DNA of 60,056 nucleotides from Rhodoferax sp. (GTDB taxonomy: Bacteria > Pseudomonadota > Gammaproteobacteria > Burkholderiales > Burkholderiaceae_C). Under the pieces are notes generated by a model. That model did not search any database. It had not been told where the DNA came from and was given only the letters and a program-made list of their open reading frames with translations. Location: positions 1 to 60,056 of the forward strand of contig JANYJD010000036.1 of NCBI GenBank assembly GCA_025358555.1, written 5' to 3'. Every line of letters begins with the position of its first letter. The first letter of the stretch is position 1. Position numbers and translations under genes: made by a program. Below, piece by piece: positions 1-60,056 of this stretch.

Positions 1-162
1 TGAACCCGATCATCACAACTTGCCTGCGTTGCAGGTATCGGCGGCAACCGGTTTCAAGTGTCAGCCCGGTCCTACAGCGGACACCCCGTGTCTGTGCGAA
101 GCCGCACAGACCGCGCCTTCTGGCCTTGTGAACCTCAGCGCTGGCAATAAAGGAGGAAGTGC

Positions 163-288
163 ATGGATATTTTCACGCTTGAACAAAGCAGGCGGTCGTA
201 CCGCGCAGACTTTGTCCTGTACATCCTGGCAGTGGTAACAGCCGGGGTTTGGGACCATGTATTCGCCGGTGCGGGGCCGGGCCGGTAG
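163..288 (+). CDS. candidate small membrane protein (41 aa), hypothetical
   Basis: ATG at 163 lies 6 nt after a near-perfect Shine-Dalgarno sequence (AAAGGAGGAAGTGC ATG). It translates to MDIFTLEQSRRSYRADFVLYILAVVTAGVWDHVFAGAGPGR, with one hydrophobic stretch. It falls below the 60-aa cutoff of the ORF track. No family was recognised. Confidence 0.25.
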   Translation: MDIFTLEQSRRSYRADFVLYILAVVTAGVWDHVFAGAGPGR

Positions 289-711
289 GACTCATCCTAC
301 GCATTGCAGCGTGCCGTCTGATAGACGCTGCGGGGTGCCGGCCGTAGCATCGATCTGTCGTGTATCAGTGGCCCTGGCGTGCAAAGCACAGGGGGTTCCT
401 CTGGTACATCCCGATTGAATTTTTTTCACGTGGCCCACCAAGGCGCGTCACCGGAGCATTTCATGAATTCCCAAGTAATTTTCCACCCATCCTGGAGCAC
501 CACCTCATTTGGCGGGGCAACTGACACGTCACCGATGGAGTTGTCTGCCCTGGGTGAGCACTTTGACCGTTGCCAAGGCTCGCGCGGCCGGCTGTTTGGC
601 CTGCGCTGCGCTGCAGAGGCCGTGCATGGCTTTGCGGTGACGCGGTTTGTGACGACTCTGGTCGTGGTGGTCGGGCTGTTTGCCGCTGCAGCCTGCGTCC
701 TGCTGTAGTGC

Positions 712-3700
712 ATGGCCCAAGCCGAGCTGGCGCGCCTGCTTCCGTCTGCAACCCAGGCCCTGTGCGATATCCTGGATGGCACACGGGGCCCGGTCGAGCC
801 CCCGATACGGTCTGAGATTTTCGGGCTCCAGCGGTTTGCGCAGCATGGCCGCAGCCTGGGGGAAACGCATCGCGCTGCCGTGGCGGATTCGGGCGCCACC
901 ACTTTTTTTCCGCGCCTCGAAAGCAATGTCAGGGTGCTGCGCGAAGCGCATGCCTACATTGGCCTGCAGGCATCGACTGGCTACGACATCAGCCCGGCGG
1001 CGGAATGGCTGCTGGACAATTTCCACCTGATCGAAGCGCAGCTGAAGGAGATTCACGAAGCGCTGCCGCGGCGCTACTTCCGCGCGCTGCCTGTCTTGAT
1101 GGATGAGCCCCTGGCCGGACTGCCACGCGTCTATGGCGTGGCCTGGGCTTTTGTGGCGCACACGGATGGCGCATTCGACGAGAACCTGCTGACACAGTTT
1201 CTTGACGCGTACCAGGAGACGCGCGAATTGAGCTTGAGTGAAATGTGGGCGCTGCCCACAACTTTGCGCGTGGTATTGATAGAGAATCTGCGCCGCCTGG
1301 CTGAACGTGTGGCAACCAACAAGGCGGCCCGGGAGGTCGCCAACCTGTGCTGTGACAGCATTGACACCTTCACCCTGGCCAAGCTGGATGAGCTGCTCGC
1401 CTTGGTGAACAAACGCGGGGTTGGCCGCGTGTTTCTGGCCCAGATGGCGCAACGCCTGCAAGACCGGCGGACTGCGCTCGATGGCAAGTACCAGCCCCGC
1501 TACCACGACTGGCTTCGCAACGCGCTGCCTGATCTGGCAGCATTGCAGGCCCAGCAGCCGGTCGACCAGGCTGCGGACAACTTGAGCGTAAGCAATGCCG
1601 TGACATCCCTGCGCGCCATTGGCGACGCCGACTGGACAGACATCGTGGCGCACGCCAGTGCCCTGATGCGCCTGATGCTGACTTCTGAGCTTTTTGCAGC
1701 AGAACAGTCTGGCACGCGCGACCAGACGCTGCACGCCATTGAGCTTCTCGCCAGACGCAGCCACCGGGGTGAAGTATTCGTTGCGCAGACCCTGCTGGGG
1801 TTGATGGACGCCGCAGGGGGTGGACACAGCGCTGCCGCAGCAGCCGCCCATTGGCTGCGTGGCGCTGGCAGGCCCGCCCTGCTACGGGCACTCGGACTCA
1901 AGCGGGACGCAGGCTTCAGCGCCGGCCTGGCTTGGGCTGGCTTGGCGCGGCGCGCGGTGTTGGGGGTCTATCTTGGTTGCCTGCTGATGGCCACCGCAGG
2001 ATTGGTGCTGTGGATGCTGCTGCACCACACGCCCGCAGTGGGCGCGGCTGGCGCGTGGGCCCTGTTGGCGGCAGGGCTGATCGTATTTCCGGCGTCCGAA
2101 GCGGTGGTGGCCGTGATCAACCGGCTCATCAGCGAGTCGGCGCGGCCCAAGCATTTGCCGCGTCTGGCGTTGACAGACGGCATACCGCAGGAGCACCGGG
2201 TGATGGTGGTGATCCCTGGCATGCTGACCAGCGCGGTGGCGGTCCGAGAACTGGCGCATCGTCTGCAATTGCACTATCTGGCCAACCCGGAGCGGCATGC
2301 GCAGTTCGCTCTGCTGACCGACTGGAGCGACTCGGACGAGGCACGGGCAGCGTCCGACGGTGCGCTGTTGGCCAGCGCGACGCAGGCAATCCGCGCACTC
2401 AACACCGGCTACCCTGAGCTTGCCGCACAGGCGACGGCAGATGGCGCTGCGCCCCGCTTTATTTTGCTGCACCGGGAGCGCGCGTTCAGCGATTCCGAGC
2501 AGCGCTGGATTGGCTGGGAACGCAAGCGCGGAAAACTTGAATTGCTGGTGGCCGCACTGGCGCAGAGTAACTCATCCGCTTTTCTGGATCTGGGCATCGA
2601 ATCCCGCATGGCGCCTGACACAAAGTACATCGTCACGCTGGACAGCGACACCCAATTGCCGCCGGGCCGCCTGCGCGAACTGGTGGGCGTGGCGGCCCAT
2701 CCGCACAACCAGCCCCAGCTCAGTGCGGACGGACACAGGGTGGCAAGCGGCTACGGCATCCTGCAGCCGCGCGTGGCCACGCCATTGCCCGCTCCCAAGG
2801 ACATCACGCTGTACCACTGGCTGTTTGCCGGGCAGTGCGGCATCGACCCTTACAGTGCAGCCACCTCCGAGGTCTATCAGGATCTGTTTGGCGAAGGCAC
2901 CTTCACCGGCAAGGGGCTGCTCAACGTGCAGGCCATGCACGCCGTGCTGGCTGGCCGGTTGCCCGAAGGCCGAGTGTTGAGCCACGATTTGCTGGAAGGC
3001 TCAATCGCGCGCTGCGCTGCGGTGACCGACATCACGCTGATCGAAGACGCGCCGTTTCATTCCGATGTGGCCGCGTCCCGCGTGCACCGCTGGACCCGTG
3101 GCGACTGGCAACTGCTGCCGTTCTTGCTGAACCCGGGGCGCTGGCGCCTGCGCGCCATCAACCGCTGGAAGATGTTTGACAACCTGCGCCGCTCTCTGGT
3201 GGCACCGGTGTCGCTGGGCCTGCTGCTGCTGGCGCTGGGCACCGGTGTGGTGTCGCCCTGGGCGGCGCTGGCGCTGGTGCTGGCCGGGTTTTGCGCCGGA
3301 CCCCTGATGGGCGCCGTGGCGGGCTTTTCACCCAGCCGTGACGATGTGGCCAAAGTGCACTTTTACCGGCAAGCTGCGACTGACCTGGCACGTGCGCTGT
3401 GGGGTGGCCTGTGGCTGCTTGCCCAGTTGCTGCAACAGGCGTTGATGGGCGTGGACGCGGTCACGCGTGCGCTGTACCGCATGGCCATCAGCCGGCGGCA
3501 TCTGCTGCAGTGGACCACCGCGGCAGCCGCACAGGCAGCGGCGAAGACGCGTTTTGGCGATGTGCTGCGCCAGCATTGGACCTTGCCCCCAGTGGCATTG
3601 GCATTGTTGGCGGCATTGCTCGCCACCGGCACGCGCTACCCGGCGCTGGCAGGGGCGCTGTGCCTGCTGTGGGCGGCATCGCCCGTGTGGACCTGGTGGG

Positions 3701-6700
3701 TGAGTCGGCCGCGCCCGGCTGGCAAAGACGCCGCCTTGCCGCTGGCAGACCAGGTATGCCTGGAGGGCATCGCGCGCGACACCTGGCGCCTGTTTGAGCG
3801 CTGCGTCGTAGCCGAAGAAAACCATTTGCCGCCCGACAATTTGCAGACCAACCCCAACGACATGGTGGCACACCGCACGTCGCCCACCAACATTGGCCTG
3901 TACCTGCTCAGCGTGGCGTGCGCGCGGCAGTTCGGCTGGATCGGCACGCAAGACCTGCTGACCCGGCTGGAAGCCACACTGGCCACACTGGCCCGAATGC
4001 AGCGCCACCGTGGCCACTTTGTGAACTGGTACGACACGCAGACTTGCGCGCCGCTGCTGCCGATGTATGTGTCCACCGTGGACAGCGGCAACCTCAGCGG
4101 CCACCTGCTGGCCGTGGCCCAGGCTTGCCTGGAACTGGCCGATGCGCCGTCCGGCCAGGCCGCGTCGCAGCGGGCCATTCAAGCTGGCAGGCAACGCTTC
4201 GAGGGGCTGCTGGACCGGCGCACCCAACTTTCTGTGGCACAGCGCAGCGAGTTGAGATGGCACCTGGCAGACCATCGCGCGACACGGCGGTCCGCCCAAC
4301 GCGACGCACAGGCGGCAACGTCAGCGACGCCAACGACAGGTGGTGGCTTGGGGGAAGAAGCGCAGCGTTTGCACACGCTGGCCAATGCGTTTGAACAACT
4401 GGCCTGGGAGGCAGACTTCAGTTTCCTGTACCACCGCAAGCGGCATCTGCTTCACATTGGCTACCGCGTGGCCGAGCAACAGCTTGACGCGGGGTTTTAT
4501 GACCTTCTGGCATCGGAATCGCGCCTGACAAGCCTGCTGGCGATCGCCAAAGGCCACGTTCCCGTGCGCCACTGGGCATCGCTGGGGCGGCCGTTTTACG
4601 CGGTGGGTGCGGATGCCGGACTGCGTTCGTGGTCGGGCTCCATGTTCGAGTACCTCATGCCCAGCCTGGTGCTTGATGAGCCGCACGGCAGCGTTTTGCG
4701 GGGTGCTTGCCACGCGGCGCTGGTGGAACAGGTAGCGTATGCCCATGCGCAGCATGTGCCCTGGGGCATTTCGGAGTCGGCCTATGCCGGTCGCGACCAC
4801 ACGCTGGCGTACCAATATGCGCCGCAAGGCGTGCCCCGCCTGGCGTTGCGCCGCACACCGCCCGACGAGTTGGTGATTGCCCCGTATGCCACGGCGCTGG
4901 CCGCTCAGATTGCGCCGCACCTGGCCACCGGCAATTTCAAGTCGTTGGCTGCATTGGCCCCGCGTGAGCGCTACGGCTTCATTGAGGCGCTTGACTTCAC
5001 GCCGGCACGGCGCACCGGCACGGAGGCTTTCACGCCGGTGGTGACCTTCATGGCACACCACCAGGGCATGAGCATCGTGGCACTGGCCAATGTGCTGCTG
5101 GGCGGCGTGGCGCAGCGCTGGGGCATGGCCAACCCGCACATTGAGGCCGTGGCTTCGCTGCTGCACGAGCGTGCGCCGCGCGAAGTGTCAATGCTGCACG
5201 CGCCAACGATGAGCCGGCCGACACAATCCGCCCGAAGGCGCGCACAGGGCCTGCTGCGCGAGGTGCTGCCGGGCGCAACGGCCCTGGAGCCCACGCATGT
5301 GCTGTCAAACGGGCGCTACAGCGTATCGCTGCGTCCCAACGGGGCAGGATGGAGCCGCTGGGGCCAGACTGGCATCACTCGCTGGCGCGACGACGCACTG
5401 CGCGACGCCTACGGCAGCTTCTTTTATGTCAGATGGGACCAGCGGCCTCAGCCGGTGTCCATCACCCAGCACCCGGCACCCGACCCGAAAGCGGACTACC
5501 ACAGCACTTTCCATGCTGACCGGGTGTGCTTTGACGCGGCCTGGAGCCACCTGCAGAGCCACACCATGGTCTGGGTCAGCCCGGAAGACGACATTGAGTT
5601 CCGCCAGGTCGAACTGCGAAACTTGAGTGACCGCACGCTGGATATCGAACTGATCTCGGCCTTTGAGGTGACGCTGGCCGACCCGCGCGCGGACGAAGCC
5701 CACCCGGCGTTCAGCAACCTGTTTGTGCAGGCGCGGTGGCTGGCGGCGCAACAGGCGCTGGTGTTCGAGCGCACGCCGCGCCTGGCCACCGAACGCGGCG
5801 TGCAGACGGCGCATTTTCTGGCGCAGACCGATCCACACGTGATCAGTGTGCGCGTGTCAGCAGACCGCCAGCGCTGGCTGGGACGCAATCGCACCGCTGC
5901 CACACCTCTGGCATTTTTTGACACTGCGATGCAGACCGGCTTGCCCGATGCTGGGCCTGACTCCCCAATGGCCCCATTGGACACCGGGTTGGACCCAGTG
6001 TGTGCGCTGGCCGTACGGCTGCGCATCGCGCCCAACGCAAAAGCCCGCCTGACCTTTGCCACTGCAGCATCGGACAACAGTGGCACGCTGCATGCCGTGA
6101 TCGACAAGTACCAGCAACCCAGCCACGTGCAGCGCGCCTCACTCATGTCAGCCACGCTGACGGGCATCCGGCTGCGCGCGATGCGGATCAGCAGTGAAAA
6201 CTTTGCCGCCATCCAGGTGCTCACCACGGCTCTGGCGCTCACCCTGGCACGTCCCCAGGCCGGCCAGCCAGATTTGACGGACTCCAAAGGGGAGGTGTGC
6301 GACCGGCGGCTGCTCTGGCGCTTTGGCATATCAGGCGATCATCCGGTGATCCTGGTGTCAGCCGGCGTAACCCAGGGGCTGGGACTGCTGCGTTCGCTGG
6401 GCCACGCGCTGCGCCTGTGGTCGTGGGGCGGGGTTGCCTGCGACCTCGTGGTGGTGAATGCCGAGCCCGCGTCATATCTCATGGCGCTGCAGCGTGAGCT
6501 GACCGCGCTGCGGGACCGGCATATCGCGGACAGTGGCGCTGATTCGAACGCGCCGGGGTCGGCCCGCACCAGCTTTCACGTCCTTCGCGCAGACGATCTC
6601 TCGGCCGATGAATTGGGCACCCTGCAAGCCGTGGCGCGGGTGCGTCTGAATGCTGACGGACGGCCCCTGGCGCACCATGTGCAGGAGTGGAGCGATCTGC

Positions 6701-9333
6701 ACGAGCAGGCGCTGGAGAGCCGGCTTGGCATATCCACCTTCCCAGTGGCAGCACCGAGCGACATGAACGCAGACGTGCCTGCGCCAACCGGGGAGTTCGC
6801 CGGGGTCTCAGGTGAATTCCGCTTTGATGCCAGTGCTGGTATGCGGCCTGCAAAACCATGGGTCAATGTGCTGGCCAACCCCCACTTCGGTGCGCAGATC
6901 TCAGAGGCCGGAGGGGGCTACACCTGGGCCGTGAACAGCCGCCTGAACCAGCTCACAGCATGGTCGAACGATCCAGTGGCGGACCCGCCGTCTGAGTGGT
7001 TCCTGCTGCAGGACCGCAAGAGCATGCAGGTGTGGAGCGTGACACCGTCGGCGTGGGGCGGTGCCGGGTTGAAGTACCGCGTGGCGCACGGACAGGGCTA
7101 CAGCGTCATCAGCCACCGGCGCGGCGACCTGGACGTGACCGCGTCCTGGTGCGTGGACCCGCAAACATCGGTAAAGCAGGTGCGAATCCGTCTGGTCAAC
7201 CGGGGCCACAAGACGCTGCAACTGCGCTTGGTTGGCGTTGCCGAATGGATGATGGGCGCCAACCGCGCTGACCGCGCCACCGTGCGCACGGCGCACCACA
7301 GCCAGCACCTGGCCGCGCCCGCCAAGCCTTTGGCGGATCCCGACGGCTCGCACCAGAAGTCACTGACGGCGCTGCTGGCCACACAGCTTGATCGCTCGGC
7401 AGGATTTGGCGACGGAACAGCGTTTCTGGCCATGGTGGATGCCGACGACTGGACCTGTGATCGCCGGGAATGCTTTGATGCGCGTGGCGCGCTGGTGCTG
7501 CCCGACCATTTCGACCAGCGCAGCGGTGGCGCAAGCGACCCCTGTGCAGCCCTGTCAACGCGCTTGTCGCTGGCCGCAGGTGAATCGGTGGAGCGGGTGT
7601 TTTTGATGGGTTACGCAGAAACCATCGACGCTGCCCGGCAACTGGCCGCGGTGGCCGCAACAGTTCCGCCCGCGCGGCGCATGGAGCAGGTGCGCGGCGC
7701 CTGGGACAAACTTCTGGGCGCGACCACGGTAAAGACGCCTGACCCCCTGTTTGACGCCATGGTGAACCGCTGGCTGATGTACCAGACGGTGGCCTGCCGG
7801 CTATGGGCGAAGGCAGGCTTTTACCAGGCGGGCGGCGCCTATGGATTTCGAGACCAGTTGCAGGATTCAATGGCGCTGGCTTGGGCCGCGCCAGAGATGC
7901 TGCGCCAGCAGATTGTGCTGGCGGCTTCGCGCCAGTTCCCCGAAGGCGATGTGCAGCACTGGTGGCACGCGCCCACAGGTGCGGGCGTTCGAACCCATTT
8001 CACGGACGATCTGCTGTGGCTCCCCTACGCCTGCGCCCACTACCTCCGGGCCACGGGCGACGCCACACTGCTGGACGCCAGCGTCCCCTTCATCGAAGGT
8101 GCAGCCATTGCGCCCGGGGCCGAAGACGCTTACTACACGCCCGGGGTAAGCAGTCGGGAAGCGTCTGTCTATGAACATGCAGCGCGCGCGATTGACCGCA
8201 GTCTGGCGGTGGGCTCAAACGGTTTGCCCTTGATGGGAACGGGCGACTGGAATGACGGCATGAACCGGGTGGGCCATGAAGGCCGTGGCGAATCGGTGTG
8301 GTTGGGATGGTTTCTGTGCCAGTTGGTGAAAGATTTTTCCCCTGTGGCACGTGCGCGCGGTGGCGAAGACAGGGCGCAGCGCTGGGAGGCGGCCGCCGAG
8401 GGTTGGAAGGCGGCCCTGCTGGGGCCTGCCTGGGACGGCCAGTGGTTCAAGCGCGCCTTTTTTGACGATGGCACAGCCTTGGGCTCAAACGCCAATCCGG
8501 AGGCCAAAATCGACCTGATTGCGCAAGCCTGGTCGGTGTTGTCAGGGGTCGCCCCTGTGGCCTTCCAGCGCATGGCCATGGCGGCAGTGGAGGAGCATCT
8601 GGTGAACGCGCAGGCCGGGCTCATCAAACTGCTTGACCCGCCACTGGTTCATGCCTCGCCAAGCGCAGGCTACATCCAGGCCTATCCGCCTGGCGTGCGG
8701 GAAAACGGCGGCCAGTATTCACACGCTGCAGTATGGGCGCTGATGGCGCAGGCCGAGCATGCGGGAAACCTGCGGGCGCCACTTCGAGGCGATGCTGGCA
8801 CTGGCCCAAGCGCTGCCAATGGAGACACCGCCTACCGCTACTTCACCTATCTCAGCCCCGCGCACCGTGCCCAGCACACGCTGCATGGCCCGGCCTATGG
8901 TGTCGAGCCTTACGTGATGGCGGGTGACGTGTACACCCAGCCACCCTACGTGGGACGTGGTGGCTGGAGCTGGTACACCGGTTCCGCTGCCTGGATGCAC
9001 CGTGCGGCCATCGAATCAATCTTCGGCTTGAAACTGGGCGCAGAGGAGCTCTGCTTCATGCCATGCCTGCCTTCGCATTGGCCACAGGCTGAACTTACGC
9101 TGGTGCGTGACGGGCGCACGATGCGCTTCATCCTGCTTCGCGCCAATCAGGCGGACGCACTCGCGGCGATGGCGCAATGGGGCGCGCAGCCGCTGCGGCT
9201 GGGGCAAGCGTTGAAGTGGGCCGGTCTGGCAGAGCACACCTGCTTTGTCATTGCTTTGCAGGAACCAACTGCCGCACCGTCTGCCAAGCCACGGGCGTGG
9301 CAGGCGAGCGGTTTGGCGCAACCTCAAGTCTGA
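712..9333 (+). CDS. ndvB: cyclic beta-1,2-glucan synthase (NdvB/ChvB/Cgs family; GT84 glycosyltransferase plus GH94-like phosphorylase region)
   Basis: Single 2873-aa ORF, the size class of Cgs/NdvB. It contains a hydrophobic membrane-spanning block, the glycosyltransferase motifs YIVTLDSDTQLPPG and HRWTRGDWQLL, and a C-terminal cellobiose-phosphorylase-like region (GGWSWYTGSAAWMHRA). Confidence 0.85.
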   Translation: MAQAELARLLPSATQALCDILDGTRGPVEPPIRSEIFGLQRFAQHGRSLGETHRAAVADSGATTFFPRLESNVRVLREAHAYIGLQASTGYDISPAAEWLLDNFHLIEAQLKEIHEALPRRYFRALPVLMDEPLAGLPRVYGVAWAFVAHTDGAFDENLLTQFLDAYQETRELSLSEMWALPTTLRVVLIENLRRLAERVATNKAAREVANLCCDSIDTFTLAKLDELLALVNKRGVGRVFLAQMAQRLQDRRTALDGKYQPRYHDWLRNALPDLAALQAQQPVDQAADNLSVSNAVTSLRAIGDADWTDIVAHASALMRLMLTSELFAAEQSGTRDQTLHAIELLARRSHRGEVFVAQTLLGLMDAAGGGHSAAAAAAHWLRGAGRPALLRALGLKRDAGFSAGLAWAGLARRAVLGVYLGCLLMATAGLVLWMLLHHTPAVGAAGAWALLAAGLIVFPASEAVVAVINRLISESARPKHLPRLALTDGIPQEHRVMVVIPGMLTSAVAVRELAHRLQLHYLANPERHAQFALLTDWSDSDEARAASDGALLASATQAIRALNTGYPELAAQATADGAAPRFILLHRERAFSDSEQRWIGWERKRGKLELLVAALAQSNSSAFLDLGIESRMAPDTKYIVTLDSDTQLPPGRLRELVGVAAHPHNQPQLSADGHRVASGYGILQPRVATPLPAPKDITLYHWLFAGQCGIDPYSAATSEVYQDLFGEGTFTGKGLLNVQAMHAVLAGRLPEGRVLSHDLLEGSIARCAAVTDITLIEDAPFHSDVAASRVHRWTRGDWQLLPFLLNPGRWRLRAINRWKMFDNLRRSLVAPVSLGLLLLALGTGVVSPWAALALVLAGFCAGPLMGAVAGFSPSRDDVAKVHFYRQAATDLARALWGGLWLLAQLLQQALMGVDAVTRALYRMAISRRHLLQWTTAAAAQAAAKTRFGDVLRQHWTLPPVALALLAALLATGTRYPALAGALCLLWAASPVWTWWVSRPRPAGKDAALPLADQVCLEGIARDTWRLFERCVVAEENHLPPDNLQTNPNDMVAHRTSPTNIGLYLLSVACARQFGWIGTQDLLTRLEATLATLARMQRHRGHFVNWYDTQTCAPLLPMYVSTVDSGNLSGHLLAVAQACLELADAPSGQAASQRAIQAGRQRFEGLLDRRTQLSVAQRSELRWHLADHRATRRSAQRDAQAATSATPTTGGGLGEEAQRLHTLANAFEQLAWEADFSFLYHRKRHLLHIGYRVAEQQLDAGFYDLLASESRLTSLLAIAKGHVPVRHWASLGRPFYAVGADAGLRSWSGSMFEYLMPSLVLDEPHGSVLRGACHAALVEQVAYAHAQHVPWGISESAYAGRDHTLAYQYAPQGVPRLALRRTPPDELVIAPYATALAAQIAPHLATGNFKSLAALAPRERYGFIEALDFTPARRTGTEAFTPVVTFMAHHQGMSIVALANVLLGGVAQRWGMANPHIEAVASLLHERAPREVSMLHAPTMSRPTQSARRRAQGLLREVLPGATALEPTHVLSNGRYSVSLRPNGAGWSRWGQTGITRWRDDALRDAYGSFFYVRWDQRPQPVSITQHPAPDPKADYHSTFHADRVCFDAAWSHLQSHTMVWVSPEDDIEFRQVELRNLSDRTLDIELISAFEVTLADPRADEAHPAFSNLFVQARWLAAQQALVFERTPRLATERGVQTAHFLAQTDPHVISVRVSADRQRWLGRNRTAATPLAFFDTAMQTGLPDAGPDSPMAPLDTGLDPVCALAVRLRIAPNAKARLTFATAASDNSGTLHAVIDKYQQPSHVQRASLMSATLTGIRLRAMRISSENFAAIQVLTTALALTLARPQAGQPDLTDSKGEVCDRRLLWRFGISGDHPVILVSAGVTQGLGLLRSLGHALRLWSWGGVACDLVVVNAEPASYLMALQRELTALRDRHIADSGADSNAPGSARTSFHVLRADDLSADELGTLQAVARVRLNADGRPLAHHVQEWSDLHEQALESRLGISTFPVAAPSDMNADVPAPTGEFAGVSGEFRFDASAGMRPAKPWVNVLANPHFGAQISEAGGGYTWAVNSRLNQLTAWSNDPVADPPSEWFLLQDRKSMQVWSVTPSAWGGAGLKYRVAHGQGYSVISHRRGDLDVTASWCVDPQTSVKQVRIRLVNRGHKTLQLRLVGVAEWMMGANRADRATVRTAHHSQHLAAPAKPLADPDGSHQKSLTALLATQLDRSAGFGDGTAFLAMVDADDWTCDRRECFDARGALVLPDHFDQRSGGASDPCAALSTRLSLAAGESVERVFLMGYAETIDAARQLAAVAATVPPARRMEQVRGAWDKLLGATTVKTPDPLFDAMVNRWLMYQTVACRLWAKAGFYQAGGAYGFRDQLQDSMALAWAAPEMLRQQIVLAASRQFPEGDVQHWWHAPTGAGVRTHFTDDLLWLPYACAHYLRATGDATLLDASVPFIEGAAIAPGAEDAYYTPGVSSREASVYEHAARAIDRSLAVGSNGLPLMGTGDWNDGMNRVGHEGRGESVWLGWFLCQLVKDFSPVARARGGEDRAQRWEAAAEGWKAALLGPAWDGQWFKRAFFDDGTALGSNANPEAKIDLIAQAWSVLSGVAPVAFQRMAMAAVEEHLVNAQAGLIKLLDPPLVHASPSAGYIQAYPPGVRENGGQYSHAAVWALMAQAEHAGNLRAPLRGDAGTGPSAANGDTAYRYFTYLSPAHRAQHTLHGPAYGVEPYVMAGDVYTQPPYVGRGGWSWYTGSAAWMHRAAIESIFGLKLGAEELCFMPCLPSHWPQAELTLVRDGRTMRFILLRANQADALAAMAQWGAQPLRLGQALKWAGLAEHTCFVIALQEPTAAPSAKPRAWQASGLAQPQV

Positions 9334-9468
9334 CAGTGACGTGAGGTGCCGTCCTACGCTCGCTTGCGCTTGACACCGATGGCTGCAACGCCGCAGTGCT
9401 TTTAAAGTTCAGTCATGGATCGCGGATATGTTTGTGCCGAACCAGCCCACCCAATCAAGGAAATACCG

Positions 9469-10041
9469 ATGGCCACCAAAACTGAAAACAACAACGTCAA
9501 ACAGCTGCCCGTTGCAGAACCCCCTCGAATGGTTCTGGACGAAGCTGCCATCGACGCAGCACGGCGCAGCCTGGACCAAGGCGCAGTGACACCTAACTAT
9601 GGGCCCTGGCGCAAGGACATCATCAAGTTGCTCAACGACTCCCTGGCGACTGAACTGGTTTGCGTGCTGCGTTACAAGCGCCACCACTTCACGGCGCAGG
9701 GTTTGGCGTCACCAAAAATTGCAGAAGAGTTCTTGGTGCACGCCAACGAAGAATCAGGGCATGCAGACCGCTTGGCCCAGCGCATCGTGCAGCTCGGCGG
9801 CGAACCCGACTTTTCCCCCGACTCGTTAAGCAAACGCAGCCACGCCGAATATGACGATTCGGCGGACCTGAAGGCCATGATCAAGGCCAACTTGATCGCC
9901 GAGCGGGTGGCCATTGAAAGCTACAGCCAGATCATTGCGATGATTGGCGACAAAGATTCAACCACACGGCGCCTGCTGGAAGACATTCTGGGCGATGAGC
10001 AGGAACATGCCGACGAGTTGAAAGACTGGCTCGCCGACTGA
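9469..10041 (+). CDS. ferritin-like / bacterioferritin-family protein
   Basis: Ferritin-like four-helix motifs (EESGHADRLAQRIVQLGGEP and LGDEQEHADELKDWL). The start was moved to the ATG at 9469 (MATKTENN), which follows AAGGAAATACCG. The track ORF starts at 9415. Confidence 0.7.
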   Translation: MATKTENNNVKQLPVAEPPRMVLDEAAIDAARRSLDQGAVTPNYGPWRKDIIKLLNDSLATELVCVLRYKRHHFTAQGLASPKIAEEFLVHANEESGHADRLAQRIVQLGGEPDFSPDSLSKRSHAEYDDSADLKAMIKANLIAERVAIESYSQIIAMIGDKDSTTRRLLEDILGDEQEHADELKDWLAD

Positions 10042-10143
10042 CCGGTTTCGACGCTTTCCGCCCATGGGCAGTGGGGCTGGTCACTGTCCCAAGTAACCGC
10101 GCTTGCACACAAGCACACACTTAACTTTTATTGGAGATTTACC

Positions 10144-10458
10144 ATGAACATTCGCACTTCTTTTGCAGCGACCATCGCAGCAGTTGCCTTGATGGCCGTC
10201 ACTGGCTGCGCAGTCACACGCGGGCAGGAAACCGTTGGCGCTTACGTGGATGACACGGCCATCACGACCTCAGTGAAAGCACGTTTTGTCGACAACAAGG
10301 ATGTAGACGCCTCTAGCATAAGGGTCGAAACGCTGAACGGCACTGTCATGCTGTCGGGCTTTGCCAAAAACACATTGGAGAGGACCACCGCAGGTGACAT
10401 CGCCATGAAGGTCAAAGGCGTGAAGACGGTCAAAAACGAAATCACCGTCCGTCCTTGA
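10144..10458 (+). CDS. BON-domain lipoprotein (OsmY-like)
   Basis: Lipobox in the signal peptide (LMAVTGC). BON-domain pattern: DTAITTSVKARF...IRVETLNGTVMLSGFA...A..IAMKVKGVKTVKNEITV. Confidence 0.75.
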   Translation: MNIRTSFAATIAAVALMAVTGCAVTRGQETVGAYVDDTAITTSVKARFVDNKDVDASSIRVETLNGTVMLSGFAKNTLERTTAGDIAMKVKGVKTVKNEITVRP

Positions 10459-10496
10459 TGTCGGAATCAACACAAATCCACGCCTGAACCAGGCGT

Positions 10497-10525
10497 AAAA
10501 AAGCCCACTCAGGTGGGCTTTTTTT
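10497..10525. terminator. bidirectional rho-independent terminator
   Basis: AAAAAA-GCCCAC-TCAG-GTGGGC-TTTTTTT: a 6-bp GC stem flanked by an A-run and a T-run. It sits between the convergent BON gene (+) and tRNA-fMet/rplQ (-). Confidence 0.8.
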
Positions 10526-10561
10526 CGACTGCACAATACTGGGTATTGACAGTTTCATGAG

Positions 10562-10638
<77 letters not shown>

Positions 10639-10659
10639 GTAAGCCAATATTATAACTGA

Positions 10660-11058
10660 TTATGCCCTTGCCGTCTCTGCATCAGCTGCTTCAACAATGG
10701 CCGGGCGATCCACCAACTCAACCAAAGCCATCGGCGCGTTGTCACCAACGCGGAAACCCATTTTCAGGATACGGGTGTAGCCACCTGGACGGGTCTTGAA
10801 ACGGGGGCCGAGATCATTGAACAGCTTGGTCACGCTGTCCCGGTCACGCAGGCGATCAAATGCCAGACGGCGGTTCGCCAGCGTGGCTTCTTTGGCCAGC
10901 GTGATCATGGGTTCCACGACCCGGCGCAATTCTTTTGCCTTGGGTACCGTGGTCTTGATGACCTCATGCTCGATGAGCGAGTTCATCATGTTGCGCAACA
11001 TCGCGAGGCGGTGCTCGCTGGTGCGGTTGAGTTTACGTAGTCCGTGACCGTGACGCAT
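10660..11058 (-). CDS. rplQ: 50S ribosomal protein L17
   Basis: The N-terminus [24 protein letters not shown] is canonical for L17. It is the last gene of the alpha operon. Confidence 0.95.
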
Positions 11059-11212
11059 GGTGCTTATCCTTTATTTATAAAACAGGCAGCCGGATCAGGT
11101 ACTGCCCTTGGCACTGAGCCCTGTGTCAGGGCTCTTGAATCAAACGTTTTCAAAAATAAAAACGCTTCCAACTTTGACGCTTTCAAACTCGCGCCACAGA
11201 TATCCAGCTTGC

Positions 11213-12202
11213 TCAACGTTTTTCGAGTGCTGCCGGTGGCCAGCTTTCCAGCTTCATTCCCAGAGTCAAACCACGAGACGCCAGCACTTCCTTGATTTCA
11301 TTGAGCGACTTGCGGCCCAGGTTTGGCGTTTTCAGCAATTCATTTTCGGTGCGCTGAATCAGGTCACCGATGTAATAGATGTTTTCGGCTTTGAGGCAGT
11401 TTGCCGAGCGCACTGTCAGTTCGAGCTCGTCCACCGGGCGCAACAAGATCGGGTCAAACTGTGTGTTGCCGCGTGGCGCCGGCGCATCAAATGCCGCCAG
11501 CTCACTGCCTTCAAGCTGCGCAAATACTGCCAGCTGCTCCACAAGGATTTTTGCCGAGGCGCGTACGGCGTCTTCCGCCGAGATCGCACCATTGGTTTCG
11601 ATTTCAACAACCAGTTTGTCCAGGTCGGTACGCTGCTCGACTCGGGCGCTCTCGACCGTGTAGCTGACGCGTTTCACCGGCGAGAAAGAGGCATCAAGAA
11701 CAATCCGGCCAATCGATTTCGTGGTGTCATCCGCGTGGCGGCGCATGGTGCCGGGAACATAGCCACGGCCTTTTTCAACTTTGATCTGCATGTCAAGTTT
11801 GCCACCGTGGGAAAGACTTGCGATCACATGGCCCGGATTGATGATCTCAACATCGTGGGGCGTCTGAATATCGGCGGCCGTCACAGCCCCTTCACCGTCT
11901 TTTCGCAGGCTCAGCGTAACTTCTTCGCGGTTGTGAAGCTTGAACACCACACCCTTGAGATTCAAGAGAATGTTGACAACATCTTCCTGAACACCGTCAA
12001 TTGAAGAGTACTCGTGCAAAACACCCGCAATGGTGACTTCCGTTGCGGCATAGCCCGGCATGGACGACAAAAGGACCCGACGCAGCGCATTGCCGAGCGT
12101 ATGGCCATAACCCCGCTCGAAAGGCTCCAGCGCCACTTTGGCGCGGTTCGAGCCAAGCTGCTCAACATTGATTGCTTTGGGTTTCAGCAGATTTGATTGC
12201 AT
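11213..12202 (-). CDS. rpoA: DNA-directed RNA polymerase subunit alpha
   Basis: 329 aa, with [22 protein letters not shown] and a C-terminal domain ([21 protein letters not shown]). Confidence 0.97.
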
Positions 12203-12368
12203 GCAAACTTCCTCTCAATACCCCCGGCTCGTTACACCGGTAAGGCTGGTGAAGCGCCTGGCTTGCGGTGCCCCACGAACCAGGAACGATTTCAATTAAA
12301 AACGCGACTAAGCGTCACAACAGAAGAAATGACAAGCCCGCATCCAGCGAGGCATGACGAAGTCCTGA

Positions 12369-12992
12369 TCAGCGTGAGTACAACTCAACAATCAAGGATT
12401 CATTCACGTCGGCGGCGAACTGGTCACGATCCGGCACTTTCTTGAAAATGCCTTCAGCCTTTTCAGCGCTGACCTCGACCCAGGCTGGCATGCCAACCTG
12501 CTGAGCCAATTGCAGCGCTTCAGCAACCCGGTTCTGCTTCTTCGATTTGTCCCGAACCGCAATCACGTCGCCAGTTTTAACCATGTACGACGGAATGTTC
12601 ACCGATTGGCCGTTCACTGTCATCGCCTTGTGTGACACCAGCTGACGCGCTTCAGCGCGCGTTGAGCCGAAGCCCATGCGGTATACGACGTTGTCAAGAC
12701 GGGACTCCAGCAGGAACAGCAGGTTTGCGCCCGTGTTGCCCTTGCGGCGGTCAGCTTCTTCGAAATAGCGGCGGAACTGACGCTCCAGCACGCCATACAT
12801 CCGCTTGACCTTTTGCTTCTCGCGCAATTGCAGTCCGTAGTCTGATGTGCGGGCGCCTGACGTGCGGCCATGCTGGCCAGGTTTGGAGTCAAATTTGGCC
12901 TTGTCGCCAATAGAGCGTCGCGCGCTCTTGAGGAACAGGTCAGTGCCTTCACGGCGTGATAGTTTGGCCTTGGGGCCTAGGTAGCGTGCCAC
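12369..12992 (-). CDS. rpsD: 30S ribosomal protein S4
   Basis: [23 protein letters not shown] place the start at the GTG at 12992, preceded by AAGGAAG (giving MARYLGPK), rather than the track start at 13019. Confidence 0.93.
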
Positions 12993-13102
12993 TTGAACTT
13001 CCTTTATGTCATCTGCCACAGCGAACTGCGGGAGCCATCAACGGCAGTTGATGGCGGTGGGCTTGTTAAAAAATAATTGCGTAGTGCGTGAGCGCAACGC
13101 GA

Positions 13103-13507
13103 TCAGATCCTGCGGCGCTTTTGCGGGCGGCAACCGTTGTGCGGAACTGGCGTGACATCAGCAATCATGTTGATGCGAATGCCAAGTGCCGCCAGTGCCC
13201 GCACCGAGGACTCCCGGCCAGGGCCCGGACCCTTGATTTCGACATCAAGGTTCTTGATGCCTTGCTCAACAGCCGCGCGACCTGCCACTTCGGATGCCAC
13301 TTGGGCGGCAAAAGGCGTTGATTTGCGCGAACCCTTGAATCCTTGACCGCCAGATGACGCCCAGGACAAAGCATTGCCTTGGCGGTCCGTGATGGTAATG
13401 ATGGTGTTGTTGAAGGACGCGTGCACATGTGCAACGCCATCCGCAACATTTTTGCGGACTTTTTTCCGTACGCGCTGGGCGGCCGTATTGGTAGGAGCTT
13501 TTGCCAT
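13103..13507 (-). CDS. rpsK: 30S ribosomal protein S11
   Basis: [42 protein letters not shown]. Confidence 0.95.
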
Positions 13508-13526
13508 ATTGGTCTCTTAGTCCCTG

Positions 13527-13892
13527 TTATTTCTTCAACGACGCGGCCGCCTTGCGGGGGCCTTTGCGCGTGCGTGCGTTTGTGCGGGTGCGCTGGCCAC
13601 GCATGGGCAGGCCACGGCGGTGGCGGAAGCCACGGTAGCAGCCGATGTCCATCAATCGCTTGATGTTCATGGTCGTTTCGCGACGCAGATCACCCTCGAT
13701 GGTGAACTGACCAATCTGGTCGCGGATTTTTTCCAAATCCCCGTCAGTCAGATCCTTGACCTTCTTGGAATAGGCGATGCCACAAGCTTCGCAAATTTTG
13801 CGGGCGCGGGTGCGACCAATTCCGAAAATGGCAGTCAAGCCAATTTCAGAATGCTGTTGCGGCGGAATATTGATACCAGCGATACGTGCCAT
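13527..13892 (-). CDS. rpsM: 30S ribosomal protein S13
   Basis: [14 protein letters not shown]...[28 protein letters not shown]. Confidence 0.95.
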
Positions 13893-13916
13893 TTTTGTCC
13901 TCTAAAACTCTTGCAA

Positions 13917-14030
13917 TCAACCCTGGCGCTGTTTGTGCCGTGGATCCGTACAGATCACACGCACCACACCCTTGCGCCGAATAATTTTGCAGTTGCGGCA
14001 AATTTTCTTGACCGAAGCCGAAACTTTCAT
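13917..14030 (-). CDS. rpmJ: 50S ribosomal protein L36
   Basis: Hand translation of the minus strand gives [37 protein letters not shown] (37 aa). It is absent from the ORF track because it is shorter than 60 aa. Confidence 0.93.
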
Positions 14031-14082
14031 TTCACTCTCCTAAAACTCTAAAAATTGTCATTCAACGCGCCCTGAAGCCGCT

Positions 14083-15393
14083 TCAAGACGACTTGAAATT
14101 TGCTTTCTTCAGCAAAGACTCATATTGCTGCGACATCATGTAGTTCTGAACTTGGGACATGAAGTCCATCGTCACGACCACGATGATCAAAAGCGACGTG
14201 CCGCCAAAGTAGAAAGGCACGTTGTATTTCAGTATCAAAAACTCGGGTAGCAGGCAAACCATCGTGATGTAGATCGCACCCGCCAGCGTGAGGCGAAGCA
14301 GGATTTTGTCGATGTACTTCGCGGTCTGCTCACCTGGGCGAATGCCGGGGATGAAGGCACCGCTCTTTTTCAAGTTGTCAGCAGTCTCGCGGCTGTTGAA
14401 AACCAGGGCCGTGTAAAAGAAACAGAAGAAAACAATGGCTGCCGTATAAAACATGATGTATATCGGCTGGCCTGGCGTCAGCGACCCCGAAATATCCTTC
14501 AACCAGCGCATCGACTCACCCGTGCTGAACCAGCCCACAATGGTGGCTGGCAACAAAATAATGGAAGACGCAAAGATGGGCGGTATCACACCGGCCATGT
14601 TCAATTTCAATGGCAGGTGGGACGACTGGCCACCGTACACCTTGTTGCCCACCTGTCGCCTGGCGTAATTGACCAGAATCTTCCGCTGGCCGCGCTCAAC
14701 AAACACAACAAAATAAACCACCAACACAACCAGAATTGCAATAAATAAAGCCACGATGATGCTCATGGCACCCGTGCGAACCAGTTCCAGCATGCCGCCC
14801 AACGCATTCGGCAAACCTGCTGCAATGCCGCCAAATATCAATATCGATATGCCATTGCCTAGCCCGCGCTCAGTGATCTGCTCACCCAGCCACATCAAAA
14901 ACATGGTGCCTGCGGTCAAAGTGAAAATCGCAGTAACCCGAAACCCGATACCCGGAGAAATCACCAAACCGGCTGAGCTCTCAAGCGCAAGCGCGATGCC
15001 CATCGACTGAAACAACGCAAGCCCCAATGTGCCATAGCGCGTGTACTGAGTGATCTTGCGGCGCCCTGCTTCGCCTTCTTTTTTCAGTTGCTCAAAAGCA
15101 GGCAAAACATAAGTCAAAAGCTGCATGATGATCGACGCCGAGATGTACGGCATGATCCCCAACGCAAACACTGTGAACCGCGACAACGCACCACCTGAGA
15201 ACACGTTGAACATCCCCAAGATGCCGCTTTGCTGGCCCTTGAAGAACTGCTGCAACTGCGCCGGATCGATGCCAGGCACGGGTATGTGCGCGCCTATGCG
15301 GTAAACCACCAGCGCAAGCAGCAAAAACACCAGCCGACGACGCAGGTCGCCGAACTTGCCGGTTTTTGCCAATTGGGACGCGCTGGTTGCCAC
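14083..15393 (-). CDS. secY: preprotein translocase subunit SecY
   Basis: 436-aa polytopic membrane protein in the canonical position between rplO and rpmJ. It contains the motif [12 protein letters not shown]. Confidence 0.96.
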
Positions 15394-15420
15394 GTGATCT
15401 TTCTTTACAGGCGATCAGGC

Positions 15421-15852
15421 TCAGGCGATGCTGCCGCCAGCCGCTTCAATCGCGGCTTTGGCACCGGCTGTGGCACCAATGCCATTCAGTTTGACGGCTT
15501 TCGTGATCGCGCCCGTTTTGATGACCTTGACGACCTTGGCTTTTTCGCTAACCAGGCCTGCTTGCTTCAGTGTCAGCAAGTCGACATCAACCGCGCCCAG
15601 CAACTCCAGCGAAGTCAAGGTGACCTCTGCATTGAATTGCAACAAATGCGATTTGAAACCGCGCTTGGGCAAACGCCGCTGCAAAGGCATTTGACCGCCT
15701 TCAAAACCAACCTTGTGGTAGCCACCTGCACGTGACTTTTGGCCTTTGTGGCCGCGCCCTGCAGTTTTGCCGATGCCCGAGCCAATACCGCGACCGACAC
15801 GACGCTTGTAGTGCTTCGCGCCGTCAGCCGGTTTAATGCCATTGAGTTCCAT
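15421..15852 (-). CDS. rplO: 50S ribosomal protein L15
   Basis: [25 protein letters not shown]. The start is ambiguous (TTG-ATG-ATG). I chose the second ATG, 6 nt after AAGAGG. Confidence 0.9.
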
Positions 15853-15862
15853 CATCAACCTC

Positions 15863-16045
15863 TTAAAGCACTTTGACCAGATAACTGATCTTGTTAATCA
15901 TCCCGCGCACCTCTGGCGTATCCACGAGTTCGCTGGTGCTGCGGATTTTCCGCAAGCCCAAGCCGCGCACGGTCGCACGATGCGATTCCTTGCAGCCGAT
16001 GGGGCTTCGTACGAGCTGAACCGTTACTTTTTGCTGAGTAGTCAT
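15863..16045 (-). CDS. rpmD: 50S ribosomal protein L30
   Basis: 60 aa ([11 protein letters not shown]...[13 protein letters not shown]) in the conserved position between rpsE and rplO. Confidence 0.92.
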
Positions 16046-16071
16046 TTTGAAGCTCCTGCCATTACTAGGAG

Positions 16072-16596
16072 TTATACGAACAGTTCTTCAACGGTCTTGC
16101 CGCGCTTGGCTGCCACTTCCGCCGGCGTGGTGGAATGCGACAGCGCGTCCAGGGTGGCACGCACCATGTTGTAGGGGTTGGTCGAACCATGGCTCTTGGC
16201 CACGATGTCGGTGATGCCCATCACTTCGAACACGGCGCGCATGGGACCGCCCGCAATAATGCCCGTACCCTTGGGGGCAGGAGCCATCATCACCGCAGCA
16301 GCACCGTGCTGGCCCATCACCTTGTGATGGATTGAGCCGTTTTTCAGATTGATCTTGGTCAGGTTGCGGCGGGCTTCTTCCATGGCTTTTTGCACAGCTG
16401 CCGGAACTTCCTTGGATTTGCCCTTGCCCATGCCAACGCGCCCGTCACCATCACCCACCACAGTCAATGCCGCAAAACCAAGAATGCGACCGCCCTTGAC
16501 CACTTTGGTGACGCGATTGATCGCGATCATCTTTTCACGCAGGCCGTCTTCGGGCCCTTCGGCCTTACCCTGCATCTTCGCTTGTACTTTAGCCAT
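16072..16596 (-). CDS. rpsE: 30S ribosomal protein S5
   Basis: [46 protein letters not shown]. Confidence 0.95.
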
Positions 16597-16613
16597 TACT
16601 TATTCCGATCTGC

Positions 16614-16979
16614 TTAGAACTGCAAGCCTGCTTCACGTGCCGCATCGGCCAGCGCCTTGACGCGGCCGTGGTACGCAAAACCCGAACGATCAAACGCCAC
16701 TTTTTCAACCCCTGCCGCCTTCGCTTTTTCAGCAAGGCGTTTGCCGATGGCCTGTGCAGCAGCGACATTGCCGCCCTTGCCCGCAGCACCAAGGGACTTG
16801 CGGATGTCGGCTTCTGCAGTAGAGGCCGTGGCAATGACCTTCCCGCCGTCGCCAGAGATGACACTGGCGTAGATGTGCAGGTTGGTGCGATTGACAGTCA
16901 GCCGCGCAACGCCTTGTGTCGCGATGCGAATCCGGGTTTGACGCGCCCGACGAAGGCGCTGCTCTTTTTTGGTCAACAT
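16614..16979 (-). CDS. rplR: 50S ribosomal protein L18
   Basis: [12 protein letters not shown]...[13 protein letters not shown]...[26 protein letters not shown]. Confidence 0.95.
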
Positions 16980-16990
16980 TTAGCTGCCCC

Positions 16991-17524
16991 TTACTTTTTC
17001 TTGGTTTCTTTGATCGTGATTTTCTCGTCCACGTAGCGGATGCCTTTGCCCTTGTAGGGCTCAGGGGGACGAATTGCACGAATCTCGGCAGCAACTTGGC
17101 CCACACGCTGGCGGTCAGCGCCTTTGACCACGATTTCCGTGGGGGTAGGCGTTGCGACGGTGATGCCAGCTGGCATGTCTTTGTTAACCGGATGTGAGTA
17201 GCCCACGGTCAAGTTCAGCTTGGCACCCTGAGCCTGCGCTTTGTAACCCACGCCGACCAGGCTCAGCTTCTTCTCAAAGCCTTTGGTCACGCCAACAACC
17301 ATGTTGTTCACGAGCTGGCGCATGGTGCCACTCATGGCATTGGCTTCCCGCGAATCATTGGCAGGTGCAAAGCTAAGCTTGCCCGCGTCGCTGACCACTT
17401 TGACAAGCGCGTTTTGGGTGAGGAACAAAGCGCCCCCAGTACCCTTCACGCTGATTTGGTCATCCTTGATTGACACGTCCACACCAGCGGGTACGGCAAT
17501 AGGCATTTTTCCTACACGGGACAT
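16991..17524 (-). CDS. rplF: 50S ribosomal protein L6
   Basis: [17 protein letters not shown]...LVGVGYKA...[11 protein letters not shown]. Confidence 0.95.
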
Positions 17525-17548
17525 TTTTGATTTCTCCTCAATGTAGCT

Positions 17549-17944
17549 TTAAGCGACGTAGCACAGCACTTCGCCACCGACACCGGTAGCGCGCGCTTTG
17601 CGGTCAGTCATGACACCCTGTGGTGTCGTCACGATCGCCACGCCCAAGCCGTTTTGCACCTGGGGGATGGCACCCGTGCCACGGTAGACGCGCAGGCCGG
17701 GACGGCTGACACGCTCAATGCGCTCTATCACCGGGCGACCGGCGTAGTATTTGAGGGCGATTTCCAGCTCGGCCTTGCCGTCCTCTGTTTTCACCTGGAA
17801 GCCGTCAATGTAGCCTTCGTCCTTCAAGACTTGGGCAATGGCCACCTTCACTTTGGAAGAAGGCACAGACACAGTCGTTTTTGCAACCATCTGCGCATTG
17901 CGGATGCGCGTCAACAGGTCGGCGATGGGATCACTCATGCTCAT
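17549..17944 (-). CDS. rpsH: 30S ribosomal protein S8
   Basis: [17 protein letters not shown]...RPGLRVY.... Confidence 0.95.
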
Positions 17945-17962
17945 GTTTATATCTCCTGTCGC

Positions 17963-18268
17963 TTACCAGCTGGCCTTGACGATGCCTGGGATTTCTCCGG
18001 CAAAAGCCATTTCGCGAATCTTGGCGCGTGCCAGCCCAAAGTGCTGGAACGTGCCACGGGGGCGGCCGGTGATGGAACAGCGATTGCGCTGGCGTGTCGG
18101 GTTTGCATTGCGCGGCAGCTTTTGCAGCGCCAGGCGGGCCTGGGCGCGCTCTTCGTCGCTGCGCTTGGCGTCGTTTGCAATGCCTTTGTATTCCGCGTGT
18201 TTTTTCGCGTACTTGGCAACCAAATTGTCGCGCTTGAGTTCGCGCTGGATTAAAGCCATTTTTGCCAC
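17963..18268 (-). CDS. rpsN: 30S ribosomal protein S14
   Basis: [41 protein letters not shown]. The start was set to the GTG at 18268 (GAGG 6 nt upstream), giving a 101-aa protein that begins [10 protein letters not shown]. The track start at 18322 would add a non-homologous extension. Confidence 0.92.
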
Positions 18269-18276
18269 AGGTCGCC

Positions 18277-18816
18277 TCAGTTCTTGAACGGGAAACGGAA
18301 ACCAACAAGCAGCGCCTTGCACTCTTCGTCAGTCTTGGCCGTTGTGGTGATGCTGATATTGAGTCCGCGCAAGGCATCAACCTTGTCGTATTCGATTTCA
18401 GGGAAAATAATCTGCTCTTTAACGCCGATGTTGTAGTTGCCACGGCCATCAAAAGCGCGGCCGGAAATGCCACGGAAGTCACGGACCCGGGGCAGCGCCA
18501 CGGTCACAAAGCGGTCCAGAAATTCATACATCTGCACACCGCGAAGCGTGACCATGCAGCCGATAGCCTGGTCTTCACGGATTTTGAAGCCGGCAATTGC
18601 CTTCTTGGACTTGGTTACCACTGGCTTCTGGCCTGCAATCTTGGTCAGGTCGCCCACTGCGTTGTCCATGACTTTTTTGTCAGCTACTGCTTCGCTCACA
18701 CCCAGGTTGAGCGTGATCTTGGTCAGACGCGGAACCTGCATGGGCGAGGTGTAGCCAAATTTGGCCATCAGCTCAGGCGCCAGTTTTTCGCGGTAGTGTT
18801 GTTGTAAACGTGCCAT
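18277..18816 (-). CDS. rplE: 50S ribosomal protein L5
   Basis: [12 protein letters not shown]...KITLNLGV...[19 protein letters not shown]. Confidence 0.95.
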
Positions 18817-18827
18817 GATGAGTATCC

Positions 18828-19148
18828 TTAGGCGAACTTGATTTCTTCGCCGCTGGACTTGTAAACGCGAACGCGTTTGCCGTCACCCAGCAGCTTGATG
18901 CCAACGCGGTCAGCCTTGCCCGTTGCGGCATTGAAAATGGCCACGTTGGACTGGTGGATGGGCATGGTTTTTTCAACAATGCCGCCAACCGCGCCCTTGA
19001 GCGGATTGGGTTTGGTGTGTTTTTTCACCAGGTTGATGCCCTCGACCATCACATGGGAGTCATCTTTGCGCAGCGTAATCTTGCCGCGCTTGCCCTTGTC
19101 ACGCCCGGCCAGGACAATGACTTCGTCACCTTTGCGAATCTTGTTCAT
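18828..19148 (-). CDS. rplX: 50S ribosomal protein L24
   Basis: [22 protein letters not shown] (KOW motif). Confidence 0.95.
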
Positions 19149-19170
19149 CGCTCTTCCTTATTTATGACGG

Positions 19171-19539
19171 TCAGAGAACTTCAGGGGCCAAGGACACGAT
19201 CTTCATGAACTTCTCGGTGCGCAGTTCGCGCGTCACGGGTCCAAAGATGCGGGTGCCGATGGGCTCCAGCTTGGCGTTGAGCAACACGGCTGCGTTGCTG
19301 TCGAATTTGACCAGCGAGCCGTCGCTGCGTCGGATGCCCTTGGCGGTGCGGACCACCACGGCACTGTAGATTTCGCCTTTTTTGACGCGGCCACGGGGAG
19401 CAGCTTCTTTGATGCTCACCTTGATGACGTCGCCCACGCTTGCATACCGGCGCTTGGACCCACCCAGCACCTTGATGCAAAGGACGGATTTCGCGCCAGT
19501 ATTGTCGGCAACTTCCAATCGGGATTCAGTCTGGATCAT
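19171..19539 (-). CDS. rplN: 50S ribosomal protein L14
   Basis: [17 protein letters not shown]... The start was set to the ATG at 19539 (122 aa). It is the first gene of the spc operon. Confidence 0.95.
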
Positions 19540-19565
19540 TTTGTATATTCCCAACTTGCATCAAG

Positions 19566-19641
19566 AGCCCACAAGGGACGCCTGATCAGTCTTGGGCCCG
19601 TTAACCTTGATGCAAACCACTCACATCAAGGCGTTTGGGCA
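19566..19641 (-). promoter_or_regulatory. structured leader/spacer upstream of rplN with mutually exclusive hairpins
   Basis: There are three copies of one arm. TTGCATCAAG (19566-19575) and CATCAAGG (19634-19641) are each complementary to CCTTGATGCAA (19615-19625). The RNA can therefore form either an A:B hairpin or a B:C hairpin, but not both. Confidence 0.35.
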
Positions 19642-19714
19642 GAAACTTCGAATGGCCTTTTCAAGCCAAGCCTGCGATTATGCCAGAGATTTCTGGCCTG
19701 CGTCAAGCGCGATG

Positions 19715-21331
19715 TTACGGCAACCGCAAATAGCCCTTTGCCAGCGCTGAGAAAGCTTGCAGTTGCGGGTCCATACCCGTCTCATGCGACAAGATCTGCC
19801 CGGTCTTGGCGGCCACAGAACTGGCCAGGCGGGCATCCAGAAACAACAGGCGGGATCGCCGGGCCAGCACGTCCTCCACCGTGCGCGCGTACTCGTAGCG
19901 CGCCGCAAAGCGCACCATGGCCTCGGTCAAACCGGGCGCGATTTCCACCGCCGCGCCGGCCAAGGCCTCCATCGCCGCCTGCTCAGACCCATACGAATGC
20001 CCACCCGGCGGCTTGCTGATGGACGTGTATTCGCCCGTGTGCGATGCGTCCGACCCCAGCAACATCAGATGCTCTGTAACGCCTGACGCCCGCCGCTTCA
20101 ACAACGACTTCTCAAAGCATTTCTCCAGCACGTCTTCGGCCATCGCGCGGTAGGTGGTCCATTTGCCGCCTGTCACAGTGACCAGGCCGCTGCGGCTCAC
20201 CAGCACGGTGTGCTCGCGGCTCAGCCCCTTGGTGTTGTCGCCATCGTCGTCCTGCGGCTTCACCAGGGGCCGCAAGCCCACCCACACACTCTTCACGTCG
20301 GCCCGGGTCGGCCCACGTTTCAAATAGCGGGCCGACTCGTCCAGGATGAAATCAACCTCTTCCTTGAACGGCTGCGGTTCCCTCGCCAGGTCGAGCCGTG
20401 GCGTGTCAGTGGTGCCCAAAATGACTTTGCCTAACCATGGCACGGCAAACAAGACCCGGCCATCGACAGTTTTGGGCACCATCAGCCCCACCTCGGCCTG
20501 CAAAAACTCGCGGTCCACCACCACGTGAACCCCCTGGCTGGGCGCCACCATGGGTTTGGTGGGCTTGCGCCCGTCATTGGGGTTGGCGGCTCCGTCTTTT
20601 TCGCGCAGCTCATCAACCCAGACCCCTGCCGCGTTGATGACGCATCGCGAGTGAACTTTGATGCGTTGCCCCGTCTCGGCGTCTTCACACAACAGACCGG
20701 CCACCTTGCCGCCCTCAAAAAACAAGTCAATCGCCTTGCAGTAGTTGACCAGCAACGCGCCATGCTTGGCTGCGGTCCGCGCCAGCGCCAGCGCCAGGCG
20801 GGCGTCATTGAACTGGCCGTCCCAGTACTTGACCCCACCCTTAAGGTCTTTCGATTGAGCCGCAGGAAGCGCCTGCAGCGTCTCAGCCCGACTCAAGAAC
20901 TCGGTCTTGCCCAGGCCCGCCTTGCCGGCCAGGGCGTCGTACATCTTGAGGCCCGCGCCGTAGAACGGGGTTTCCCACCACTTGTAGGAAGGCATGATGA
21001 ACGGCAGCGGCTGCGCCAGGTGCGGCGCGTTATTGAGCAGCGTGGTGCGCTCATGCAAGGCCTCTCGCACCAATGAGATATTGCCCTGCGCCAGATACCG
21101 CACGCCGCCATGAACCAGCTTGGTGGCTCGCGACGACGTGCCCTTGGCAAAGTCGTACGACTCAACCAATACGACGCTGAAGCCCCGCGCTGCGGCGTCC
21201 AGCGCCACGCCCAGGCCGGTCGCACCACCGCCCAATATGGCCACGTCGTAGGTCTGCGGCTTGGCAAGGCGGGCTAGCAGTTGGTCCCGGCGGGTCAGCA
21301 GCGGTTTGTCAAGGGGTTTGTCGATGCCCAT
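19715..21331 (-). CDS. glpD: FAD-dependent glycerol-3-phosphate dehydrogenase
   Basis: N-terminal FAD fold YDVAILGGGATGLGVALDAAARG, plus GTSSRATKLVHGGVRYL. It is divergent from glpK. Confidence 0.88.
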   Translation of the reverse strand: MGIDKPLDKPLLTRRDQLLARLAKPQTYDVAILGGGATGLGVALDAAARGFSVVLVESYDFAKGTSSRATKLVHGGVRYLAQGNISLVREALHERTTLLNNAPHLAQPLPFIMPSYKWWETPFYGAGLKMYDALAGKAGLGKTEFLSRAETLQALPAAQSKDLKGGVKYWDGQFNDARLALALARTAAKHGALLVNYCKAIDLFFEGGKVAGLLCEDAETGQRIKVHSRCVINAAGVWVDELREKDGAANPNDGRKPTKPMVAPSQGVHVVVDREFLQAEVGLMVPKTVDGRVLFAVPWLGKVILGTTDTPRLDLAREPQPFKEEVDFILDESARYLKRGPTRADVKSVWVGLRPLVKPQDDDGDNTKGLSREHTVLVSRSGLVTVTGGKWTTYRAMAEDVLEKCFEKSLLKRRASGVTEHLMLLGSDASHTGEYTSISKPPGGHSYGSEQAAMEALAGAAVEIAPGLTEAMVRFAARYEYARTVEDVLARRSRLLFLDARLASSVAAKTGQILSHETGMDPQLQAFSALAKGYLRLP

Positions 21332-21427
21332 GGATTGAAAGCTTATGGATTATTCTTCGTGGGTTCGCGCCATTATTCCCGCATTTTTGCAATATCCCCC
21401 TGCCCAACCTCATTGGAAAGGTGATCC

Positions 21428-23002
<1,575 letters not shown>

Positions 23003-23047
23003 CAGACCAGGGTTCGAGATATTTACAGCACATCCACAGGACATTTC

Positions 23048-23863
23048 ATGAGCGAACACATTGCATTCATCGGCGGCGGCAACATGGCCAGCGCCATCAT
23101 CAGCGGCCTGCTGGGCCAGGGCTTCCAAGCCGGCCAGATTGATGTGGTGGAACCGTTTGACGAGGCACGGCAAAAAGTCAAAAGCAGCTTCGGCATTGCA
23201 GCGCACCCTGCCCCGGGCCCAGTGCTGGCACGCGCCACGCTGGTGGTGTGGGCCGTCAAGCCGCAAACCTTCAAAGACGCCGCGCTGCAAACGCGCAGCC
23301 ATACGGCCAACGCGCTGCACCTCAGCGTGGCCGCCGGCATCACCAGTGACAGCATTGCGCGCTGGCTGGGCACCGGGCGCATCGTGCGCGCCATGCCCAA
23401 CACGCCCGCGCTGATTGGCAAAGGCATCACCGGCCTGTTCGCGCGGCCTGCCGTCACACAAGCAGGCCGGCAAGCGGTGGAAAAAGTCATTGCCACCACA
23501 GGCGAATGGCTGTGGCTGGACGCCGAGGCGCAGCTAGACGGCGTGACCGCACTCTCAGGCTCCGGCCCGGCCTACATGTTTTACTTCATGGAAGCCATGA
23601 CGGAGGCTGGCGTGCAAATGGGCCTGACCCGCGAGCAAGCCCACAAACTGGCCGTTGCCACATTCATCGGCGCAGGCGAACTGGCCCGCGCATCCACCGA
23701 GCCGCCCCAAGTTTTGCGCCAACGCGTCACGTCAAAAGGCGGCACCACCTATGCCGCCATCACGTCAATGGAAGACAGCCAGATGAAGGCGCTGTTCATC
23801 AGGGCGATGCACGCCGCGCAGGTGCGTGCTGCGGAGATGGGCAGGGAGTTTGGGGGCGGGTGA
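23048..23863 (+). CDS. proC: pyrroline-5-carboxylate reductase
   Basis: IAFIGGGNMASAIISGL (NADP fold) and SGSGPAYMFYFMEAM...VTSKGGTT. Confidence 0.9.
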   Translation: MSEHIAFIGGGNMASAIISGLLGQGFQAGQIDVVEPFDEARQKVKSSFGIAAHPAPGPVLARATLVVWAVKPQTFKDAALQTRSHTANALHLSVAAGITSDSIARWLGTGRIVRAMPNTPALIGKGITGLFARPAVTQAGRQAVEKVIATTGEWLWLDAEAQLDGVTALSGSGPAYMFYFMEAMTEAGVQMGLTREQAHKLAVATFIGAGELARASTEPPQVLRQRVTSKGGTTYAAITSMEDSQMKALFIRAMHAAQVRAAEMGREFGGG

Positions 23864-24008
23864 AGCTGACTTGGTCCATCGGCCAGCTTTGGACCCAAAA
23901 CACGGAAAAAGGCGGGAAAAGACTCGAAATGAAGGTAAATCGGCCTGTAGCCCTCGTCCCATATGCATAAGCAGCTACTAAATATATAGTGTTCGAATGG
24001 TTTTCAGC

Positions 24009-24194
24009 TCAATAGGTCAGCGCGTCATACGCCACACCCAGCCGCTGCGCTGCGTCAACCAGCCGCCGATCGCGGCTCCAAAGCTGCGTGCCAGGATTCA
24101 AATGCACAGAGGCCAGCGAGTGGTTGTCCACGTAACCGATCCCGCAGCCAAAGAGCTGCATCGCTTTGGACTTGCCCCGTTTGCACGGACCCAT
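24009..24194 (-). pseudogene. C-terminal fragment of a PIN-domain (VapC-type) toxin
   Basis: GCGIGYVDNHSLASVHLNPGTQLWSRDRRLVDAAQRLGV matches my memory of the C-terminal half of VapC toxins (GiGyvD.hLLas....a.LwTrDkrL..aA.rLgv). An in-frame TGA lies immediately upstream of the ORF, no N-terminal half is present and there is no antitoxin ORF. Confidence 0.45.
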
Positions 24195-24404
24195 TCAGGC
24201 TTCTTGGGCTTGGCTGCGTGGGTGGCCTGAACCCTGGTTGATTATGGACGGTGCAGGCTTAAGCCACGGCGCTTGCCTGTGGACAAGGCGACGGGCTCTC
24301 ACTCAAGCCCTGAAGCGTCTTGTCCACAGGTGCGAAGCCCGCGGTGGGTAAGCCGTGTTCGAAAGCTATAATTACAATAGCTATGAATACAATGTAGACA
24401 AGGG

Positions 24405-25142
24405 CTACAGCCCGTTTTTCTTCTCAAAAACGGCAGACCGCAGTGCCTCAAGGCTCAGCACCCGCAAACCGCCGTATTCCACGCGGATGATGCTGCGCGC
24501 CTGCAATGTGGTGAGCGCCTCATTGACCCGCTGGCGCGACAGGCCCACCAGATACGCCAATTCCTGCTGGGTGATGCGCAGCACCTCGCCCTCGCCGGGG
24601 TGGAGCACGGGGTACAGCACCGGGTTGAACAGGGCCGCCAGGCTACGGGCCACGCGCGCGTCGGGGCTGGTCATGCGGTCAATTTCGCGCAGTGCGATGA
24701 ACTGCCCCAAGCGCTCGTTGAGGTGGTTCATGACAAACCGGTTGAACGCAATCGAATGGTCCAGCAGCCAGTGGAAGGTGTCTACATGCAGCCCGGCCAC
24801 CCGGCTTTTGCGCAGCGCCTGAATGTTGTATCGGTAGGCCTCGCGCTTCAGGGCGGTGCCCTCGCCAAACCAGCCGCCGGGCGGCACGCCGGTGTAGGTC
24901 ATGGTTTTGCCGTTGGCATCGCTGGTGCTCATCTTGAGCAGCCCGTCCACCACGCCAATCCAGTAGGTCACAGGCCGCCCGACGCGGCACACGTATTCGC
25001 CGGGGCGCGCCTCGGAGATTTTCAGATCGCTTGCGGCACGCTCATGCTCCGAAGGCGACAGCAGGTGCATCCACGGGATGGCGTCCAGCTCCGGCGGCGT
25101 GAGGGCTCGGCGGCGCAGCAGAAGCGGGGTGTCTTCGCTCAT
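24405..25142 (-). CDS. Crp/Fnr-family transcriptional regulator
   Basis: A cyclic-nucleotide-binding-like beta-barrel (GEYVCRVGRPVTYWIGVVDGLLKMS) and a C-terminal helix-turn-helix (ITQQELAYLVGLSRQRVNEALTTLQ). Confidence 0.85.
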   Translation of the reverse strand: MSEDTPLLLRRRALTPPELDAIPWMHLLSPSEHERAASDLKISEARPGEYVCRVGRPVTYWIGVVDGLLKMSTSDANGKTMTYTGVPPGGWFGEGTALKREAYRYNIQALRKSRVAGLHVDTFHWLLDHSIAFNRFVMNHLNERLGQFIALREIDRMTSPDARVARSLAALFNPVLYPVLHPGEGEVLRITQQELAYLVGLSRQRVNEALTTLQARSIIRVEYGGLRVLSLEALRSAVFEKKNGL

Positions 25143-25225
25143 GTTTTGGTGGGTGGGGTGATTTGCAAGGTGTGCAGTAAGTTGCCAATAAGTGAAGGGA
25201 AAACACCTACCGCTAAAGCTCTTAA

Positions 25226-25243
25226 TTGTCGTTGAAACGACAA
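25226..25243. promoter_or_regulatory. candidate Crp/Fnr-type operator (TGTCG-N6-CGACA)
   Basis: TTGTCGTT-GA-AACGACAA: a perfect 8+2+8 inverted repeat in the middle of the 188-bp divergent region between the Crp/Fnr gene and the CoA-ligase/ABC operon. Confidence 0.45.
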
Positions 25244-25330
25244 CACGACGTCAAACTATTGCTTACCATTCGGCTCCAACACACAACGACTTGGCATACG
25301 TTCAAGTCGCTTCACCCACAAGGTCATTGG

Positions 25331-27289
25331 ATGCAAAGCACGTTCCCCGCCCTTCTTTTGAGCCACGCAGCGGCACGCCCCACGGCGCCTGCGATGCGTG
25401 AGAAAGAGTACGGCATCTGGCAGGCGCTGTCGTGGTCAGATTTGGCCACGATGGTTGAGCAGCTTGCGTGCGGCCTGCACCAGGCCGGGTTGCGCCGGGG
25501 TGATCACATGGTGGTTGTCGGTGCCAACCGCCCGCGCCTGTACGCCACCATGCTCGCGGTGCAGTCACTGGGGGCCGTTCCCATTGCGCTGTACCAGGAC
25601 GCGGCGGCTGCGGAATGTGTTTTCCCCATCAACAATGCCGAGGTGCGTTTTGCCTTTGCGGAAGACCAGGAGCAGGTGGACAAGCTGCTGGAAATTCGCG
25701 CGCAGTGCCCTCAGCTGGCGCACATTTATTTTGATGATCCGCGTGGTTTGCGCAAGTACGCCAATGACCACGAGGGGGCCGTTCTTTCGTCTGTGGAAGC
25801 CCTGCTTGCCGCTGGCAAGGCGTTTGCATCGGGCAACCGTGATTTCTTCAAGACGGCCGCAGCCCAGGTCAAACCCGGCGACGTGGCCGCGATGTTTTTT
25901 ACCTCGGGCACCACCGGCAACCCAAAGGGCGTGGTGCATACCCACAACTCGCTGCTGGACCGTGCCCGCGCGGGTGCCGAATTTGACAAGCTGACCGACG
26001 CCGAAGAAGTGTTGGCCTACATGCCGCCGGCCTGGATTGGCCAAAACATCTTCAGCTATGCGCAGTGGCTGGTCTGCGGCTACGTGGTGAATTGCCCGGA
26101 GTCGGCCAGCACCATCACCATCGATCTGAAAGAAGTCGGCCCGACCTATTACTTTGCGCCGCCGCGCGTGTTTGAAGGCCTGCTGACCAGCGTGATGATC
26201 CGCATGGAAGACGCCGGGTACCTCAAGCGCAAGATGTTCAGCGCGTTCATGGATGTCGCCAAACGCGTCGGCCCGGCCCGCATGGACGGCAAGCCGGTCT
26301 CCTTCATCGACAGCGTCAAGTACTGGTTTGGCAACGCCATGGTTTACGGCCCGCTGCGCAACAACCTGGGCTTTAGCCGGGTCCGCGTGGCCTACACGGC
26401 GGGCGAGGCCATTGGGCCAGACCTGTTCACTTTCTACCGCTCCATTGGCATCAACCTCAAACAGCTATATGGCTCCACCGAGACCGCCGTTTTTGTCTGC
26501 CTGCAGCCCGATAACGCGGCCAAAGCAGACACCGTGGGCATCCCGATTGCGGGCGTGGAAATCAAGGTGGCCGCCAATGGCGAGATCATGGTCAAGTCGC
26601 CAGGGCTGCTCAAGGAATATTACAAAAACCCGGCCGCCACGGCCGAGGTGTTGACCGCAGACGGCTGGTACCACACCAGCGACGCGGGTTTTCTGGACGC
26701 ACAGGGCCATCTCAAAATCATCGACCGCGTCAAAGACGTGGGCCGCATCAAGGGCGGGGCCAACGACGGCGCGATGTTTGCACCCAAGTATGTCGAGAAC
26801 AAGCTCAAGTTTTTCCCTCACATCAAAGAGGTGGTGGCCTATGGCGACGGGCGCGAAAAAGTCTGCGTGATGATCAACATTGACTTTGATGCCGTGGGCA
26901 ATTGGGCCGAGCGGCGCAACCTGTCTTACGCGGGCTACACCGACCTGGCGCAAAAGCCCGAGGTCTACCAGCTCATCAAGGAGTGCGTTGAAAAAGTCAA
27001 CGTTGACTTGAGCGTGGATACGCTGCTGGCGGGCAGCCAGATCAGCCGCTTTCTGGTGCTGCACAAGGAGCTGGATGCCGATGACGGCGAGCTCACCCGC
27101 ACCAACAAGGTCCGCCGGGGCTTCATTGCCGACAAGTACCAGCCGCTGGTGGATGCCCTGTACGGCGGCAAGACCTTGCAGTTCATCGAGACCGTGGTCA
27201 AGTTTGAAGATGGCCGCAGCGGCAGCGTCAGTGCCACGCTGCGCATTGACGATGCCAAAACCTTTGCGCCCGTGAAGGCGGCAGCATGA
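25331..27289 (+). CDS. AMP-dependent acyl-CoA synthetase/ligase (long-chain-fatty-acid-CoA-ligase-like)
   Basis: AMP-binding signature FFTSGTTGNPKGVVHTH and WYHTSDAGFLDAQGHLKIIDRVKD. The start was set to the ATG at 25331 (MQSTFPALLLSH). Its stop overlaps the next start (ATGA at 27286). Confidence 0.85.
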   Translation: MQSTFPALLLSHAAARPTAPAMREKEYGIWQALSWSDLATMVEQLACGLHQAGLRRGDHMVVVGANRPRLYATMLAVQSLGAVPIALYQDAAAAECVFPINNAEVRFAFAEDQEQVDKLLEIRAQCPQLAHIYFDDPRGLRKYANDHEGAVLSSVEALLAAGKAFASGNRDFFKTAAAQVKPGDVAAMFFTSGTTGNPKGVVHTHNSLLDRARAGAEFDKLTDAEEVLAYMPPAWIGQNIFSYAQWLVCGYVVNCPESASTITIDLKEVGPTYYFAPPRVFEGLLTSVMIRMEDAGYLKRKMFSAFMDVAKRVGPARMDGKPVSFIDSVKYWFGNAMVYGPLRNNLGFSRVRVAYTAGEAIGPDLFTFYRSIGINLKQLYGSTETAVFVCLQPDNAAKADTVGIPIAGVEIKVAANGEIMVKSPGLLKEYYKNPAATAEVLTADGWYHTSDAGFLDAQGHLKIIDRVKDVGRIKGGANDGAMFAPKYVENKLKFFPHIKEVVAYGDGREKVCVMINIDFDAVGNWAERRNLSYAGYTDLAQKPEVYQLIKECVEKVNVDLSVDTLLAGSQISRFLVLHKELDADDGELTRTNKVRRGFIADKYQPLVDALYGGKTLQFIETVVKFEDGRSGSVSATLRIDDAKTFAPVKAAA

Positions 27290-28122
27290 GCGCGCCAGGC
27301 AACACGCTGGCAACGCAATTTGCCGACGGGCCGCGCCTGGGGGCCAAACAAATTGGCGATGTCATCCTGGACGTCAACAATATTTCGTTGAGTTTTGGCG
27401 GCGTCAAGGCGCTGCAAGATATTTCGTTCAACGTCAAAGAGCACGAGATACGCGCCATCATCGGCCCCAACGGCGCCGGCAAAAGCTCGATGCTGAACTG
27501 CATCAACGGCGTGTACCAACCGCAGCAGGGCTCGATCACTTTTCGCGGCCAGACCTTCAAGCACATGAACAGCCACCAAGTGGCAGTGATGGGCGTGGCG
27601 CGCACATTCCAAAACCTCGCGCTCTTCAAGGGCATGAGCGTGCTGGACAACATCATGTCGGGCCGCAACCTGAAAATCAAAAGCAATATCTTGCTGCAGG
27701 CGCTGCGCATCGGCCCGGCTGAAAAAGAAGAAATCATCCACCGCGAAGCCGTTGAGAAAATCATCGACTTTCTGGAAATTCAGGCCTACCGCAAAACGCC
27801 CGTGGGCCAGTTGCCTTACGGCCTGCAAAAGCGGGTGGACCTGGGGCGCGCCCTGGCAATGGGCCCGCAGGTGCTGCTGCTGGACGAGCCCATGGCCGGC
27901 ATGAACGTGGAAGAAAAGCAGGACATGTGCCGCTTTGTGCTGGACGTGAATGACGAGTTTGGCACGACGGTGGTGCTTATTGAGCACGACATGGGCGTGG
28001 TGATGGACATCTCTGACCGCGTGGTGGTGCTCGACTATGGCAAAAAAATCGGCGACGGCACCCCAGACGAAGTACGCAACAACAAGGACGTGATCAGTGC
28101 CTACCTTGGCACGTCTCATTAG
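27286..28122 (+). CDS. ABC transporter ATP-binding protein (LivG-like)
   Basis: Walker A GPNGAGKSS, signature LPYGLQKRVDLGRAL, Walker B LLLDEPMAG. Confidence 0.9.
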   Translation: MSAPGNTLATQFADGPRLGAKQIGDVILDVNNISLSFGGVKALQDISFNVKEHEIRAIIGPNGAGKSSMLNCINGVYQPQQGSITFRGQTFKHMNSHQVAVMGVARTFQNLALFKGMSVLDNIMSGRNLKIKSNILLQALRIGPAEKEEIIHREAVEKIIDFLEIQAYRKTPVGQLPYGLQKRVDLGRALAMGPQVLLLDEPMAGMNVEEKQDMCRFVLDVNDEFGTTVVLIEHDMGVVMDISDRVVVLDYGKKIGDGTPDEVRNNKDVISAYLGTSH

Positions 28123-28130
28123 GGTAAATC

Positions 28131-29060
28131 ATGGGTCCTGTACTTGAAACAATCATCAGCGGATTAATGTCCGGCATGCTGTATTCCCTGGTCGCGCTGG
28201 GGTTTGTGCTGATCTACAAGGCATCGGGCGTGTTCAACTTTGCGCAGGGTGCGATGGTGCTGTTTGCCGCGCTTGCCATGGCGCGCTTTTCCGAGTGGCT
28301 GCCCGGCTGGACGGGGCTGGAGTCAAAATGGCTGGTCAACCTGATCGCGTTTGCAATTGCGCTGGTCTTCATGGTGGCGGTCGCTTGGTTGATTGAAAGG
28401 TTCGTGCTCGGCAAGCTCGTCAACCAGGAAGGTGTGGCGCTGCTGATGGCCACGTTGGGCATCTCTTACTTCCTCGACGGGCTGGGTCAAACTATTTTTG
28501 GTTCCAGCATTTACAAGATCGACGTAGGCATGCCCAAAGACCCGATGTTTTTGTTTGAAAGCGTGTTCCCTGGAGGGGTGCTGGTCAACAAGGAAGACCT
28601 GGTTGCAGCGGTGATTGCTTCCGCACTGGTGGCCAGCCTGGCAGCGTTTTTCCAGTTCACCAAAACGGGCCGTGCTTTGCGGGCAGTGGCTGACGACCAC
28701 CAGGCTGCGCAGTCGATTGGCATTCCATTGAACCGTATCTGGGTGATTGTGTGGTCTGTCGCAGGCTTTGTGGCGCTGGTGGCAGGTGTGATCTGGGGTA
28801 GCAAACTGGGCGTGCAGTTTTCACTGTCAGTGCTGGCACTCAAAGCCTTGCCGCTGGTGATTTTGGGCGGCCTGACTTCGGTGCCTGGAGCCATTGTGGG
28901 CGGGCTTATTCTGGGCGTCGGCGAAAAGCTGGCCGAAGTCTTCATCGGACCATTTGTGGGTGGCGGGATCGAAATTTGGTTTGCATATGTGTTGGCATTA
29001 GGTTTCTTGCTGTTCAGGCCGCAGGGTCTGTTCGGCGAGAAGATCATTGACCGCGTCTGA
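28131..29060 (+). CDS. branched-chain-type ABC permease (LivH-like)
   Basis: 309-aa polytopic membrane protein with FNFAQGAMVLFAA and a LivH-like C-terminus (RPQGLFGEK). Confidence 0.88.
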   Translation: MGPVLETIISGLMSGMLYSLVALGFVLIYKASGVFNFAQGAMVLFAALAMARFSEWLPGWTGLESKWLVNLIAFAIALVFMVAVAWLIERFVLGKLVNQEGVALLMATLGISYFLDGLGQTIFGSSIYKIDVGMPKDPMFLFESVFPGGVLVNKEDLVAAVIASALVASLAAFFQFTKTGRALRAVADDHQAAQSIGIPLNRIWVIVWSVAGFVALVAGVIWGSKLGVQFSLSVLALKALPLVILGGLTSVPGAIVGGLILGVGEKLAEVFIGPFVGGGIEIWFAYVLALGFLLFRPQGLFGEKIIDRV

Positions 29061-29079
29061 ACATGATCCCCACGTTTTT

Positions 29080-29166
29080 CACTTCGTGCAATGCACTGCC
29101 CCCCGAGGGGGCCGCTGCGCCTGCGGTCTGGCAAAGCCAGTCCCGCGGCTCCTGCGTGAAGGGTGC
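29080..29166. repeat. REP-like intergenic element
   Basis: It fills an unusually long 154-bp gap between the two permease genes. Sequence: CACTTCGTG...CTGCCCCCCGAGGGGG...GCGGTCTGGC...TGCGTGAAGGGTG, with imperfect terminal inverted repeats. It shares blocks with 22295-22390 and 31745-31814. Confidence 0.55.
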
Positions 29167-29214
29167 GAGTTGTCATTGCGTCGCCCATCCGCTTATTTCA
29201 AAAGTTAGCCCGCA

Positions 29215-30291
29215 ATGATCTACAGAGAAAACGGTCAATTCAAAACCAGCTATCGGTCTGACAGCCAGATTTTCCCGATCCTGCAGGACCGGATTGCAGT
29301 GGGCCTGTTTTTGATTTTTGCTTTTGCCGTGGTGCCGCTGCTGGCCAGCGACTACCTGTTTCGCGCGATTTTGATTCCGTTTTTGATCATTTCGCTGGCG
29401 GCGCTGGGTGTGAATATTCTGGTCGGGTACTGCGGGCAAATTTCGCTGGGATCAGGCGCTTTCATGGCTGTGGGTGCCTATGGCGCTTACAACTTTTTTG
29501 TGCGCATACCGGGCATGCCCCTGATACCCACTATCATTCTGGGCGGCTTTTGCGCGATGCTGTTTGGCATTTTGTTTGGCCTGCCGAGCTTGCGGGTCAA
29601 AGGCCTGTATCTGGCCGTCACCACGCTGGCGGCGCAGTTCTTTGCTGACTGGATGTTTCTGCGAATCAAATGGTTTACCAACGACTCGCCTTCGGGCTCG
29701 GTGTCGGTGTCAAACCTGCAAGTGTTTGGCATGCCCATTGAAAGTTCCACCAGCAAATACATTTTTTGCCTGGCAATTCTGGTTGTTGTTGCCGTGCTGG
29801 CCAAAAACCTGGTGCGCGGCGCAATCGGCCGCGAGTGGATGGCAATCCGTGACATGGATGTGGCCGCAGCCGTCATTGGCATTCGGCCCATGTACGCCAA
29901 GCTCAGCGCTTTTGCGGTCAGCTCATTCATCATCGGCATGTCGGGCGCGCTATGGGGTTTTGTGTATTTGGGCGCGTGGGAGCCTGCTGCGTTTTCAGTG
30001 GACCAGTCGTTCCGGTTGCTGTTCATGGTCATCATTGGCGGCATGGGGTCGATCCTGGGCGGCTTCCTGGGCGCGGCCTTCATCACCCTGTTGCCGATTG
30101 GGCTCAATATGTTTTTGCCAGTGCTCGCGGGCCTGGTCGGATTGAAGATTTCAACAGCAGGCGTCTCGCATGCCGAGCTGATGATTTTTGGCGCGTTGAT
30201 CGTCTGGTTTTTGATTGTGGAGCCGCATGGCCTGGCCAAGCTCTGGGCTGTGGGCAAACAGAAGCTGCGCTTGTGGCCTTTTCCGCATTAG
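29215..30291 (+). CDS. branched-chain-type ABC permease (LivM-like)
   Basis: 358-aa polytopic membrane protein with VGYCGQISLGSGAFMAVGAY and LRVKGLYLAVTTLA. Confidence 0.88.
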   Translation: MIYRENGQFKTSYRSDSQIFPILQDRIAVGLFLIFAFAVVPLLASDYLFRAILIPFLIISLAALGVNILVGYCGQISLGSGAFMAVGAYGAYNFFVRIPGMPLIPTIILGGFCAMLFGILFGLPSLRVKGLYLAVTTLAAQFFADWMFLRIKWFTNDSPSGSVSVSNLQVFGMPIESSTSKYIFCLAILVVVAVLAKNLVRGAIGREWMAIRDMDVAAAVIGIRPMYAKLSAFAVSSFIIGMSGALWGFVYLGAWEPAAFSVDQSFRLLFMVIIGGMGSILGGFLGAAFITLLPIGLNMFLPVLAGLVGLKISTAGVSHAELMIFGALIVWFLIVEPHGLAKLWAVGKQKLRLWPFPH

Positions 30292-30388
30292 CCCTATCAG
30301 CAGGAAATTCGCATCGATGTTTTGCAGGTGTTGTCGTTTAAATGAGTTTTTTTCTGGCGTTTAGTTTTCTTAATTCTTGGAGATGAGC

Positions 30389-31723
30389 ATGAAAGTCCGT
30401 ATTGTGATTCTGGCGATTGCCGCCATGGCTGCAGGCGCATCGTCGCTTGTGGCAACGACCGCTCAAGCGCAAGCCAAAGAGCAGTTCATCCCGGTGCTGT
30501 CGTACCGCACGGGGGCTTACGCACCTAATGGTGTGCCATGGGCCAACGGCTATGTGGACTACATCAAGCTGGTCAATGCGCGGGGTGGTATCAACGGCGT
30601 AAAGCTGTCATTTGAAGAATGCGAAACGGGCTACGACACGGCCCGCAGCGTGGAATGCTATGAGCGCCTTAAAGGCAAAAACGGCGGTGCCAGTTTTGTG
30701 CAGCCCCTGTCAACCGGCGCCACCTTTGCCATCACTGAAAAAGCGCCCGCTGACAAGGTGTCTGTCGTCACCGTGGGCTATGGCCGCAGCGAAAGCGCCG
30801 ATGGCTCCATCTTCAAGTGGAACTTCCCGATTGCGGGCACCTACTGGGTGGCGGCTGACACCATTTTGCAAGCCATCGCCAAGAAAGAAGGCGGCTTTGA
30901 CAAGCTCAAAGGCAAAAAAATCGCGCTGGTTTACCACGATTCACCGTTTGGCAAAGAGCCCATTCCCCTGATGCAGGAGCGAAGCAGAATGCACGGCTTT
31001 GAGCTGCAACTGCTGCCTGTGACCGCTCCTGGCGTGGAGCAAAAAGCCACATGGCTGCAAGTGCGCCAGTCCAAGCCAGACTTCGTGGTGCTGTGGGGCT
31101 GGGGCATCATGAACACAACCTCCATCAAAGAAGCGCAGGCCACTGGCTACCCTCGCGAGAAAATGTACGGCGTGTGGTGGGCCGGTGCTGAACCTGATGT
31201 GAAAGACGTGGCCGAAGGAGCCAAAGGCTACAACGCGGTGACGATGCAGCACGGCGCAGAGCCGCAGTCCAAGCTGGTCAAAGACGTCATGGCCATGGTG
31301 CATGACAAAGGCCAGGGCACCGGCCCGAAAGACGAACTCGGCCAGGTGCTGTATATGCGTGGCGCCATGAGTGCCATGCTGGGCATCGAAGGTATTCGCT
31401 CGGCGCAAGAGCGTTTCGGCAAAGGCAAGGTTATGACGGGTGAGCAAGTGCGCTGGGGCCTGGAAAACCTGAACCTGACGCAAGCCAAGCTGGACGCGCT
31501 GGGCTTTGCAGGCGTGATGCGCCCGATCAGCACATCGTGCACCGACCACATGGGTGCCGCCTGGGCGCGCATCCACACCTGGGATGGCAAGGCGTGGAAG
31601 TTCACTTCTGACTGGCTGCAGGCCGATGAGCAGATCATCAAGCCTATGGTGAAAGCCACCGCCGCCAAATACGCTGCCGACAAAAAATTGACAGCGCGCA
31701 CGCCTGAAGATTGCCAGAGTTAG
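30389..31723 (+). CDS. ABC transporter periplasmic substrate-binding protein (type I PBP, Liv-like, long form)
   Basis: Signal peptide MKVRIVILAIAAMAAGASSLVATTAQA. The start was set to the ATG at 30389, after GGAG. It is embedded in the Liv-type operon. Confidence 0.82.
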   Translation: MKVRIVILAIAAMAAGASSLVATTAQAQAKEQFIPVLSYRTGAYAPNGVPWANGYVDYIKLVNARGGINGVKLSFEECETGYDTARSVECYERLKGKNGGASFVQPLSTGATFAITEKAPADKVSVVTVGYGRSESADGSIFKWNFPIAGTYWVAADTILQAIAKKEGGFDKLKGKKIALVYHDSPFGKEPIPLMQERSRMHGFELQLLPVTAPGVEQKATWLQVRQSKPDFVVLWGWGIMNTTSIKEAQATGYPREKMYGVWWAGAEPDVKDVAEGAKGYNAVTMQHGAEPQSKLVKDVMAMVHDKGQGTGPKDELGQVLYMRGAMSAMLGIEGIRSAQERFGKGKVMTGEQVRWGLENLNLTQAKLDALGFAGVMRPISTSCTDHMGAAWARIHTWDGKAWKFTSDWLQADEQIIKPMVKATAAKYAADKKLTARTPEDCQS

Positions 31724-31744
31724 GCACACCGCCATGGGCGGCGC

Positions 31745-31814
31745 GCACTTCGTGTCGCTTGCCCTCCCCCTTGCAGGGGTAACGCCAGTGGCCCGGCAGA
31801 GCCGGTCTGCGGCG
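31745..31814. repeat. REP-like intergenic element (divergent copy)
   Basis: CACTTCGTGTCGCTTGCCCTCCCCCTTGCAGGGG...GCCGGTCTGCGGCG. It shares CACTTCGTG with the 29080 copy and TGTCGCTT with the glpK copy, and contains the hairpin CCCCT-TGC-AGGGG. Confidence 0.4.
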
Positions 31815-31839
31815 TTCTTGAATAAGACAGCGAAAAGTA

Positions 31840-32673
31840 ATGTGGTCAAAGATTGAAGCCATGACGCAACCCCCTTCCATCGTCCTCAACGTCAATGGCA
31901 TTGAAGTCATTTACAACCATGTCATTCTGGTTTTGAAAGGCGTGTCGCTGTCCGTGCCTGACGGCAAAATTGTGGCCATTCTGGGCGGCAACGGCGCTGG
32001 TAAAACTACCACATTGCGCGCCGTGTCAAACCTGCTCAAAGGCGAGCGCGGTGAAGTGACTAAGGGCTCGATTGAACTGCGCGGGGAGCGGATTGAAAAC
32101 CTCTCGCCATCAGACTTGGTGCAGCGCGGCGTGGTGCAGGTGATGGAAGGACGGCACTGCTTTGCGCACCTGACGATTGAAGAAAACCTGTTGACAGGCG
32201 GCTACACGCTCAAGTCCAAAGCGGACGTCGCAAGAAATCTGGAGAAGGTCTACGCCTACTTCCCGCGGTTGAAAACCCGCCGCACCTCGCAGGCGGCCTA
32301 CACCTCAGGTGGCGAGCAGCAAATGTGTGCCATTGGCCGGGCCCTGATGGCCAGCCCCACGATGGTGCTGCTGGATGAGCCTTCCATGGGCTTGGCGCCA
32401 CAGATTGTGGAGGAGGTGTTTGAGATCGTCAAAGACCTGAACCAGAAAGAAAAAGTCACCTTCCTGTTGGCAGAGCAGAACACCAATATGGCCCTGAAGT
32501 ACGCCGACTACGGCTACATCATGGAATCCGGCCGCATTGTAATGGACGGGGTTGCGTCTGACCTGGCCAACAACGAAGACGTGAAAGAGTTTTACCTCGG
32601 CGTCGGCGGTGGCGAGCGCAAGTCGTTCAAAGACGGAAAAAGTTACAAACGGCGCAAGAGGTGGTTGGCATGA
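31840..32673 (+). CDS. ABC transporter ATP-binding protein (LivF-like)
   Basis: Walker A GGNGAGKTT, signature TSGGEQQMCAIGRAL, Walker B LLDEPSMG. The start is uncertain (31840 or 31861). Confidence 0.88.
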   Translation: MWSKIEAMTQPPSIVLNVNGIEVIYNHVILVLKGVSLSVPDGKIVAILGGNGAGKTTTLRAVSNLLKGERGEVTKGSIELRGERIENLSPSDLVQRGVVQVMEGRHCFAHLTIEENLLTGGYTLKSKADVARNLEKVYAYFPRLKTRRTSQAAYTSGGEQQMCAIGRALMASPTMVLLDEPSMGLAPQIVEEVFEIVKDLNQKEKVTFLLAEQNTNMALKYADYGYIMESGRIVMDGVASDLANNEDVKEFYLGVGGGERKSFKDGKSYKRRKRWLA

Positions 32674-33932
32674 CTGAATTTTTTGACACCCTTGAAACGC
32701 GTGAGCCGGCGGCGCGCGAAGCGGCATTGATGGTGGCGCTGGCGGGGCAAATTGCGCATGCGCAGAAAAATTCGCCTGCGATGGCGGAGGTTCTGCGCGG
32801 GGTCGATGCGGGAAACGTCACCAGCCGCGTCGCGCTGACAAAACTGCCCGTCACCCGCAAGAGCGAGTTGCTGGAGCGGCAAAAAGCGGCGCGCGCCAAA
32901 TCGGGTGGCGTTGAAATGTTCGGCGGGTTTTCCACCTTGGTACGCGGCCCCCACATGCCGCGTGTGTTTGCGTCACCCGGCCCGATCTATGAGCCCGATG
33001 GCGCTGGCCGGGATTACTGGCGCGGCGCACGCAGCCTGTACGCGGCGGGCTTCCGCTCCGGCGACCTGGTGCACAACGCTTTCAGCTACCACATGACGCC
33101 GGGAGCCTTCATCATGGAGTCGGCTGCGCATGCGATTGGCTGCACGGTGTTTCCGGCCGGCGTGGGCCAGACCGAGCAGCAACTCGAAGCCATCGCCGAC
33201 CTGAAACCCAGCGCCTATCTGGGCACGCCCAGCTTTTTGCGCATTCTGGTTGAAAAGGCGCGTGACGCGGGCAGTGACATCAGCAGCATCAAAAAAGGGC
33301 TGGTCGGTGGCGAGGCCTTTGTGCCCAGCTTGCGGGACTGGTTTACAGAACGGGGCCTCAACATCTATCAAAGTTATGCCACGGCAGATCTGGGTCTGGT
33401 GGCCTACGAGACCACCGCCCGCGAAGGCCTGGTGCTGGACGAAGGCGTGATTGTGGAAATCGTGCGCCCTGGCACAGGTGACCCTGTTGCTGCGGGCGAG
33501 GTGGGTGAACTGGTGGTGACCACGCTCAACCCCGGCTACCCATTGATCAGATTTGCCACGGGCGACCTTTCGGCTTTGCTTGCGGGCACCTGCCCCACTG
33601 GCCGCACCAACACCCGCATCAAGGGCTGGATGGGCCGGGCCGACCAGACCACCAAAATCCGCGGCATGTTTGTGCACCCCAAGCAGGTGGACGACATCGT
33701 CAAACGTTTCCCCGAGGTGGCCCGAGCCCGCCTCATCGTGGCGGGCGAGATGGCCAACGACACGATGACGCTGATGGTCGAAACCGCGTGCAGTGGCCCC
33801 GACGCGCTGGCACAAAAAATCAGTGACGCGATCCGCGACGTAACCAAGCTGCGCGGCGAGGTTGAGCTGGTGGCCGTGGGCAGCCTGCCCAATGACGGCA
33901 AGGTGATCGAGGACGCCCGCAGCTACAAGTAA
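32670..33932 (+). CDS. phenylacetate-CoA-ligase-family adenylate-forming enzyme (PaaK-like)
   Basis: About 420 aa with a PaaK-type layout (LPVTRKSEL..., YQSYATADLGLVAYE, RTNTRIKGWMGRADQTTKIRGMFVHP). The ATG at 32670 overlaps the stop of the upstream ATPase gene (ATGA). Confidence 0.78.
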   Translation: MTEFFDTLETREPAAREAALMVALAGQIAHAQKNSPAMAEVLRGVDAGNVTSRVALTKLPVTRKSELLERQKAARAKSGGVEMFGGFSTLVRGPHMPRVFASPGPIYEPDGAGRDYWRGARSLYAAGFRSGDLVHNAFSYHMTPGAFIMESAAHAIGCTVFPAGVGQTEQQLEAIADLKPSAYLGTPSFLRILVEKARDAGSDISSIKKGLVGGEAFVPSLRDWFTERGLNIYQSYATADLGLVAYETTAREGLVLDEGVIVEIVRPGTGDPVAAGEVGELVVTTLNPGYPLIRFATGDLSALLAGTCPTGRTNTRIKGWMGRADQTTKIRGMFVHPKQVDDIVKRFPEVARARLIVAGEMANDTMTLMVETACSGPDALAQKISDAIRDVTKLRGEVELVAVGSLPNDGKVIEDARSYK

Positions 33933-34027
33933 TCGCCCGGTTTATGAAGGCGCGCTAAGTAGTTTCCGCATTGCCAGCGGGGCCAGTGGCCTTTACGCTT
34001 GCCGCATCGTTTTCAAGGATTTTTGAC

Positions 34028-35014
34028 ATGAATAAATTACTCGTTATTGCTGCCGCTGCGGCTTCGGTTTTCACCGGTTTCCAGGCGGGCGCGCAAGGCT
34101 ACCCCGGAACCAAGCCGATCTCCATCGTGGTGCCTTTCGCAGCGGGTGGCCCGACGGACCGCGTGGCCCGCGACCTGGCCGAAGCCATGCGCAAACCATT
34201 GGGGGGAGTGAGCATCGTTATTGAAAACGCAGCGGGTGCAGGCGGCTCCATCGGCGCCAACAAGGTGGCCAAGGCCAATCCCGATGGGTATACCCTGCTG
34301 CTGCACCACATCGGCATGGCCACCATGCCCACATTGGTTCGCAACATTCCGTTTAAGGTAGACAGCGATTTTGAATATCTGGGCATGGTGAATGATGTGC
34401 CGATGACGCTGATTGCCAAACCCATGATGGCCGCCAACACCTACAAAGAGCTGGCAGCCTGGATCAACCAGAACAAGGGCAAGATCAACCTTGGCAACGC
34501 TGGCGTGGGCTCTGCTTCGCACCTGTGCGGCCTGCTGTTCCAGAATGCCCTGCAGGTGGACATGACCACCGTGCCCTACAAGGGCACGGCTCCGGCCATG
34601 ACCGACCTGATTGGCGGCCAGATTGACCTGATGTGCGACCAGACCACCAACACCACGAGCCAGATTGAGGCAAAAAAGGTCAAGGCGTTTGCAGTGACCA
34701 CAGCCCAGCGCCTTGGTACACCGGTGCTTAAAGACATTCCCACCTTGCAGGAGTCGGGTCTCAAGGGCTTTGAGATCACCATTTGGCATGGTTTGTACGC
34801 GCCCAAAGGGACCCCGGCCGATATCCAGGCCAAGCTCAGTGCGGCCCTCAAAGTCGCCTTGAAAGACCCGGATTTCATCAAGAAGCAGGAAGGCCTGGGC
34901 GCGATTGTGGTGCATGACAAACGCATGGAACCCGCAGAGCACAAGAAGTTTGTGGCAGCCGAGATTGCCAAGCTCAGCCCCATCATCAAGGCGGCGGGCG
35001 TGTACGCGGACTGA
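34028..35014 (+). CDS. Bug-family (TctC-like) tripartite tricarboxylate transporter substrate-binding protein
   Basis: Signal peptide MNKLLVIAAAAASVFTGFQAGA. Bug-family motifs: KPISIVVPFAAGGPTDRVAR, PDGYTLLL, VPYKGTAPAMTDLIGGQID. Confidence 0.88.
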   Translation: MNKLLVIAAAAASVFTGFQAGAQGYPGTKPISIVVPFAAGGPTDRVARDLAEAMRKPLGGVSIVIENAAGAGGSIGANKVAKANPDGYTLLLHHIGMATMPTLVRNIPFKVDSDFEYLGMVNDVPMTLIAKPMMAANTYKELAAWINQNKGKINLGNAGVGSASHLCGLLFQNALQVDMTTVPYKGTAPAMTDLIGGQIDLMCDQTTNTTSQIEAKKVKAFAVTTAQRLGTPVLKDIPTLQESGLKGFEITIWHGLYAPKGTPADIQAKLSAALKVALKDPDFIKKQEGLGAIVVHDKRMEPAEHKKFVAAEIAKLSPIIKAAGVYAD

Positions 35015-35035
35015 TCAGGTCATCGCGCCCTCCCA

Positions 35036-35061
35036 AACGCCGCCTTCGGGCGGTTTTTTTT
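35036..35061 (+). terminator. rho-independent terminator
   Basis: CCGCC-TTCG-GGCGG followed by T8, 25 nt after the Bug gene stop. Confidence 0.7.
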
Positions 35062-35108
35062 CCGTCGTGAGCTGGAGGGTGGCAGGGTAATCCCCAGTCA
35101 AAATATTA

Positions 35109-35122
35109 GTCACAATCGTTAC
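35109..35122. promoter_or_regulatory. candidate operator upstream of the TRAP operon
   Basis: GTCACAATCGTTAC matches the perfect palindrome GTAACGATCGTTAC (39390-39403) at 12 of 14 positions. The exact 11-mer ATCGTTACTAT is shared when flanks are included. It lies about 45 nt upstream of the dctQ-like start. Confidence 0.4.
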
Positions 35123-35163
35123 TATAAGGTCTGAACTAACACTAACAATCAGACGAATCAACC

Positions 35164-35664
35164 ATGAAAGACGGCAAACTTGAGGAAGCGCTGGCCGTCG
35201 CGGCGATGGTATTGCTGGTGGCCATCACCTTGCTGAATGTGTTGACCCGCTACTTCACGGACGAGTCGTTTGCCTGGACCGAGGAGTTGTCTGTATTCCT
35301 GATGGTGGTGATGGCGCTGTCCGGTGCCAGCGCGATTGCAATGCGGGATCGGCACATCCGCATTGAATTCCTGTTCAACCGCCGCACGCCACAGGGGGAC
35401 GAAATTCCAAGGCGCAGCCTCAAGCTGTTCAGTTGCCTCGCGACAAGTGCCGTATTTGCCTTGCTGGCGGCGCTATTTGCGCGCTGGGTCTGGGACCAGT
35501 ACAAGTTCTCTGAAACCAGCATGGGCCTGGGTGTTCCCCTGTGGTGGTATGGGCTGGCGATGCCGGTGCTGTGCCTGGCGATCGCAGGGCGGGCAGCAGG
35601 CGCATTTTTGCGCGCGCTGCACGAGAGGCCAGAAGCTGCGCCTTCAAAAAACCCGCCGCCATGA
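35164..35664 (+). CDS. TRAP transporter small permease (DctQ family)
   Basis: 166 aa with four hydrophobic segments, immediately upstream of and overlapping (ATGA at 35661) the large permease gene. Confidence 0.8.
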   Translation: MKDGKLEEALAVAAMVLLVAITLLNVLTRYFTDESFAWTEELSVFLMVVMALSGASAIAMRDRHIRIEFLFNRRTPQGDEIPRRSLKLFSCLATSAVFALLAALFARWVWDQYKFSETSMGLGVPLWWYGLAMPVLCLAIAGRAAGAFLRALHERPEAAPSKNPPP

Positions 35665-36959
35665 TTGCCGCCTTTTTGCTGCTCTCATTCATCGGGTTGA
35701 TGCTGCTCGGCGTGCCGATTGCTGTCGGATTGGCGGCCAGCGGACTGATGTCGATTGCCTGGGCTAACTGGGACGCGCAGTGGTTTGGCCTGCTGGCAGC
35801 GCCGCAAAACTTTTACTCTTCGGTGGCCAAGTACCCGCTGCTGGCGCTGCCCATGTTTGTGCTGGTTGGCTCGATTTTTGACCGCTCCGGCGTTGCCCAG
35901 CGAATGGTGACGTTTGCGATTGCCTGTGTGGGCCGGGGCCCGGGCATGCTGCCCACGGTGGCGATTTTGGTGGCCATGGTGCTGGGCGGCATCAGCGGCT
36001 CGGGGCCGGCCAACGCGGCAGCAGTGGGTGGCGTGATGATTGCCGCAATGTCCCGCGCGGGTTATCCGGCTGCGTTTTCAGCCACCATTGTTGGCGCGGC
36101 TGCTGCTACGGACATCTTGATCCCACCAAGCATTGCCTTCGTGGTGTACAGCGTGCTGGTGCCTGGCGCGTCAGTACCGGCGTTGTTCGCAGCGGGCATG
36201 ATTCCCGGCATCCTGGCCGGGTTGGCGCTGATCGTACCGGCCATCTGGCTGTCGCGCCGGCACAGTCTGGGCGCTGCAGAGCGTGACATGCCGCGCCCGC
36301 CGTTTTGGGTTTCACTCAGGCAAGCGTCATGGGGGCTGGCAGCCCCGTTCCTGATTTTGGGCGGCATGCGCCTCGGCTGGTTTACACCCACAGAAGCTGC
36401 CGTGGCGGCGGTAGCCTATGGGCTGTTTGTCGGCATGGTGATTCATCGCAGCATTGGCTGGCGCGACCTTTACAGCATCTTTCGGGAAGCAGCAGAGATA
36501 TCGGCTGTGATCACGCTGATTTTGGGTGCGGCCGGCATCTTCAGCTATGCCATCAATACGCTGGGCGTGGCAGACCCGATTGCCGGCTGGGTGAAGGCGG
36601 CAGGGTTGGGTAGCCTGGGCACGTTGGCGCTGGTGTTGCTGGCCTTGCTGGTCATCAGCATGTTCATTGACGGCGTTTCGATCTTCCTGATTTTTGTACC
36701 ACTGCTGTACCCGGTGGCGCTGGCGTTCCAGTGGGACCTGGTGTGGTTTGGCGTGCTCATGACACTGGTGGTGGCCAAAGCCCAGTTCACGCCGCCGCTG
36801 GCGGTTAACTTGATGGTGAGTTGTCGCATGGCGGGCGTGAGCATTGAGAGCACAGTTCCCTGGGTGCTGTGGTTTATCGTGAGCTTTCTCGTGGTGATCA
36901 TGGCGGTGTTTTTCTACCCCGAGCTGGCGCTATGGCTGCCGCGCCATCTCGGCTATTGA
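35661..36959 (+). CDS. TRAP transporter large permease (DctM family)
   Basis: About 432-aa polytopic protein (MIAAFLLLSFIGLMLLGVPIAVGL...). The start was moved from the track start (35541) to the ATG at 35661. Confidence 0.88.
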   Translation: MIAAFLLLSFIGLMLLGVPIAVGLAASGLMSIAWANWDAQWFGLLAAPQNFYSSVAKYPLLALPMFVLVGSIFDRSGVAQRMVTFAIACVGRGPGMLPTVAILVAMVLGGISGSGPANAAAVGGVMIAAMSRAGYPAAFSATIVGAAAATDILIPPSIAFVVYSVLVPGASVPALFAAGMIPGILAGLALIVPAIWLSRRHSLGAAERDMPRPPFWVSLRQASWGLAAPFLILGGMRLGWFTPTEAAVAAVAYGLFVGMVIHRSIGWRDLYSIFREAAEISAVITLILGAAGIFSYAINTLGVADPIAGWVKAAGLGSLGTLALVLLALLVISMFIDGVSIFLIFVPLLYPVALAFQWDLVWFGVLMTLVVAKAQFTPPLAVNLMVSCRMAGVSIESTVPWVLWFIVSFLVVIMAVFFYPELALWLPRHLGY

Positions 36960-36983
36960 TGGTGGTGGCTCAGGAGATACGAC

Positions 36984-38060
36984 ATGAAAATTGACATGAA
37001 GATCGACACGAAAATCCACACGATGAGTGCCCTCAAAAGGCGTTCACTAGTGCGCCTTGCGGCCGCCTCGGCCGCTGTTGTTGCGCTGCCCCGCTACGCA
37101 TTTGCCCAAACCGCCTACAGGGCCGAGTACAAGATGAGCACCGTGGTGCCACCTGCTTTTGCCTGGGGCAAGGGCGGCGAGATATTCGCAAACATCGTGC
37201 GCGAGCGCACCAGCGGGCGCATCAACATCAAGCAATACCCCGGTGCGTCGCTGGTGCAAGGGGACCAGACGCGGGAGCTGTCGGCCATGCGCCAGGGCAT
37301 CATTGATGTACTGTGCGGCGCGCCCGTCAACTGGACCGGAACGGCGCGCGAACTGGGCGTGTTCACCCTGCCGTTCCTTTTTCCTGACCACAAGGCCTGG
37401 GACGCCGTGATGGCCAGTGACGTGGTGCAAAAAGACTACTTCGACATGGTGCGCAAAGCCGGTGCCGAGCCGCTGGCGGTGGGTGAGACTGGCTACCGGC
37501 AAATCAGTAACAGCAAGCGCCCGATCTTGAAGCCTGATGACCTCAAGGGCATCAAAATCCGCGTGGTGGGCAGTCCCATGTACGGTGAGATCATGAGCGG
37601 CATGGGAGCCAACCCGACCTTCATGGGCTGGGCGGATGCGCAGCCCGCCCTGGCCTCTGGCGCGGTAGACGCGCAGGAAAACCCGCTGGAGGTTTTTCTG
37701 GCCGCCAAGGTGCATACCTTGGGTCAAAAATTCGTTACCAAATGGAACTACTCCAACGATATTTTGCTGTTTGCCATTGCTGCGCCGGTGTGGCAAAGCT
37801 GGACGCCCGCCGACCAGAAAATCGTGCGCGAAGCGGGTATCGATGCGGCCCGGCAGCAGGTCGTTCTTGTTCGCACCCTGTTTGCGCAGGATGTAGAGCG
37901 CGTCAAGGCTCTGGGCGTACAGGTGCATGTGCCCACAACCGAGGAAATGCAGCTCTGGCAAATCGCCACGCGCCGCACCTATGCGCGATGGAAGGTGCAA
38001 ACCGATGCGGCCCTGCTGGCCAAGGTTGAGGCGGTGATTGAAAAATCGAGAAAAGCTTGA
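36984..38060 (+). CDS. TRAP transporter substrate-binding protein (DctP family)
   Basis: AGGAGA lies 6 nt upstream of the ATG at 36984. A signal region follows (RRSLVRLAAASAAVVALPRYAFA). DctP-like body; substrate unknown. Confidence 0.85.
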   Translation: MKIDMKIDTKIHTMSALKRRSLVRLAAASAAVVALPRYAFAQTAYRAEYKMSTVVPPAFAWGKGGEIFANIVRERTSGRINIKQYPGASLVQGDQTRELSAMRQGIIDVLCGAPVNWTGTARELGVFTLPFLFPDHKAWDAVMASDVVQKDYFDMVRKAGAEPLAVGETGYRQISNSKRPILKPDDLKGIKIRVVGSPMYGEIMSGMGANPTFMGWADAQPALASGAVDAQENPLEVFLAAKVHTLGQKFVTKWNYSNDILLFAIAAPVWQSWTPADQKIVREAGIDAARQQVVLVRTLFAQDVERVKALGVQVHVPTTEEMQLWQIATRRTYARWKVQTDAALLAKVEAVIEKSRKA

Positions 38061-38098
38061 CTCTGAAACCTGACCCCACAGCCTGACCGCAGAGCCTG

Positions 38099-38593
38099 AT
38101 GCCCAAACCCTTACTGCAAGCCGCCGTTGACACTTCACCGTCACCCCACAAACTACTGCCCCTGGATTCGTCGCTCTTCTTCAAGCTGGTGCGCGTGGTC
38201 AACCTCACAGCGCGACCTTTCCAGGCAGGGATGGGCAAAGCGCATCAACTCACACTCAATGAATGGCGTGTGATGGTGGTGCTGGCGTCACACCCGGGCA
38301 GCGCCGCCACCGAGGTTGCGGAGGCCACAGGGCTTGACAAGATGTCCGTCAGCCGTGCGCTGTCTGGCCTTGGCCGCCTGGACCGCGTGGTGCTCAAGAG
38401 TGATTCGAGCGATCAGCGTCGCAGCCAGGTGTATCTGTCGGCAGCCGGCCGCAAGCTGTTCGCCCGTATAGGCGGCCACGCCGTTCAGCGCGAAACCGAG
38501 CTTTTCAACGGGGTATCTGCCCAAGAACTCAAGGCGATGGGCCACACGCTTGACAAGCTGGTGCTAGCCTTGAAGTCGTCCGAACCCAAATAA
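38099..38593 (+). CDS. MarR-family transcriptional regulator
   Basis: Winged helix-turn-helix: LTLNEWRVMVVLASHPGSAATEVAEATGLDKMSVSRALSGL...DQRRSQVYLSAAGRKLF. Confidence 0.88.
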   Translation: MPKPLLQAAVDTSPSPHKLLPLDSSLFFKLVRVVNLTARPFQAGMGKAHQLTLNEWRVMVVLASHPGSAATEVAEATGLDKMSVSRALSGLGRLDRVVLKSDSSDQRRSQVYLSAAGRKLFARIGGHAVQRETELFNGVSAQELKAMGHTLDKLVLALKSSEPK

Positions 38594-39379
38594 GTCGGGA
38601 GAGGCATGTGCATTGGCCGTGGCGTCGGCATCTCCAAACCGTTCGCGACCTTCGGCCCAGCCCATCAACAACGCGCCAAACGGTGCCGCCAGGTTCACCT
38701 GGGCGCCCGCTTCGCACACCACGAAGGCATTGGCTTGTGCGCTTTGCTGGTTGACCAGAAGATTTCCGCCACGCACCCAGAATTCAGTCAAATGCGTGAC
38801 CTTAAATCCCGCAGTTGCGCCCGGCCGAAATTTCAGTTGAACCATGCGGTGATCGGAGCCAGTGCCGCCATAGTCAAAAATGCCTTGGCGTGTGATGCCT
38901 GCAAAACCCGTGGCGTGCGCTGGCTGCTGGTCCACCGGCACATTGATCTCCGGCGCAATCGACGGATCGGGGTTGCAAAAATCTTCGTGACGGGAGCCTG
39001 CATGCACGCCGCTGATGCTGCTCGCAGGCGGGTAGATGACTGCGCCTTCCAGCCGCGACACCAGCACCGTGTCTTCGTAAGCCATCGCATCATGGGTCGA
39101 CCCCAAAACATTGATGCCCGCCTCATGCAGGTGAATCGGGCCGTGGTAATCCGTCAAACCGCCCTGGATGACCAGGCTGGTGGCAACGCCCCGGTGCTGG
39201 TGCAGACCGCTGCGCGCAAACGCGTCAAAACGCACCAAGCCGAGAAAATGGCCTTGGGCTTCGTCGGTGCGCACCGGTTTGAGCCAAAGGCCGCTATTCG
39301 CGGTGGCCTGCCAGGGCACGGCGGCCATGTCAAACACGTGAACGCGACCTTGCGCTTGAAGGGAGTAAAGGGATTCCAT
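38564..39379 (-). CDS. bicupin-domain protein (ChrR-like cupin), function unknown
   Basis: Two cupin-like halves (GLHQHRGVATSLVIQGGLTDYHG and FWVRGGNLLVNQQ). The start was provisionally set at the ATG at 39379, but no clear Shine-Dalgarno sequence precedes it. The 3' end overlaps the marR 3' end by 30 bp. Confidence 0.6.
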   Translation of the reverse strand: MESLYSLQAQGRVHVFDMAAVPWQATANSGLWLKPVRTDEAQGHFLGLVRFDAFARSGLHQHRGVATSLVIQGGLTDYHGPIHLHEAGINVLGSTHDAMAYEDTVLVSRLEGAVIYPPASSISGVHAGSRHEDFCNPDPSIAPEINVPVDQQPAHATGFAGITRQGIFDYGGTGSDHRMVQLKFRPGATAGFKVTHLTEFWVRGGNLLVNQQSAQANAFVVCEAGAQVNLAAPFGALLMGWAEGRERFGDADATANAHASPDLFGFGRLQG

Positions 39380-39389
39380 GTCTGTAATA

Positions 39390-39403
39390 GTAACGATCGT
39401 TAC
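39390..39403. promoter_or_regulatory. perfect 14-bp palindrome, candidate operator
   Basis: GTAACGATCGTTAC, in the divergent region between the cupin gene and the second Bug gene. A related site lies at 35109-35122. Confidence 0.45.
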
Positions 39404-39563
39404 CATTCTGGAAATTAGGGTATTCCCGAGCAAAGCCGGGCTTTGGTCTGGCCAGTCGTCCGGGCTGGCAAGGCAGATGGAGTCGCTTGCATGAACCGGT
39501 TGGGGCTATCATGAAGTGGGACTCGTCACGTTTTGTCGCAACTCCAACTTTCGGAGCAATTTT

Positions 39564-40583
39564 ATGTCAATTTTAGGAAAAAATCGCCGCTTATCCCTTG
39601 TCGGTATTGCACAGTTAGCTTCTATAGTTATAGCAAATTTCTCAAGTGGCAATGCGCTGGCCCAAACCGCCTGGCCCGCCAAGCCAGTCAAGATCGTGGT
39701 GCCCTTTGCGCCCGGCGGCACCACCGACCTGCTGGCACGCGCCATGGCCACCGAGCTGTCCAAGGCATTTCCACAGCCGTTCATCGTTGACAACCGGGCC
39801 GGTGCTGGTGGCAACCTGGGCGCAGACGTGGTGGCCAAGTCGCCCGCCGATGGCTACACGCTGCTGATGGGCACCGTGGGCACGCACGGCATCAACAAGT
39901 CGCTGTACAGCAAGATGCCTTTTGACCCGCAAAAAGACTTTGTACCCATCACGCTGGTGGCCGGCGTGCCCAACGTGATGATCATGAATGCCGAGGCGGC
40001 CAAAGCCAAGGGGATCAACACAGTCAAAGACTTCATCAAGTACGCCCGTGCCAACCCCGGCAAGCTCAACATGGCGTCCAGCGGCAACGGCACGTCAATC
40101 CATCTGTCGGGAGAGCTGTTCAAGGCAATGACCGGCACTTTCATGACGCACATCCCTTACACCGGCTCTGGCCCCGCTTTGCTGGGGCTTTTGTCCGGCA
40201 ACGTGGATGTGATGTTTGACAACCTGCCCTCAGCCCTGCCGCAAATCAAGAGCGGCAAGCTCACAGGTTTTGCCGTCACCAGCGCGCAGCGCTCGGGTGC
40301 CATTCCTGAACTGCCAACCATGGACGAGGCGGCCGGGCTCAAGGGATTCGACGCCAGCAGCTGGTTTGGTTTGCTGGGACCCGCAGGCACCCCGCCGGAT
40401 GTGGTCAACCGGGTTCAGCAGGAGGTTGCCAAAGCGCTGGCCAGCCCAGCAGTCAAGGAGAAGCTGCTGGCGCAGGGAGCGATTCCCAGCGGCAATACAC
40501 CGCAGGAGTTTGCCAAGTTCATCGATTCTGAAATCAAAAAATGGGCCCCGGTGGTCAAGGCGTCAGGCGCCAAGGTCGATTGA
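39564..40583 (+). CDS. Bug-family (TctC-like) substrate-binding protein
   Basis: Signal peptide, then [29 protein letters not shown] and [19 protein letters not shown]. The start was set to the ATG at 39564, after GGAG. Confidence 0.88.
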
Positions 40584-40603
40584 CCGCGCTGGCTTTCCTC
40601 AAG

Positions 40604-40927
40604 CTAAACCCCCCAGACAATCTCCTGGCCCGCCTTGTCGCACGTGCGCAGCATCTCGATGAACGGGTGAGCCCGCTGGCGCAATGAGACGCCTTCAAGC
40701 CGGGGCACCACCTTGCCCTCTGCTTGAACCGCTGCACTGGCAGCCTTTTGATCAGCCTCTTCTTGCACCACGGCGGCATTCAGCGCGTCAATCGCGGCCT
40801 TCATTTGCGCGGGCAGGATGATGCCTTGCGCGCCGCTGTCCTTGCCAATGATGGACAGCACTTTTTCGCCGTTTGGCTGCAGCATGATGACGTCGCCGGT
40901 GGCTTTGGACTTGAATTTGTAGAGCAT
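40604..40927 (-). CDS. DUF1840-family protein
   Basis: MLYKFKSKATGDVIMLQPNGEKVLSIIGK... matches my recollection of the DUF1840 N-terminal signature. 107 aa. Confidence 0.6.
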   Translation of the reverse strand: MLYKFKSKATGDVIMLQPNGEKVLSIIGKDSGAQGIILPAQMKAAIDALNAAVVQEEADQKAASAAVQAEGKVVPRLEGVSLRQRAHPFIEMLRTCDKAGQEIVWGV

Positions 40928-40963
40928 GGTGGGAGTGCAGAGGTGGCATGGGTGGTGATGGGG

Positions 40964-42226
40964 TCACCGGTAAATGTAGCTGCGGTTGAAGGGGTAAGAG
41001 GATTGTGCGCCCTTCATCACGCCCACTGCGGTGTCGCCCGCTGGGCGCACGGCCAGTATCTGGTGCAGTGAAATCCAGCCCTGCTCAAAACTCATGGCGC
41101 TGCCGCCAAGATACAGCCTGTACGCGCGCAGAATCTTGCCACTGCGCACGGCATTGGTGGTGGATGCCAGCACACACTGCGCGGCATCCAGCTGCGCCTC
41201 CAGAGCGTCCGACCAGGCCCATAGCGTGCGGGCGTAGTGCGGCCGCAGGTTTTCAGTGTCCACCATCTCCAGCCCGCCGTGCGCCAAGTCCCGCAGCACC
41301 TGGCTGATGTGCAGCAGTTCGCCGCCGGGGAAGATGTATTTTTCGATAAAGTCGCCCAAGCCCGCGCCCAGCTGGCCATAGTCCAGCCCGCCAGCGGTAA
41401 TGCCGTGGTTCAACACCATGCCGCCAGGTTTGAGAAGGCTGCATACTTTGTTGAAGTAAGCCGTCATGTTGGCGTGGCCCACGTGCTCGAACATGCCGAC
41501 TGAAGCAATCTTGTCGAAAGTGCGCGATGCATCCATGTTGCGGTAGTCCAGCAGCTCCATGCGCACCCGTTCTTCAAGGCCTCTGGACTTGACCAACTCC
41601 TGCACATGCGCATGCTGGTTTCTTGACAGCGTGATGCCGGTTGCGTCCACGCCGTAGTGCTCGGCCGCCCACAGCAGCAGCGCGCCCCAGCCCGCGCCAA
41701 TGTCCAGAAAGCGCTCACCGGGTTGAAGGGCCAGCTTGCGGCAGATCAGGTCCAGCTTGGCCTCCTGCGCCTGTGCCAGTGACATGCTGTCTTCGCGGTA
41801 GTAGGCGCAGGAGTACACCCGCCGCGGGTCCAGCCACAGGGCATAAAAATCATCCGACACGTCGTAGTGGAACTGGATTTGAGTGGCGTCGCGCTCAGAA
41901 GAGTGCGCTGCTGCAGACTTGGCCCGGCGCATTACCTGCGTCCACCAGCGCGTGTCGCTGCTGGTGGGCGTGCCGGTCAGCAGGTTGGCCGCAACTGCCA
42001 TCAACTCGCGCATGCGCCCTTCCAGCGTGAGCCGGCTTTCCACAAAATCTTCGGCCATGCCGCCAATCTTGCCAGCCGCCATGGTGGCCAGGCTGGACCA
42101 GTTGGAAAACGACAGGCGCACCGCCGCGCCCGCAGGCCCCACCTGCCGCCCCGTGGGCAAATGCAGCGCCACCGGCACCGGCACGGCACGCAGTCGCAAC
42201 TCAACTTTTCGAATCAGGCTATCCAT
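40964..42226 (-). CDS. cfa: cyclopropane-fatty-acyl-phospholipid synthase family SAM methyltransferase
   Basis: QIQFHYDVSDDFYALWLDPRRVYSCAYY, SAM motif RFLDIGAGWGALLLWAA, SVGMFEHVG. I prefer the ATG at 42226 over the TTG at 42241. Confidence 0.85.
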   Translation of the reverse strand: MDSLIRKVELRLRAVPVPVALHLPTGRQVGPAGAAVRLSFSNWSSLATMAAGKIGGMAEDFVESRLTLEGRMRELMAVAANLLTGTPTSSDTRWWTQVMRRAKSAAAHSSERDATQIQFHYDVSDDFYALWLDPRRVYSCAYYREDSMSLAQAQEAKLDLICRKLALQPGERFLDIGAGWGALLLWAAEHYGVDATGITLSRNQHAHVQELVKSRGLEERVRMELLDYRNMDASRTFDKIASVGMFEHVGHANMTAYFNKVCSLLKPGGMVLNHGITAGGLDYGQLGAGLGDFIEKYIFPGGELLHISQVLRDLAHGGLEMVDTENLRPHYARTLWAWSDALEAQLDAAQCVLASTTNAVRSGKILRAYRLYLGGSAMSFEQGWISLHQILAVRPAGDTAVGVMKGAQSSYPFNRSYIYR

Positions 42227-42469
42227 GTCTGTTTGTAACAATACGAAATGGCGGCGTCAAGCGGCGCGGTCCTACACGGCAACGGCGTTGTCCTACAGCG
42301 GTGTGCACGGACTGGCATGGTTTTGGGGGCATTTTTCCATCGGGAAAGACTCTCTAAAAATCATCAATATGGAGGATGCGCAAATGGCGGCGGCATCGTA
42401 ATATCGAGGTGGAAGGCCGCCAATCACGCAAACATACGGCATCGGCTAAACGGCGGTAACGCGGCGGCA

Positions 42470-42566
42470 GATATGCGCAGTGCGGGTCGGTGGTTTGTTT
42501 TATATTGAATGACGCGATTCACTCAGTCCCTGCTTTCATGCCTTACTTTGGAGTCATCAAATGAAA
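42470..42566 (+). repeat. decayed copy of the DUF1800 3' end / DUF1501 start junction
   Basis: 42541-42566 (CCTTACTTTGGAGTCATCAAATGAAA) matches 44253-44278 (CCTTACTTTGGGGTCATCAAATGAAA) at 25 of 26 nt. Weaker colinear matches lie upstream (TGCGCAGT, GATTCAC, CCCTG). Confidence 0.7.
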
Positions 42567-44276
42567 TTGTGCATCCGGTATCGACCTATTGAGAAGCTTG
42601 CGTTGGCCGCCTCAGTGGCCCTGCTGGGCGCTTGCGGCGGGGGTCGCGGCGACGCGCCTGCTACAGCGGCTACCGCTGCAACATTCGCAACGGCCGTTGC
42701 AGCGGCTGAAGCATCGCCCTCGGCAGGCCAGGTCAAACCCGTCGCGGCGGTCAAAATGAGTTTGTATGCGGCGGCACGCGCGACTGATCAAGTGAGTTTT
42801 GGGGCTACGCCAGCGCTGGTTGCTGAACTTCAACAACAAGGCTTACCCGCGTGGATCGAGGGGCAATTTGCTCTGCCGGTGTCGCAGATTGTGCCCCCGT
42901 CGTGGGTGATTAATTACGACACCGATGACCCCGCTGCAGGGGCTCGAGCAATGGCTTACTACAGGCAAGAGTTTTGGCGACGCAATCTGTCGTCGACCGA
43001 CCAACTCAGGCAAAGGGTCGCTTGGTCAGTTTTTGAATTCATTCCCGTGGGCGATGGCAACACTTCGATTCGAATCGATCATTACAACCTTCTCCAGAGG
43101 TACGCGTTTGGAAACTATGGCGACTTTCTTCGTGAGCTTTCGGTCCATCCCTCTATGGGTTGGTATCTCAACAACAACATCAACCGCCCCACAACAACAC
43201 AATGCCCGCAATGCACGCCCAACGAAAATTATGCCCGTGAGTTGATGCAGTTGTTCACGCTGGGGGTTGTGCAACTCAACCTCGACGGGTCTATGGTGCG
43301 GGATGCACAGGGTAAGACTAAGGAAACCTATATTCAGAAAGACGTTGAGGAATTGGCGCGGGCGCTGACGGGCTGGCGCTTCGCGCCGAGCAATCCTCCA
43401 GTACCGTCATCGAATTCCACCAATTCGGGCTTCCTTATGGTGCCAGAAAGTCAGGCGTCGCAGCATGACAGTGGAGCCAAGAAAATCTTGGGAGCGCCGT
43501 TTGCTGCCGGAAAGGATGCTCCTCAAGACCTGGACGCTGTTATCACAGTGTTGATGCAGCACCCCAACGTTGCGCCCTTCGTCAGCTTGCGGCTGATCCA
43601 GCATCTTGTAACCAGTAATCCTACTCCGCAATACATTGCAAGGGTGGCCGCCGTCTTTCGCAACAATGGCCAGGGCGTTGCGGGTGACATGAAGGCCTTG
43701 ATTCGCGCTGTTCTGCTGGATGCGGAGGCACGGCGTGGGGACCTGCCGGGTGCAGATACTGCGTCTTTTGGCAAATTGCGCGAGCCAGTGCTCTGGTTAA
43801 CTGCGACTCAACGAGGCCTCGGTTGCAAAGAAATTCTGCGCTACGCCGATGGCAATACAGTGACGCCGAGCAATCAAAACCCTACCGCTCCGCCCAGCAT
43901 TTTCAGCTTTTACCAAGCAGGAGACCGTGCACCCGGCAGCAATTTGCTGGCCCCGGAGCAAAAGCTTTTGACGACCGATGAGCTAACGAATAGGCTTGGC
44001 ACGCTGACATACCTGTTGTTGGACCCCAACCGGAACATTACCAACACAACCCAATCAGGTTGTGATGTCGCCACCCTTGGACAGGCGTTTTCCAAGTCTC
44101 CCAAAGACCTGATCGATTTAATCAGCACCCGCTGGTTCCGGGGTGCCATGCCGCCCACGCTGCGCAGTAATTTGGCTGGCCTGGCTGTGTCTCAAACCTG
44201 GGATTCACCGGACAGGGCCGCTATGGTGCTGTTGCAATTTGCCCTGTCCACACCTTACTTTGGGGTCATCAAATGA
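42561..44276 (+). CDS. DUF1800-family lipoprotein
   Basis: Lipobox LLGAC. DUF1800 hallmarks: NENYARELMQLFTLG, DVEELARALTGW, SQHDSGAKKILG, LMQHPNVAPFVSLRLIQHLV. Some stretches are markedly AT-richer than the rest of the window. Confidence 0.8.
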   Translation: MKLCIRYRPIEKLALAASVALLGACGGGRGDAPATAATAATFATAVAAAEASPSAGQVKPVAAVKMSLYAAARATDQVSFGATPALVAELQQQGLPAWIEGQFALPVSQIVPPSWVINYDTDDPAAGARAMAYYRQEFWRRNLSSTDQLRQRVAWSVFEFIPVGDGNTSIRIDHYNLLQRYAFGNYGDFLRELSVHPSMGWYLNNNINRPTTTQCPQCTPNENYARELMQLFTLGVVQLNLDGSMVRDAQGKTKETYIQKDVEELARALTGWRFAPSNPPVPSSNSTNSGFLMVPESQASQHDSGAKKILGAPFAAGKDAPQDLDAVITVLMQHPNVAPFVSLRLIQHLVTSNPTPQYIARVAAVFRNNGQGVAGDMKALIRAVLLDAEARRGDLPGADTASFGKLREPVLWLTATQRGLGCKEILRYADGNTVTPSNQNPTAPPSIFSFYQAGDRAPGSNLLAPEQKLLTTDELTNRLGTLTYLLLDPNRNITNTTQSGCDVATLGQAFSKSPKDLIDLISTRWFRGAMPPTLRSNLAGLAVSQTWDSPDRAAMVLLQFALSTPYFGVIK

Positions 44277-45625
44277 AACGCCGCCTTTTTTTGAAATCCG
44301 GTGCACCTGTTGGCGTCGCGCTAGGTGCTGCGGGCCTTTTGGGGTCGTTGAGCTTGCCGGGCTCTGCCGCAACCGGCGACTACCGGGCCCTGGTGGTTGT
44401 GTTTTTGACGGGCGGCAACGACGGCAACAATACCCTTGTGCCGACAGACGGCGCGTACCTTGATTACAGCCGTGCCCGGCCTGACCTGGCGTTGGCCAAA
44501 GACAGCCTGGTGGCTTTGGCTGGCAGCAGCGCCGGACACACCTTTGGCGTGCACCCCGCCTTGGCGCCTGTGGCAGCGCTGTATAACCAGCAGCGCCTGG
44601 CCTGGATTGCCAATGCCGGGCCACTGGTAGTGCCTGCCACTGCCCAGCAAGTCATTGCCCATAGCGTTGAGTTGCCGCCTTATTTGCTGTCGCACAGCGA
44701 CCAGCAAAACATGACCCAAGGATGGATGGGTGACGCCGATGCCAGTGGCTGGGCTGGGCGTGCGCTGGAGCAGATGCCTGGCAACCTTAAAAATGCGTTG
44801 GGGGCTGTGACGTTTGACTCCAACCGTACCCTGGTGCTGGGCAAGCAGTCGCGCGTAGCCTTCATGAGCAATGGCGGCCCACGCTACTGGGGCAATGCGG
44901 ATCTGGCCCATCCCGAGCAATTTTGGGCCCAATCCCTCAACCGCATGGCTCAATGGCAATTTACCAACGCCTATGAAGCTGAATACGCACGCACTTTTGG
45001 CGGTGGCGTCGCAGAGTCCACCCTGTTTACCCAGGCGTTCCTGAAGGCTGGCACGCCGCAGGCGAACTTTGAAAGCGATCCGCTGGCGACCAGATTGAAA
45101 TCGCTGGCCTCAGTGTTGCCGGTGTTCAAGTCTTCCGGTTACAAGCGCCAGGTTTTTCTGATTAATTGGGGCAGCTTTGACACCCATACCGGGCAAAAGG
45201 GCAGCGGGGCGACCAGCCAGGACAGCCAGCTTAGCACTCTGGCCAAGGCGCTTGCGGCATTCGACCAGGCCAACCAGGCCGCCGGGTTGAACCTGGATGT
45301 CACCACCCTGGTGATGAGCGAATTTGGCCGCACCTTGCGCCCGGCTTCTGGCGGCGGCTCAGACCATGCCTGGGGCAGCCACTGGTTTGCCATGGGCGGT
45401 GCGGTGGCTGGCGGACAGGTGCTGGGGCAACTGCCCGCCCTGGTGCTGGGTGGGGCAGACGATGCGGACCCGCAACGCGGCGGGCGCTTTGTACCCACCA
45501 CATCGGTAGACCAGGTGGGGGCCAAGATGATGCAATGGATGGGGTTACCCGCAGCGTCGCAGCTGGATGTGTTTCCCAACCTGAAGAATTTTCCTCAAAA
45601 AACACTAAGCCTGTTAAGCGCTTAG
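44273..45625 (+). CDS. DUF1501-family protein with twin-arginine signal
   Basis: Tat motif KRRLFLK. DUF1501 hallmarks: VVVFLTGGNDGNNTLVP and GGGSDHAWGSHWFAMGGAVAGG. The start overlaps the DUF1800 stop (ATGA). Confidence 0.8.
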   Translation: MKRRLFLKSGAPVGVALGAAGLLGSLSLPGSAATGDYRALVVVFLTGGNDGNNTLVPTDGAYLDYSRARPDLALAKDSLVALAGSSAGHTFGVHPALAPVAALYNQQRLAWIANAGPLVVPATAQQVIAHSVELPPYLLSHSDQQNMTQGWMGDADASGWAGRALEQMPGNLKNALGAVTFDSNRTLVLGKQSRVAFMSNGGPRYWGNADLAHPEQFWAQSLNRMAQWQFTNAYEAEYARTFGGGVAESTLFTQAFLKAGTPQANFESDPLATRLKSLASVLPVFKSSGYKRQVFLINWGSFDTHTGQKGSGATSQDSQLSTLAKALAAFDQANQAAGLNLDVTTLVMSEFGRTLRPASGGGSDHAWGSHWFAMGGAVAGGQVLGQLPALVLGGADDADPQRGGRFVPTTSVDQVGAKMMQWMGLPAASQLDVFPNLKNFPQKTLSLLSA

Positions 45626-45662
45626 ACCTTCAAAAAGAAGCAAATAAAGAGGGGGCAAGACC

Positions 45663-48338
45663 ATGGACATTCTTGGTACAGAGCAGGCAGACGTTTACGA
45701 CCAGACCGCACAAGGTCCGGGTGAGGGGAATACGTATCGCGGTTTGGGTGGCAACGACACTATCCGCATGTACAACGGCACGGCGGTGCCAGGTGCCGGG
45801 GTTGACATCATTGAGCACCTCGTGTCCGCCGACACATGGCGCACACTGGAAGTGGCGTTTTGGGACTCGCCCGCCGGCGTGGTGGTGGACCTGGCTGCGG
45901 GTTACGCTGATGATGGATGGGGCTCACGTGATACTTTAGTTGGAATATTTAAAGGCGCGCATGGCAGTTTTCACGATGACCGCTTTTTGGGCGATGCAGG
46001 CAACAATACCTTCTGGCCCAATGGCGGCAAAGACACTATTGATGGCCGTGGCGGCATTGACACTGTGGGCTTGGGCTGGACAGCCGGAGATCCGACGGAC
46101 CTGAGCAACTACAACATTGCGGTCTCCATCGACGGCGCGTTGGCAACCATCACATCGAAAACCGACAAAAACCTTCGGTATGAACTCGCCAACGTTGAAC
46201 GCTTGAGTTTTTGGGACGGTACCGTCGGCCACGACTTTGACATTGCCGACTTCATGAGCCCCAAGGCCATGGCTGAGCAGGGATTGACTGGCGCGGCCAC
46301 CCAGCGATGGAATTCCGCTGCGGCCATGGGGACCCCTGTGGGCGTGAGCTTCAGTTTTGTAGAAAGCGCGCCAGCATCAGGCCCGGGCGCCACCGGTTTT
46401 CGAAGTTTCAATGCGACCGAGCGCCAAACAGTGCGTGACTTGCTCAACAGCACCAGCGCAGTGACCGGCCTGACCTTCACCGAAGTGGCTGAGGCAGGTG
46501 CCACCAATGGGCAAATTCGCTTTGGCGTCAGCGCCCAAAGTGCCACCAAAGGCGTGGCCTTCATGCCAGATGTGTCTGCCGCCAACCCCACGGCGGGTGA
46601 CATCTGGATTGACTCCGATTCAATGCTGGCGCTGTCCCCCGGCACAGAAGGCTACGCCGCGCTGCTGCACGAGCTGGGCCATGCTTTGGGCTTGCGCCAT
46701 CCGCGCAATGTGGATGCGGGCGATGCCTGGGCGCAGCAACTGCGCGCAGCGGATGACAAAACAAGTTTCAGCGTGATGTCGGGCACCGCATCAGTCGATG
46801 GCCTGTTTCGCGCCGACTGGGGCGTGCTCGATGTCGCCGCACTGCAGTATCTTTACGGCAGCAAGGCTGTCAATGGCGGTGATACCGTTTACCCAGTGGG
46901 TGGGGCTGACGCATTGGCGCAGCGCACCTTGATTGACGTCGGCGGCATTGACACGATTGACGCCACAGCGTCCCAAGTTGGCGTGTCAATTGACCTGGCC
47001 GCTGCGCATCTCAGCAGCGTGGGTTTGAGCCGTGACGGCCTGGCACCAGTTGAAAACCTGGGGATCGCCGTGGGCACGGTGATTGAAAACGCCATTGGCT
47101 CCAATTTGGATGATGTGCTGGTTGGCAATGCGCTAGCCAACGCGCTGTATGGCCGTGGCGGAAATGATTGGATCGATGGGGGTGCCGGTTTTGACATTGC
47201 CGTGTTTGCGGGCAAGCGGAGCGACTACTTTGTGAGCAGTGGTTTTGGCAAGGTATTTGTGGCCGCACGCGATGGCGTCAGTGGCTTTGACACCCTGCTC
47301 AATATCGAACGCCTTTCGTTTGACGATGGCGACGTCAATCTGGGCGCATCGGCCGTTGCAGCTGACATCAAGTTCACGACTGACAAGGGTGTCGCCGCAC
47401 AAGGAACCCTGCCGGACCCCAGTGACCAGTTGCGGACAGCCACGTCATACAGCAAGTCGGTTGAAGCCGTCCACGGCAGTGTGACCGTCAGCGCAACGGG
47501 CAGCTATGCCTACGTCCCCAATTCGGCCTACACCGGTGAAGACAGCTTTGGCTACCGTGTCAGTGATGGCAAAGGAGGCGCCAATGTGTACTGGGCGTAC
47601 ATCACGATAAACCAGTCCAACGAAGTGTCAAGCATTCCCGTGTCCTTGACCGGCACGGCGGGGGCCGACAACCTTTTAGGCGGCAATGGCGCAGATACGC
47701 TGAGCGGCGGCGCTGGCAACGACACACTCACCGGTTTGGGTGGAAATGATGCCATTGATGGCGGCACAGGCACTGACGTCGCTGTGTACAGCGGCAGCCG
47801 TCAGAACTATGTGCTGACAAAAACCGGCGGCGGCTTTACGGTGACTGACAACTCGGGGCTGGAAGGAACCGATACCCTGCAAAATGTGGAGCGCCTTAAG
47901 TTCTCTGACCGTGGCATTGCTCTGGACGTCGGCCCCGCGCAGTCGGCAGGAGAAACCCAACTGCTGCTGGGCGCGGTGCTGGGCAAAGACTTGCTGGCCA
48001 CCAAGAAGCCGCTGATCGGAACGGCCATTGACCTGTTTGACCAGGGGTACACCTTCCAGCAACTCTCCGGCGCCATCATGCGGCTGAACATTTGGGGCAT
48101 CCTGGCCAATGGGGGCCAGCCCAGTGCGACCAGCACGCAAATCGCAAACTACCTGCTGACAACGGTGAACAAAGCTGCGCCTGACGCGGCAACACTTGCC
48201 GCCGCTGTCACAGCCTTAAACACCGAGACCGGGCCAGCGCAAGGCAATTTTCTGTGGCATCTGGCGGAATCGGCTGCCAACCAGACCCAGGTCGGACTGG
48301 TTGGGCTGGCATTGACCGGGCTGGAGTTTGGCGGTTAA
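45663..48338 (+). CDS. RTX-repeat serralysin-like (M10-type metzincin) metalloprotease with cadherin/VCBS-like domain and conserved C-terminal module
   Basis: No signal peptide (MDILGTEQADVYDQ). Zinc site HELGHALGLRH and a possible Met-turn, FSVMSG. RTX nonapeptides GGNDWIDGGAGFD and GGNGADTLSGGAGNDTLTGLGGNDAIDGGTGTD. Ig-like segment GSYAYVPNSAYTGEDSFGYRVSDGKG. The NVERL/NIERL motif occurs three times. The terminal 156 aa are shared with the next two genes. Confidence 0.8.
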   Translation: MDILGTEQADVYDQTAQGPGEGNTYRGLGGNDTIRMYNGTAVPGAGVDIIEHLVSADTWRTLEVAFWDSPAGVVVDLAAGYADDGWGSRDTLVGIFKGAHGSFHDDRFLGDAGNNTFWPNGGKDTIDGRGGIDTVGLGWTAGDPTDLSNYNIAVSIDGALATITSKTDKNLRYELANVERLSFWDGTVGHDFDIADFMSPKAMAEQGLTGAATQRWNSAAAMGTPVGVSFSFVESAPASGPGATGFRSFNATERQTVRDLLNSTSAVTGLTFTEVAEAGATNGQIRFGVSAQSATKGVAFMPDVSAANPTAGDIWIDSDSMLALSPGTEGYAALLHELGHALGLRHPRNVDAGDAWAQQLRAADDKTSFSVMSGTASVDGLFRADWGVLDVAALQYLYGSKAVNGGDTVYPVGGADALAQRTLIDVGGIDTIDATASQVGVSIDLAAAHLSSVGLSRDGLAPVENLGIAVGTVIENAIGSNLDDVLVGNALANALYGRGGNDWIDGGAGFDIAVFAGKRSDYFVSSGFGKVFVAARDGVSGFDTLLNIERLSFDDGDVNLGASAVAADIKFTTDKGVAAQGTLPDPSDQLRTATSYSKSVEAVHGSVTVSATGSYAYVPNSAYTGEDSFGYRVSDGKGGANVYWAYITINQSNEVSSIPVSLTGTAGADNLLGGNGADTLSGGAGNDTLTGLGGNDAIDGGTGTDVAVYSGSRQNYVLTKTGGGFTVTDNSGLEGTDTLQNVERLKFSDRGIALDVGPAQSAGETQLLLGAVLGKDLLATKKPLIGTAIDLFDQGYTFQQLSGAIMRLNIWGILANGGQPSATSTQIANYLLTTVNKAAPDAATLAAAVTALNTETGPAQGNFLWHLAESAANQTQVGLVGLALTGLEFGG

Positions 48339-48375
48339 GCGAATGCCTTCAAGGTAGGGGAGAATCTGGCTGACC

Positions 48376-50097
48376 ATGGCAATCTTCACCCCGTACACGC
48401 CTACGAGCCTCATTGCAAAAGCGCTGTTCAACTTTGATGCCTTCGGCAGTGGCAATTTCAAGTTGGCTGGCACGGTGAACGTGTCCGTGTCGGACAGCTT
48501 TACGTACGCCCAATACCTCAACGCGTTCCCGGCAATTTCAGCGGATGTTTATACCTCGTTGAGTTCGGGCAATGGCAATTGGACGGCCGCACAACTTGCG
48601 AATGTCAACCTGATTGCGGCCACGTATTCAAATTTCATCAATTTGAAATTCGCATCAGTGGCCAATGATTCCGGCCTGTCGCCTGCCAATGTGGGATTCG
48701 CATCCGACATCAACATCAGCCTGATTTACCGCCGGGATGCGCCATTTTCAGGCGAAAGCGCGTTGAACGGCGATGCGGATTTTGGCTATGCCGGAGGTCG
48801 CGGTGACATCGTTCTCAATGTCAATGGCTTCGGCTCGCGTGGATTGAGCAACGATATCAGCCTGGATTCTTCAACGTTTGGTTTTCATGCGTTGATGCAT
48901 GAAATGGGGCATTCGCTTGGCTTGTCGCATCCGCACAGTTCCATTGCGCGCGGCGTCACCACCCTGACCGCGGATTTCGCCGCCATCACGGGGACAGGTT
49001 TTGCGCAGCTCGGCTTTCGCATCAACAGCGCGCTGGACATGAACAAGGAATATTTTTCCATCATGTCTTACGACGACCAGACGCCAGCCGGCGCGCCAGA
49101 TACCTTTGCGCAAACGCCCATGATCCTGGACGTGATCGCGCTGCAAAGCGCCTACGGCGAAGGCGGCGGAACCTCAGGCGCTGGCAATGATGTCATCACG
49201 CCAGGCGGCGATGGGGGCGTCAACTCCTACCGCACTTACTTTGACACCGGCGGCACGGACACCATCAATCTGGCCAACTATGCCCAGGGCGCCTACTTGA
49301 ACATGGGCACAATCATCGCGGGGGCAGCGCACTGGGTCGGAGTTGCGATGAGCGCCGCAGATTCAAACGCCATGATCAACCTGGGCAAGGACCCCGCCAG
49401 CCTTCGATGGTTTTACGGCGAGTACGAAAATGCGGTGGGCAGTGCGGCAGCCGATGTGATTGTTGGCAATGCCCTGAATAATTCGATTGATGGGCAAGGT
49501 GGCAACGACACCATCGACGGCGGCGCGGGCATTGACACCGCGTTGTACGCAGGCCCGCGCTTGAACTACACACTGGCCAAAACCAGCAACGGCTTCTCCG
49601 TGGCTGACATCACCGGCGCGGCGGGCATTGACACGTTGCAAAACGTGGAGCGGCTCAAGTTCTCCAACGGCGCCATTGCCCTGGATGTGGGCGCGAGAGA
49701 GTCTGGCGGTGAAGCCCAACTGTTGCTGGGTGCAGTGTTGGGCAAGGACTTGCTGGCGACCAAGAAACTTCTGATCGGGACTGCGATTGACCTGTTCGAC
49801 CAAGGTTTCACCCTGCAACAGCTTTCAGGCGCCATCATGCGGCTCGACATTTGGGGTGCCCTGGCCAATGGCGGACAGGCCGCTGCCACTAATGCACAGA
49901 TTGCTGGTTACTTGCTTGCAACGGTGAACAAAGCCACGCCAGACGCCACGTCACTGGCGGTTGCCGTTACTGCACTGGACACCGAGACGGGCGCCGCGCA
50001 GGGCAGCTTCCTGTGGCACTTGGCTGAATCCGCAACGAATCAGACGCAAGTGGGTTTGGTCGGGCTGGCGACAACGGGGCTGGAGTTTGCCGCCTGA
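48376..50097 (+). CDS. RTX-repeat serralysin-like metalloprotease with the same C-terminal module
   Basis: No signal peptide. Zinc site HEMGHSLGLSH, Met-turn FSIMSYDD, RTX GQGGNDTIDGGAGID. Over the last 156 aa it is 125/156 identical to the upstream gene (hand count). Confidence 0.8.
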   Translation: MAIFTPYTPTSLIAKALFNFDAFGSGNFKLAGTVNVSVSDSFTYAQYLNAFPAISADVYTSLSSGNGNWTAAQLANVNLIAATYSNFINLKFASVANDSGLSPANVGFASDINISLIYRRDAPFSGESALNGDADFGYAGGRGDIVLNVNGFGSRGLSNDISLDSSTFGFHALMHEMGHSLGLSHPHSSIARGVTTLTADFAAITGTGFAQLGFRINSALDMNKEYFSIMSYDDQTPAGAPDTFAQTPMILDVIALQSAYGEGGGTSGAGNDVITPGGDGGVNSYRTYFDTGGTDTINLANYAQGAYLNMGTIIAGAAHWVGVAMSAADSNAMINLGKDPASLRWFYGEYENAVGSAAADVIVGNALNNSIDGQGGNDTIDGGAGIDTALYAGPRLNYTLAKTSNGFSVADITGAAGIDTLQNVERLKFSNGAIALDVGARESGGEAQLLLGAVLGKDLLATKKLLIGTAIDLFDQGFTLQQLSGAIMRLDIWGALANGGQAAATNAQIAGYLLATVNKATPDATSLAVAVTALDTETGAAQGSFLWHLAESATNQTQVGLVGLATTGLEFAA

Positions 50098-50105
50098 GTG
50101 CTGCA

Positions 50106-52496
50106 TCAAAAAACTGGCGGGCCGAGATCAATGCCCGTGGCGGCCAGGCCGACAAGCCCCACTTGGATTTGATTGTTTGACGATTCAGCCAAATGCCACA
50201 GGAAGTTGCCTTGGGCTATGCCACCTTCCGAATCCAGCGATGCAACTGCGGTAGCCAACGCAGCGGCGTTTGGCGCAGTCTTGTTCACCGTTGTCAGCAG
50301 GTAGTTTGCAATCTGGGCGTTGGTAGCGGTCTCGGCACCGCCATTGGCCAACAATCCCCATATTGGCAAACGCATCAGCGCCCCGGCCAAAATCTGGGTT
50401 GAGTAGAGGCCCGAGTCATAAAGATCGGTCACGGTGCCGATCAACGGTTTTTTCGATTGGAGCAGGGTGTTGCCCAAAACAGCGCCCAGCAAAAGCACTG
50501 AGTTGCCTGCCGATTGCCCCAAAGCCGTGTCAAACGCCACTCTGTCATCCGAGAACTGCAGGCGCTCGATATTTGACAGCGTGTCAACGCCGTCCTGGCT
50601 AGTCGTGCCGCTCACCGTGAATCCGGTGGCTGTGGCGGCTACTGTGTAAGCTGCACGGGCTCCGGTAAAAATAGCCGTGTCAATGCCGGCGCCCCCATCA
50701 ATCGTGTCGTTGCCCCGGTTGCCACGCAGCAGATTGTTGGCGGCGTTGCCGATCAGGACGTCGTCACCCAAACCGCCGATGGCATTTTCAATGACCGAAC
50801 CGATGCCAATGGTCAACTCCCCCGTGCCTGCGTTGGATTTGTGCCCGGCTACCAAGTCAAGACGCACAGCGGTGGCGGCGGCTGCGGCGTTCAAGGTATC
50901 AATGCCGCCGGTGTCGTTCAGCGTCGGGTTGGCGGCCGCAAACTCGTTGGTCAAAATATACTGCGAGTCCGCCGTGACAGGCGACCCCCAGGCCCGTACC
51001 GTGAGGCTGTTGAACGTCGCAATTTGCCCTGAGACTTTGTCAGTGACCTTCAGGGTCCAGGTCCCATCGCTGATTTCGCCCAGGAACGCGGTCGAGCCGA
51101 TGGTGAAAGTGGATGGCCAGCCTGGCTCGGCTGTGGTCAGGTCCGGCGCGCCTTGAACCAGGTTGCGCGTCAGCGGTTGGTCGAACAAGGTTACGGTGGT
51201 TCCGCCGGGTGAGGTGATGGTGGCATTTAGCTGGCTGGGGCTTGCGGCAGTGAGGTTCAGGTCAAACTCCATGCGCTCGATGCGCACGTTATGGGTCACG
51301 ATGGCTGTGGCGGTGAACCCCGCTGCACTGTTGTCCGGGATCGCCCCGCTGGGAGCCGTTGAGACGCCTTCTGCACTTTGCCAGTTGGCGACGGTGCCGG
51401 CAGGCCGGAACCACGATTCTGCCAAGCGAACCGCTGCCGAAACGTCCATCAGGCCATAACCAAAATCGCGGGAGAAATGCATGCCGCCCAAGTTCCAGTC
51501 GCTGCCGTGGTTTTGCGTCCAGCTGGTGTTGGCGACATCTACCTTGCGCGCGGTGAGCGCCAGAATGGTGGAGACATCCCGAAAACCCAACTTGGGGTTA
51601 GCCTGCAGCATCAGTGCGGCAGCGCCTCCTACCATGGGGCCAGAGTAGGACGTGCCCTGGTTTTGATACGCATAGTCACCGTCAGCGCCCGCAGTCGTGT
51701 TGTAGCCGGCGGCGCCCTGTACGTCGGCCGAAGGAATCCCGAAGCCCTGGTTGTCCGATTGGGCTCCGCTGGAAACGCCGCCCGGCGCGGTCACCAATAG
51801 GCTGGCGCCGGCAGTGGAATACGCTGTAGCGGCCCCCGTCTCTGTCACAGCGCCGACGGCGATGGTGAGCCTGCTGCCGGTGAAGTTGGACAAGGATGTG
51901 TCGGCGTGGTTGGCACGCTCGTTGCCGCCCGAGACCTCGATCACCATGCCCAAGCCGCCCCGGGCTTCGCTGGCGGCGCGTACCAGTGCCGCACCCCAAT
52001 CGCGATCAGCCTGAGAGCCCGAAGCGCCGAAGTTCTCGGCAAACGCCGGGTCTTGTCCCCACGAGTTAACGCTCACGCCGGCACCTGCCGCCAGGTTGGC
52101 GAGAAAGAGGTTGGCGGAGTTGGCCCCAGCCGCGATGGCCAAGCCCGGCACAATTTTGGCGTCGTAAGCGACCCCAACACCGCCTATGCCGTCGTTGCCC
52201 GCCATGCCGACGATGGAGCCGACCACCGTACCGTGGGAATTACCCGCGCCGACGAACCCCTGTCCAGTGGTGCCGCGCACCGCGTCAAAGGCCAGATTGG
52301 GCAGCAGGTTGGCGACCAGCGAGGGTTGGGTAAGGTCAATGCCGTCATCGTTGACGGCGACCACGACGCCTTTGCCAGTGTAGGTATCCCACGCCGAGAG
52401 CACATTGATGTCAAGTCGGGAAGTGCCACCGCGCTGCCCGGTGTTGACCAGGTACCACTCAGACGCAAAAAGCGGGTCATTGAACGTTTTAGCCAT
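50106..52496 (-). CDS. subtilisin-family (S8) serine protease with proprotein-convertase P-domain, RTX repeats and the same C-terminal module
   Basis: AAGGAG Shine-Dalgarno sequence before the ATG; no signal peptide. Catalytic triad contexts VAVNDDGID, GNSHGTVVGS and GTSYSGPMVGGAAAL. P-domain-like segment (RIERMEFDLNLT...ITSPGGTTVTLF...GTWTLKVTD). RTX: GNRGNDTIDGGAGID. The tail aligns to the tails of the two metalloproteases. Confidence 0.8.
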   Translation of the reverse strand: MAKTFNDPLFASEWYLVNTGQRGGTSRLDINVLSAWDTYTGKGVVVAVNDDGIDLTQPSLVANLLPNLAFDAVRGTTGQGFVGAGNSHGTVVGSIVGMAGNDGIGGVGVAYDAKIVPGLAIAAGANSANLFLANLAAGAGVSVNSWGQDPAFAENFGASGSQADRDWGAALVRAASEARGGLGMVIEVSGGNERANHADTSLSNFTGSRLTIAVGAVTETGAATAYSTAGASLLVTAPGGVSSGAQSDNQGFGIPSADVQGAAGYNTTAGADGDYAYQNQGTSYSGPMVGGAAALMLQANPKLGFRDVSTILALTARKVDVANTSWTQNHGSDWNLGGMHFSRDFGYGLMDVSAAVRLAESWFRPAGTVANWQSAEGVSTAPSGAIPDNSAAGFTATAIVTHNVRIERMEFDLNLTAASPSQLNATITSPGGTTVTLFDQPLTRNLVQGAPDLTTAEPGWPSTFTIGSTAFLGEISDGTWTLKVTDKVSGQIATFNSLTVRAWGSPVTADSQYILTNEFAAANPTLNDTGGIDTLNAAAAATAVRLDLVAGHKSNAGTGELTIGIGSVIENAIGGLGDDVLIGNAANNLLRGNRGNDTIDGGAGIDTAIFTGARAAYTVAATATGFTVSGTTSQDGVDTLSNIERLQFSDDRVAFDTALGQSAGNSVLLLGAVLGNTLLQSKKPLIGTVTDLYDSGLYSTQILAGALMRLPIWGLLANGGAETATNAQIANYLLTTVNKTAPNAAALATAVASLDSEGGIAQGNFLWHLAESSNNQIQVGLVGLAATGIDLGPPVF

Positions 52497-52610
52497 TTGG
52501 AACTCCTTTAAGTATTGCTACTGCTAACACCCTCCGTTTGAATGAGATGTTTGTGGGATCTCAAACAGTGATCGGATAGGCCGAGTATTCAATCGCATGG
52601 TCAGCCAAGT

Positions 52611-52670
52611 CCTTAAAAAAAGCCTAAAACTTATTAAATCTTCCTAAAAATTATGAAATTTCCTGAAACC
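52611..52670. promoter_or_regulatory. AT-rich divergent promoter region with phased CCT(T/A/G)AAA repeats
   Basis: CCTTAAAAAA (52611), CCTAAAAC (52623), TCCTAAAAA (52642) and TCCTGAAAC (52661), spaced 12, 20 and 19 nt apart, lie between the S8 protease gene (-) and the lipoprotein gene (+). Confidence 0.35.
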
Positions 52671-52720
52671 TGTTGAAATAAACGGCTACATCCCATCAAA
52701 ACACCCAGATCACAAAAGCC

Positions 52721-53617
52721 ATGAAGAAACTGCTGATCATCCTGCTGTCAGTCGCTTGCCTTGCGGCTTGCGGCGGCGGCTCTTCGTCAAGCATTCCCGT
52801 GAGCCCCGTGCCGCCGGTTGTTGCACGGTTGGTGGGTGAAATATTTTCATCACCGTCAGAGTTGGCCACCTCGGAGCTCAAGATCAATGCGGGATACGCC
52901 GGCAACCTGCCAACGTCGCGCGCCATACAGGCGTCAGGCAAGACGAACCTTCTTGACCTGCTGTTCATGCACGGCATCACCGATTCACTGGGCAATCTTC
53001 GCAGCGCGCTCGCCCCCGATGCTGAACAAAAACTGATTCAGTACGCCAGCGACAACAAGGACTTGCTGGTTCCCGGCATACGGGTGCTGATCACCGACGA
53101 GGTGTTTTGGACGCCCTCGGATCCTGGCGACAGCGTGGCATCTCTGGAGCGGCAACTCGTCGTGCTGAAAGCGGCTATCGCATTGGTGCGAAAGCACATT
53201 CCCCAGTCGTCCATTGGAATTACCGTCACACCCTATGCTGCGCAGGGGCACCCGAACACACTGGCCTATTCGCTCAAAGCGGTAGCCCTGGTCGATTGGG
53301 TTGGCACCGACCCCTACTGGCTTGGCGACCTATCCAGCATCCAGTATTTGCATAGCTGGTCACGCACGTTCAACAGCATGGCCAAGCAGGCCAACCCCAA
53401 GGTAGAGACGTGGTTCATTGCCCAAGCCTTCAAATTTGTCGATTGGGATCAGCTCACGTTCAACAGCTTTGTTGCAGAGCAGCTCGGTTATTCAGACCAA
53501 TACGACCACATTCTTTTCTTCGGCTGGCAGTACGTGTCTGAAATTGACAGCAGCACTGCGGGCAAGTTCTTCCCCGCAGAGTCCAAGGCGCTCTACAAGA
53601 AATACTTGAAGCCTTGA
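52721..53617 (+). CDS. lipoprotein of unknown function
   Basis: Signal peptide with lipobox (LSVACLAAC) followed by a GGGSSSS linker. I cannot assign the 298-aa body to a family. Confidence 0.6.
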   Translation: MKKLLIILLSVACLAACGGGSSSSIPVSPVPPVVARLVGEIFSSPSELATSELKINAGYAGNLPTSRAIQASGKTNLLDLLFMHGITDSLGNLRSALAPDAEQKLIQYASDNKDLLVPGIRVLITDEVFWTPSDPGDSVASLERQLVVLKAAIALVRKHIPQSSIGITVTPYAAQGHPNTLAYSLKAVALVDWVGTDPYWLGDLSSIQYLHSWSRTFNSMAKQANPKVETWFIAQAFKFVDWDQLTFNSFVAEQLGYSDQYDHILFFGWQYVSEIDSSTAGKFFPAESKALYKKYLKP

Positions 53618-53665
53618 CATTCCGCCATCATGCGGTGAATGACGTGAAGTCTCTCCATGCCGGGC

Positions 53666-56600
53666 TCACATATTGCGCCGATACTGCCCCCCGACTTCAA
53701 ACAGCGCATTCGTAATCTGCCCCAGCGAGCAGACGCGCACCGCGTCCATTAGCACTTCAAACACGTTCTTGTTCTCAATCACTGCCTGCTGAAGGCGTTT
53801 CAGCATGGCGGGTGATTCGCTGGCGTGCAGCGCGTGGAAGTCAGCCAGCCGCTTAAGCTGGCTTTGCTTTTCTTCGTCGGTGGAGCGGGCCAGCTCCAGC
53901 TTGTCCTGCACGGCGTCGCCATGCGGGTTGCGGAAGGTGTTCACACCAATGATGGGCAGCTCGCCGGTGTGTTTGAGCATTTCATAATGCATCGATTCGT
54001 CTTGAATCCTGCCGCGCTGATAACCTGTTTCCATCGCGCCCAGCACGCCGCCGCGCTCGGCGATGCGCTCAAACTCCATCAGCACCGCCTCTTCCAGCAG
54101 CTCGGTGAGTTCTTCGATGATGAACGCGCCTTGGGACGGATTCTCGTTCTTGGCCAGGCCCCATTCGCGGTTGATGATGAGCTGGATGGCCATGGCGCGG
54201 CGCACGGAATCTTCGGTCGGCGTGGTGATGGCTTCGTCAAACGCATTGGTGTGCAGGCTGTTGCAGTTGTCGTAAATGGCGATCAGCGCCTGCAGCGTCG
54301 TGCGGATGTCGTTGAACTGGATTTCCTGCGCATGCAGGCTGCGCCCCGAGGTCTGGATGTGGTACTTGAGCTTCTGGCTGCGCTCGTTGGCACCATATTT
54401 TTCCTTCATGGCCACCCCCCAGATGCGGCGCGCCACACGGCCCATCACGGTGTATTCCGGATCCATGCCGTTGCTGAAGAAAAAGCTCAAATTCGGAGCA
54501 AAGTCATCGATGTGCATGCCGCGCGCGAGGTACGCTTCAACAAATGTCAGGCCGTTGCTGAGCGTGAATGCCAGTTGGGAAATCGGGTTGGCTCCGGCCT
54601 CGGCAATGTGGTAGCCGCTGATGCTCACGCTGTAGAAATTGCGCACGCGGTTGTGCACAAAATATTCGGCAATGTCGCCCATCACCTTCAGGCTGAATTC
54701 GGTGGAGAAGATGCAGGTGTTCTGGCCTTGGTCTTCTTTCAGGATGTCGGCCTGCACGGTGCCGCGCACGTTTTCCTGCACCCACTCCCTGATTTTCTGG
54801 CTTTCCGTGTCGGTCGGTTCGCGGCCATTGTCGGCCTTGAATTTGTCCAGATTCTGGTCAATCGCCGTGTTCATGAACATGGCCAGAATGCTGGGCGCCG
54901 TGCCATTGATGGTCATGCTGACGCTGGTGCTGGGGCTGCACAGGTCAAAGCCGCCGTACAGCACCTTCATGTCATCCAGCGTGGCAATGGATACGCCGCT
55001 GTTGCCCACCTTGCCGTAGATGTCGGGGCGCAGGTCGGGGTCGTTGCCGTACAAGGTGACCGAATCAAACGCAGTGGACAGTCGTTTGGCGGCCATGCCG
55101 CTGCTAAGCAATTTGAAGCGCGTGTTGGTTCTGAAAGCGTCGCCTTCGCCGGCGAACATGCGGGTGGGGTCTTCGCCTTCGCGCTTGAAGGCAAAGGTGC
55201 CAGCCGTGTAGGGATAGCTGCCGGGCACGTTGTCCAGCATCAGCCACTTCAATATTTCGCCGTGGTCTTCATACTGGGGCAGGGCCACTTTGCGGATCGT
55301 GGTGCCGCTTAAAGACTTGGTGGTCAGCGCGGTGCGGATTTCCTTGTCGCGGATTTTGACCACGTATTCATCGCCGGCATAGGCTTTTTGCATTTCGGGC
55401 CATTGGGCCAGCAGCTTGCGTTCTGCCGCGCCAAGCAGGCCATCACGCTGCCGGGCCAGGTCGTTGACAGCTTCAACGGCGCGGTGCCGGTCTGGCTTGT
55501 CGGTTTGCAGCATGGCCGCCGTGGCGTTCAACTGCTGAATTTCACGGGCCACGCAGGCTTGATCGCGCGCACGCTTTTTGTAGCCGCGCACGGTCTCGCT
55601 GATCTCGGCCAGGTAGCGCGTGCGGGCCGCTGGCACCACGGGCGTCTGGTTTGTGCTGTGGCGGACGTTGACCACCGGCAGCAAGCCAGGGACAGCACCG
55701 CCCGTGTTGATATTCTTCCCCTTCAGATCGTCGGATGTAGCCTGGTCGGCACCCCGATCCAGCGCCACGCCCAGCGCTGCCAGGCGGGGTTTCATCGCTT
55801 GATAGAGTGCCGTCACGCCGTCGTCGTTAAACCGCGCCGCCATCGTGCCAAACACCGGCATCTGGTCAGCCGGCGTGGTCCAGGCCTCTTTGTTGCGCTG
55901 CACCTGTTTGGCGACATCGCGCAGGGCATCGAGCGAGCCTTTGCGGTCAAACTTGTTGATCGCCACAAACTCGGCAAAGTCCAGCATGTCAATTTTCTCA
56001 AGCTGGCTGGCGGCGCCAAACTCGGGCGTCATCACGTACACGGGCACGTCCACCAGCGGCACGATGGCCGCGTCGCCCTGACCAATGCCGGAGGTCTCGA
56101 CCACGATCAGGTCAAACCCGGCCACCTTGCAGGCAGCGATCACGTCCGGCAGGGCTTTGCTGATTTCGCTGCCAAACTCCCGGGTGGCGAGACTGCGCAT
56201 GAACACTCTGGGCCCGTTGCTCCATGGGCTGATGGCGTTCATGCGGATGCGGTCACCCAGCAATGCGCCACCGCTTTTGCGCCGGGACGGGTCAATGCTG
56301 ATCACGGCCACGCGCAGGCTGTCGTTCTGGTCCAGCCGCAGACGGCGGATCAACTCATCAGTGAGTGACGACTTGCCCGCACCGCCCGTGCCGGTGATGC
56401 CGACAACAGCTACATTTTTTGTAGCTGCTTGTGCACGTACAGCAAGGGCTAGAGCCTCATTTTCCTGGGAACTCTCGATGGAAGTGATCAACTGGGCCAG
56501 TGCACGCCAATTGGCCTCGGAATGGCCCTGAATCGCCGCGATGTCTTTGGGTGCATAGGCTGTCAGGTCTTTGTCGCAGCGCATCACCATTTCGCCAATC

Positions 56601-57025
56601 ATGCCGGCCAGGCCCATCTTCTGGCCGTCTTCCGGGCTGAAGATGCGCGCCACGCCATAGGCCTGCAACTCGCGGATTTCCGGCAGCACGATGACGCCGC
56701 CGCCGCCGCCAAACACCTGAATGTGCTCGCCACCCCGGCTCTTGAGCAGGTCCACCATGTATTTGAAGTACTCCACATGCCCGCCCTGGTACGAGCTGAT
56801 CGCAATGCCCTGCGCGTCCTCCTGCAGGGCGGCGGTCACCACTTCATCAACGCTGCGGTTGTGCCCCAGGTGGATCACCTCCGCGCCCATGCCCTGCAAG
56901 ATGCGCCGCATGATGTTGATGGCAGCGTCGTGGCCGTCAAACAGGCTGGCGGCGGTGACGAAGCGCACCTTGTGGGTGGGGCGGTAGTTGGCCAGGGCTT
57001 TGTATTCGGCGGAGAGGTCGGTCAT
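53666..57025 (-). CDS. icmF: fused isobutyryl-CoA mutase (B12-binding domain + MeaB-like GTPase + mutase catalytic domain)
   Basis: 1119 aa. N-terminal B12 domain ([24 protein letters not shown]), central G-protein P-loop ([16 protein letters not shown]) and a C-terminal methylmalonyl-CoA-mutase-like barrel ([22 protein letters not shown]). Confidence 0.9.
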
Positions 57026-57099
57026 GGGGTTCCTCGGGACTGGAGTTAGGCGAAGTCTTTTTTGAGCCTGATTCCCAATGATATTACTTTTGTGCCACT

Positions 57100-57123
57100 G
57101 TTGACGTTTACGTAAACGTCAAC
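57100..57123. promoter_or_regulatory. 24-bp perfect palindrome, candidate operator
   Basis: GTTGACGTTTACGTAAACGTCAAC is exactly self-complementary. It is nested inside a 10-bp inverted repeat (TTTGAGCCTG 57061-57070 / CAGGCTCAAA 57124-57133), 75 bp upstream of icmF and 184 bp upstream of the divergent ABC operon. Confidence 0.55.
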
Positions 57124-57306
57124 CAGGCTCAAACCTGCAATTCAGGCCCGTGTTCTTGACTACCGGTTGAAAGTTGTAAGTTAACTCACAGCTAGCGAGG
57201 GTAAGTTAGGAGGTTAAGTCCGGAATCCGCGTGTTCAAATGCCTGCTGGCTTTTGGTCGCGGCCGGACCAGTGCGACAACCCAATTTTTTTAAACCTGGA
57301 GACATC

Positions 57307-58521
57307 ATGAAAATTCGTTTTGCAAGACTGGCCGCGCATCTCGCAGTGGCCTCTGCTGTTGTGGGCTATGCAGGCATCGCTGCGGCGGCTGATCCGATCA
57401 AAATCGGCGTGGCGGGCCCGTTCACCGGCGGCTCTTCCTCGATGGGCGTGAGCATGCGCGACGGCGTGCGGCTGGCGGTTGACGAGATCAACAAGGCCGG
57501 TGGTGTGATAGGTCGCCAAATTGTGTTGGTCGAGCGGGACGACGAAGCCAAAAACGAGCGCGGCGTGCAAATTGCGCAGGAGCTGATCAGCAAGGAAAAA
57601 GTCACCGCAGCCGTGGGTTACATCAACACCGGCGTGGCCCTGGCCTCGCAGCGCTTCTTCCAGGAAGCCAAAATTCCCGTCATGAACAATGTGGCCACTG
57701 GCAGCCTCATCACCAAGCAGTTCCCCGAGCAGGCTGAGAACTACATCTTCCGCAATGCTGCGCACGACAGCATTCAGGCGCCGATGATTGTGGAAGAGGC
57801 CGTTACCCGCCGCGGCTACAAAAAGGTCGCAATTCTGGCCGATTCCACCAACTACGGCCAGCTGGGCCGCACCGACCTGGAGGCCGCTTTGACTGCGAAG
57901 GGCCTCAAACCGGTGGCTGTTGAAAAATTCAACATCAAGGACGTGGACATGACCGCGCAGCTGCTCAAGGCCAAAGAGGCGGGGGCCGAGGTCATTCTGA
58001 CTTATGGCATCGGCCCCGAGTTGGCCCAAATTGCCAACGGCATGACCAAGCTGGGCTGGAAAGTGCCGATGATCGGCAGTTGGACGCTCTCCATGGCCAA
58101 CTACATCGACAACGCCGGCCCGGGCGGCGAGGGTGCGCGCATGCCGCAAACCTTCATTCAGGAGCCCACCACGCCGCAGCGGCAGTCGTTCATCATCAAT
58201 TACCTGAAAACCTTCAACCCGAAAAATGCGCGCATCGACTCGCCGGTATCGGCTGCGCAGGGTTACGACTCCATCTACCTGCTTGCCGCCGCCATCAAGC
58301 AGGCCAATTCCACCGACGGCCCCAAAATCAAGGCCGCGCTGGAAGACCTTAAGGCACCCGTTGTCGGCGTGGTGACCACCTACAACAAGCCATTCACCGC
58401 CAAAGACCACGAGGCGATCACTGCCAACATTCCGGTTTTTGGTGAAGTCAAGGGCCAGCGCGTGGTGTATGCCTACCCGGATGACCAGAAAAAAGCCTCA
58501 GAAGTTCGCGTCAAGAAATAA
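57307..58521 (+). CDS. Liv-type ABC transporter periplasmic substrate-binding protein
   Basis: Signal peptide MKIRFARLAAHLAVASAVVGYAGIAAA, then DPIKIGVAGPFTGGSSSMG (LivJ/K-like). The start was set to the ATG at 57307, after GGAGA. Confidence 0.88.
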   Translation: MKIRFARLAAHLAVASAVVGYAGIAAAADPIKIGVAGPFTGGSSSMGVSMRDGVRLAVDEINKAGGVIGRQIVLVERDDEAKNERGVQIAQELISKEKVTAAVGYINTGVALASQRFFQEAKIPVMNNVATGSLITKQFPEQAENYIFRNAAHDSIQAPMIVEEAVTRRGYKKVAILADSTNYGQLGRTDLEAALTAKGLKPVAVEKFNIKDVDMTAQLLKAKEAGAEVILTYGIGPELAQIANGMTKLGWKVPMIGSWTLSMANYIDNAGPGGEGARMPQTFIQEPTTPQRQSFIINYLKTFNPKNARIDSPVSAAQGYDSIYLLAAAIKQANSTDGPKIKAALEDLKAPVVGVVTTYNKPFTAKDHEAITANIPVFGEVKGQRVVYAYPDDQKKASEVRVKK

Positions 58522-58557
58522 GCTGACGCGGCGACACGATATGAGTTGAAACTGGCG

Positions 58558-58593
58558 CCGCGCCAGCCGTACAGGCTGGCGCGGTTCTTTTTT
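58558..58593 (+). terminator. rho-independent terminator/attenuator between binding-protein and permease genes
   Basis: An 11-bp perfect stem, CCGCGCCAGCC-GTACA-GGCTGGCGCGG, followed by TTCTTTTTT. Confidence 0.8.
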
Positions 58594-58641
58594 GTTTGGT
58601 GCCGCAAGGCGTTTCGTTGAATTTTTGGTGGAACTGCAATT

Positions 58642-59517
58642 ATGGAAATCCTGCTTCAACTTATCTACAGCGGCGTCGCACTCGGCATGATCTATGCGGT
58701 CATTGCCTTCGGTTACCAGCTAACGTTCCAGACCTCCGACACCCTCAATTTCGGCCAGGGAGACGCGCTCATGCTGGGTGCCATGGTCGGCCTGACACTG
58801 GTCAACATGGGCGTCAACTACTGGTTGATGCTGCCCTTGGTGATAGTTTTTGGCATGCTGCAAGGAGGCATCGTGGAGTGGATCGGCGTGCGCCCAGCCA
58901 TCAAGATCAAAAGCGAGTTTGGCTGGATCATGTCCACCATTGCTTTGGGCATCATTTTCAAGAACGTGGCTGAAAACATCTGGGGCCGTGATGACCTCAA
59001 GTTTCCGTCCCCGCTGCCGGAGTCGCCACTCAAGGTGTTTGGAGCCAATGTCCTGCCCATGGAAATCCTCGTGGTGGTGGGCGCGATTTTGATGATGCTG
59101 GCGGTGGAGTTTTTCAACCGCAAAACAATTTATGGCAAGGCCGTGGTGGCCACTTTCAATGACCGCGACGCGGCCAAGCTGATGGGCATCAACACCGGCC
59201 TGGTGATCACCTTTTCCTACGCGCTTTCATCGGCTACCGCCGCGTTTGCCGGCGCGCTGATTGCGCCGCTCACGCTCACCGGCGCCACCATGGGCGCGGT
59301 GCTGGGCCTCAAGGCCTTTGCAGTCGCCATCATTGGCGGGCTGACCAGCGGCATGGGCATCATTGTGGGCGGCATCATTTTGGGCGTGGCCGAGACCACG
59401 ACGGGGTTTTACCTGTCGACCGGCTACAAAGACGTGCCGGGCCTGGTGCTGCTGCTGCTGGTGCTGGCGTTCAAGCCGGCCGGGCTGTTTGGCAAGACCG
59501 CCATTAAAAAAGTATAA
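58642..59517 (+). CDS. branched-chain-type ABC permease (LivH-like)
   Basis: 291-aa polytopic protein with LNFGQGDALMLGAM and a C-terminal KPAGLFGK. Confidence 0.88.
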   Translation: MEILLQLIYSGVALGMIYAVIAFGYQLTFQTSDTLNFGQGDALMLGAMVGLTLVNMGVNYWLMLPLVIVFGMLQGGIVEWIGVRPAIKIKSEFGWIMSTIALGIIFKNVAENIWGRDDLKFPSPLPESPLKVFGANVLPMEILVVVGAILMMLAVEFFNRKTIYGKAVVATFNDRDAAKLMGINTGLVITFSYALSSATAAFAGALIAPLTLTGATMGAVLGLKAFAVAIIGGLTSGMGIIVGGIILGVAETTTGFYLSTGYKDVPGLVLLLLVLAFKPAGLFGKTAIKKV

Positions 59518-59532
59518 AAAGAAAGCCTGAAG

Positions 59533-60056
59533 ATGAATCGCAAGACCCTGATTGCGGCGGTGCTTGGCCTGGCAGTGCTGGCCGCTGCACCGCTGTTCAC
59601 CAGCAACTCGTACTACATCCACATGATCGGCACGATCATGATTTACGCCATATTGCTGTTTGGCCTGGACATTGTGGTGGGCTACACCGGCCAGGTGTCG
59701 CTCGGCCACTCAGGGCTGTTCGGCATCGGGTCTTACACGGCCGGCGTGCTGTTCATGAAGCTCGGCGCGCCGCTGTGGTTGATCATTCCGGCCAGCATTG
59801 TGGTGACGGCAGGCTTTGGGGCCTTGTTGGCGCTGCCCGCACTGCGCGTGACCGGCCCATACTTGGCCATGGTGACGCTGGCGTTTGGCACCATCATCCA
59901 GATTTTGATCAACGAAATGACGTTTCTCACCGAAGGCCCGCTCGGCATCAAAATCCCCAAGCCTTCAATTGCCGGACACAAGCTGAGCGAGCATGAGTTT
60001 TACTGGCTGACGTTTGCGCTGATGGTGATATCGCTTGTCGTGGCGCACCGCATTTT
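59533..60056 (+). CDS. branched-chain-type ABC permease (LivM-like), 3'-truncated by the window edge
   Basis: Hand translation from the ATG at 59533 gives MNRKTLIAAVLGLAVLAAAPLFTSNSYYIHMIGTIMIYAILLFGLDIVVGYTGQVSLGHSGLFGIGSYTAGVL... The frame stays open to the end of the window, so it is absent from the track. Confidence 0.8.
   Translation, partial: MNRKTLIAAVLGLAVLAAAPLFTSNSYYIHMIGTIMIYAILLFGLDIVVGYTGQVSLGHSGLFGIGSYTAGVLFMKLGAPLWLIIPASIVVTAGFGALLALPALRVTGPYLAMVTLAFGTIIQILINEMTFLTEGPLGIKIPKPSIAGHKLSEHEFYWLTFALMVISLVVAHRI

What the first reader, a model, noticed from the sequence alone, without database searches (positions are those of the whole stretch)
42242..53665. Accessory-looking block: DUF1800/DUF1501 pair, three leaderless RTX proteases and an orphan lipoprotein
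Six genes of accessory character sit between housekeeping cfa and icmF. They are a lipoprotein DUF1800; a Tat-exported DUF1501, translationally coupled to it by an ATGA overlap; two serralysin-like metzincins; a kexin-like S8 subtilase; and an unclassifiable lipoprotein behind an AT-rich divergent promoter. Parts of the block are much AT-richer than the rest of the window. By hand count, 43021-43080 is 28/60 GC and 43081-43140 is 27/60 GC, against 43/60 for 2041-2100 in ndvB. All three proteases lack N-terminal signal peptides and carry RTX repeats, the signature of type I secretion substrates. Yet no ABC, MFP or TolC gene, no protease inhibitor and no mobility gene lies in or next to the block. 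The DUF1800/DUF1501 pair has no established function that I know of, and I am not aware that its linkage to a protease battery has been described. The block could be a co-regulated extracellular or periplasmic proteolysis and nutrient-scavenging module. That functional link is inference only.
Basis: partly seen in the sequence, partly recalled or inferred. Interest (0 to 1): 0.75.

Follow-up and report, generated by a model that had tools for sequence, protein, structure and literature searches.

The report
DUF1800–DUF1501–RTX protease operon plus tail-sharing proteases
The block holds a conserved three-gene operon, in which two widespread proteins of unknown function are followed by a secreted calcium-binding zinc protease, plus two further proteases that carry the same undescribed C-terminal tail, which gives these unknown families their first testable partner.

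Summary
I confirmed the lipoboxes, the Tat motif, the ATGA overlap, the zinc motifs, the S8 triad with P-domain, the RTX repeats and the missing signal peptides. No T1SS, inhibitor or mobility gene lies anywhere in the 60 kb. The composition argument is weak: block GC is 0.585 against 0.597 for the window.

The block is a mosaic, not one module.
1. DUF1800→DUF1501→M10a is a conserved unit. An M10a ortholog directly follows DUF1501 in 5 of 5 Burkholderiales contexts chosen by DUF1501 alone. It also does so in 9 of 9 metagenome contigs found through the protease tail. DUF pairs at about 35% identity (Vibrio, Agarilytica, Sphingomonas) lack the protease. In Duganella the trio runs on into Trx–DUF4266–DUF3570–ApbE and a small RTX protein.
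2. M10b, S8 and the lipoprotein are separable additions.
3. All three proteases end in the same ~200-aa module: RTX plus an undescribed 140-aa helical domain. That domain sits at the C-terminus, almost always the extreme end, of 1,242 protein clusters with varied extracellular cargo. Some M10a orthologs carry DUF4214 in its place.

Best reading: the proteases are exported by an unlinked T1SS and are probably retained on the cell surface, and the DUF pair acts in the same process as M10a. The function is untested.

The parts
42242..42560 (.). Spacer between divergent cfa and DUF1800. It contains the synteny breakpoint (~42280) and the upstream copy of a 26-nt repeat (42541-42566).
   Evidence: DNA homology with relatives L006 and L003 ends at window 42279-42282. 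The 26-nt repeat is 25/26 identical to 44253-44278. Spacer GC is 0.536.
42561..44276 (+). DUF1800 lipoprotein, first gene of the conserved trio.
   Evidence: PF08811 E 8e-80. Lipobox LLGAC. Orthologs at 52-59% identity precede DUF1501 in L174, L176 and L177, and at 40-43% in the metagenome loci.
44273..45625 (+). DUF1501, Tat-exported protein with an alkaline-phosphatase-superfamily fold, second gene of the trio.
   Evidence: PF07394. KRRLFLK motif and ATGA overlap. Invariant D50, S140-H141, D303-x-H305 and D364-H365. AF2 model pLDDT 75.6; the strongest Foldseek PDB hits (E 1e-4 to 1e-2) are alkaline-phosphatase-superfamily enzymes.
45663..48338 (+). M10a, an RTX zinc metalloprotease and third gene of the trio. 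Domain order: N-terminal ~210-aa domain, M10 catalytic domain, RTX, Big_9/cadherin insert, RTX, CTD.
   Evidence: Pfam and NCBIfam hits. HELGHALGLRH motif. Orthologs at 37-62% identity, aligned from residues 1-3, follow DUF1501 in 14 contexts.
47916..48335 (+). CTD of M10a, an undescribed ~140-aa helical C-terminal domain. The full shared module, RTX plus CTD, starts at about 47640.
   Evidence: Alignment of the three tails. No Pfam family. 1,242 cluster representatives match. AF2 pLDDT 86.
48376..50097 (+). M10b, a second metzincin with a single clear RTX block and the CTD (49675-50094). It lies 37 bp after M10a on the same strand.
   Evidence: Pfam Astacin, M10 and RTX hits. HEMGHSLGLSH and SIMSY motifs. 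Orthologs at 88-92% identity in L003 and L089 sit in different neighbourhoods. It is absent after M10a orthologs in L174, L176, L177 and L179.
50106..52496 (-). S8 subtilase with a P-domain, RTX and the CTD (50109-50540). It converges on M10b, with stop codons 8 bp apart.
   Evidence: PF00082, PF01483 and PF08548. Triad motifs DDGI, HGTV and GTSYSGP. Orthologs at 63-81% identity occur in L123, L128, L138 and L142.
52497..52720 (.). AT-rich spacer between divergent S8 and the lipoprotein gene.
   Evidence: 38.8% GC. CCT[A/G]AAA occurs at 52623, 52643 and 52662.
52721..53617 (+). Conserved lipoprotein of unknown function. It is a neighbour, not part of the system.
   Evidence: Lipobox LAAC. No Pfam, NCBIfam or PDB hit. 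Family of at least 146 clusters. A homolog context has no protease. The L089 copy carries a 230-bp deletion.

Best explanation
The block is a mosaic of three kinds of gene.

(A) A conserved three-gene operon specific to Burkholderiales. It consists of a DUF1800 lipoprotein (probably sorted to the outer membrane), a Tat-exported DUF1501 with an alkaline-phosphatase-superfamily fold, and M10a, an RTX zinc metalloprotease.

(B) Two further proteases, M10b (a metzincin) and S8 (kexin-like, with a P-domain). They are evolutionarily separable from (A). They end in the same ~200-aa module as M10a: an RTX beta-roll, a conserved 'NVERLxFxD' segment, and an undescribed ~140-aa helical domain that I call the CTD.

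(C) An unrelated conserved lipoprotein.

Shown here: the gene identities, the conserved trio, the separability of the other genes, the shared tail, and the tail's wide distribution on leaderless proteins with extracellular-type cargo.

Inferred:
- The three proteases leave the cell through a T1SS encoded elsewhere, using their C-terminal end, and fold with calcium outside.
- The CTD then keeps them on the producer's surface, as proposed for the RTX-DUF4214 protein Psh of Pseudomonas putida.
- DUF1800/DUF1501 form a periplasmic or outer-membrane phospho- or sulfo-ester hydrolase that works in the same process as M10a. The most likely process is breakdown of extracellular or surface polymers for nutrient scavenging.
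For: Trio.
- In contexts chosen by DUF1501 identity only, an M10a ortholog follows DUF1501 in 5 of 5. These are L173 (74%), Caenimonas L174/175 (67%), Undibacterium L176 (67%), Duganella L177 (64%) and MAG L179/180 (63%).
- The orthologs are 45-62% identical to M10a from residues 1-3. All four complete ones (L174, L176, L177, L179) align from residues 1-3; HEIGHALGLRH was checked in three of them (L174, L176, L177).
- In contigs found via the CTD, 9 of 9 M10a orthologs with upstream sequence are preceded by DUF1800-DUF1501 at gaps of about 10 bp. Contig GC spans 0.49-0.65.
- Flanking genes differ in each context (cfa, ParA, WaaA, chitinases, dnaE, TctC).
- In Duganella the trio continues, with overlapping or abutting reading frames, into Redoxin-DUF4266-DUF3570-ApbE, followed after a 48-bp gap by a small RTX protein. 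The same two modules are adjacent in L154, L156, L164 and L003.

Shared tail.
- The three tails are 58-81% identical.
- 1,242 50%-identity cluster representatives match the CTD profile, almost always at the extreme C-terminus. Protein lengths run from 120 to 2128 aa.
- Of the first 60 N-termini inspected, only P0128 looked like a leader peptide.
- Cargo domains in 88 members are RTX, Ig-like, M10/M12, FG-GAP, GH113, S8 and Calx-beta.
- In Duganella the protease and the small RTX protein share a DUF4214-type tail (57% identity over 201 aa), so the tail type changes in concert within a system.

Export and retention precedent. Psh (RTX + DUF4214) needs an AprD-type T1SS and gives no cross-protection to neighbouring cells (bioRxiv 10.64898/2026.09.02.748959).

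DUF1501 fold.

Scavenging-type neighbours: TonB-dependent receptors (for L147; for L177), a 5'-nucleotidase and chitinases.
Against: - No T1SS gene is in the window. None is in the 76 CTD loci, 515 kb in total. None is in the other contexts read, so the export route is inferred from family knowledge only.
- A 140-aa, strongly conserved folded domain is unlike classical short, poorly conserved T1SS signals.
- CTD-DUF4214 homology is unproven: hhalign probability 11.5%, and Foldseek E is 0.05 to a phycobilisome-linker domain.
- The DUF pair exists without any protease at ~35% identity and next to chitin synthase genes (PMC5122149). The pair therefore does not need the protease.
- A close relative has lost the DUF pair at this site and its M10a has decayed, while M10b and S8 stay intact.
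- Small RTX relatives carry an ApbE flavinylation motif. That fits poorly with one-step T1SS export if ApbE acts in the periplasm.
- There are no expression, localisation or activity data.
Confidence: 0.55

Rival explanations
1. One reading: all six genes form one co-regulated proteolysis and nutrient-scavenging module.
For: DUF1800, DUF1501, M10a and M10b lie on one strand with gaps of 37 bp or less, and no terminator-like site was found at the junctions. All three proteases share one tail. M10b-S8-lipoprotein-icmF stays together in relative L089.
Against: S8 is convergent and the lipoprotein has its own AT-rich spacer. The genes occur separately: L089 lacks the DUF pair, L003 lacks the DUF pair and S8, the lipoprotein homolog in L178 is alone, and M10a orthologs elsewhere are not followed by M10b or S8.
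Confidence: 0.1
2. The block is a recently acquired genomic island, and the gene adjacency is a by-product of transfer.
For: None of 80 related cfa loci carries any block gene, while the other side of cfa is syntenic. Homology with relatives breaks at ~42280. GC3 is slightly low, and DUF1800 has the lowest GC3 in the window.
Against: There is no integrase, transposase, flanking tRNA or terminal repeat. Block GC equals the local background. DUF1501 is 67% identical to the Caenimonas ortholog and cfa is 73% identical to Caenimonas terrae, a divergence pattern that fits family-level vertical descent with rearrangement. The proteases-lipoprotein-icmF segment is syntenic in a relative.
Confidence: 0.15
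3. The CTD is only a family-specific T1SS recognition or folding domain. The proteases are released free into the medium, and the DUF pair is merely co-inherited with M10a without functional coupling.
For: The CTD is almost always C-terminal, usually at the very end, and follows RTX repeats, as T1SS signals do. The DUF pair functions without a protease in other taxa.
Against: The adjacency persists from 37% to 62% protein identity, across two families, a GC range of 0.49-0.65 and different flanks, with gaps of about 10-75 bp. Tail types are exchanged in concert between the protease and the small RTX protein of the same locus. That suggests a shared binding partner rather than a generic signal.
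Confidence: 0.2
4. The trio belongs to a cell-surface redox or envelope-remodelling system. In this view DUF1501 resembles phosphoethanolamine or glycerol-phosphate transferases such as MCR-1 and LtaS and modifies an envelope glycolipid. RTX proteins carrying the CTD then dock on that glycolipid, alongside the flavinylated DUF3570 module.
For: Foldseek hits include LtaP/LtaS, MCR-1 and YejM. The trio is fused or adjacent to Trx-DUF4266-DUF3570-ApbE plus a small RTX protein in L177, L154, L156, L164 and L003. Psh is proposed to bind O-antigen. LPS-core genes (a GT9 heptosyltransferase and a WaaA-type Kdo transferase) lie upstream in Caenimonas.
Against: TM-scores are low (0.25-0.45), and sulfatases score as well as the transferases. 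DUF1501 is a soluble Tat substrate without the membrane domain that LtaS and MCR-1 have. The redox module is not in this window. There is no direct evidence.
Confidence: 0.15

Closest known systems
Serralysin-family RTX metalloproteases (AprA, PrtA/serralysin, ZapA; Caulobacter SapA)
   Same: HExxHxxGxxH zinc site, Met-turn, C-terminal RTX beta-roll (Peptidase_M10_C) and no N-terminal signal peptide. The best NCBIfam hits are SapA and Zn_serralysin.
   Different: Scores are far below the family cut-offs: 217 against 1200 bits for SapA, and 156 or 52 against 500 bits for Zn_serralysin. There is no adjacent T1SS or inhibitor gene. M10a has an extra ~210-aa N-terminal domain and a Big_9/cadherin insert. 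All three proteases carry a 140-aa helical CTD. M10a lies in an operon with DUF1800/DUF1501.
Psh of Pseudomonas putida KT2440 (RTX + DUF4214; bioRxiv 10.64898/2026.09.02.748959)
   Same: A leaderless RTX region followed by a helix-rich C-terminal domain. Export depends on a T1SS, and the protein gives no cross-protection to neighbouring cells. According to that preprint, DUF4214 also occurs on peptidases and Ig-like cargo. M10a orthologs in Duganella, Undibacterium and L179 carry DUF4214 where the window's M10a has the CTD.
   Different: Pfam DUF4214 does not recognise the window's CTD, and profile comparison is inconclusive. The cargo here is proteases. No T1SS or O-antigen genes are nearby, and there is no evidence of phage shielding.
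DUF1800-DUF1501 two-gene operon (Gonçalves et al. 2016, PMC5122149)
   Same: Same two Pfam families in the same order, with a Tat motif on DUF1501 and translational coupling. The function is unknown.
   Different: Here, and across the Burkholderiales sampled, a third gene follows: an RTX metalloprotease. In that paper the pair travels with chitin synthase. In Vibrio, Agarilytica and Sphingomonas plasmids the pair stands alone.
Kexin/proprotein-convertase-like S8 subtilases with a P-domain
   Same: Peptidase_S8 with D/H/S motifs, followed by a P_proprotein domain.
   Different: No signal peptide or recognisable prodomain. The C-terminal RTX + CTD module suggests type I export.
ApbE-DUF3570-thioredoxin-DUF4266 flavinylation cluster (Méheust et al. 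2021, PMC8238504)
   Same: In relatives this cluster lies next to, or in one gene run with, the trio and a small RTX protein that has the same tail.
   Different: It is not present in this window, and that paper does not mention RTX proteins or the DUF1800/DUF1501 pair in its main text. A search of its supplements found neither DUF, but the stored file was truncated.

Membership tests
Serralysin subfamily (M10B) metalloprotease | HExxHxxGxxH zinc motif and Met-turn (SxMSY) | tested here: met
   M10a has HELGHALGLRH and SVMSG (no Tyr). M10b has HEMGHSLGLSH and SIMSY.
Serralysin subfamily (M10B) metalloprotease | Score above the curated family cut-off (NCBIfam Zn_serralysin 500 bits; Pfam Peptidase_M10 24 bits) | tested here: not met
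   Zn_serralysin scores 156 bits for M10a and 52 bits for M10b. Peptidase_M10 scores 30.8 bits for M10a (passes) and 17 bits for M10b (fails). M10b's best Pfam hit is Astacin at 25.5 bits.
Serralysin subfamily (M10B) metalloprotease | Encoded with its own T1SS (ABC, MFP, OMF) and a periplasmic inhibitor | tested here: not met
   None in the 60-kb window.
Type I secretion substrate (RTX protein) | GGxGxDxUx nonapeptide repeats and no N-terminal signal peptide | tested here: met
   HemolysinCabind hits in all three proteases. N-termini are hydrophilic.
Type I secretion substrate (RTX protein) | Export depends on an ABC/MFP/TolC system through a C-terminal signal | not testable with these tools
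   No T1SS gene is in the window or in the 76 CTD loci. The rest of the genome is not available.
S8 subtilase, kexin-like | Asp/His/Ser triad motifs plus a P-domain | tested here: met
   DDGI at 50, HGTV at 88, GTSYSGP at 281. PF00082 E 2e-27 and PF01483 E 1e-10.
DUF1800/DUF1501 operon | Both Pfam families above cut-off, DUF1800 first, on the same strand and coupled | tested here: met
   269 and 92.7 bits. 4-nt ATGA overlap. Start-stop overlap or close coupling in the orthologous loci.
DUF1800/DUF1501 operon | Twin-arginine signal on DUF1501 | tested here: met
   MKRRLFLK. R3 and R4 are invariant in 31 homologs.
Alkaline-phosphatase superfamily (for DUF1501) | Core fold with metal-binding Asp, Ser/His and Asp-His motifs | tested here: inconclusive
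   The strongest Foldseek hits (E 1e-4 to 1e-2) are superfamily members, but with TM-scores of only 0.25-0.45. Invariant D50, S140-H141, D303-x-H305 and D364-H365. No sequence-level PDB hit. Model coordinates could not be inspected.
DUF4214 / phycobilisome-linker-like domain (for the CTD) | Match to Pfam PF13946 | tested here: not met
   No hit at E ≤ 1.
DUF4214 / phycobilisome-linker-like domain (for the CTD) | Remote profile or fold similarity | tested here: inconclusive
   hhalign against four DUF4214 tails gives probability 11.5%, E 0.0026, over 103 in-register columns. Foldseek hits 3nph (E 0.05), 3osj and 2ky4 (E 0.3).
Mobile genomic island | Integrase or transposase, tRNA or repeat boundaries, deviant composition | tested here: not met
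   No mobility gene. No flanking tRNA. No terminal repeats. Block GC 0.585 against 0.597 for the window.

The most novel reading that the evidence does not exclude
In Burkholderiales, five components form one cell-surface system: DUF1800/DUF1501, the M10a-type RTX metalloprotease, the flavinylated DUF3570/Trx/DUF4266/ApbE redox module, and a small RTX protein that itself carries an ApbE flavinylation motif (D-x-x-S-G-A-S). An interchangeable C-terminal module (the new CTD, or DUF4214) docks the exported RTX proteins onto a common surface receptor. Further cargo, such as M10b and S8 in this window and hundreds of other proteins, has been recruited to that receptor by acquiring the same tail.
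Probability: 0.3. Interest if true: 0.8.

Novelty: new variant of a known kind. Interest (0 to 1): 0.6.

Why it matters
DUF1800 and DUF1501 are large, widespread families. The DUF1501 search alone returned 3,601 proteins at E ≤ 1e-30, and no function is reported in the searchable literature: 6 papers mention DUF1800 and 12 mention DUF1501, and none of those I read reports a function. A conserved operon partner with a known activity, a zinc protease, gives a concrete genetic and biochemical handle. So does the fusion with a flavinylation redox module.

Separately, the CTD is an unnamed domain that ends at least 1,242 protein clusters with varied extracellular cargo. Orthologous proteases carry DUF4214 in its place. 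If the CTD is a surface-retention or sorting tag for type I substrates, it would define a new class of cell-surface display in environmental betaproteobacteria. It would also improve annotation of many 'hypothetical RTX proteins'.

Tried and rejected
- Genomic island or recent transfer. No integrase, flanking tRNA or terminal repeats, and GC equals the background. I rejected this as the main explanation.
- T1SS search. Pfam on every long ORF of the window and Walker A / LSGGQ motif screens on 442 ORFs from 76 CTD loci found none. The only two ABC hits lack a T1SS-type membrane domain: a fused double ATPase and a single importer-type ATPase.
- Naming the CTD, the lipoprotein and the two DUFs. 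Pfam, NCBIfam and PDB sequence and profile searches gave nothing. Foldseek on the RTX+CTD model was dominated by the beta-roll.
- CTD compared with DUF4214 by hhalign. Negative with one sequence and weak with four.
- Promoter and terminator scan. Counts did not exceed shuffled controls, so it was uninformative.
- Rfam. No RNA element in the block.
- A Pho-box or other regulator site in 42242-42560. I looked by eye only and claim nothing.
- The supplements of the eLife flavinylation paper had no DUF1501 or DUF1800 entries, but the stored file was truncated.
- The 18-sequence CTD alignment was too diverse for the metagenome scan, so I used a 7-sequence alignment instead.
- The idea that the lipoprotein is GH18-like came from one UniRef name. 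Pfam scans of 34 family members did not support it.

Full report
**Observation.** ORF listing and Pfam/NCBIfam scans confirm the six genes at the stated coordinates.
- DUF1800 (42561-44276) has a lipobox.
- DUF1501 (44273-45625) has a KRRLFLK Tat motif and overlaps the DUF1800 stop codon as ATGA.
- M10a (45663-48338) and M10b (48376-50097) are metzincins with HExxHxxGxxH motifs and Met-turns.
- The S8 gene (50106-52496, minus strand) encodes a subtilase with D/H/S motifs and a P-domain.
- The 298-aa lipoprotein (52721-53617) matches no family.

All three proteases carry RTX repeats and have hydrophilic N-termini. Annotating the rest of the window gave the following. The sequence comes from a Comamonadaceae bacterium, since the best cfa match is a Comamonadaceae MAG at 89%.
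- ndvB
- a ribosomal-protein/rpoA/secY cluster
- glpDK
- Liv-type ABC importers
- TRAP and TctC transporters
- cfa
- icmF

No T1SS component, protease inhibitor or mobility gene is present, and the only tRNA lies at 10.6 kb.

Block GC is 0.585 against 0.597 for the window. ndvB (0.657) is the outlier. GC3 is about 1 SD low, and only DUF1800 is distinctly low. The S8-lipoprotein spacer really is AT-rich at 38.8% GC.

**Synteny.** I scanned species-representative genomes with cfa and recovered 80 Comamonadaceae loci with 10-kb flanks. The side of cfa away from the block (DUF1840, TctC, paaK, liv genes) is syntenic in many of them. None carries any block gene or icmF on the other side. DNA homology with the two closest relatives ends at window ~42280. 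So cfa sits at a rearrangement breakpoint, and there is no conserved 'cfa-icmF junction' to be empty.

Exact copies of the block exist in three public read-set assemblies. A MAG at ~88% nt identity (GCA_043758475.1) has FMN-reductase | 5'-truncated and internally deleted M10a | M10b | S8 | lipoprotein with a 230-bp deletion | icmF. It has no DUF pair at that site, and its cfa is on another contig. A metagenome contig with cfa at 88% has cfa | 93-aa tail fragment | 447-aa protein with a different N-terminal domain but an M10a-type tail | M10b | ApbE-DUF3570-DUF4266-Redoxin | small RTX protein. The six genes are therefore separable.

**The shared tail.** The three proteases share a C-terminal ~200 aa at 58-81% identity. 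It consists of RTX repeats, a conserved 'DTLxNVERLxFsD' segment and a ~140-aa helical domain, the CTD. Neither Pfam nor NCBIfam has a model for the CTD.

A word-indexed search found mainly ~225-230-aa proteins that consist of RTX plus CTD only. A full profile search of 1.84 billion cluster representatives found 1,242 matches at E ≤ 1e-3 and 170 at E ≤ 1e-30. The match is almost always at the extreme C-terminus, and protein lengths run from 120 to 2128 aa. Of the first 60 N-termini inspected, only P0128 looked like a leader peptide. Pfam scans of 88 members show cargo typical of extracellular proteins: RTX in 51, Big_5 in 10, M10_C in 9, reprolysin-like in 6, FG-GAP in 5, plus GH113, Calx-beta, S8 with P-domain, cadherin, CAP and C-type lectin.

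The AF2 model of RTX+CTD is confident (pLDDT 86): a beta-roll followed by eight helices. PDB Foldseek hits come from the beta-roll. The helical part resembles phycobilisome-linker domains only weakly, at E 0.05-0.3.

**The trio.** I scanned metagenome contigs with the CTD and obtained 76 loci. Clustering their ORFs showed that the most recurrent neighbours are DUF1501 and DUF1800 homologs at 40-43% identity to the window's. Nine loci, with GC from 0.49 to 0.65, carry DUF1800→DUF1501→a ~697-aa M10a ortholog. These orthologs are 36-40% identical over M10a residues 2-558 and also carry the CTD. The gaps are about 10 bp. A tenth ortholog sits at a contig end.

To remove the selection bias I searched with DUF1501 alone. 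That gave 3,601 proteins at E ≤ 1e-30, and the best 120 are 61-94% identical (the named ones are Burkholderiales). I read five contexts chosen by identity and contig length.
- L173 (74%)
- Caenimonas sp. SL110 (67%)
- Undibacterium cyanobacteriorum (67%)
- Duganella sp. BuS-21 (64%)
- a betaproteobacterial MAG (63%)

In all five the next gene is an M10a ortholog, 45-62% identical from residues 1-3. All four complete orthologs align from residues 1-3, and the three checked (L174, L176, L177) have HEIGHALGLRH. Flanking genes differ in every case.

By contrast, pairs at 34-35% identity on Vibrio, Agarilytica and Sphingomonas plasmids have no protease next to them. The literature describes the pair next to chitin synthase genes (PMC5122149). 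The pair is thus an autonomous unit that gained an RTX metalloprotease as a third gene in a Burkholderiales subfamily. I found no paper describing this.

**Wider system.** In Duganella the trio continues, with overlapping or abutting reading frames, into Redoxin-DUF4266-DUF3570-ApbE, followed after a 48-bp gap by a 315-aa RTX protein. The protease and the small RTX protein there share a DUF4214-type tail, 57% identical over 201 aa. In L154 and L156/L164 the same redox module plus a small RTX-CTD protein is transcribed divergently from the trio. In L003 it abuts M10b. In 13 loci overall a small RTX protein accompanies the redox module. This redox module is the flavinylation cluster of Méheust et al. 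2021, in which DUF3570 is an ApbE substrate (PMC8238504).

M10a orthologs carry different tails by lineage.
- The CTD in the window and in L147-L166.
- A weak CTD in Caenimonas (E 1e-6).
- DUF4214 in Duganella, Undibacterium and L179.

Profile comparison of the CTD with DUF4214 tails is in register but weak (probability 11.5%).

**Mechanism.** From established knowledge of RTX proteins, leaderless proteins with nonapeptide repeats are exported by T1SS through an uncleaved C-terminal signal. No T1SS gene is linked here or in 515 kb of CTD loci, so the exporter must be encoded elsewhere.

A 2026 preprint shows that Psh, an RTX + DUF4214 protein of P. putida, needs an AprD-type T1SS. It does not cross-protect neighbouring cells, and the authors propose that it binds O-antigen. 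The CTD and DUF4214 replace one another in orthologs and change in concert between the RTX proteins of one locus. I therefore infer that the CTD is a secretion-plus-retention module that docks its cargo on the producer's surface.

DUF1501 modelled at pLDDT 75.6. Its strongest PDB fold hits (E 1e-4 to 1e-2) are alkaline-phosphatase-superfamily enzymes (sulfatases, LtaS/LtaP, MCR-1, NPP, alkaline phosphatases), though TM-scores are low. Invariant Asp/Ser-His/Asp-x-His/Asp-His motifs fit a metal site of that superfamily.

Neighbours in several contexts include TonB-dependent receptors, a 5'-nucleotidase and chitinases. My best guess is a surface and periplasmic degradative system: protease outside, ester hydrolase in the periplasm. 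A rival is a surface-remodelling or redox role tied to the DUF3570 module. Neither was tested.

**The lipoprotein.** It belongs to a family of at least 146 clusters of ~300-aa lipoproteins in the betaproteobacterial and Burkholderiales records that carry a name. The family has no Pfam or PDB relative. One homolog sits among unrelated genes. I treat it as a neighbour, not a component.

**Verdict.** The new elements are the conserved DUF1800-DUF1501-RTX protease operon, its recurrent association with a flavinylation module, and an unnamed, widespread C-terminal domain shared by the three proteases.

Noticed in passing
L001-L005, L105, L111, L143, L153, L154, L156, L162, L164, L177 (e.g. L003:10001-10693; L177:14775-15722); not in the window: The small RTX proteins encoded beside Redoxin-DUF4266-DUF3570-ApbE all carry D-x-x-S-G-A-S at residues ~55-83. 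This matches the ApbE flavinylation motif [S/T]GA[S/T]. A second small subfamily ('MPSDFELPPSPGG') and the window's three proteases lack it. These small proteins are candidate flavinylated RTX proteins.
   Followed up: partly
L001:12538-13428, L003:12754-13662, L177:13824-14726, L156:1381-2289: The ApbE genes of these clusters, as called, start directly with the mature domain and show no signal peptide, whereas DUF3570 and DUF4266 have one. This raises the question of where flavinylation of a leaderless RTX protein would take place.
   Followed up: no
window 42541-42566 and 44253-44278: A 26-nt direct repeat, 25/26 identical, brackets the DUF1800 gene. The upstream copy encodes 'PYFGVIK*' followed by ATGAAA, which is a copy of the DUF1800-end/DUF1501-start junction placed at the DUF1800 start. 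It is absent upstream of DUF1800 in nine other loci. It is probably a recombination scar.
   Followed up: partly
window 52497-52720: The S8-lipoprotein spacer is 38.8% GC and has CCT[A/G]AAA at 52623, 52643 and 52662, about 20 nt apart. These could be binding sites for a regulator.
   Followed up: no
L097:3-12472; L093:3996-9080; L003:15517-17148: CTD proteins occur in tandem arrays. L097 has four in a row (1029, 741, 839 and 1427 aa). L093 has a calpain-like Peptidase_C2 + RTX + Big_12 + CTD protein followed by an RTX protease. L003 has a 93-aa tail fragment and a 447-aa protein with an unrelated N-domain fused to an M10a-type tail. The M10a and M10b tails are 72% identical at the DNA level (47739-48038 against 49498-49797), which would allow cassette-like exchange.
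   Followed up: partly
L089:8927-10423 and 14935-15468 (MAG GCA_043758475.1): In a relative at ~88% nt identity, M10a is split into 329-aa and 140-aa ORFs. It lacks its first ~150 codons and window 47362-48104. The lipoprotein gene lacks window 53245-53474. M10b (92%), S8 (95%) and icmF (99%) are intact.
   Followed up: yes
window 10000-19700: This lower-GC stretch (0.51-0.58) has few long ORFs. It is the rpoA/rpsD/secY ribosomal-protein cluster with tRNA-Met at 10562-10638, not foreign DNA.
   Followed up: yes
L174:3912-12749 (Caenimonas sp. SL110): In this genome the trio lies directly downstream of LPS-core genes (a GT9 heptosyltransferase and a WaaA-type Kdo transferase) and is followed by a convergent TolC-family gene. 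This may be coincidence.
   Followed up: no

What the first reader, a model, noticed from the sequence alone, without database searches (positions are those of the whole stretch)
47770..50687. One unassigned C-terminal module shared by three proteases of two catalytic classes
The last 156-193 residues of all three protease ORFs are colinear homologues. The module starts at a G(T/I)D(V/T)A(V/L/I)(Y/F)(S/A/T)G segment, followed by DTLxN(V/I)ERLxFSD. It continues with LLLGAVLG...KKPLIGT..DL(F/Y)D.G....AIMRL.IWG.LANGG....T.AQIA.YLL.TVNK..P.A..LA.AV.AL..E.G.AQG.FLWHLAES..NQ.QVGLVGLA.TG and ends there. By hand count the two metalloprotease tails are 125/156 identical. The S8 tail is roughly half to 60 percent identical by eye. 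The catalytic parts are unrelated (metzincin against subtilase) or much more diverged. None of the tails ends in the serralysin-type extreme C-terminal secretion motif I remember (acidic residue followed by hydrophobic residues, as in DxxV). The layout, a beta-strand NVERL unit followed by an Ala/Leu-rich and probably helical region, recalls the DUF4214-type tails of some RTX proteins. I cannot assign it to a named family. It may be a shared secretion, anchoring or sorting tag that targets a protease set to one destination.
Basis: seen in the sequence. Interest (0 to 1): 0.8.

Follow-up and report, generated by a model that had tools for sequence, protein, structure and literature searches.

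The report
Divergent DUF4214 tail on secreted proteins
Three neighbouring proteases share a real, strongly conserved 190-residue tail that is a diverged, lineage-specific version of the poorly understood DUF4214 tail of calcium-binding exported proteins, and it probably marks many different proteins for type I export and perhaps for retention on the cell surface.

Summary
Three ORFs end in colinear tails of 189, 189 and 193 aa that are 59-75% identical: an M10-like metalloprotease, a metzincin and an S8 subtilase. Each tail has two parts. The first is a ~50-aa beta unit (GxDxAxYxG...DTLxNVERLxFSD) that caps the RTX beta-roll. The second is a ~140-aa eight-helix domain.

Pfam, NCBIfam and PDB sequence searches miss the helical part. 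Profile-profile comparison aligns it end to end with genuine PF13946 (DUF4214) tails that follow the same ERLxF unit in other RTX proteins (prob 94-96%, E 1e-7 to 4e-9; shuffled controls ≤0.5%). AlphaFold models of both have the same topology, and both weakly hit phycobilisome-linker domains.

The variant is almost confined to Comamonadaceae (Rhodoferax and relatives), with at least 11 carriers in one genome. It is almost always C-terminal and sits on many passenger types and on passenger-less ~230-aa proteins. Synonymous sites are saturated but dN is low, so this is old paralogy under strong constraint. A complete PrtD-type T1SS flanks one carrier in a related locus, and two PrtD-type ABC genes flank another.

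Best reading: a T1SS export tail, possibly also a surface-retention domain by analogy with Psh. It is a new variant of a known kind, of moderate interest.

The parts
45663..48338 (+). P1, 891 aa: N-terminal RTX-like region, serralysin-like M10 metalloprotease, M10_C, Big_9/cadherin-like Ig domain, RTX repeats, tail
46080..46235 (+). P1 first internal copy of the NVERL beta unit (..ANVERLSFWDG), with no helical domain after it
   Evidence: approximate borders
47187..47342 (+). P1 second internal copy of the beta unit (GFDIAVFAG...DTLLNIERLSFDDG), with no helical domain after it
   Evidence: (tblastn E 6e-8 to 2e-6 against the three tails)
47769..47918 (+). P1 tail, beta unit GTDVAVYSG...DTLQNVERLKFSDR (RTX beta-roll C-terminal cap)
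   Evidence: SapA model positions 356-408; RTX block V / LipA matches
47919..48335 (+). P1 tail, 139-aa eight-helix divergent double-DUF4214 domain; the last ~11 residues (..GLALTGLEFGG) are predicted disordered and are the candidate T1SS end motif
48376..50097 (+). P2, 573 aa: metzincin (HExxHxxGxxH-type zinc site, Astacin/M10 hits), RTX repeats, tail
49528..49677 (+). P2 tail, beta unit GIDTALYAG...DTLQNVERLKFSNG
49678..50094 (+). P2 tail, 139-aa helical DUF4214-like domain
50106..52496 (-). P3, 796 aa: S8 subtilase, P-domain, M10_C-like beta-roll, RTX repeats, tail; convergent with P2, stop codons 8 bp apart
50538..50687 (-). P3 tail, beta unit GIDTAIFTG...DTLSNIERLQFSDD
50109..50537 (-). 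P3 tail, 143-aa helical DUF4214-like domain ending ..TGIDLGPPVF

Best explanation
The three proteases are substrates of a type I secretion system (T1SS). Their shared tail is a Comamonadaceae-specific, strongly diverged version of the 'RTX cap + double DUF4214' C-terminal tail found on many RTX proteins. The proposed mechanism runs as follows. The unfolded protein is exported C-terminus first through a PrtD/AprD-type ABC transporter, a HlyD adaptor and a TolC channel. The transporter recognises the extreme C-terminal segment (...SxxNQxQVGLVGLAxTGLx[FY]xx). Outside the cell, Ca2+ folds the RTX beta-roll, which the NVERL beta unit caps. The eight-helix DUF4214-like bundle then folds and binds a common partner on the producer's own surface, most likely LPS O-antigen or a surface layer, so that a whole set of enzymes and adhesin-like proteins stays cell-associated. 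What is shown: the homology, the architecture, the paralogue expansion, the purifying selection and the T1SS gene linkage in relatives. What is inferred: export by T1SS. What rests on analogy only: surface binding.
For: DUF4214 homology:
- hhalign of the helical-domain alignment (A3, 37 sequences) was run against bona fide PF13946 tails that share the ERLxFxD context. It gave prob 94.1% (E 1.3e-7, local) and 95.7% (E 3.9e-9, global) over 132-133 columns running to the last residue.
- A reversed control and 30 column-shuffled controls scored 8-15, against 49 for the real comparison, with prob ≤0.5%.
- A generic DUF4214 alignment gave prob 44%, E 2e-4, in the same register.

Structure:
- AlphaFold models of the window tail (pLDDT 83) and of a canonical tail, P0311 (pLDDT 78), both have 6 strands followed by 8 helices at matching positions.
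- Both hit the same phycobilisome-linker PDB entries: E 0.07 with TMt 0.44 for the window tail, and E 0.01 with TMt 0.47 for P0311.

T1SS substrate features:
- RTX repeats lie directly upstream of each tail, and 36 of 44 carriers have RTX repeats.
- The N-termini have no signal-peptide-like region, judged by eye.
- The module ends within 14 residues or fewer of the stop codon in 58 of 61 complete copies.
- TolC, HlyD and two PrtD-type ABC genes lie next to a carrier in L025, and two PrtD-type ABC genes lie next to one in L035.

Tag-like behaviour:
- 57 loci were found, almost all in Rhodoferax and other Comamonadaceae. Ca. R. randersensis has at least 11 carriers, often in tandem.
- Passenger domains include M10, M12, S8, C2, CAP, FG-GAP, DUF5122, Big_5 and He_PIG.

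Constraint:
- The helical domain is the best conserved part of the proteins: 80% identity against 55% for RTX/beta and 36% for the catalytic region in P1/P2.
- dN is 0.12-0.31 while synonymous sites are saturated (pS 0.68-0.75).

Precedent for surface action:
- Psh (PP_1794) of P. putida is an RTX + C-terminal DUF4214 protein. It needs an AprD/HlyD/OMF T1SS for export. It protects only the producing cell, and its authors propose that it binds O-antigen (preprint 10.64898/2026.09.02.748959).
- In segmented filamentous bacteria, DUF4214 is called a likely surface-anchoring domain shared by several surface proteins (PMC12780176).
Against: - No T1SS genes lie in the 60-kb window, and only 2 of about 57 related loci show them within 6 kb.
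- The Pfam PF13946 HMM does not hit any of 44 carriers.
- The DUF4214 hallmark LYxxxLGRxPDxxGLxxW is lost in repeat 1 and reduced to 'PD' in repeat 2, so any ligand-binding function may have changed.
- Surface binding by DUF4214 is itself only a hypothesis in the cited papers; the Psh/O-antigen link rests on modelling.
- In L027 and L038, and probably L055, the module is internal and followed by another RTX block and a different C-terminus. There the helical domain cannot be the terminal signal.
- No localisation, secretion or binding data exist for these proteins.
Confidence: 0.6

Rival explanations
1. The whole tail is only an extended T1SS recognition and secretion domain. It would be comparable to the lipase ABC-transporter recognition domain, or to the 82-aa RsaA signal. 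It has co-evolved with a lineage-specific PrtD-type transporter and has no role after export.
For: The module is at the extreme C-terminus in 58 of 61 copies. It is strongly conserved among paralogues with unrelated passengers. A complete PrtD-type T1SS lies next to the carrier in L025, and two PrtD-type ABC genes next to the one in L035. The terminal motif G-[LIM]-x-[YF]-x(1-6) is shared with canonical DUF4214 tails.
Against: The domain is a confidently predicted globular eight-helix bundle (pLDDT >90), whereas T1SS signals are normally short and unstructured. DUF4214 also occurs in proteins without RTX and in monoderm bacteria, where T1SS is irrelevant. The module is internal in L027, L038 and L055, with a separate C-terminus behind it. 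Passenger-less RTX + module proteins, conserved in synteny across genera, would be pointless if the module were only a signal.
Confidence: 0.22
2. The helical domain is a self-association or co-assembly domain. The abundant passenger-less ~230-aa proteins would form a coat or lattice, and enzymes carrying the same domain would dock into it, giving an S-layer-like scaffold rather than LPS binding.
For: Many stand-alone RTX + module proteins exist. The Psh-expressing strain shows a large protein aggregate in envelope extracts. The phycobilisome-linker fold is a protein-protein assembly module. The domain is slightly hydrophobic (GRAVY +0.3 to +0.44, pI ~4.5).
Against: There is no evidence of oligomerisation. 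No S-layer is known in Rhodoferax as far as I know (own knowledge).
Confidence: 0.12
3. The similarity reflects recent gene conversion or domain shuffling between neighbouring genes and carries no functional meaning.
For: The three genes are adjacent, and carriers often lie in tandem in relatives.
Against: Synonymous sites in the tails are saturated (pS 0.68-0.75) just as in the rest of the genes, while dN is only 0.12-0.31. The same module is conserved in unlinked loci and across genera.
Confidence: 0.02
4. The Ala/Leu/Gly-rich helical tail is a membrane-inserting or pore-forming segment, as in RTX cytolysins.
For: It has a positive GRAVY score, few charges, and motifs such as LLLGAVLG and VGLVGLA.
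Against: It is predicted as a compact soluble eight-helix bundle homologous to DUF4214 and the PBS linker. The helices are 5-19 residues long, mostly too short to span a membrane. It is attached to hydrolases and Ig-like passengers, not to acylated toxin domains.
Confidence: 0.04

Closest known systems
C-terminal 'ERLxFxD + two DUF4214 (PF13946) repeats + SESPENQxxLIGxIxxG[MI]xY' tails of RTX proteins (e.g. P0299, P0304, P0311, P0313 retrieved here)
   Same: The order is the same: RTX, then a GxDxAxFxG...DTLxN[IV]ERLxFxD beta unit, then AxD, then eight helices, then S-x-x-N-Q, then a G-hydrophobic-x-aromatic end at the C-terminus. Profile-profile probability is 94-96% end to end. The predicted topology and the PDB neighbours are the same.
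   Different: The hallmark LYxxxLGRxPDxxGLxxW is replaced by LLLGAVLGxxxLxxKxPLxG in repeat 1 and by YLLTTVNxxAPDAxTLAxAV in repeat 2. The Pfam HMM no longer detects the domain. Its two halves no longer resemble each other. The variant is confined to Comamonadaceae and expanded to at least 11 copies per genome.
Psh (PP_1794), the phage-shielding RTX-DUF4214 protein of Pseudomonas putida KT2440 (bioRxiv 10.64898/2026.09.02.748959)
   Same: It is a small protein made of RTX repeats plus a helix-rich C-terminal DUF4214 domain, exported by an AprD/PrtD-type T1SS and acting on the producer's own surface. The ~225-230-aa passenger-less relatives of the module have this architecture.
   Different: The window proteins carry protease passengers. 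The relatives are not next to O-antigen genes but, for one subgroup, next to a TlpA-like/DUF4266/DUF3570/ApbE cluster. The phage-shield function is untested.
Serralysin/AprA/PrtG-type T1SS substrates with Peptidase_M10_C
   Same: They are metzincins with an RTX beta-roll, no Sec signal, and PrtD-type ABC exporters.
   Different: Serralysins end shortly after the beta-roll with a short signal and an acidic + hydrophobic extreme C-terminus (own knowledge: Ghigo & Wandersman 1994). Here a 140-aa folded helical domain is added, and the ends are LEFGG, LEFAA and IDLGPPVF.
Caulobacter SapA / RsaA (T1SS-exported, LPS-anchored S-layer system)
   Same: The NCBIfam SapA model is the best hit for all three proteins and covers the protease, RTX and NVERL unit. 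It is a precedent for a T1SS-exported metalloprotease retained at the surface (Ford et al. 2007 J Bacteriol 189:2226; the citation was seen, the content is from my own knowledge). RsaA binds O-antigen (PMC6978808).
   Different: The SapA match stops at model position ~426 of 644, at the end of the beta unit. The helical domain has no similarity to the SapA C-terminal half or to the RsaA anchoring domain.
Phycobilisome linker domain (PF00427; PDB 3nph, 3pru, 3osj, 2ky4)
   Same: These are the best structural neighbours of both the window module and a canonical DUF4214 tail. DUF4214 proteins fall in the same Gene3D superfamily, 1.10.3130.20. One retrieved DUF4214 protein also carries a PF00427 annotation (P0298).
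   Different: The similarity is weak (E 0.01-0.07, TM 0.44-0.47). There is no sequence hit, and the biology is entirely different.
C-terminal sorting domains defined by paralogue families (T9SS CTD, PEP-CTERM, GlyGly-CTERM)
   Same: The genomic signature is the same: one conserved C-terminal homology domain on many otherwise unrelated exported proteins of one lineage.
   Different: The fold, export route (T1SS) and processing are different. No sortase-like partner was identified.

Membership tests
DUF4214 (Pfam PF13946) | Match to the Pfam HMM at or above the gathering score | tested here: not met
   No PF13946 hit at E≤10 for the three tails. None at E≤1 for the full proteins. None at E≤1e-3 in 44 carriers.
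DUF4214 (Pfam PF13946) | Significant profile-profile homology to bona fide members | tested here: met
   hhalign gave prob 94-96%, E 1.3e-7 / 3.9e-9, 132-133 columns end to end against PF13946-annotated RTX tails. It gave prob 44%, E 2e-4 against a generic DUF4214 alignment. Reversed and shuffled controls gave prob ≤0.5%.
DUF4214 (Pfam PF13946) | Hallmark repeat motif LYxxxLGRxPDxxGLxxW ... SxEF | tested here: not met
   Repeat 1 reads LLLGAVLGKDLLATKKPLIG. Repeat 2 reads YLLTTVNKAAPDAATLAAAV. Only 'PD' and the trailing (A/S)ES..NQ survive (alignments).
DUF4214 (Pfam PF13946) | All-alpha fold of the phycobilisome-linker superfamily | tested here: inconclusive
   An eight-helix bundle is predicted with pLDDT >90, with the same topology as the canonical tail P0311. 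PBS-linker PDB hits come first but are weak (E 0.07, TM 0.44).
RTX-type T1SS substrates | Glycine/aspartate nonapeptide (RTX) repeats N-terminal to the C-terminal signal | tested here: met
   PF00353 hits lie directly upstream of each tail: P1 673-706, P2 355-388, P3 573-607. 36 of 44 carriers have them.
RTX-type T1SS substrates | No N-terminal Sec/Tat signal peptide | tested here: inconclusive
   By eye the N-termini (MDILGTEQADVYDQ.., MAIFTPYTPTS.., MAKTFNDPLFAS..) lack an n/h/c region. No signal-peptide predictor was available.
RTX-type T1SS substrates | Uncleaved secretion signal at the extreme C-terminus | not testable with these tools
   Position is consistent: the module ends ≤14 residues from the stop codon in 58 of 61 copies, and the last ~11 residues are disordered but conserved. 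Signal function needs secretion assays.
RTX-type T1SS substrates | Genetic linkage to ABC transporter, HlyD adaptor and TolC genes | tested here: inconclusive
   None in the window. Present next to carriers in L025 (TolC, HlyD, two PrtD-type ABC genes, all above NCBIfam cut-offs) and in L035 (two PrtD-type ABC genes). Absent within 6 kb in the other loci.
Serralysin-type C-terminal secretion motif | Extreme C-terminus made of an acidic residue followed by three to four hydrophobic residues | tested here: not met
   The ends are ..GLEFGG..GLEFAA and ..GIDLGPPVF. Relatives end ..GLAYM..GLAYGW and ..GLDYL.
Psh-like RTX-DUF4214 surface shield | Small protein made only of RTX repeats plus a C-terminal DUF4214 domain, T1SS-dependent, cell-autonomous surface action | tested here: not met
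   The three window proteins carry protease passengers of 380-700 aa. The architecture is met only by passenger-less relatives elsewhere, such as P0012 and P0049. Function and similarity to PP_1794 were not tested.
Phycobilisome linker (PF00427) | Pfam HMM match, and a role in phycobiliprotein assembly | tested here: not met
   No PF00427 hit. There is only weak fold similarity. The organism is a Comamonadaceae heterotroph.

The most novel reading that the evidence does not exclude
In Rhodoferax-like Comamonadaceae the diverged DUF4214 tail is a dedicated address label. It takes a dozen or more unrelated T1SS exoproteins per cell (proteases, CAP proteins, propellers, Ig-repeat proteins) to one common receptor on the producer's outer surface, creating a cell-bound exoproteome. 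The syntenically conserved passenger-less ~230-aa form would act as the basal coat or shield (Psh-like). It would be functionally tied to the adjacent TlpA-like/DUF4266/DUF3570/ApbE envelope cluster.
Probability: 0.25. Interest if true: 0.65.

Novelty: new variant of a known kind. Interest (0 to 1): 0.4.

Why it matters
DUF4214 is one of the commonest unexplained domains on secreted and surface proteins, and only in 2026 did a first functional clue appear (Psh). This lineage offers a natural experiment. One strongly constrained version of the domain is attached to many different passengers in the same cell, occurs alone, and in rare cases is internal. That arrangement makes it possible to separate 'export signal' from 'surface retention' by simple truncations and reporter fusions. 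It also shows that current Pfam and NCBIfam models miss whole subfamilies of this tail, so T1SS substrate repertoires in freshwater Comamonadaceae are under-annotated. If retention is confirmed, the tail would be a compact T1SS surface-display tag.

Tried and rejected
1. Direct family and structure-sequence searches of the tails (Pfam at E≤10, NCBIfam at E≤10, PDB phmmer and profile hmmsearch) found only the beta unit (SapA model 356-426) and one chance PDB hit.

2. The single exhaustive representative search was run with an alignment that still contained RTX repeats. It was swamped by giant RTX proteins (71,118 hits). Only about 36 of the listed 150 are true module carriers, 229-2124 aa long, with the module at the C-terminus.

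3. The search for homologous proteins returned only proteins of 256 aa or fewer and no distant relatives.

4. An internal duplication within the module was not detectable (hhalign of the two halves, prob 0.06%).

5. Recent gene conversion was rejected because synonymous sites are saturated.

6. tblastn against plasmids found only the beta unit in Azospirillum and Rhizobium RTX proteins. The Azospirillum M10_C protein I inspected has a different repeat tail, not DUF4214.

7. A membrane-insertion reading was rejected on the predicted globular fold.

8. The window was searched for T1SS genes from 25 kb to 60 kb and none were found. The region from 9 to 25 kb was not scanned with Pfam.

9. Ford et al. 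2007 on SapA could not be read because it is not held.

10. The DUF4214 bait used was a consensus written from memory. It served only to fetch real proteins, all 76 of which carry a precomputed PF13946 annotation.
Full report
OBSERVATION

The window holds three adjacent ORFs:
- P1, 45663-48338(+), 891 aa
- P2, 48376-50097(+), 573 aa
- P3, 50106-52496(-), 796 aa, convergent with P2

Pfam and NCBIfam give these domain assignments:
- P1: Peptidase_M10, M10_C, Big_9 and RTX.
- P2: a metzincin zinc site (Astacin/M10) and RTX.
- P3: Peptidase_S8, a proprotein-convertase P-domain, an M10_C-like beta-roll and RTX.

Their last 189, 189 and 193 residues align colinearly with one single-residue gap. These tails lie at window 47769-48335, 49528-50094 and 50109-50687. 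Identities are 75% (P1/P2), 61% (P1/P3) and 59% (P2/P3). The catalytic parts are 36% identical (P1/P2) or unrelated.

ANATOMY

The tail is two units.

(a) The first is a ~50-aa beta unit, GxDxAxYxG...DTLxN[VI]ERLxFSD.
- It matches positions 356-426 of the NCBIfam SapA protease model.
- In Foldseek it matches the C-terminal cap of RTX block V of CyaA and the LipA beta-roll.
- It occurs twice more inside P1 without the helical part.
- It is widespread in RTX proteins of other bacteria.

(b) The second is a ~140-aa all-alpha domain.
- AlphaFold2, using a 30-sequence alignment, predicts six short strands followed by eight helices. Mean pLDDT is 83 and exceeds 90 across the helices.
- Only the last ~11 residues (..GLALTGLEFGG) are disordered.
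- The domain is acidic (pI ~4.5), has few charged residues, is rich in Ala, Leu, Gly and Thr, and has no cysteine.

WHAT THE HELICAL DOMAIN IS

Pfam (E≤10), NCBIfam, and PDB sequence and profile searches find nothing for the helical domain.

Foldseek puts phycobilisome-linker (PF00427) domains first, but weakly (3nph: E 0.07, TM 0.44). A 2026 preprint states that DUF4214 proteins fall in the phycobilisome-linker Gene3D superfamily, so I tested DUF4214 directly.

1. A bait written from my memory of the DUF4214 consensus retrieved 76 real proteins. All carry a precomputed PF13946 annotation.
2. A subset of them shows exactly the context seen here...DTLxNIERLxFxD-x-x-A-x-D..AGQAYRLYQAAFxRxPD..(second repeat)..SESPENQxxLIGxIxxG[MI]xY-COOH. 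Examples are P0299, P0304, P0311 and P0313.
3. hhalign of my helical-domain alignment (A3, 37 sequences) against this subset gives probability 94% (local, E 1.3e-7) and 96% (global, E 3.9e-9). The alignment covers 132-133 columns from the first to the last residue.
4. Against a generic, messier DUF4214 alignment the result is 44%, E 2e-4, in the same register.
5. A reversed control and 30 column-shuffled controls score 8-15 against 49 for the real comparison, with probability ≤0.5%.
6. An AlphaFold model of the canonical tail P0311 has the same six-strand, eight-helix order at matching positions. It hits the same PBS-linker PDB entries (E 0.01, TM 0.47).

I conclude that the module is a strongly diverged double-DUF4214 tail. 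The hallmark LYxxxLGRxPDxxGLxxW has decayed. In repeat 1 it reads LLLGAVLGxxxLxxKxPLxG. In repeat 2 it reads YLLTTVNxxAPDAxTLAxAV. This explains why the Pfam HMM fails and why the two halves no longer match each other.

CENSUS AND CONTEXT

Distribution:
- A scan of one genome per GTDB species found 57 loci. Nearly all are in Comamonadaceae: Rhodoferax, Polaromonas, unnamed MAGs and one Rubrivivax.
- L009, from Comamonadaceae MAG JAYVNK01, is syntenic with the window at 85-89% nucleotide identity.
- Copy number is high. Ca. Rhodoferax randersensis has at least 11 carriers and Ca. R. odensensis about 9, often in tandem.

Carriers:
- They range from 225 to more than 1475 aa.
- Passenger domains include M10, M12, S8, calpain-like C2, CAP, FG-GAP, DUF5122 propeller, Big_5 and He_PIG. 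36 of 44 carriers have RTX repeats, and none hits PF13946.
- In the 50%-identity representative library about 36 carriers of 229-2124 aa appear among the top hits, again with the module at the C-terminus.
- N-termini show no signal-peptide-like region by eye.
- Of 61 complete copies, 58 end within 14 residues of the stop codon.
- In L027 and L038, and probably in the truncated L055, the module is internal. In L027 and L038 it follows an N-terminal RTX block and is followed by 245-360 residues with another RTX-like block and a different C-terminus.
- Many relatives are passenger-less ~225-230-aa proteins made only of RTX repeats plus the module.

Secretion genes:
- No T1SS genes lie in the window between 25 and 60 kb.
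- In L025 a carrier of more than 1475 aa is followed by TolC, HlyD and two tandem PrtD-type ABC genes, all above NCBIfam cut-offs.
- L035 has two PrtD-type ABC genes beside a degraded carrier.

SELECTION

Between the window paralogues, synonymous sites are saturated in the tails, as they are elsewhere in the genes (pS 0.68-0.75). dN in the helical domain is only 0.115 (P1/P2) to 0.31. The helical domain is the most conserved part of the proteins: 80% identity, against 55% for the RTX/beta region and 36% for the catalytic region. This excludes recent gene conversion. It indicates old paralogy under strong purifying selection, as expected if all copies must fit one common partner.

MECHANISM

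Shown:
- homology to DUF4214 tails
- the RTX architecture
- the C-terminal position
- the paralogue expansion
- the selective constraint
- T1SS linkage in two relatives

Inferred:
- The proteins leave the cell by a PrtD/AprD-type T1SS, which recognises the conserved, disordered extreme C-terminus. That end, G-[LIM]-x-[YF]-x(1-6), is shared with canonical DUF4214 tails.
- Ca2+ then folds the RTX roll, capped by the NVERL unit.

By analogy only:
- The folded helical bundle keeps the proteins on the producer's surface.

The analogy rests on two sources.
- Psh (PP_1794) of P. putida is an RTX + C-terminal DUF4214 protein. Its export needs a restored AprD/HlyD/OMF T1SS. It protects only the producing cell, and its authors propose, without proof, that it binds O-antigen.
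- In segmented filamentous bacteria, DUF4214 is described as a likely surface-anchoring domain on several surface proteins.

Three observations argue that the helical domain is more than a secretion signal:
- the internal copies
- the passenger-less proteins
- the occurrence of DUF4214 outside T1SS organisms

Its nearly invariable terminal position argues that the tail also provides the signal.

RIVALS

- A pure extended secretion or recognition domain (0.22).
- A self-assembly or docking domain (0.12).
- A membrane-active segment (0.04).
- Gene conversion (0.02, contradicted).

COMPARISON AND NOVELTY

The nearest known thing is the DUF4214 tail of RTX proteins, and functionally Psh. Membership of PF13946 in the strict sense (HMM match and hallmark motif) fails. 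Homology at the superfamily level is well supported.

The architecture 'protease or other cargo + RTX + DUF4214' is already visible in databases, with serralysin-like cargos listed. This is therefore not a new kind of system. It is a new, lineage-restricted, unannotated variant with unusually high copy number.

The DUF4214 hunch and the 'shared tag' idea hold. 'Unassigned' and 'protease set' are too narrow, and the function remains untested.

VERDICT

This is a real feature. It is a new variant of a known kind. Interest is about 0.4. Confidence in the combined explanation is 0.6: about 0.9 for the DUF4214 homology, about 0.8 for T1SS substrate status, and about 0.4 for surface retention.

Noticed in passing
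L001 10001-13428; L003 5997-9613; L004; L005; L048 5806-9386; L032 6858-10166(-); L059 4980-8779: One subgroup of passenger-less RTX + module proteins (229-304 aa, N-terminus MA[VI]I.GKF.SG.AEV) sits directly upstream of a TlpA-like thioredoxin / DUF4266 / DUF3570 / ApbE cluster, on the same strand with an 18-24 bp gap. This holds in at least 7 genomes, including a Rubrivivax. The link is unexplained.
   Followed up: partly
L025 4508-10450(-); L035 1201-4689(-): The T1SS next to module carriers has two tandem PrtD-type ABC transporter genes, both above the TIGR01842 cut-off, rather than one. In L025 HlyD and TolC genes lie with them. This suggests a heterodimeric T1SS ABC exporter.
   Followed up: partly
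window 47360-48103 versus L009 around 4576/4577: The syntenic MAG (JAYVNK010000105, 85-89% nt identity) lacks 744 bp, in frame, inside the P1 orthologue. The deletion joins the internal NIERL unit to the second half of the helical domain (protein P0107). It may be a real deletion or an assembly collapse between repeated units.
   Followed up: partly
L027 5896-7632; L038 1957-3351; L055 136-1440: Here the module is not C-terminal. In L027 and L038 an N-terminal RTX + module is followed by 245-360 residues with another RTX-like block and a different C-terminal end (..NNLGLTGYGFLAANFG in L027). In L055, whose ORF is cut at both ends of the contig, the module is followed by about 300 residues of Calx-beta-like repeats.
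   Followed up: partly
window 42561-45625(+): A DUF1800 / DUF1501 gene pair lies immediately upstream of P1 on the same strand, with a 37-bp gap. It may be co-transcribed with P1 and P2. Its relation to the proteases is unknown.
   Followed up: no
window 712-9333(+): A 2873-aa ORF looks by eye like a cyclic beta-1,2-glucan synthase (NdvB/Cgs-type: glycosyltransferase plus C-terminal glycoside-phosphorylase-like region). It was not scanned against any family library.
   Followed up: no
window 53666-57025(-): A 1119-aa ORF looks by eye like a fused MeaB-like GTPase / B12-dependent acyl-CoA mutase (IcmF-type). This is ordinary metabolism and was not scanned.
   Followed up: no
L050 3185-4693(-); L059 2-1807(-): Two M10-like RTX proteases carry only the first ~45 residues of the helical domain (..AGxxxLLxGAVLG..DL[MF]D) before the frame degenerates or the contig ends. 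They may be decaying or frameshifted carriers.
   Followed up: no
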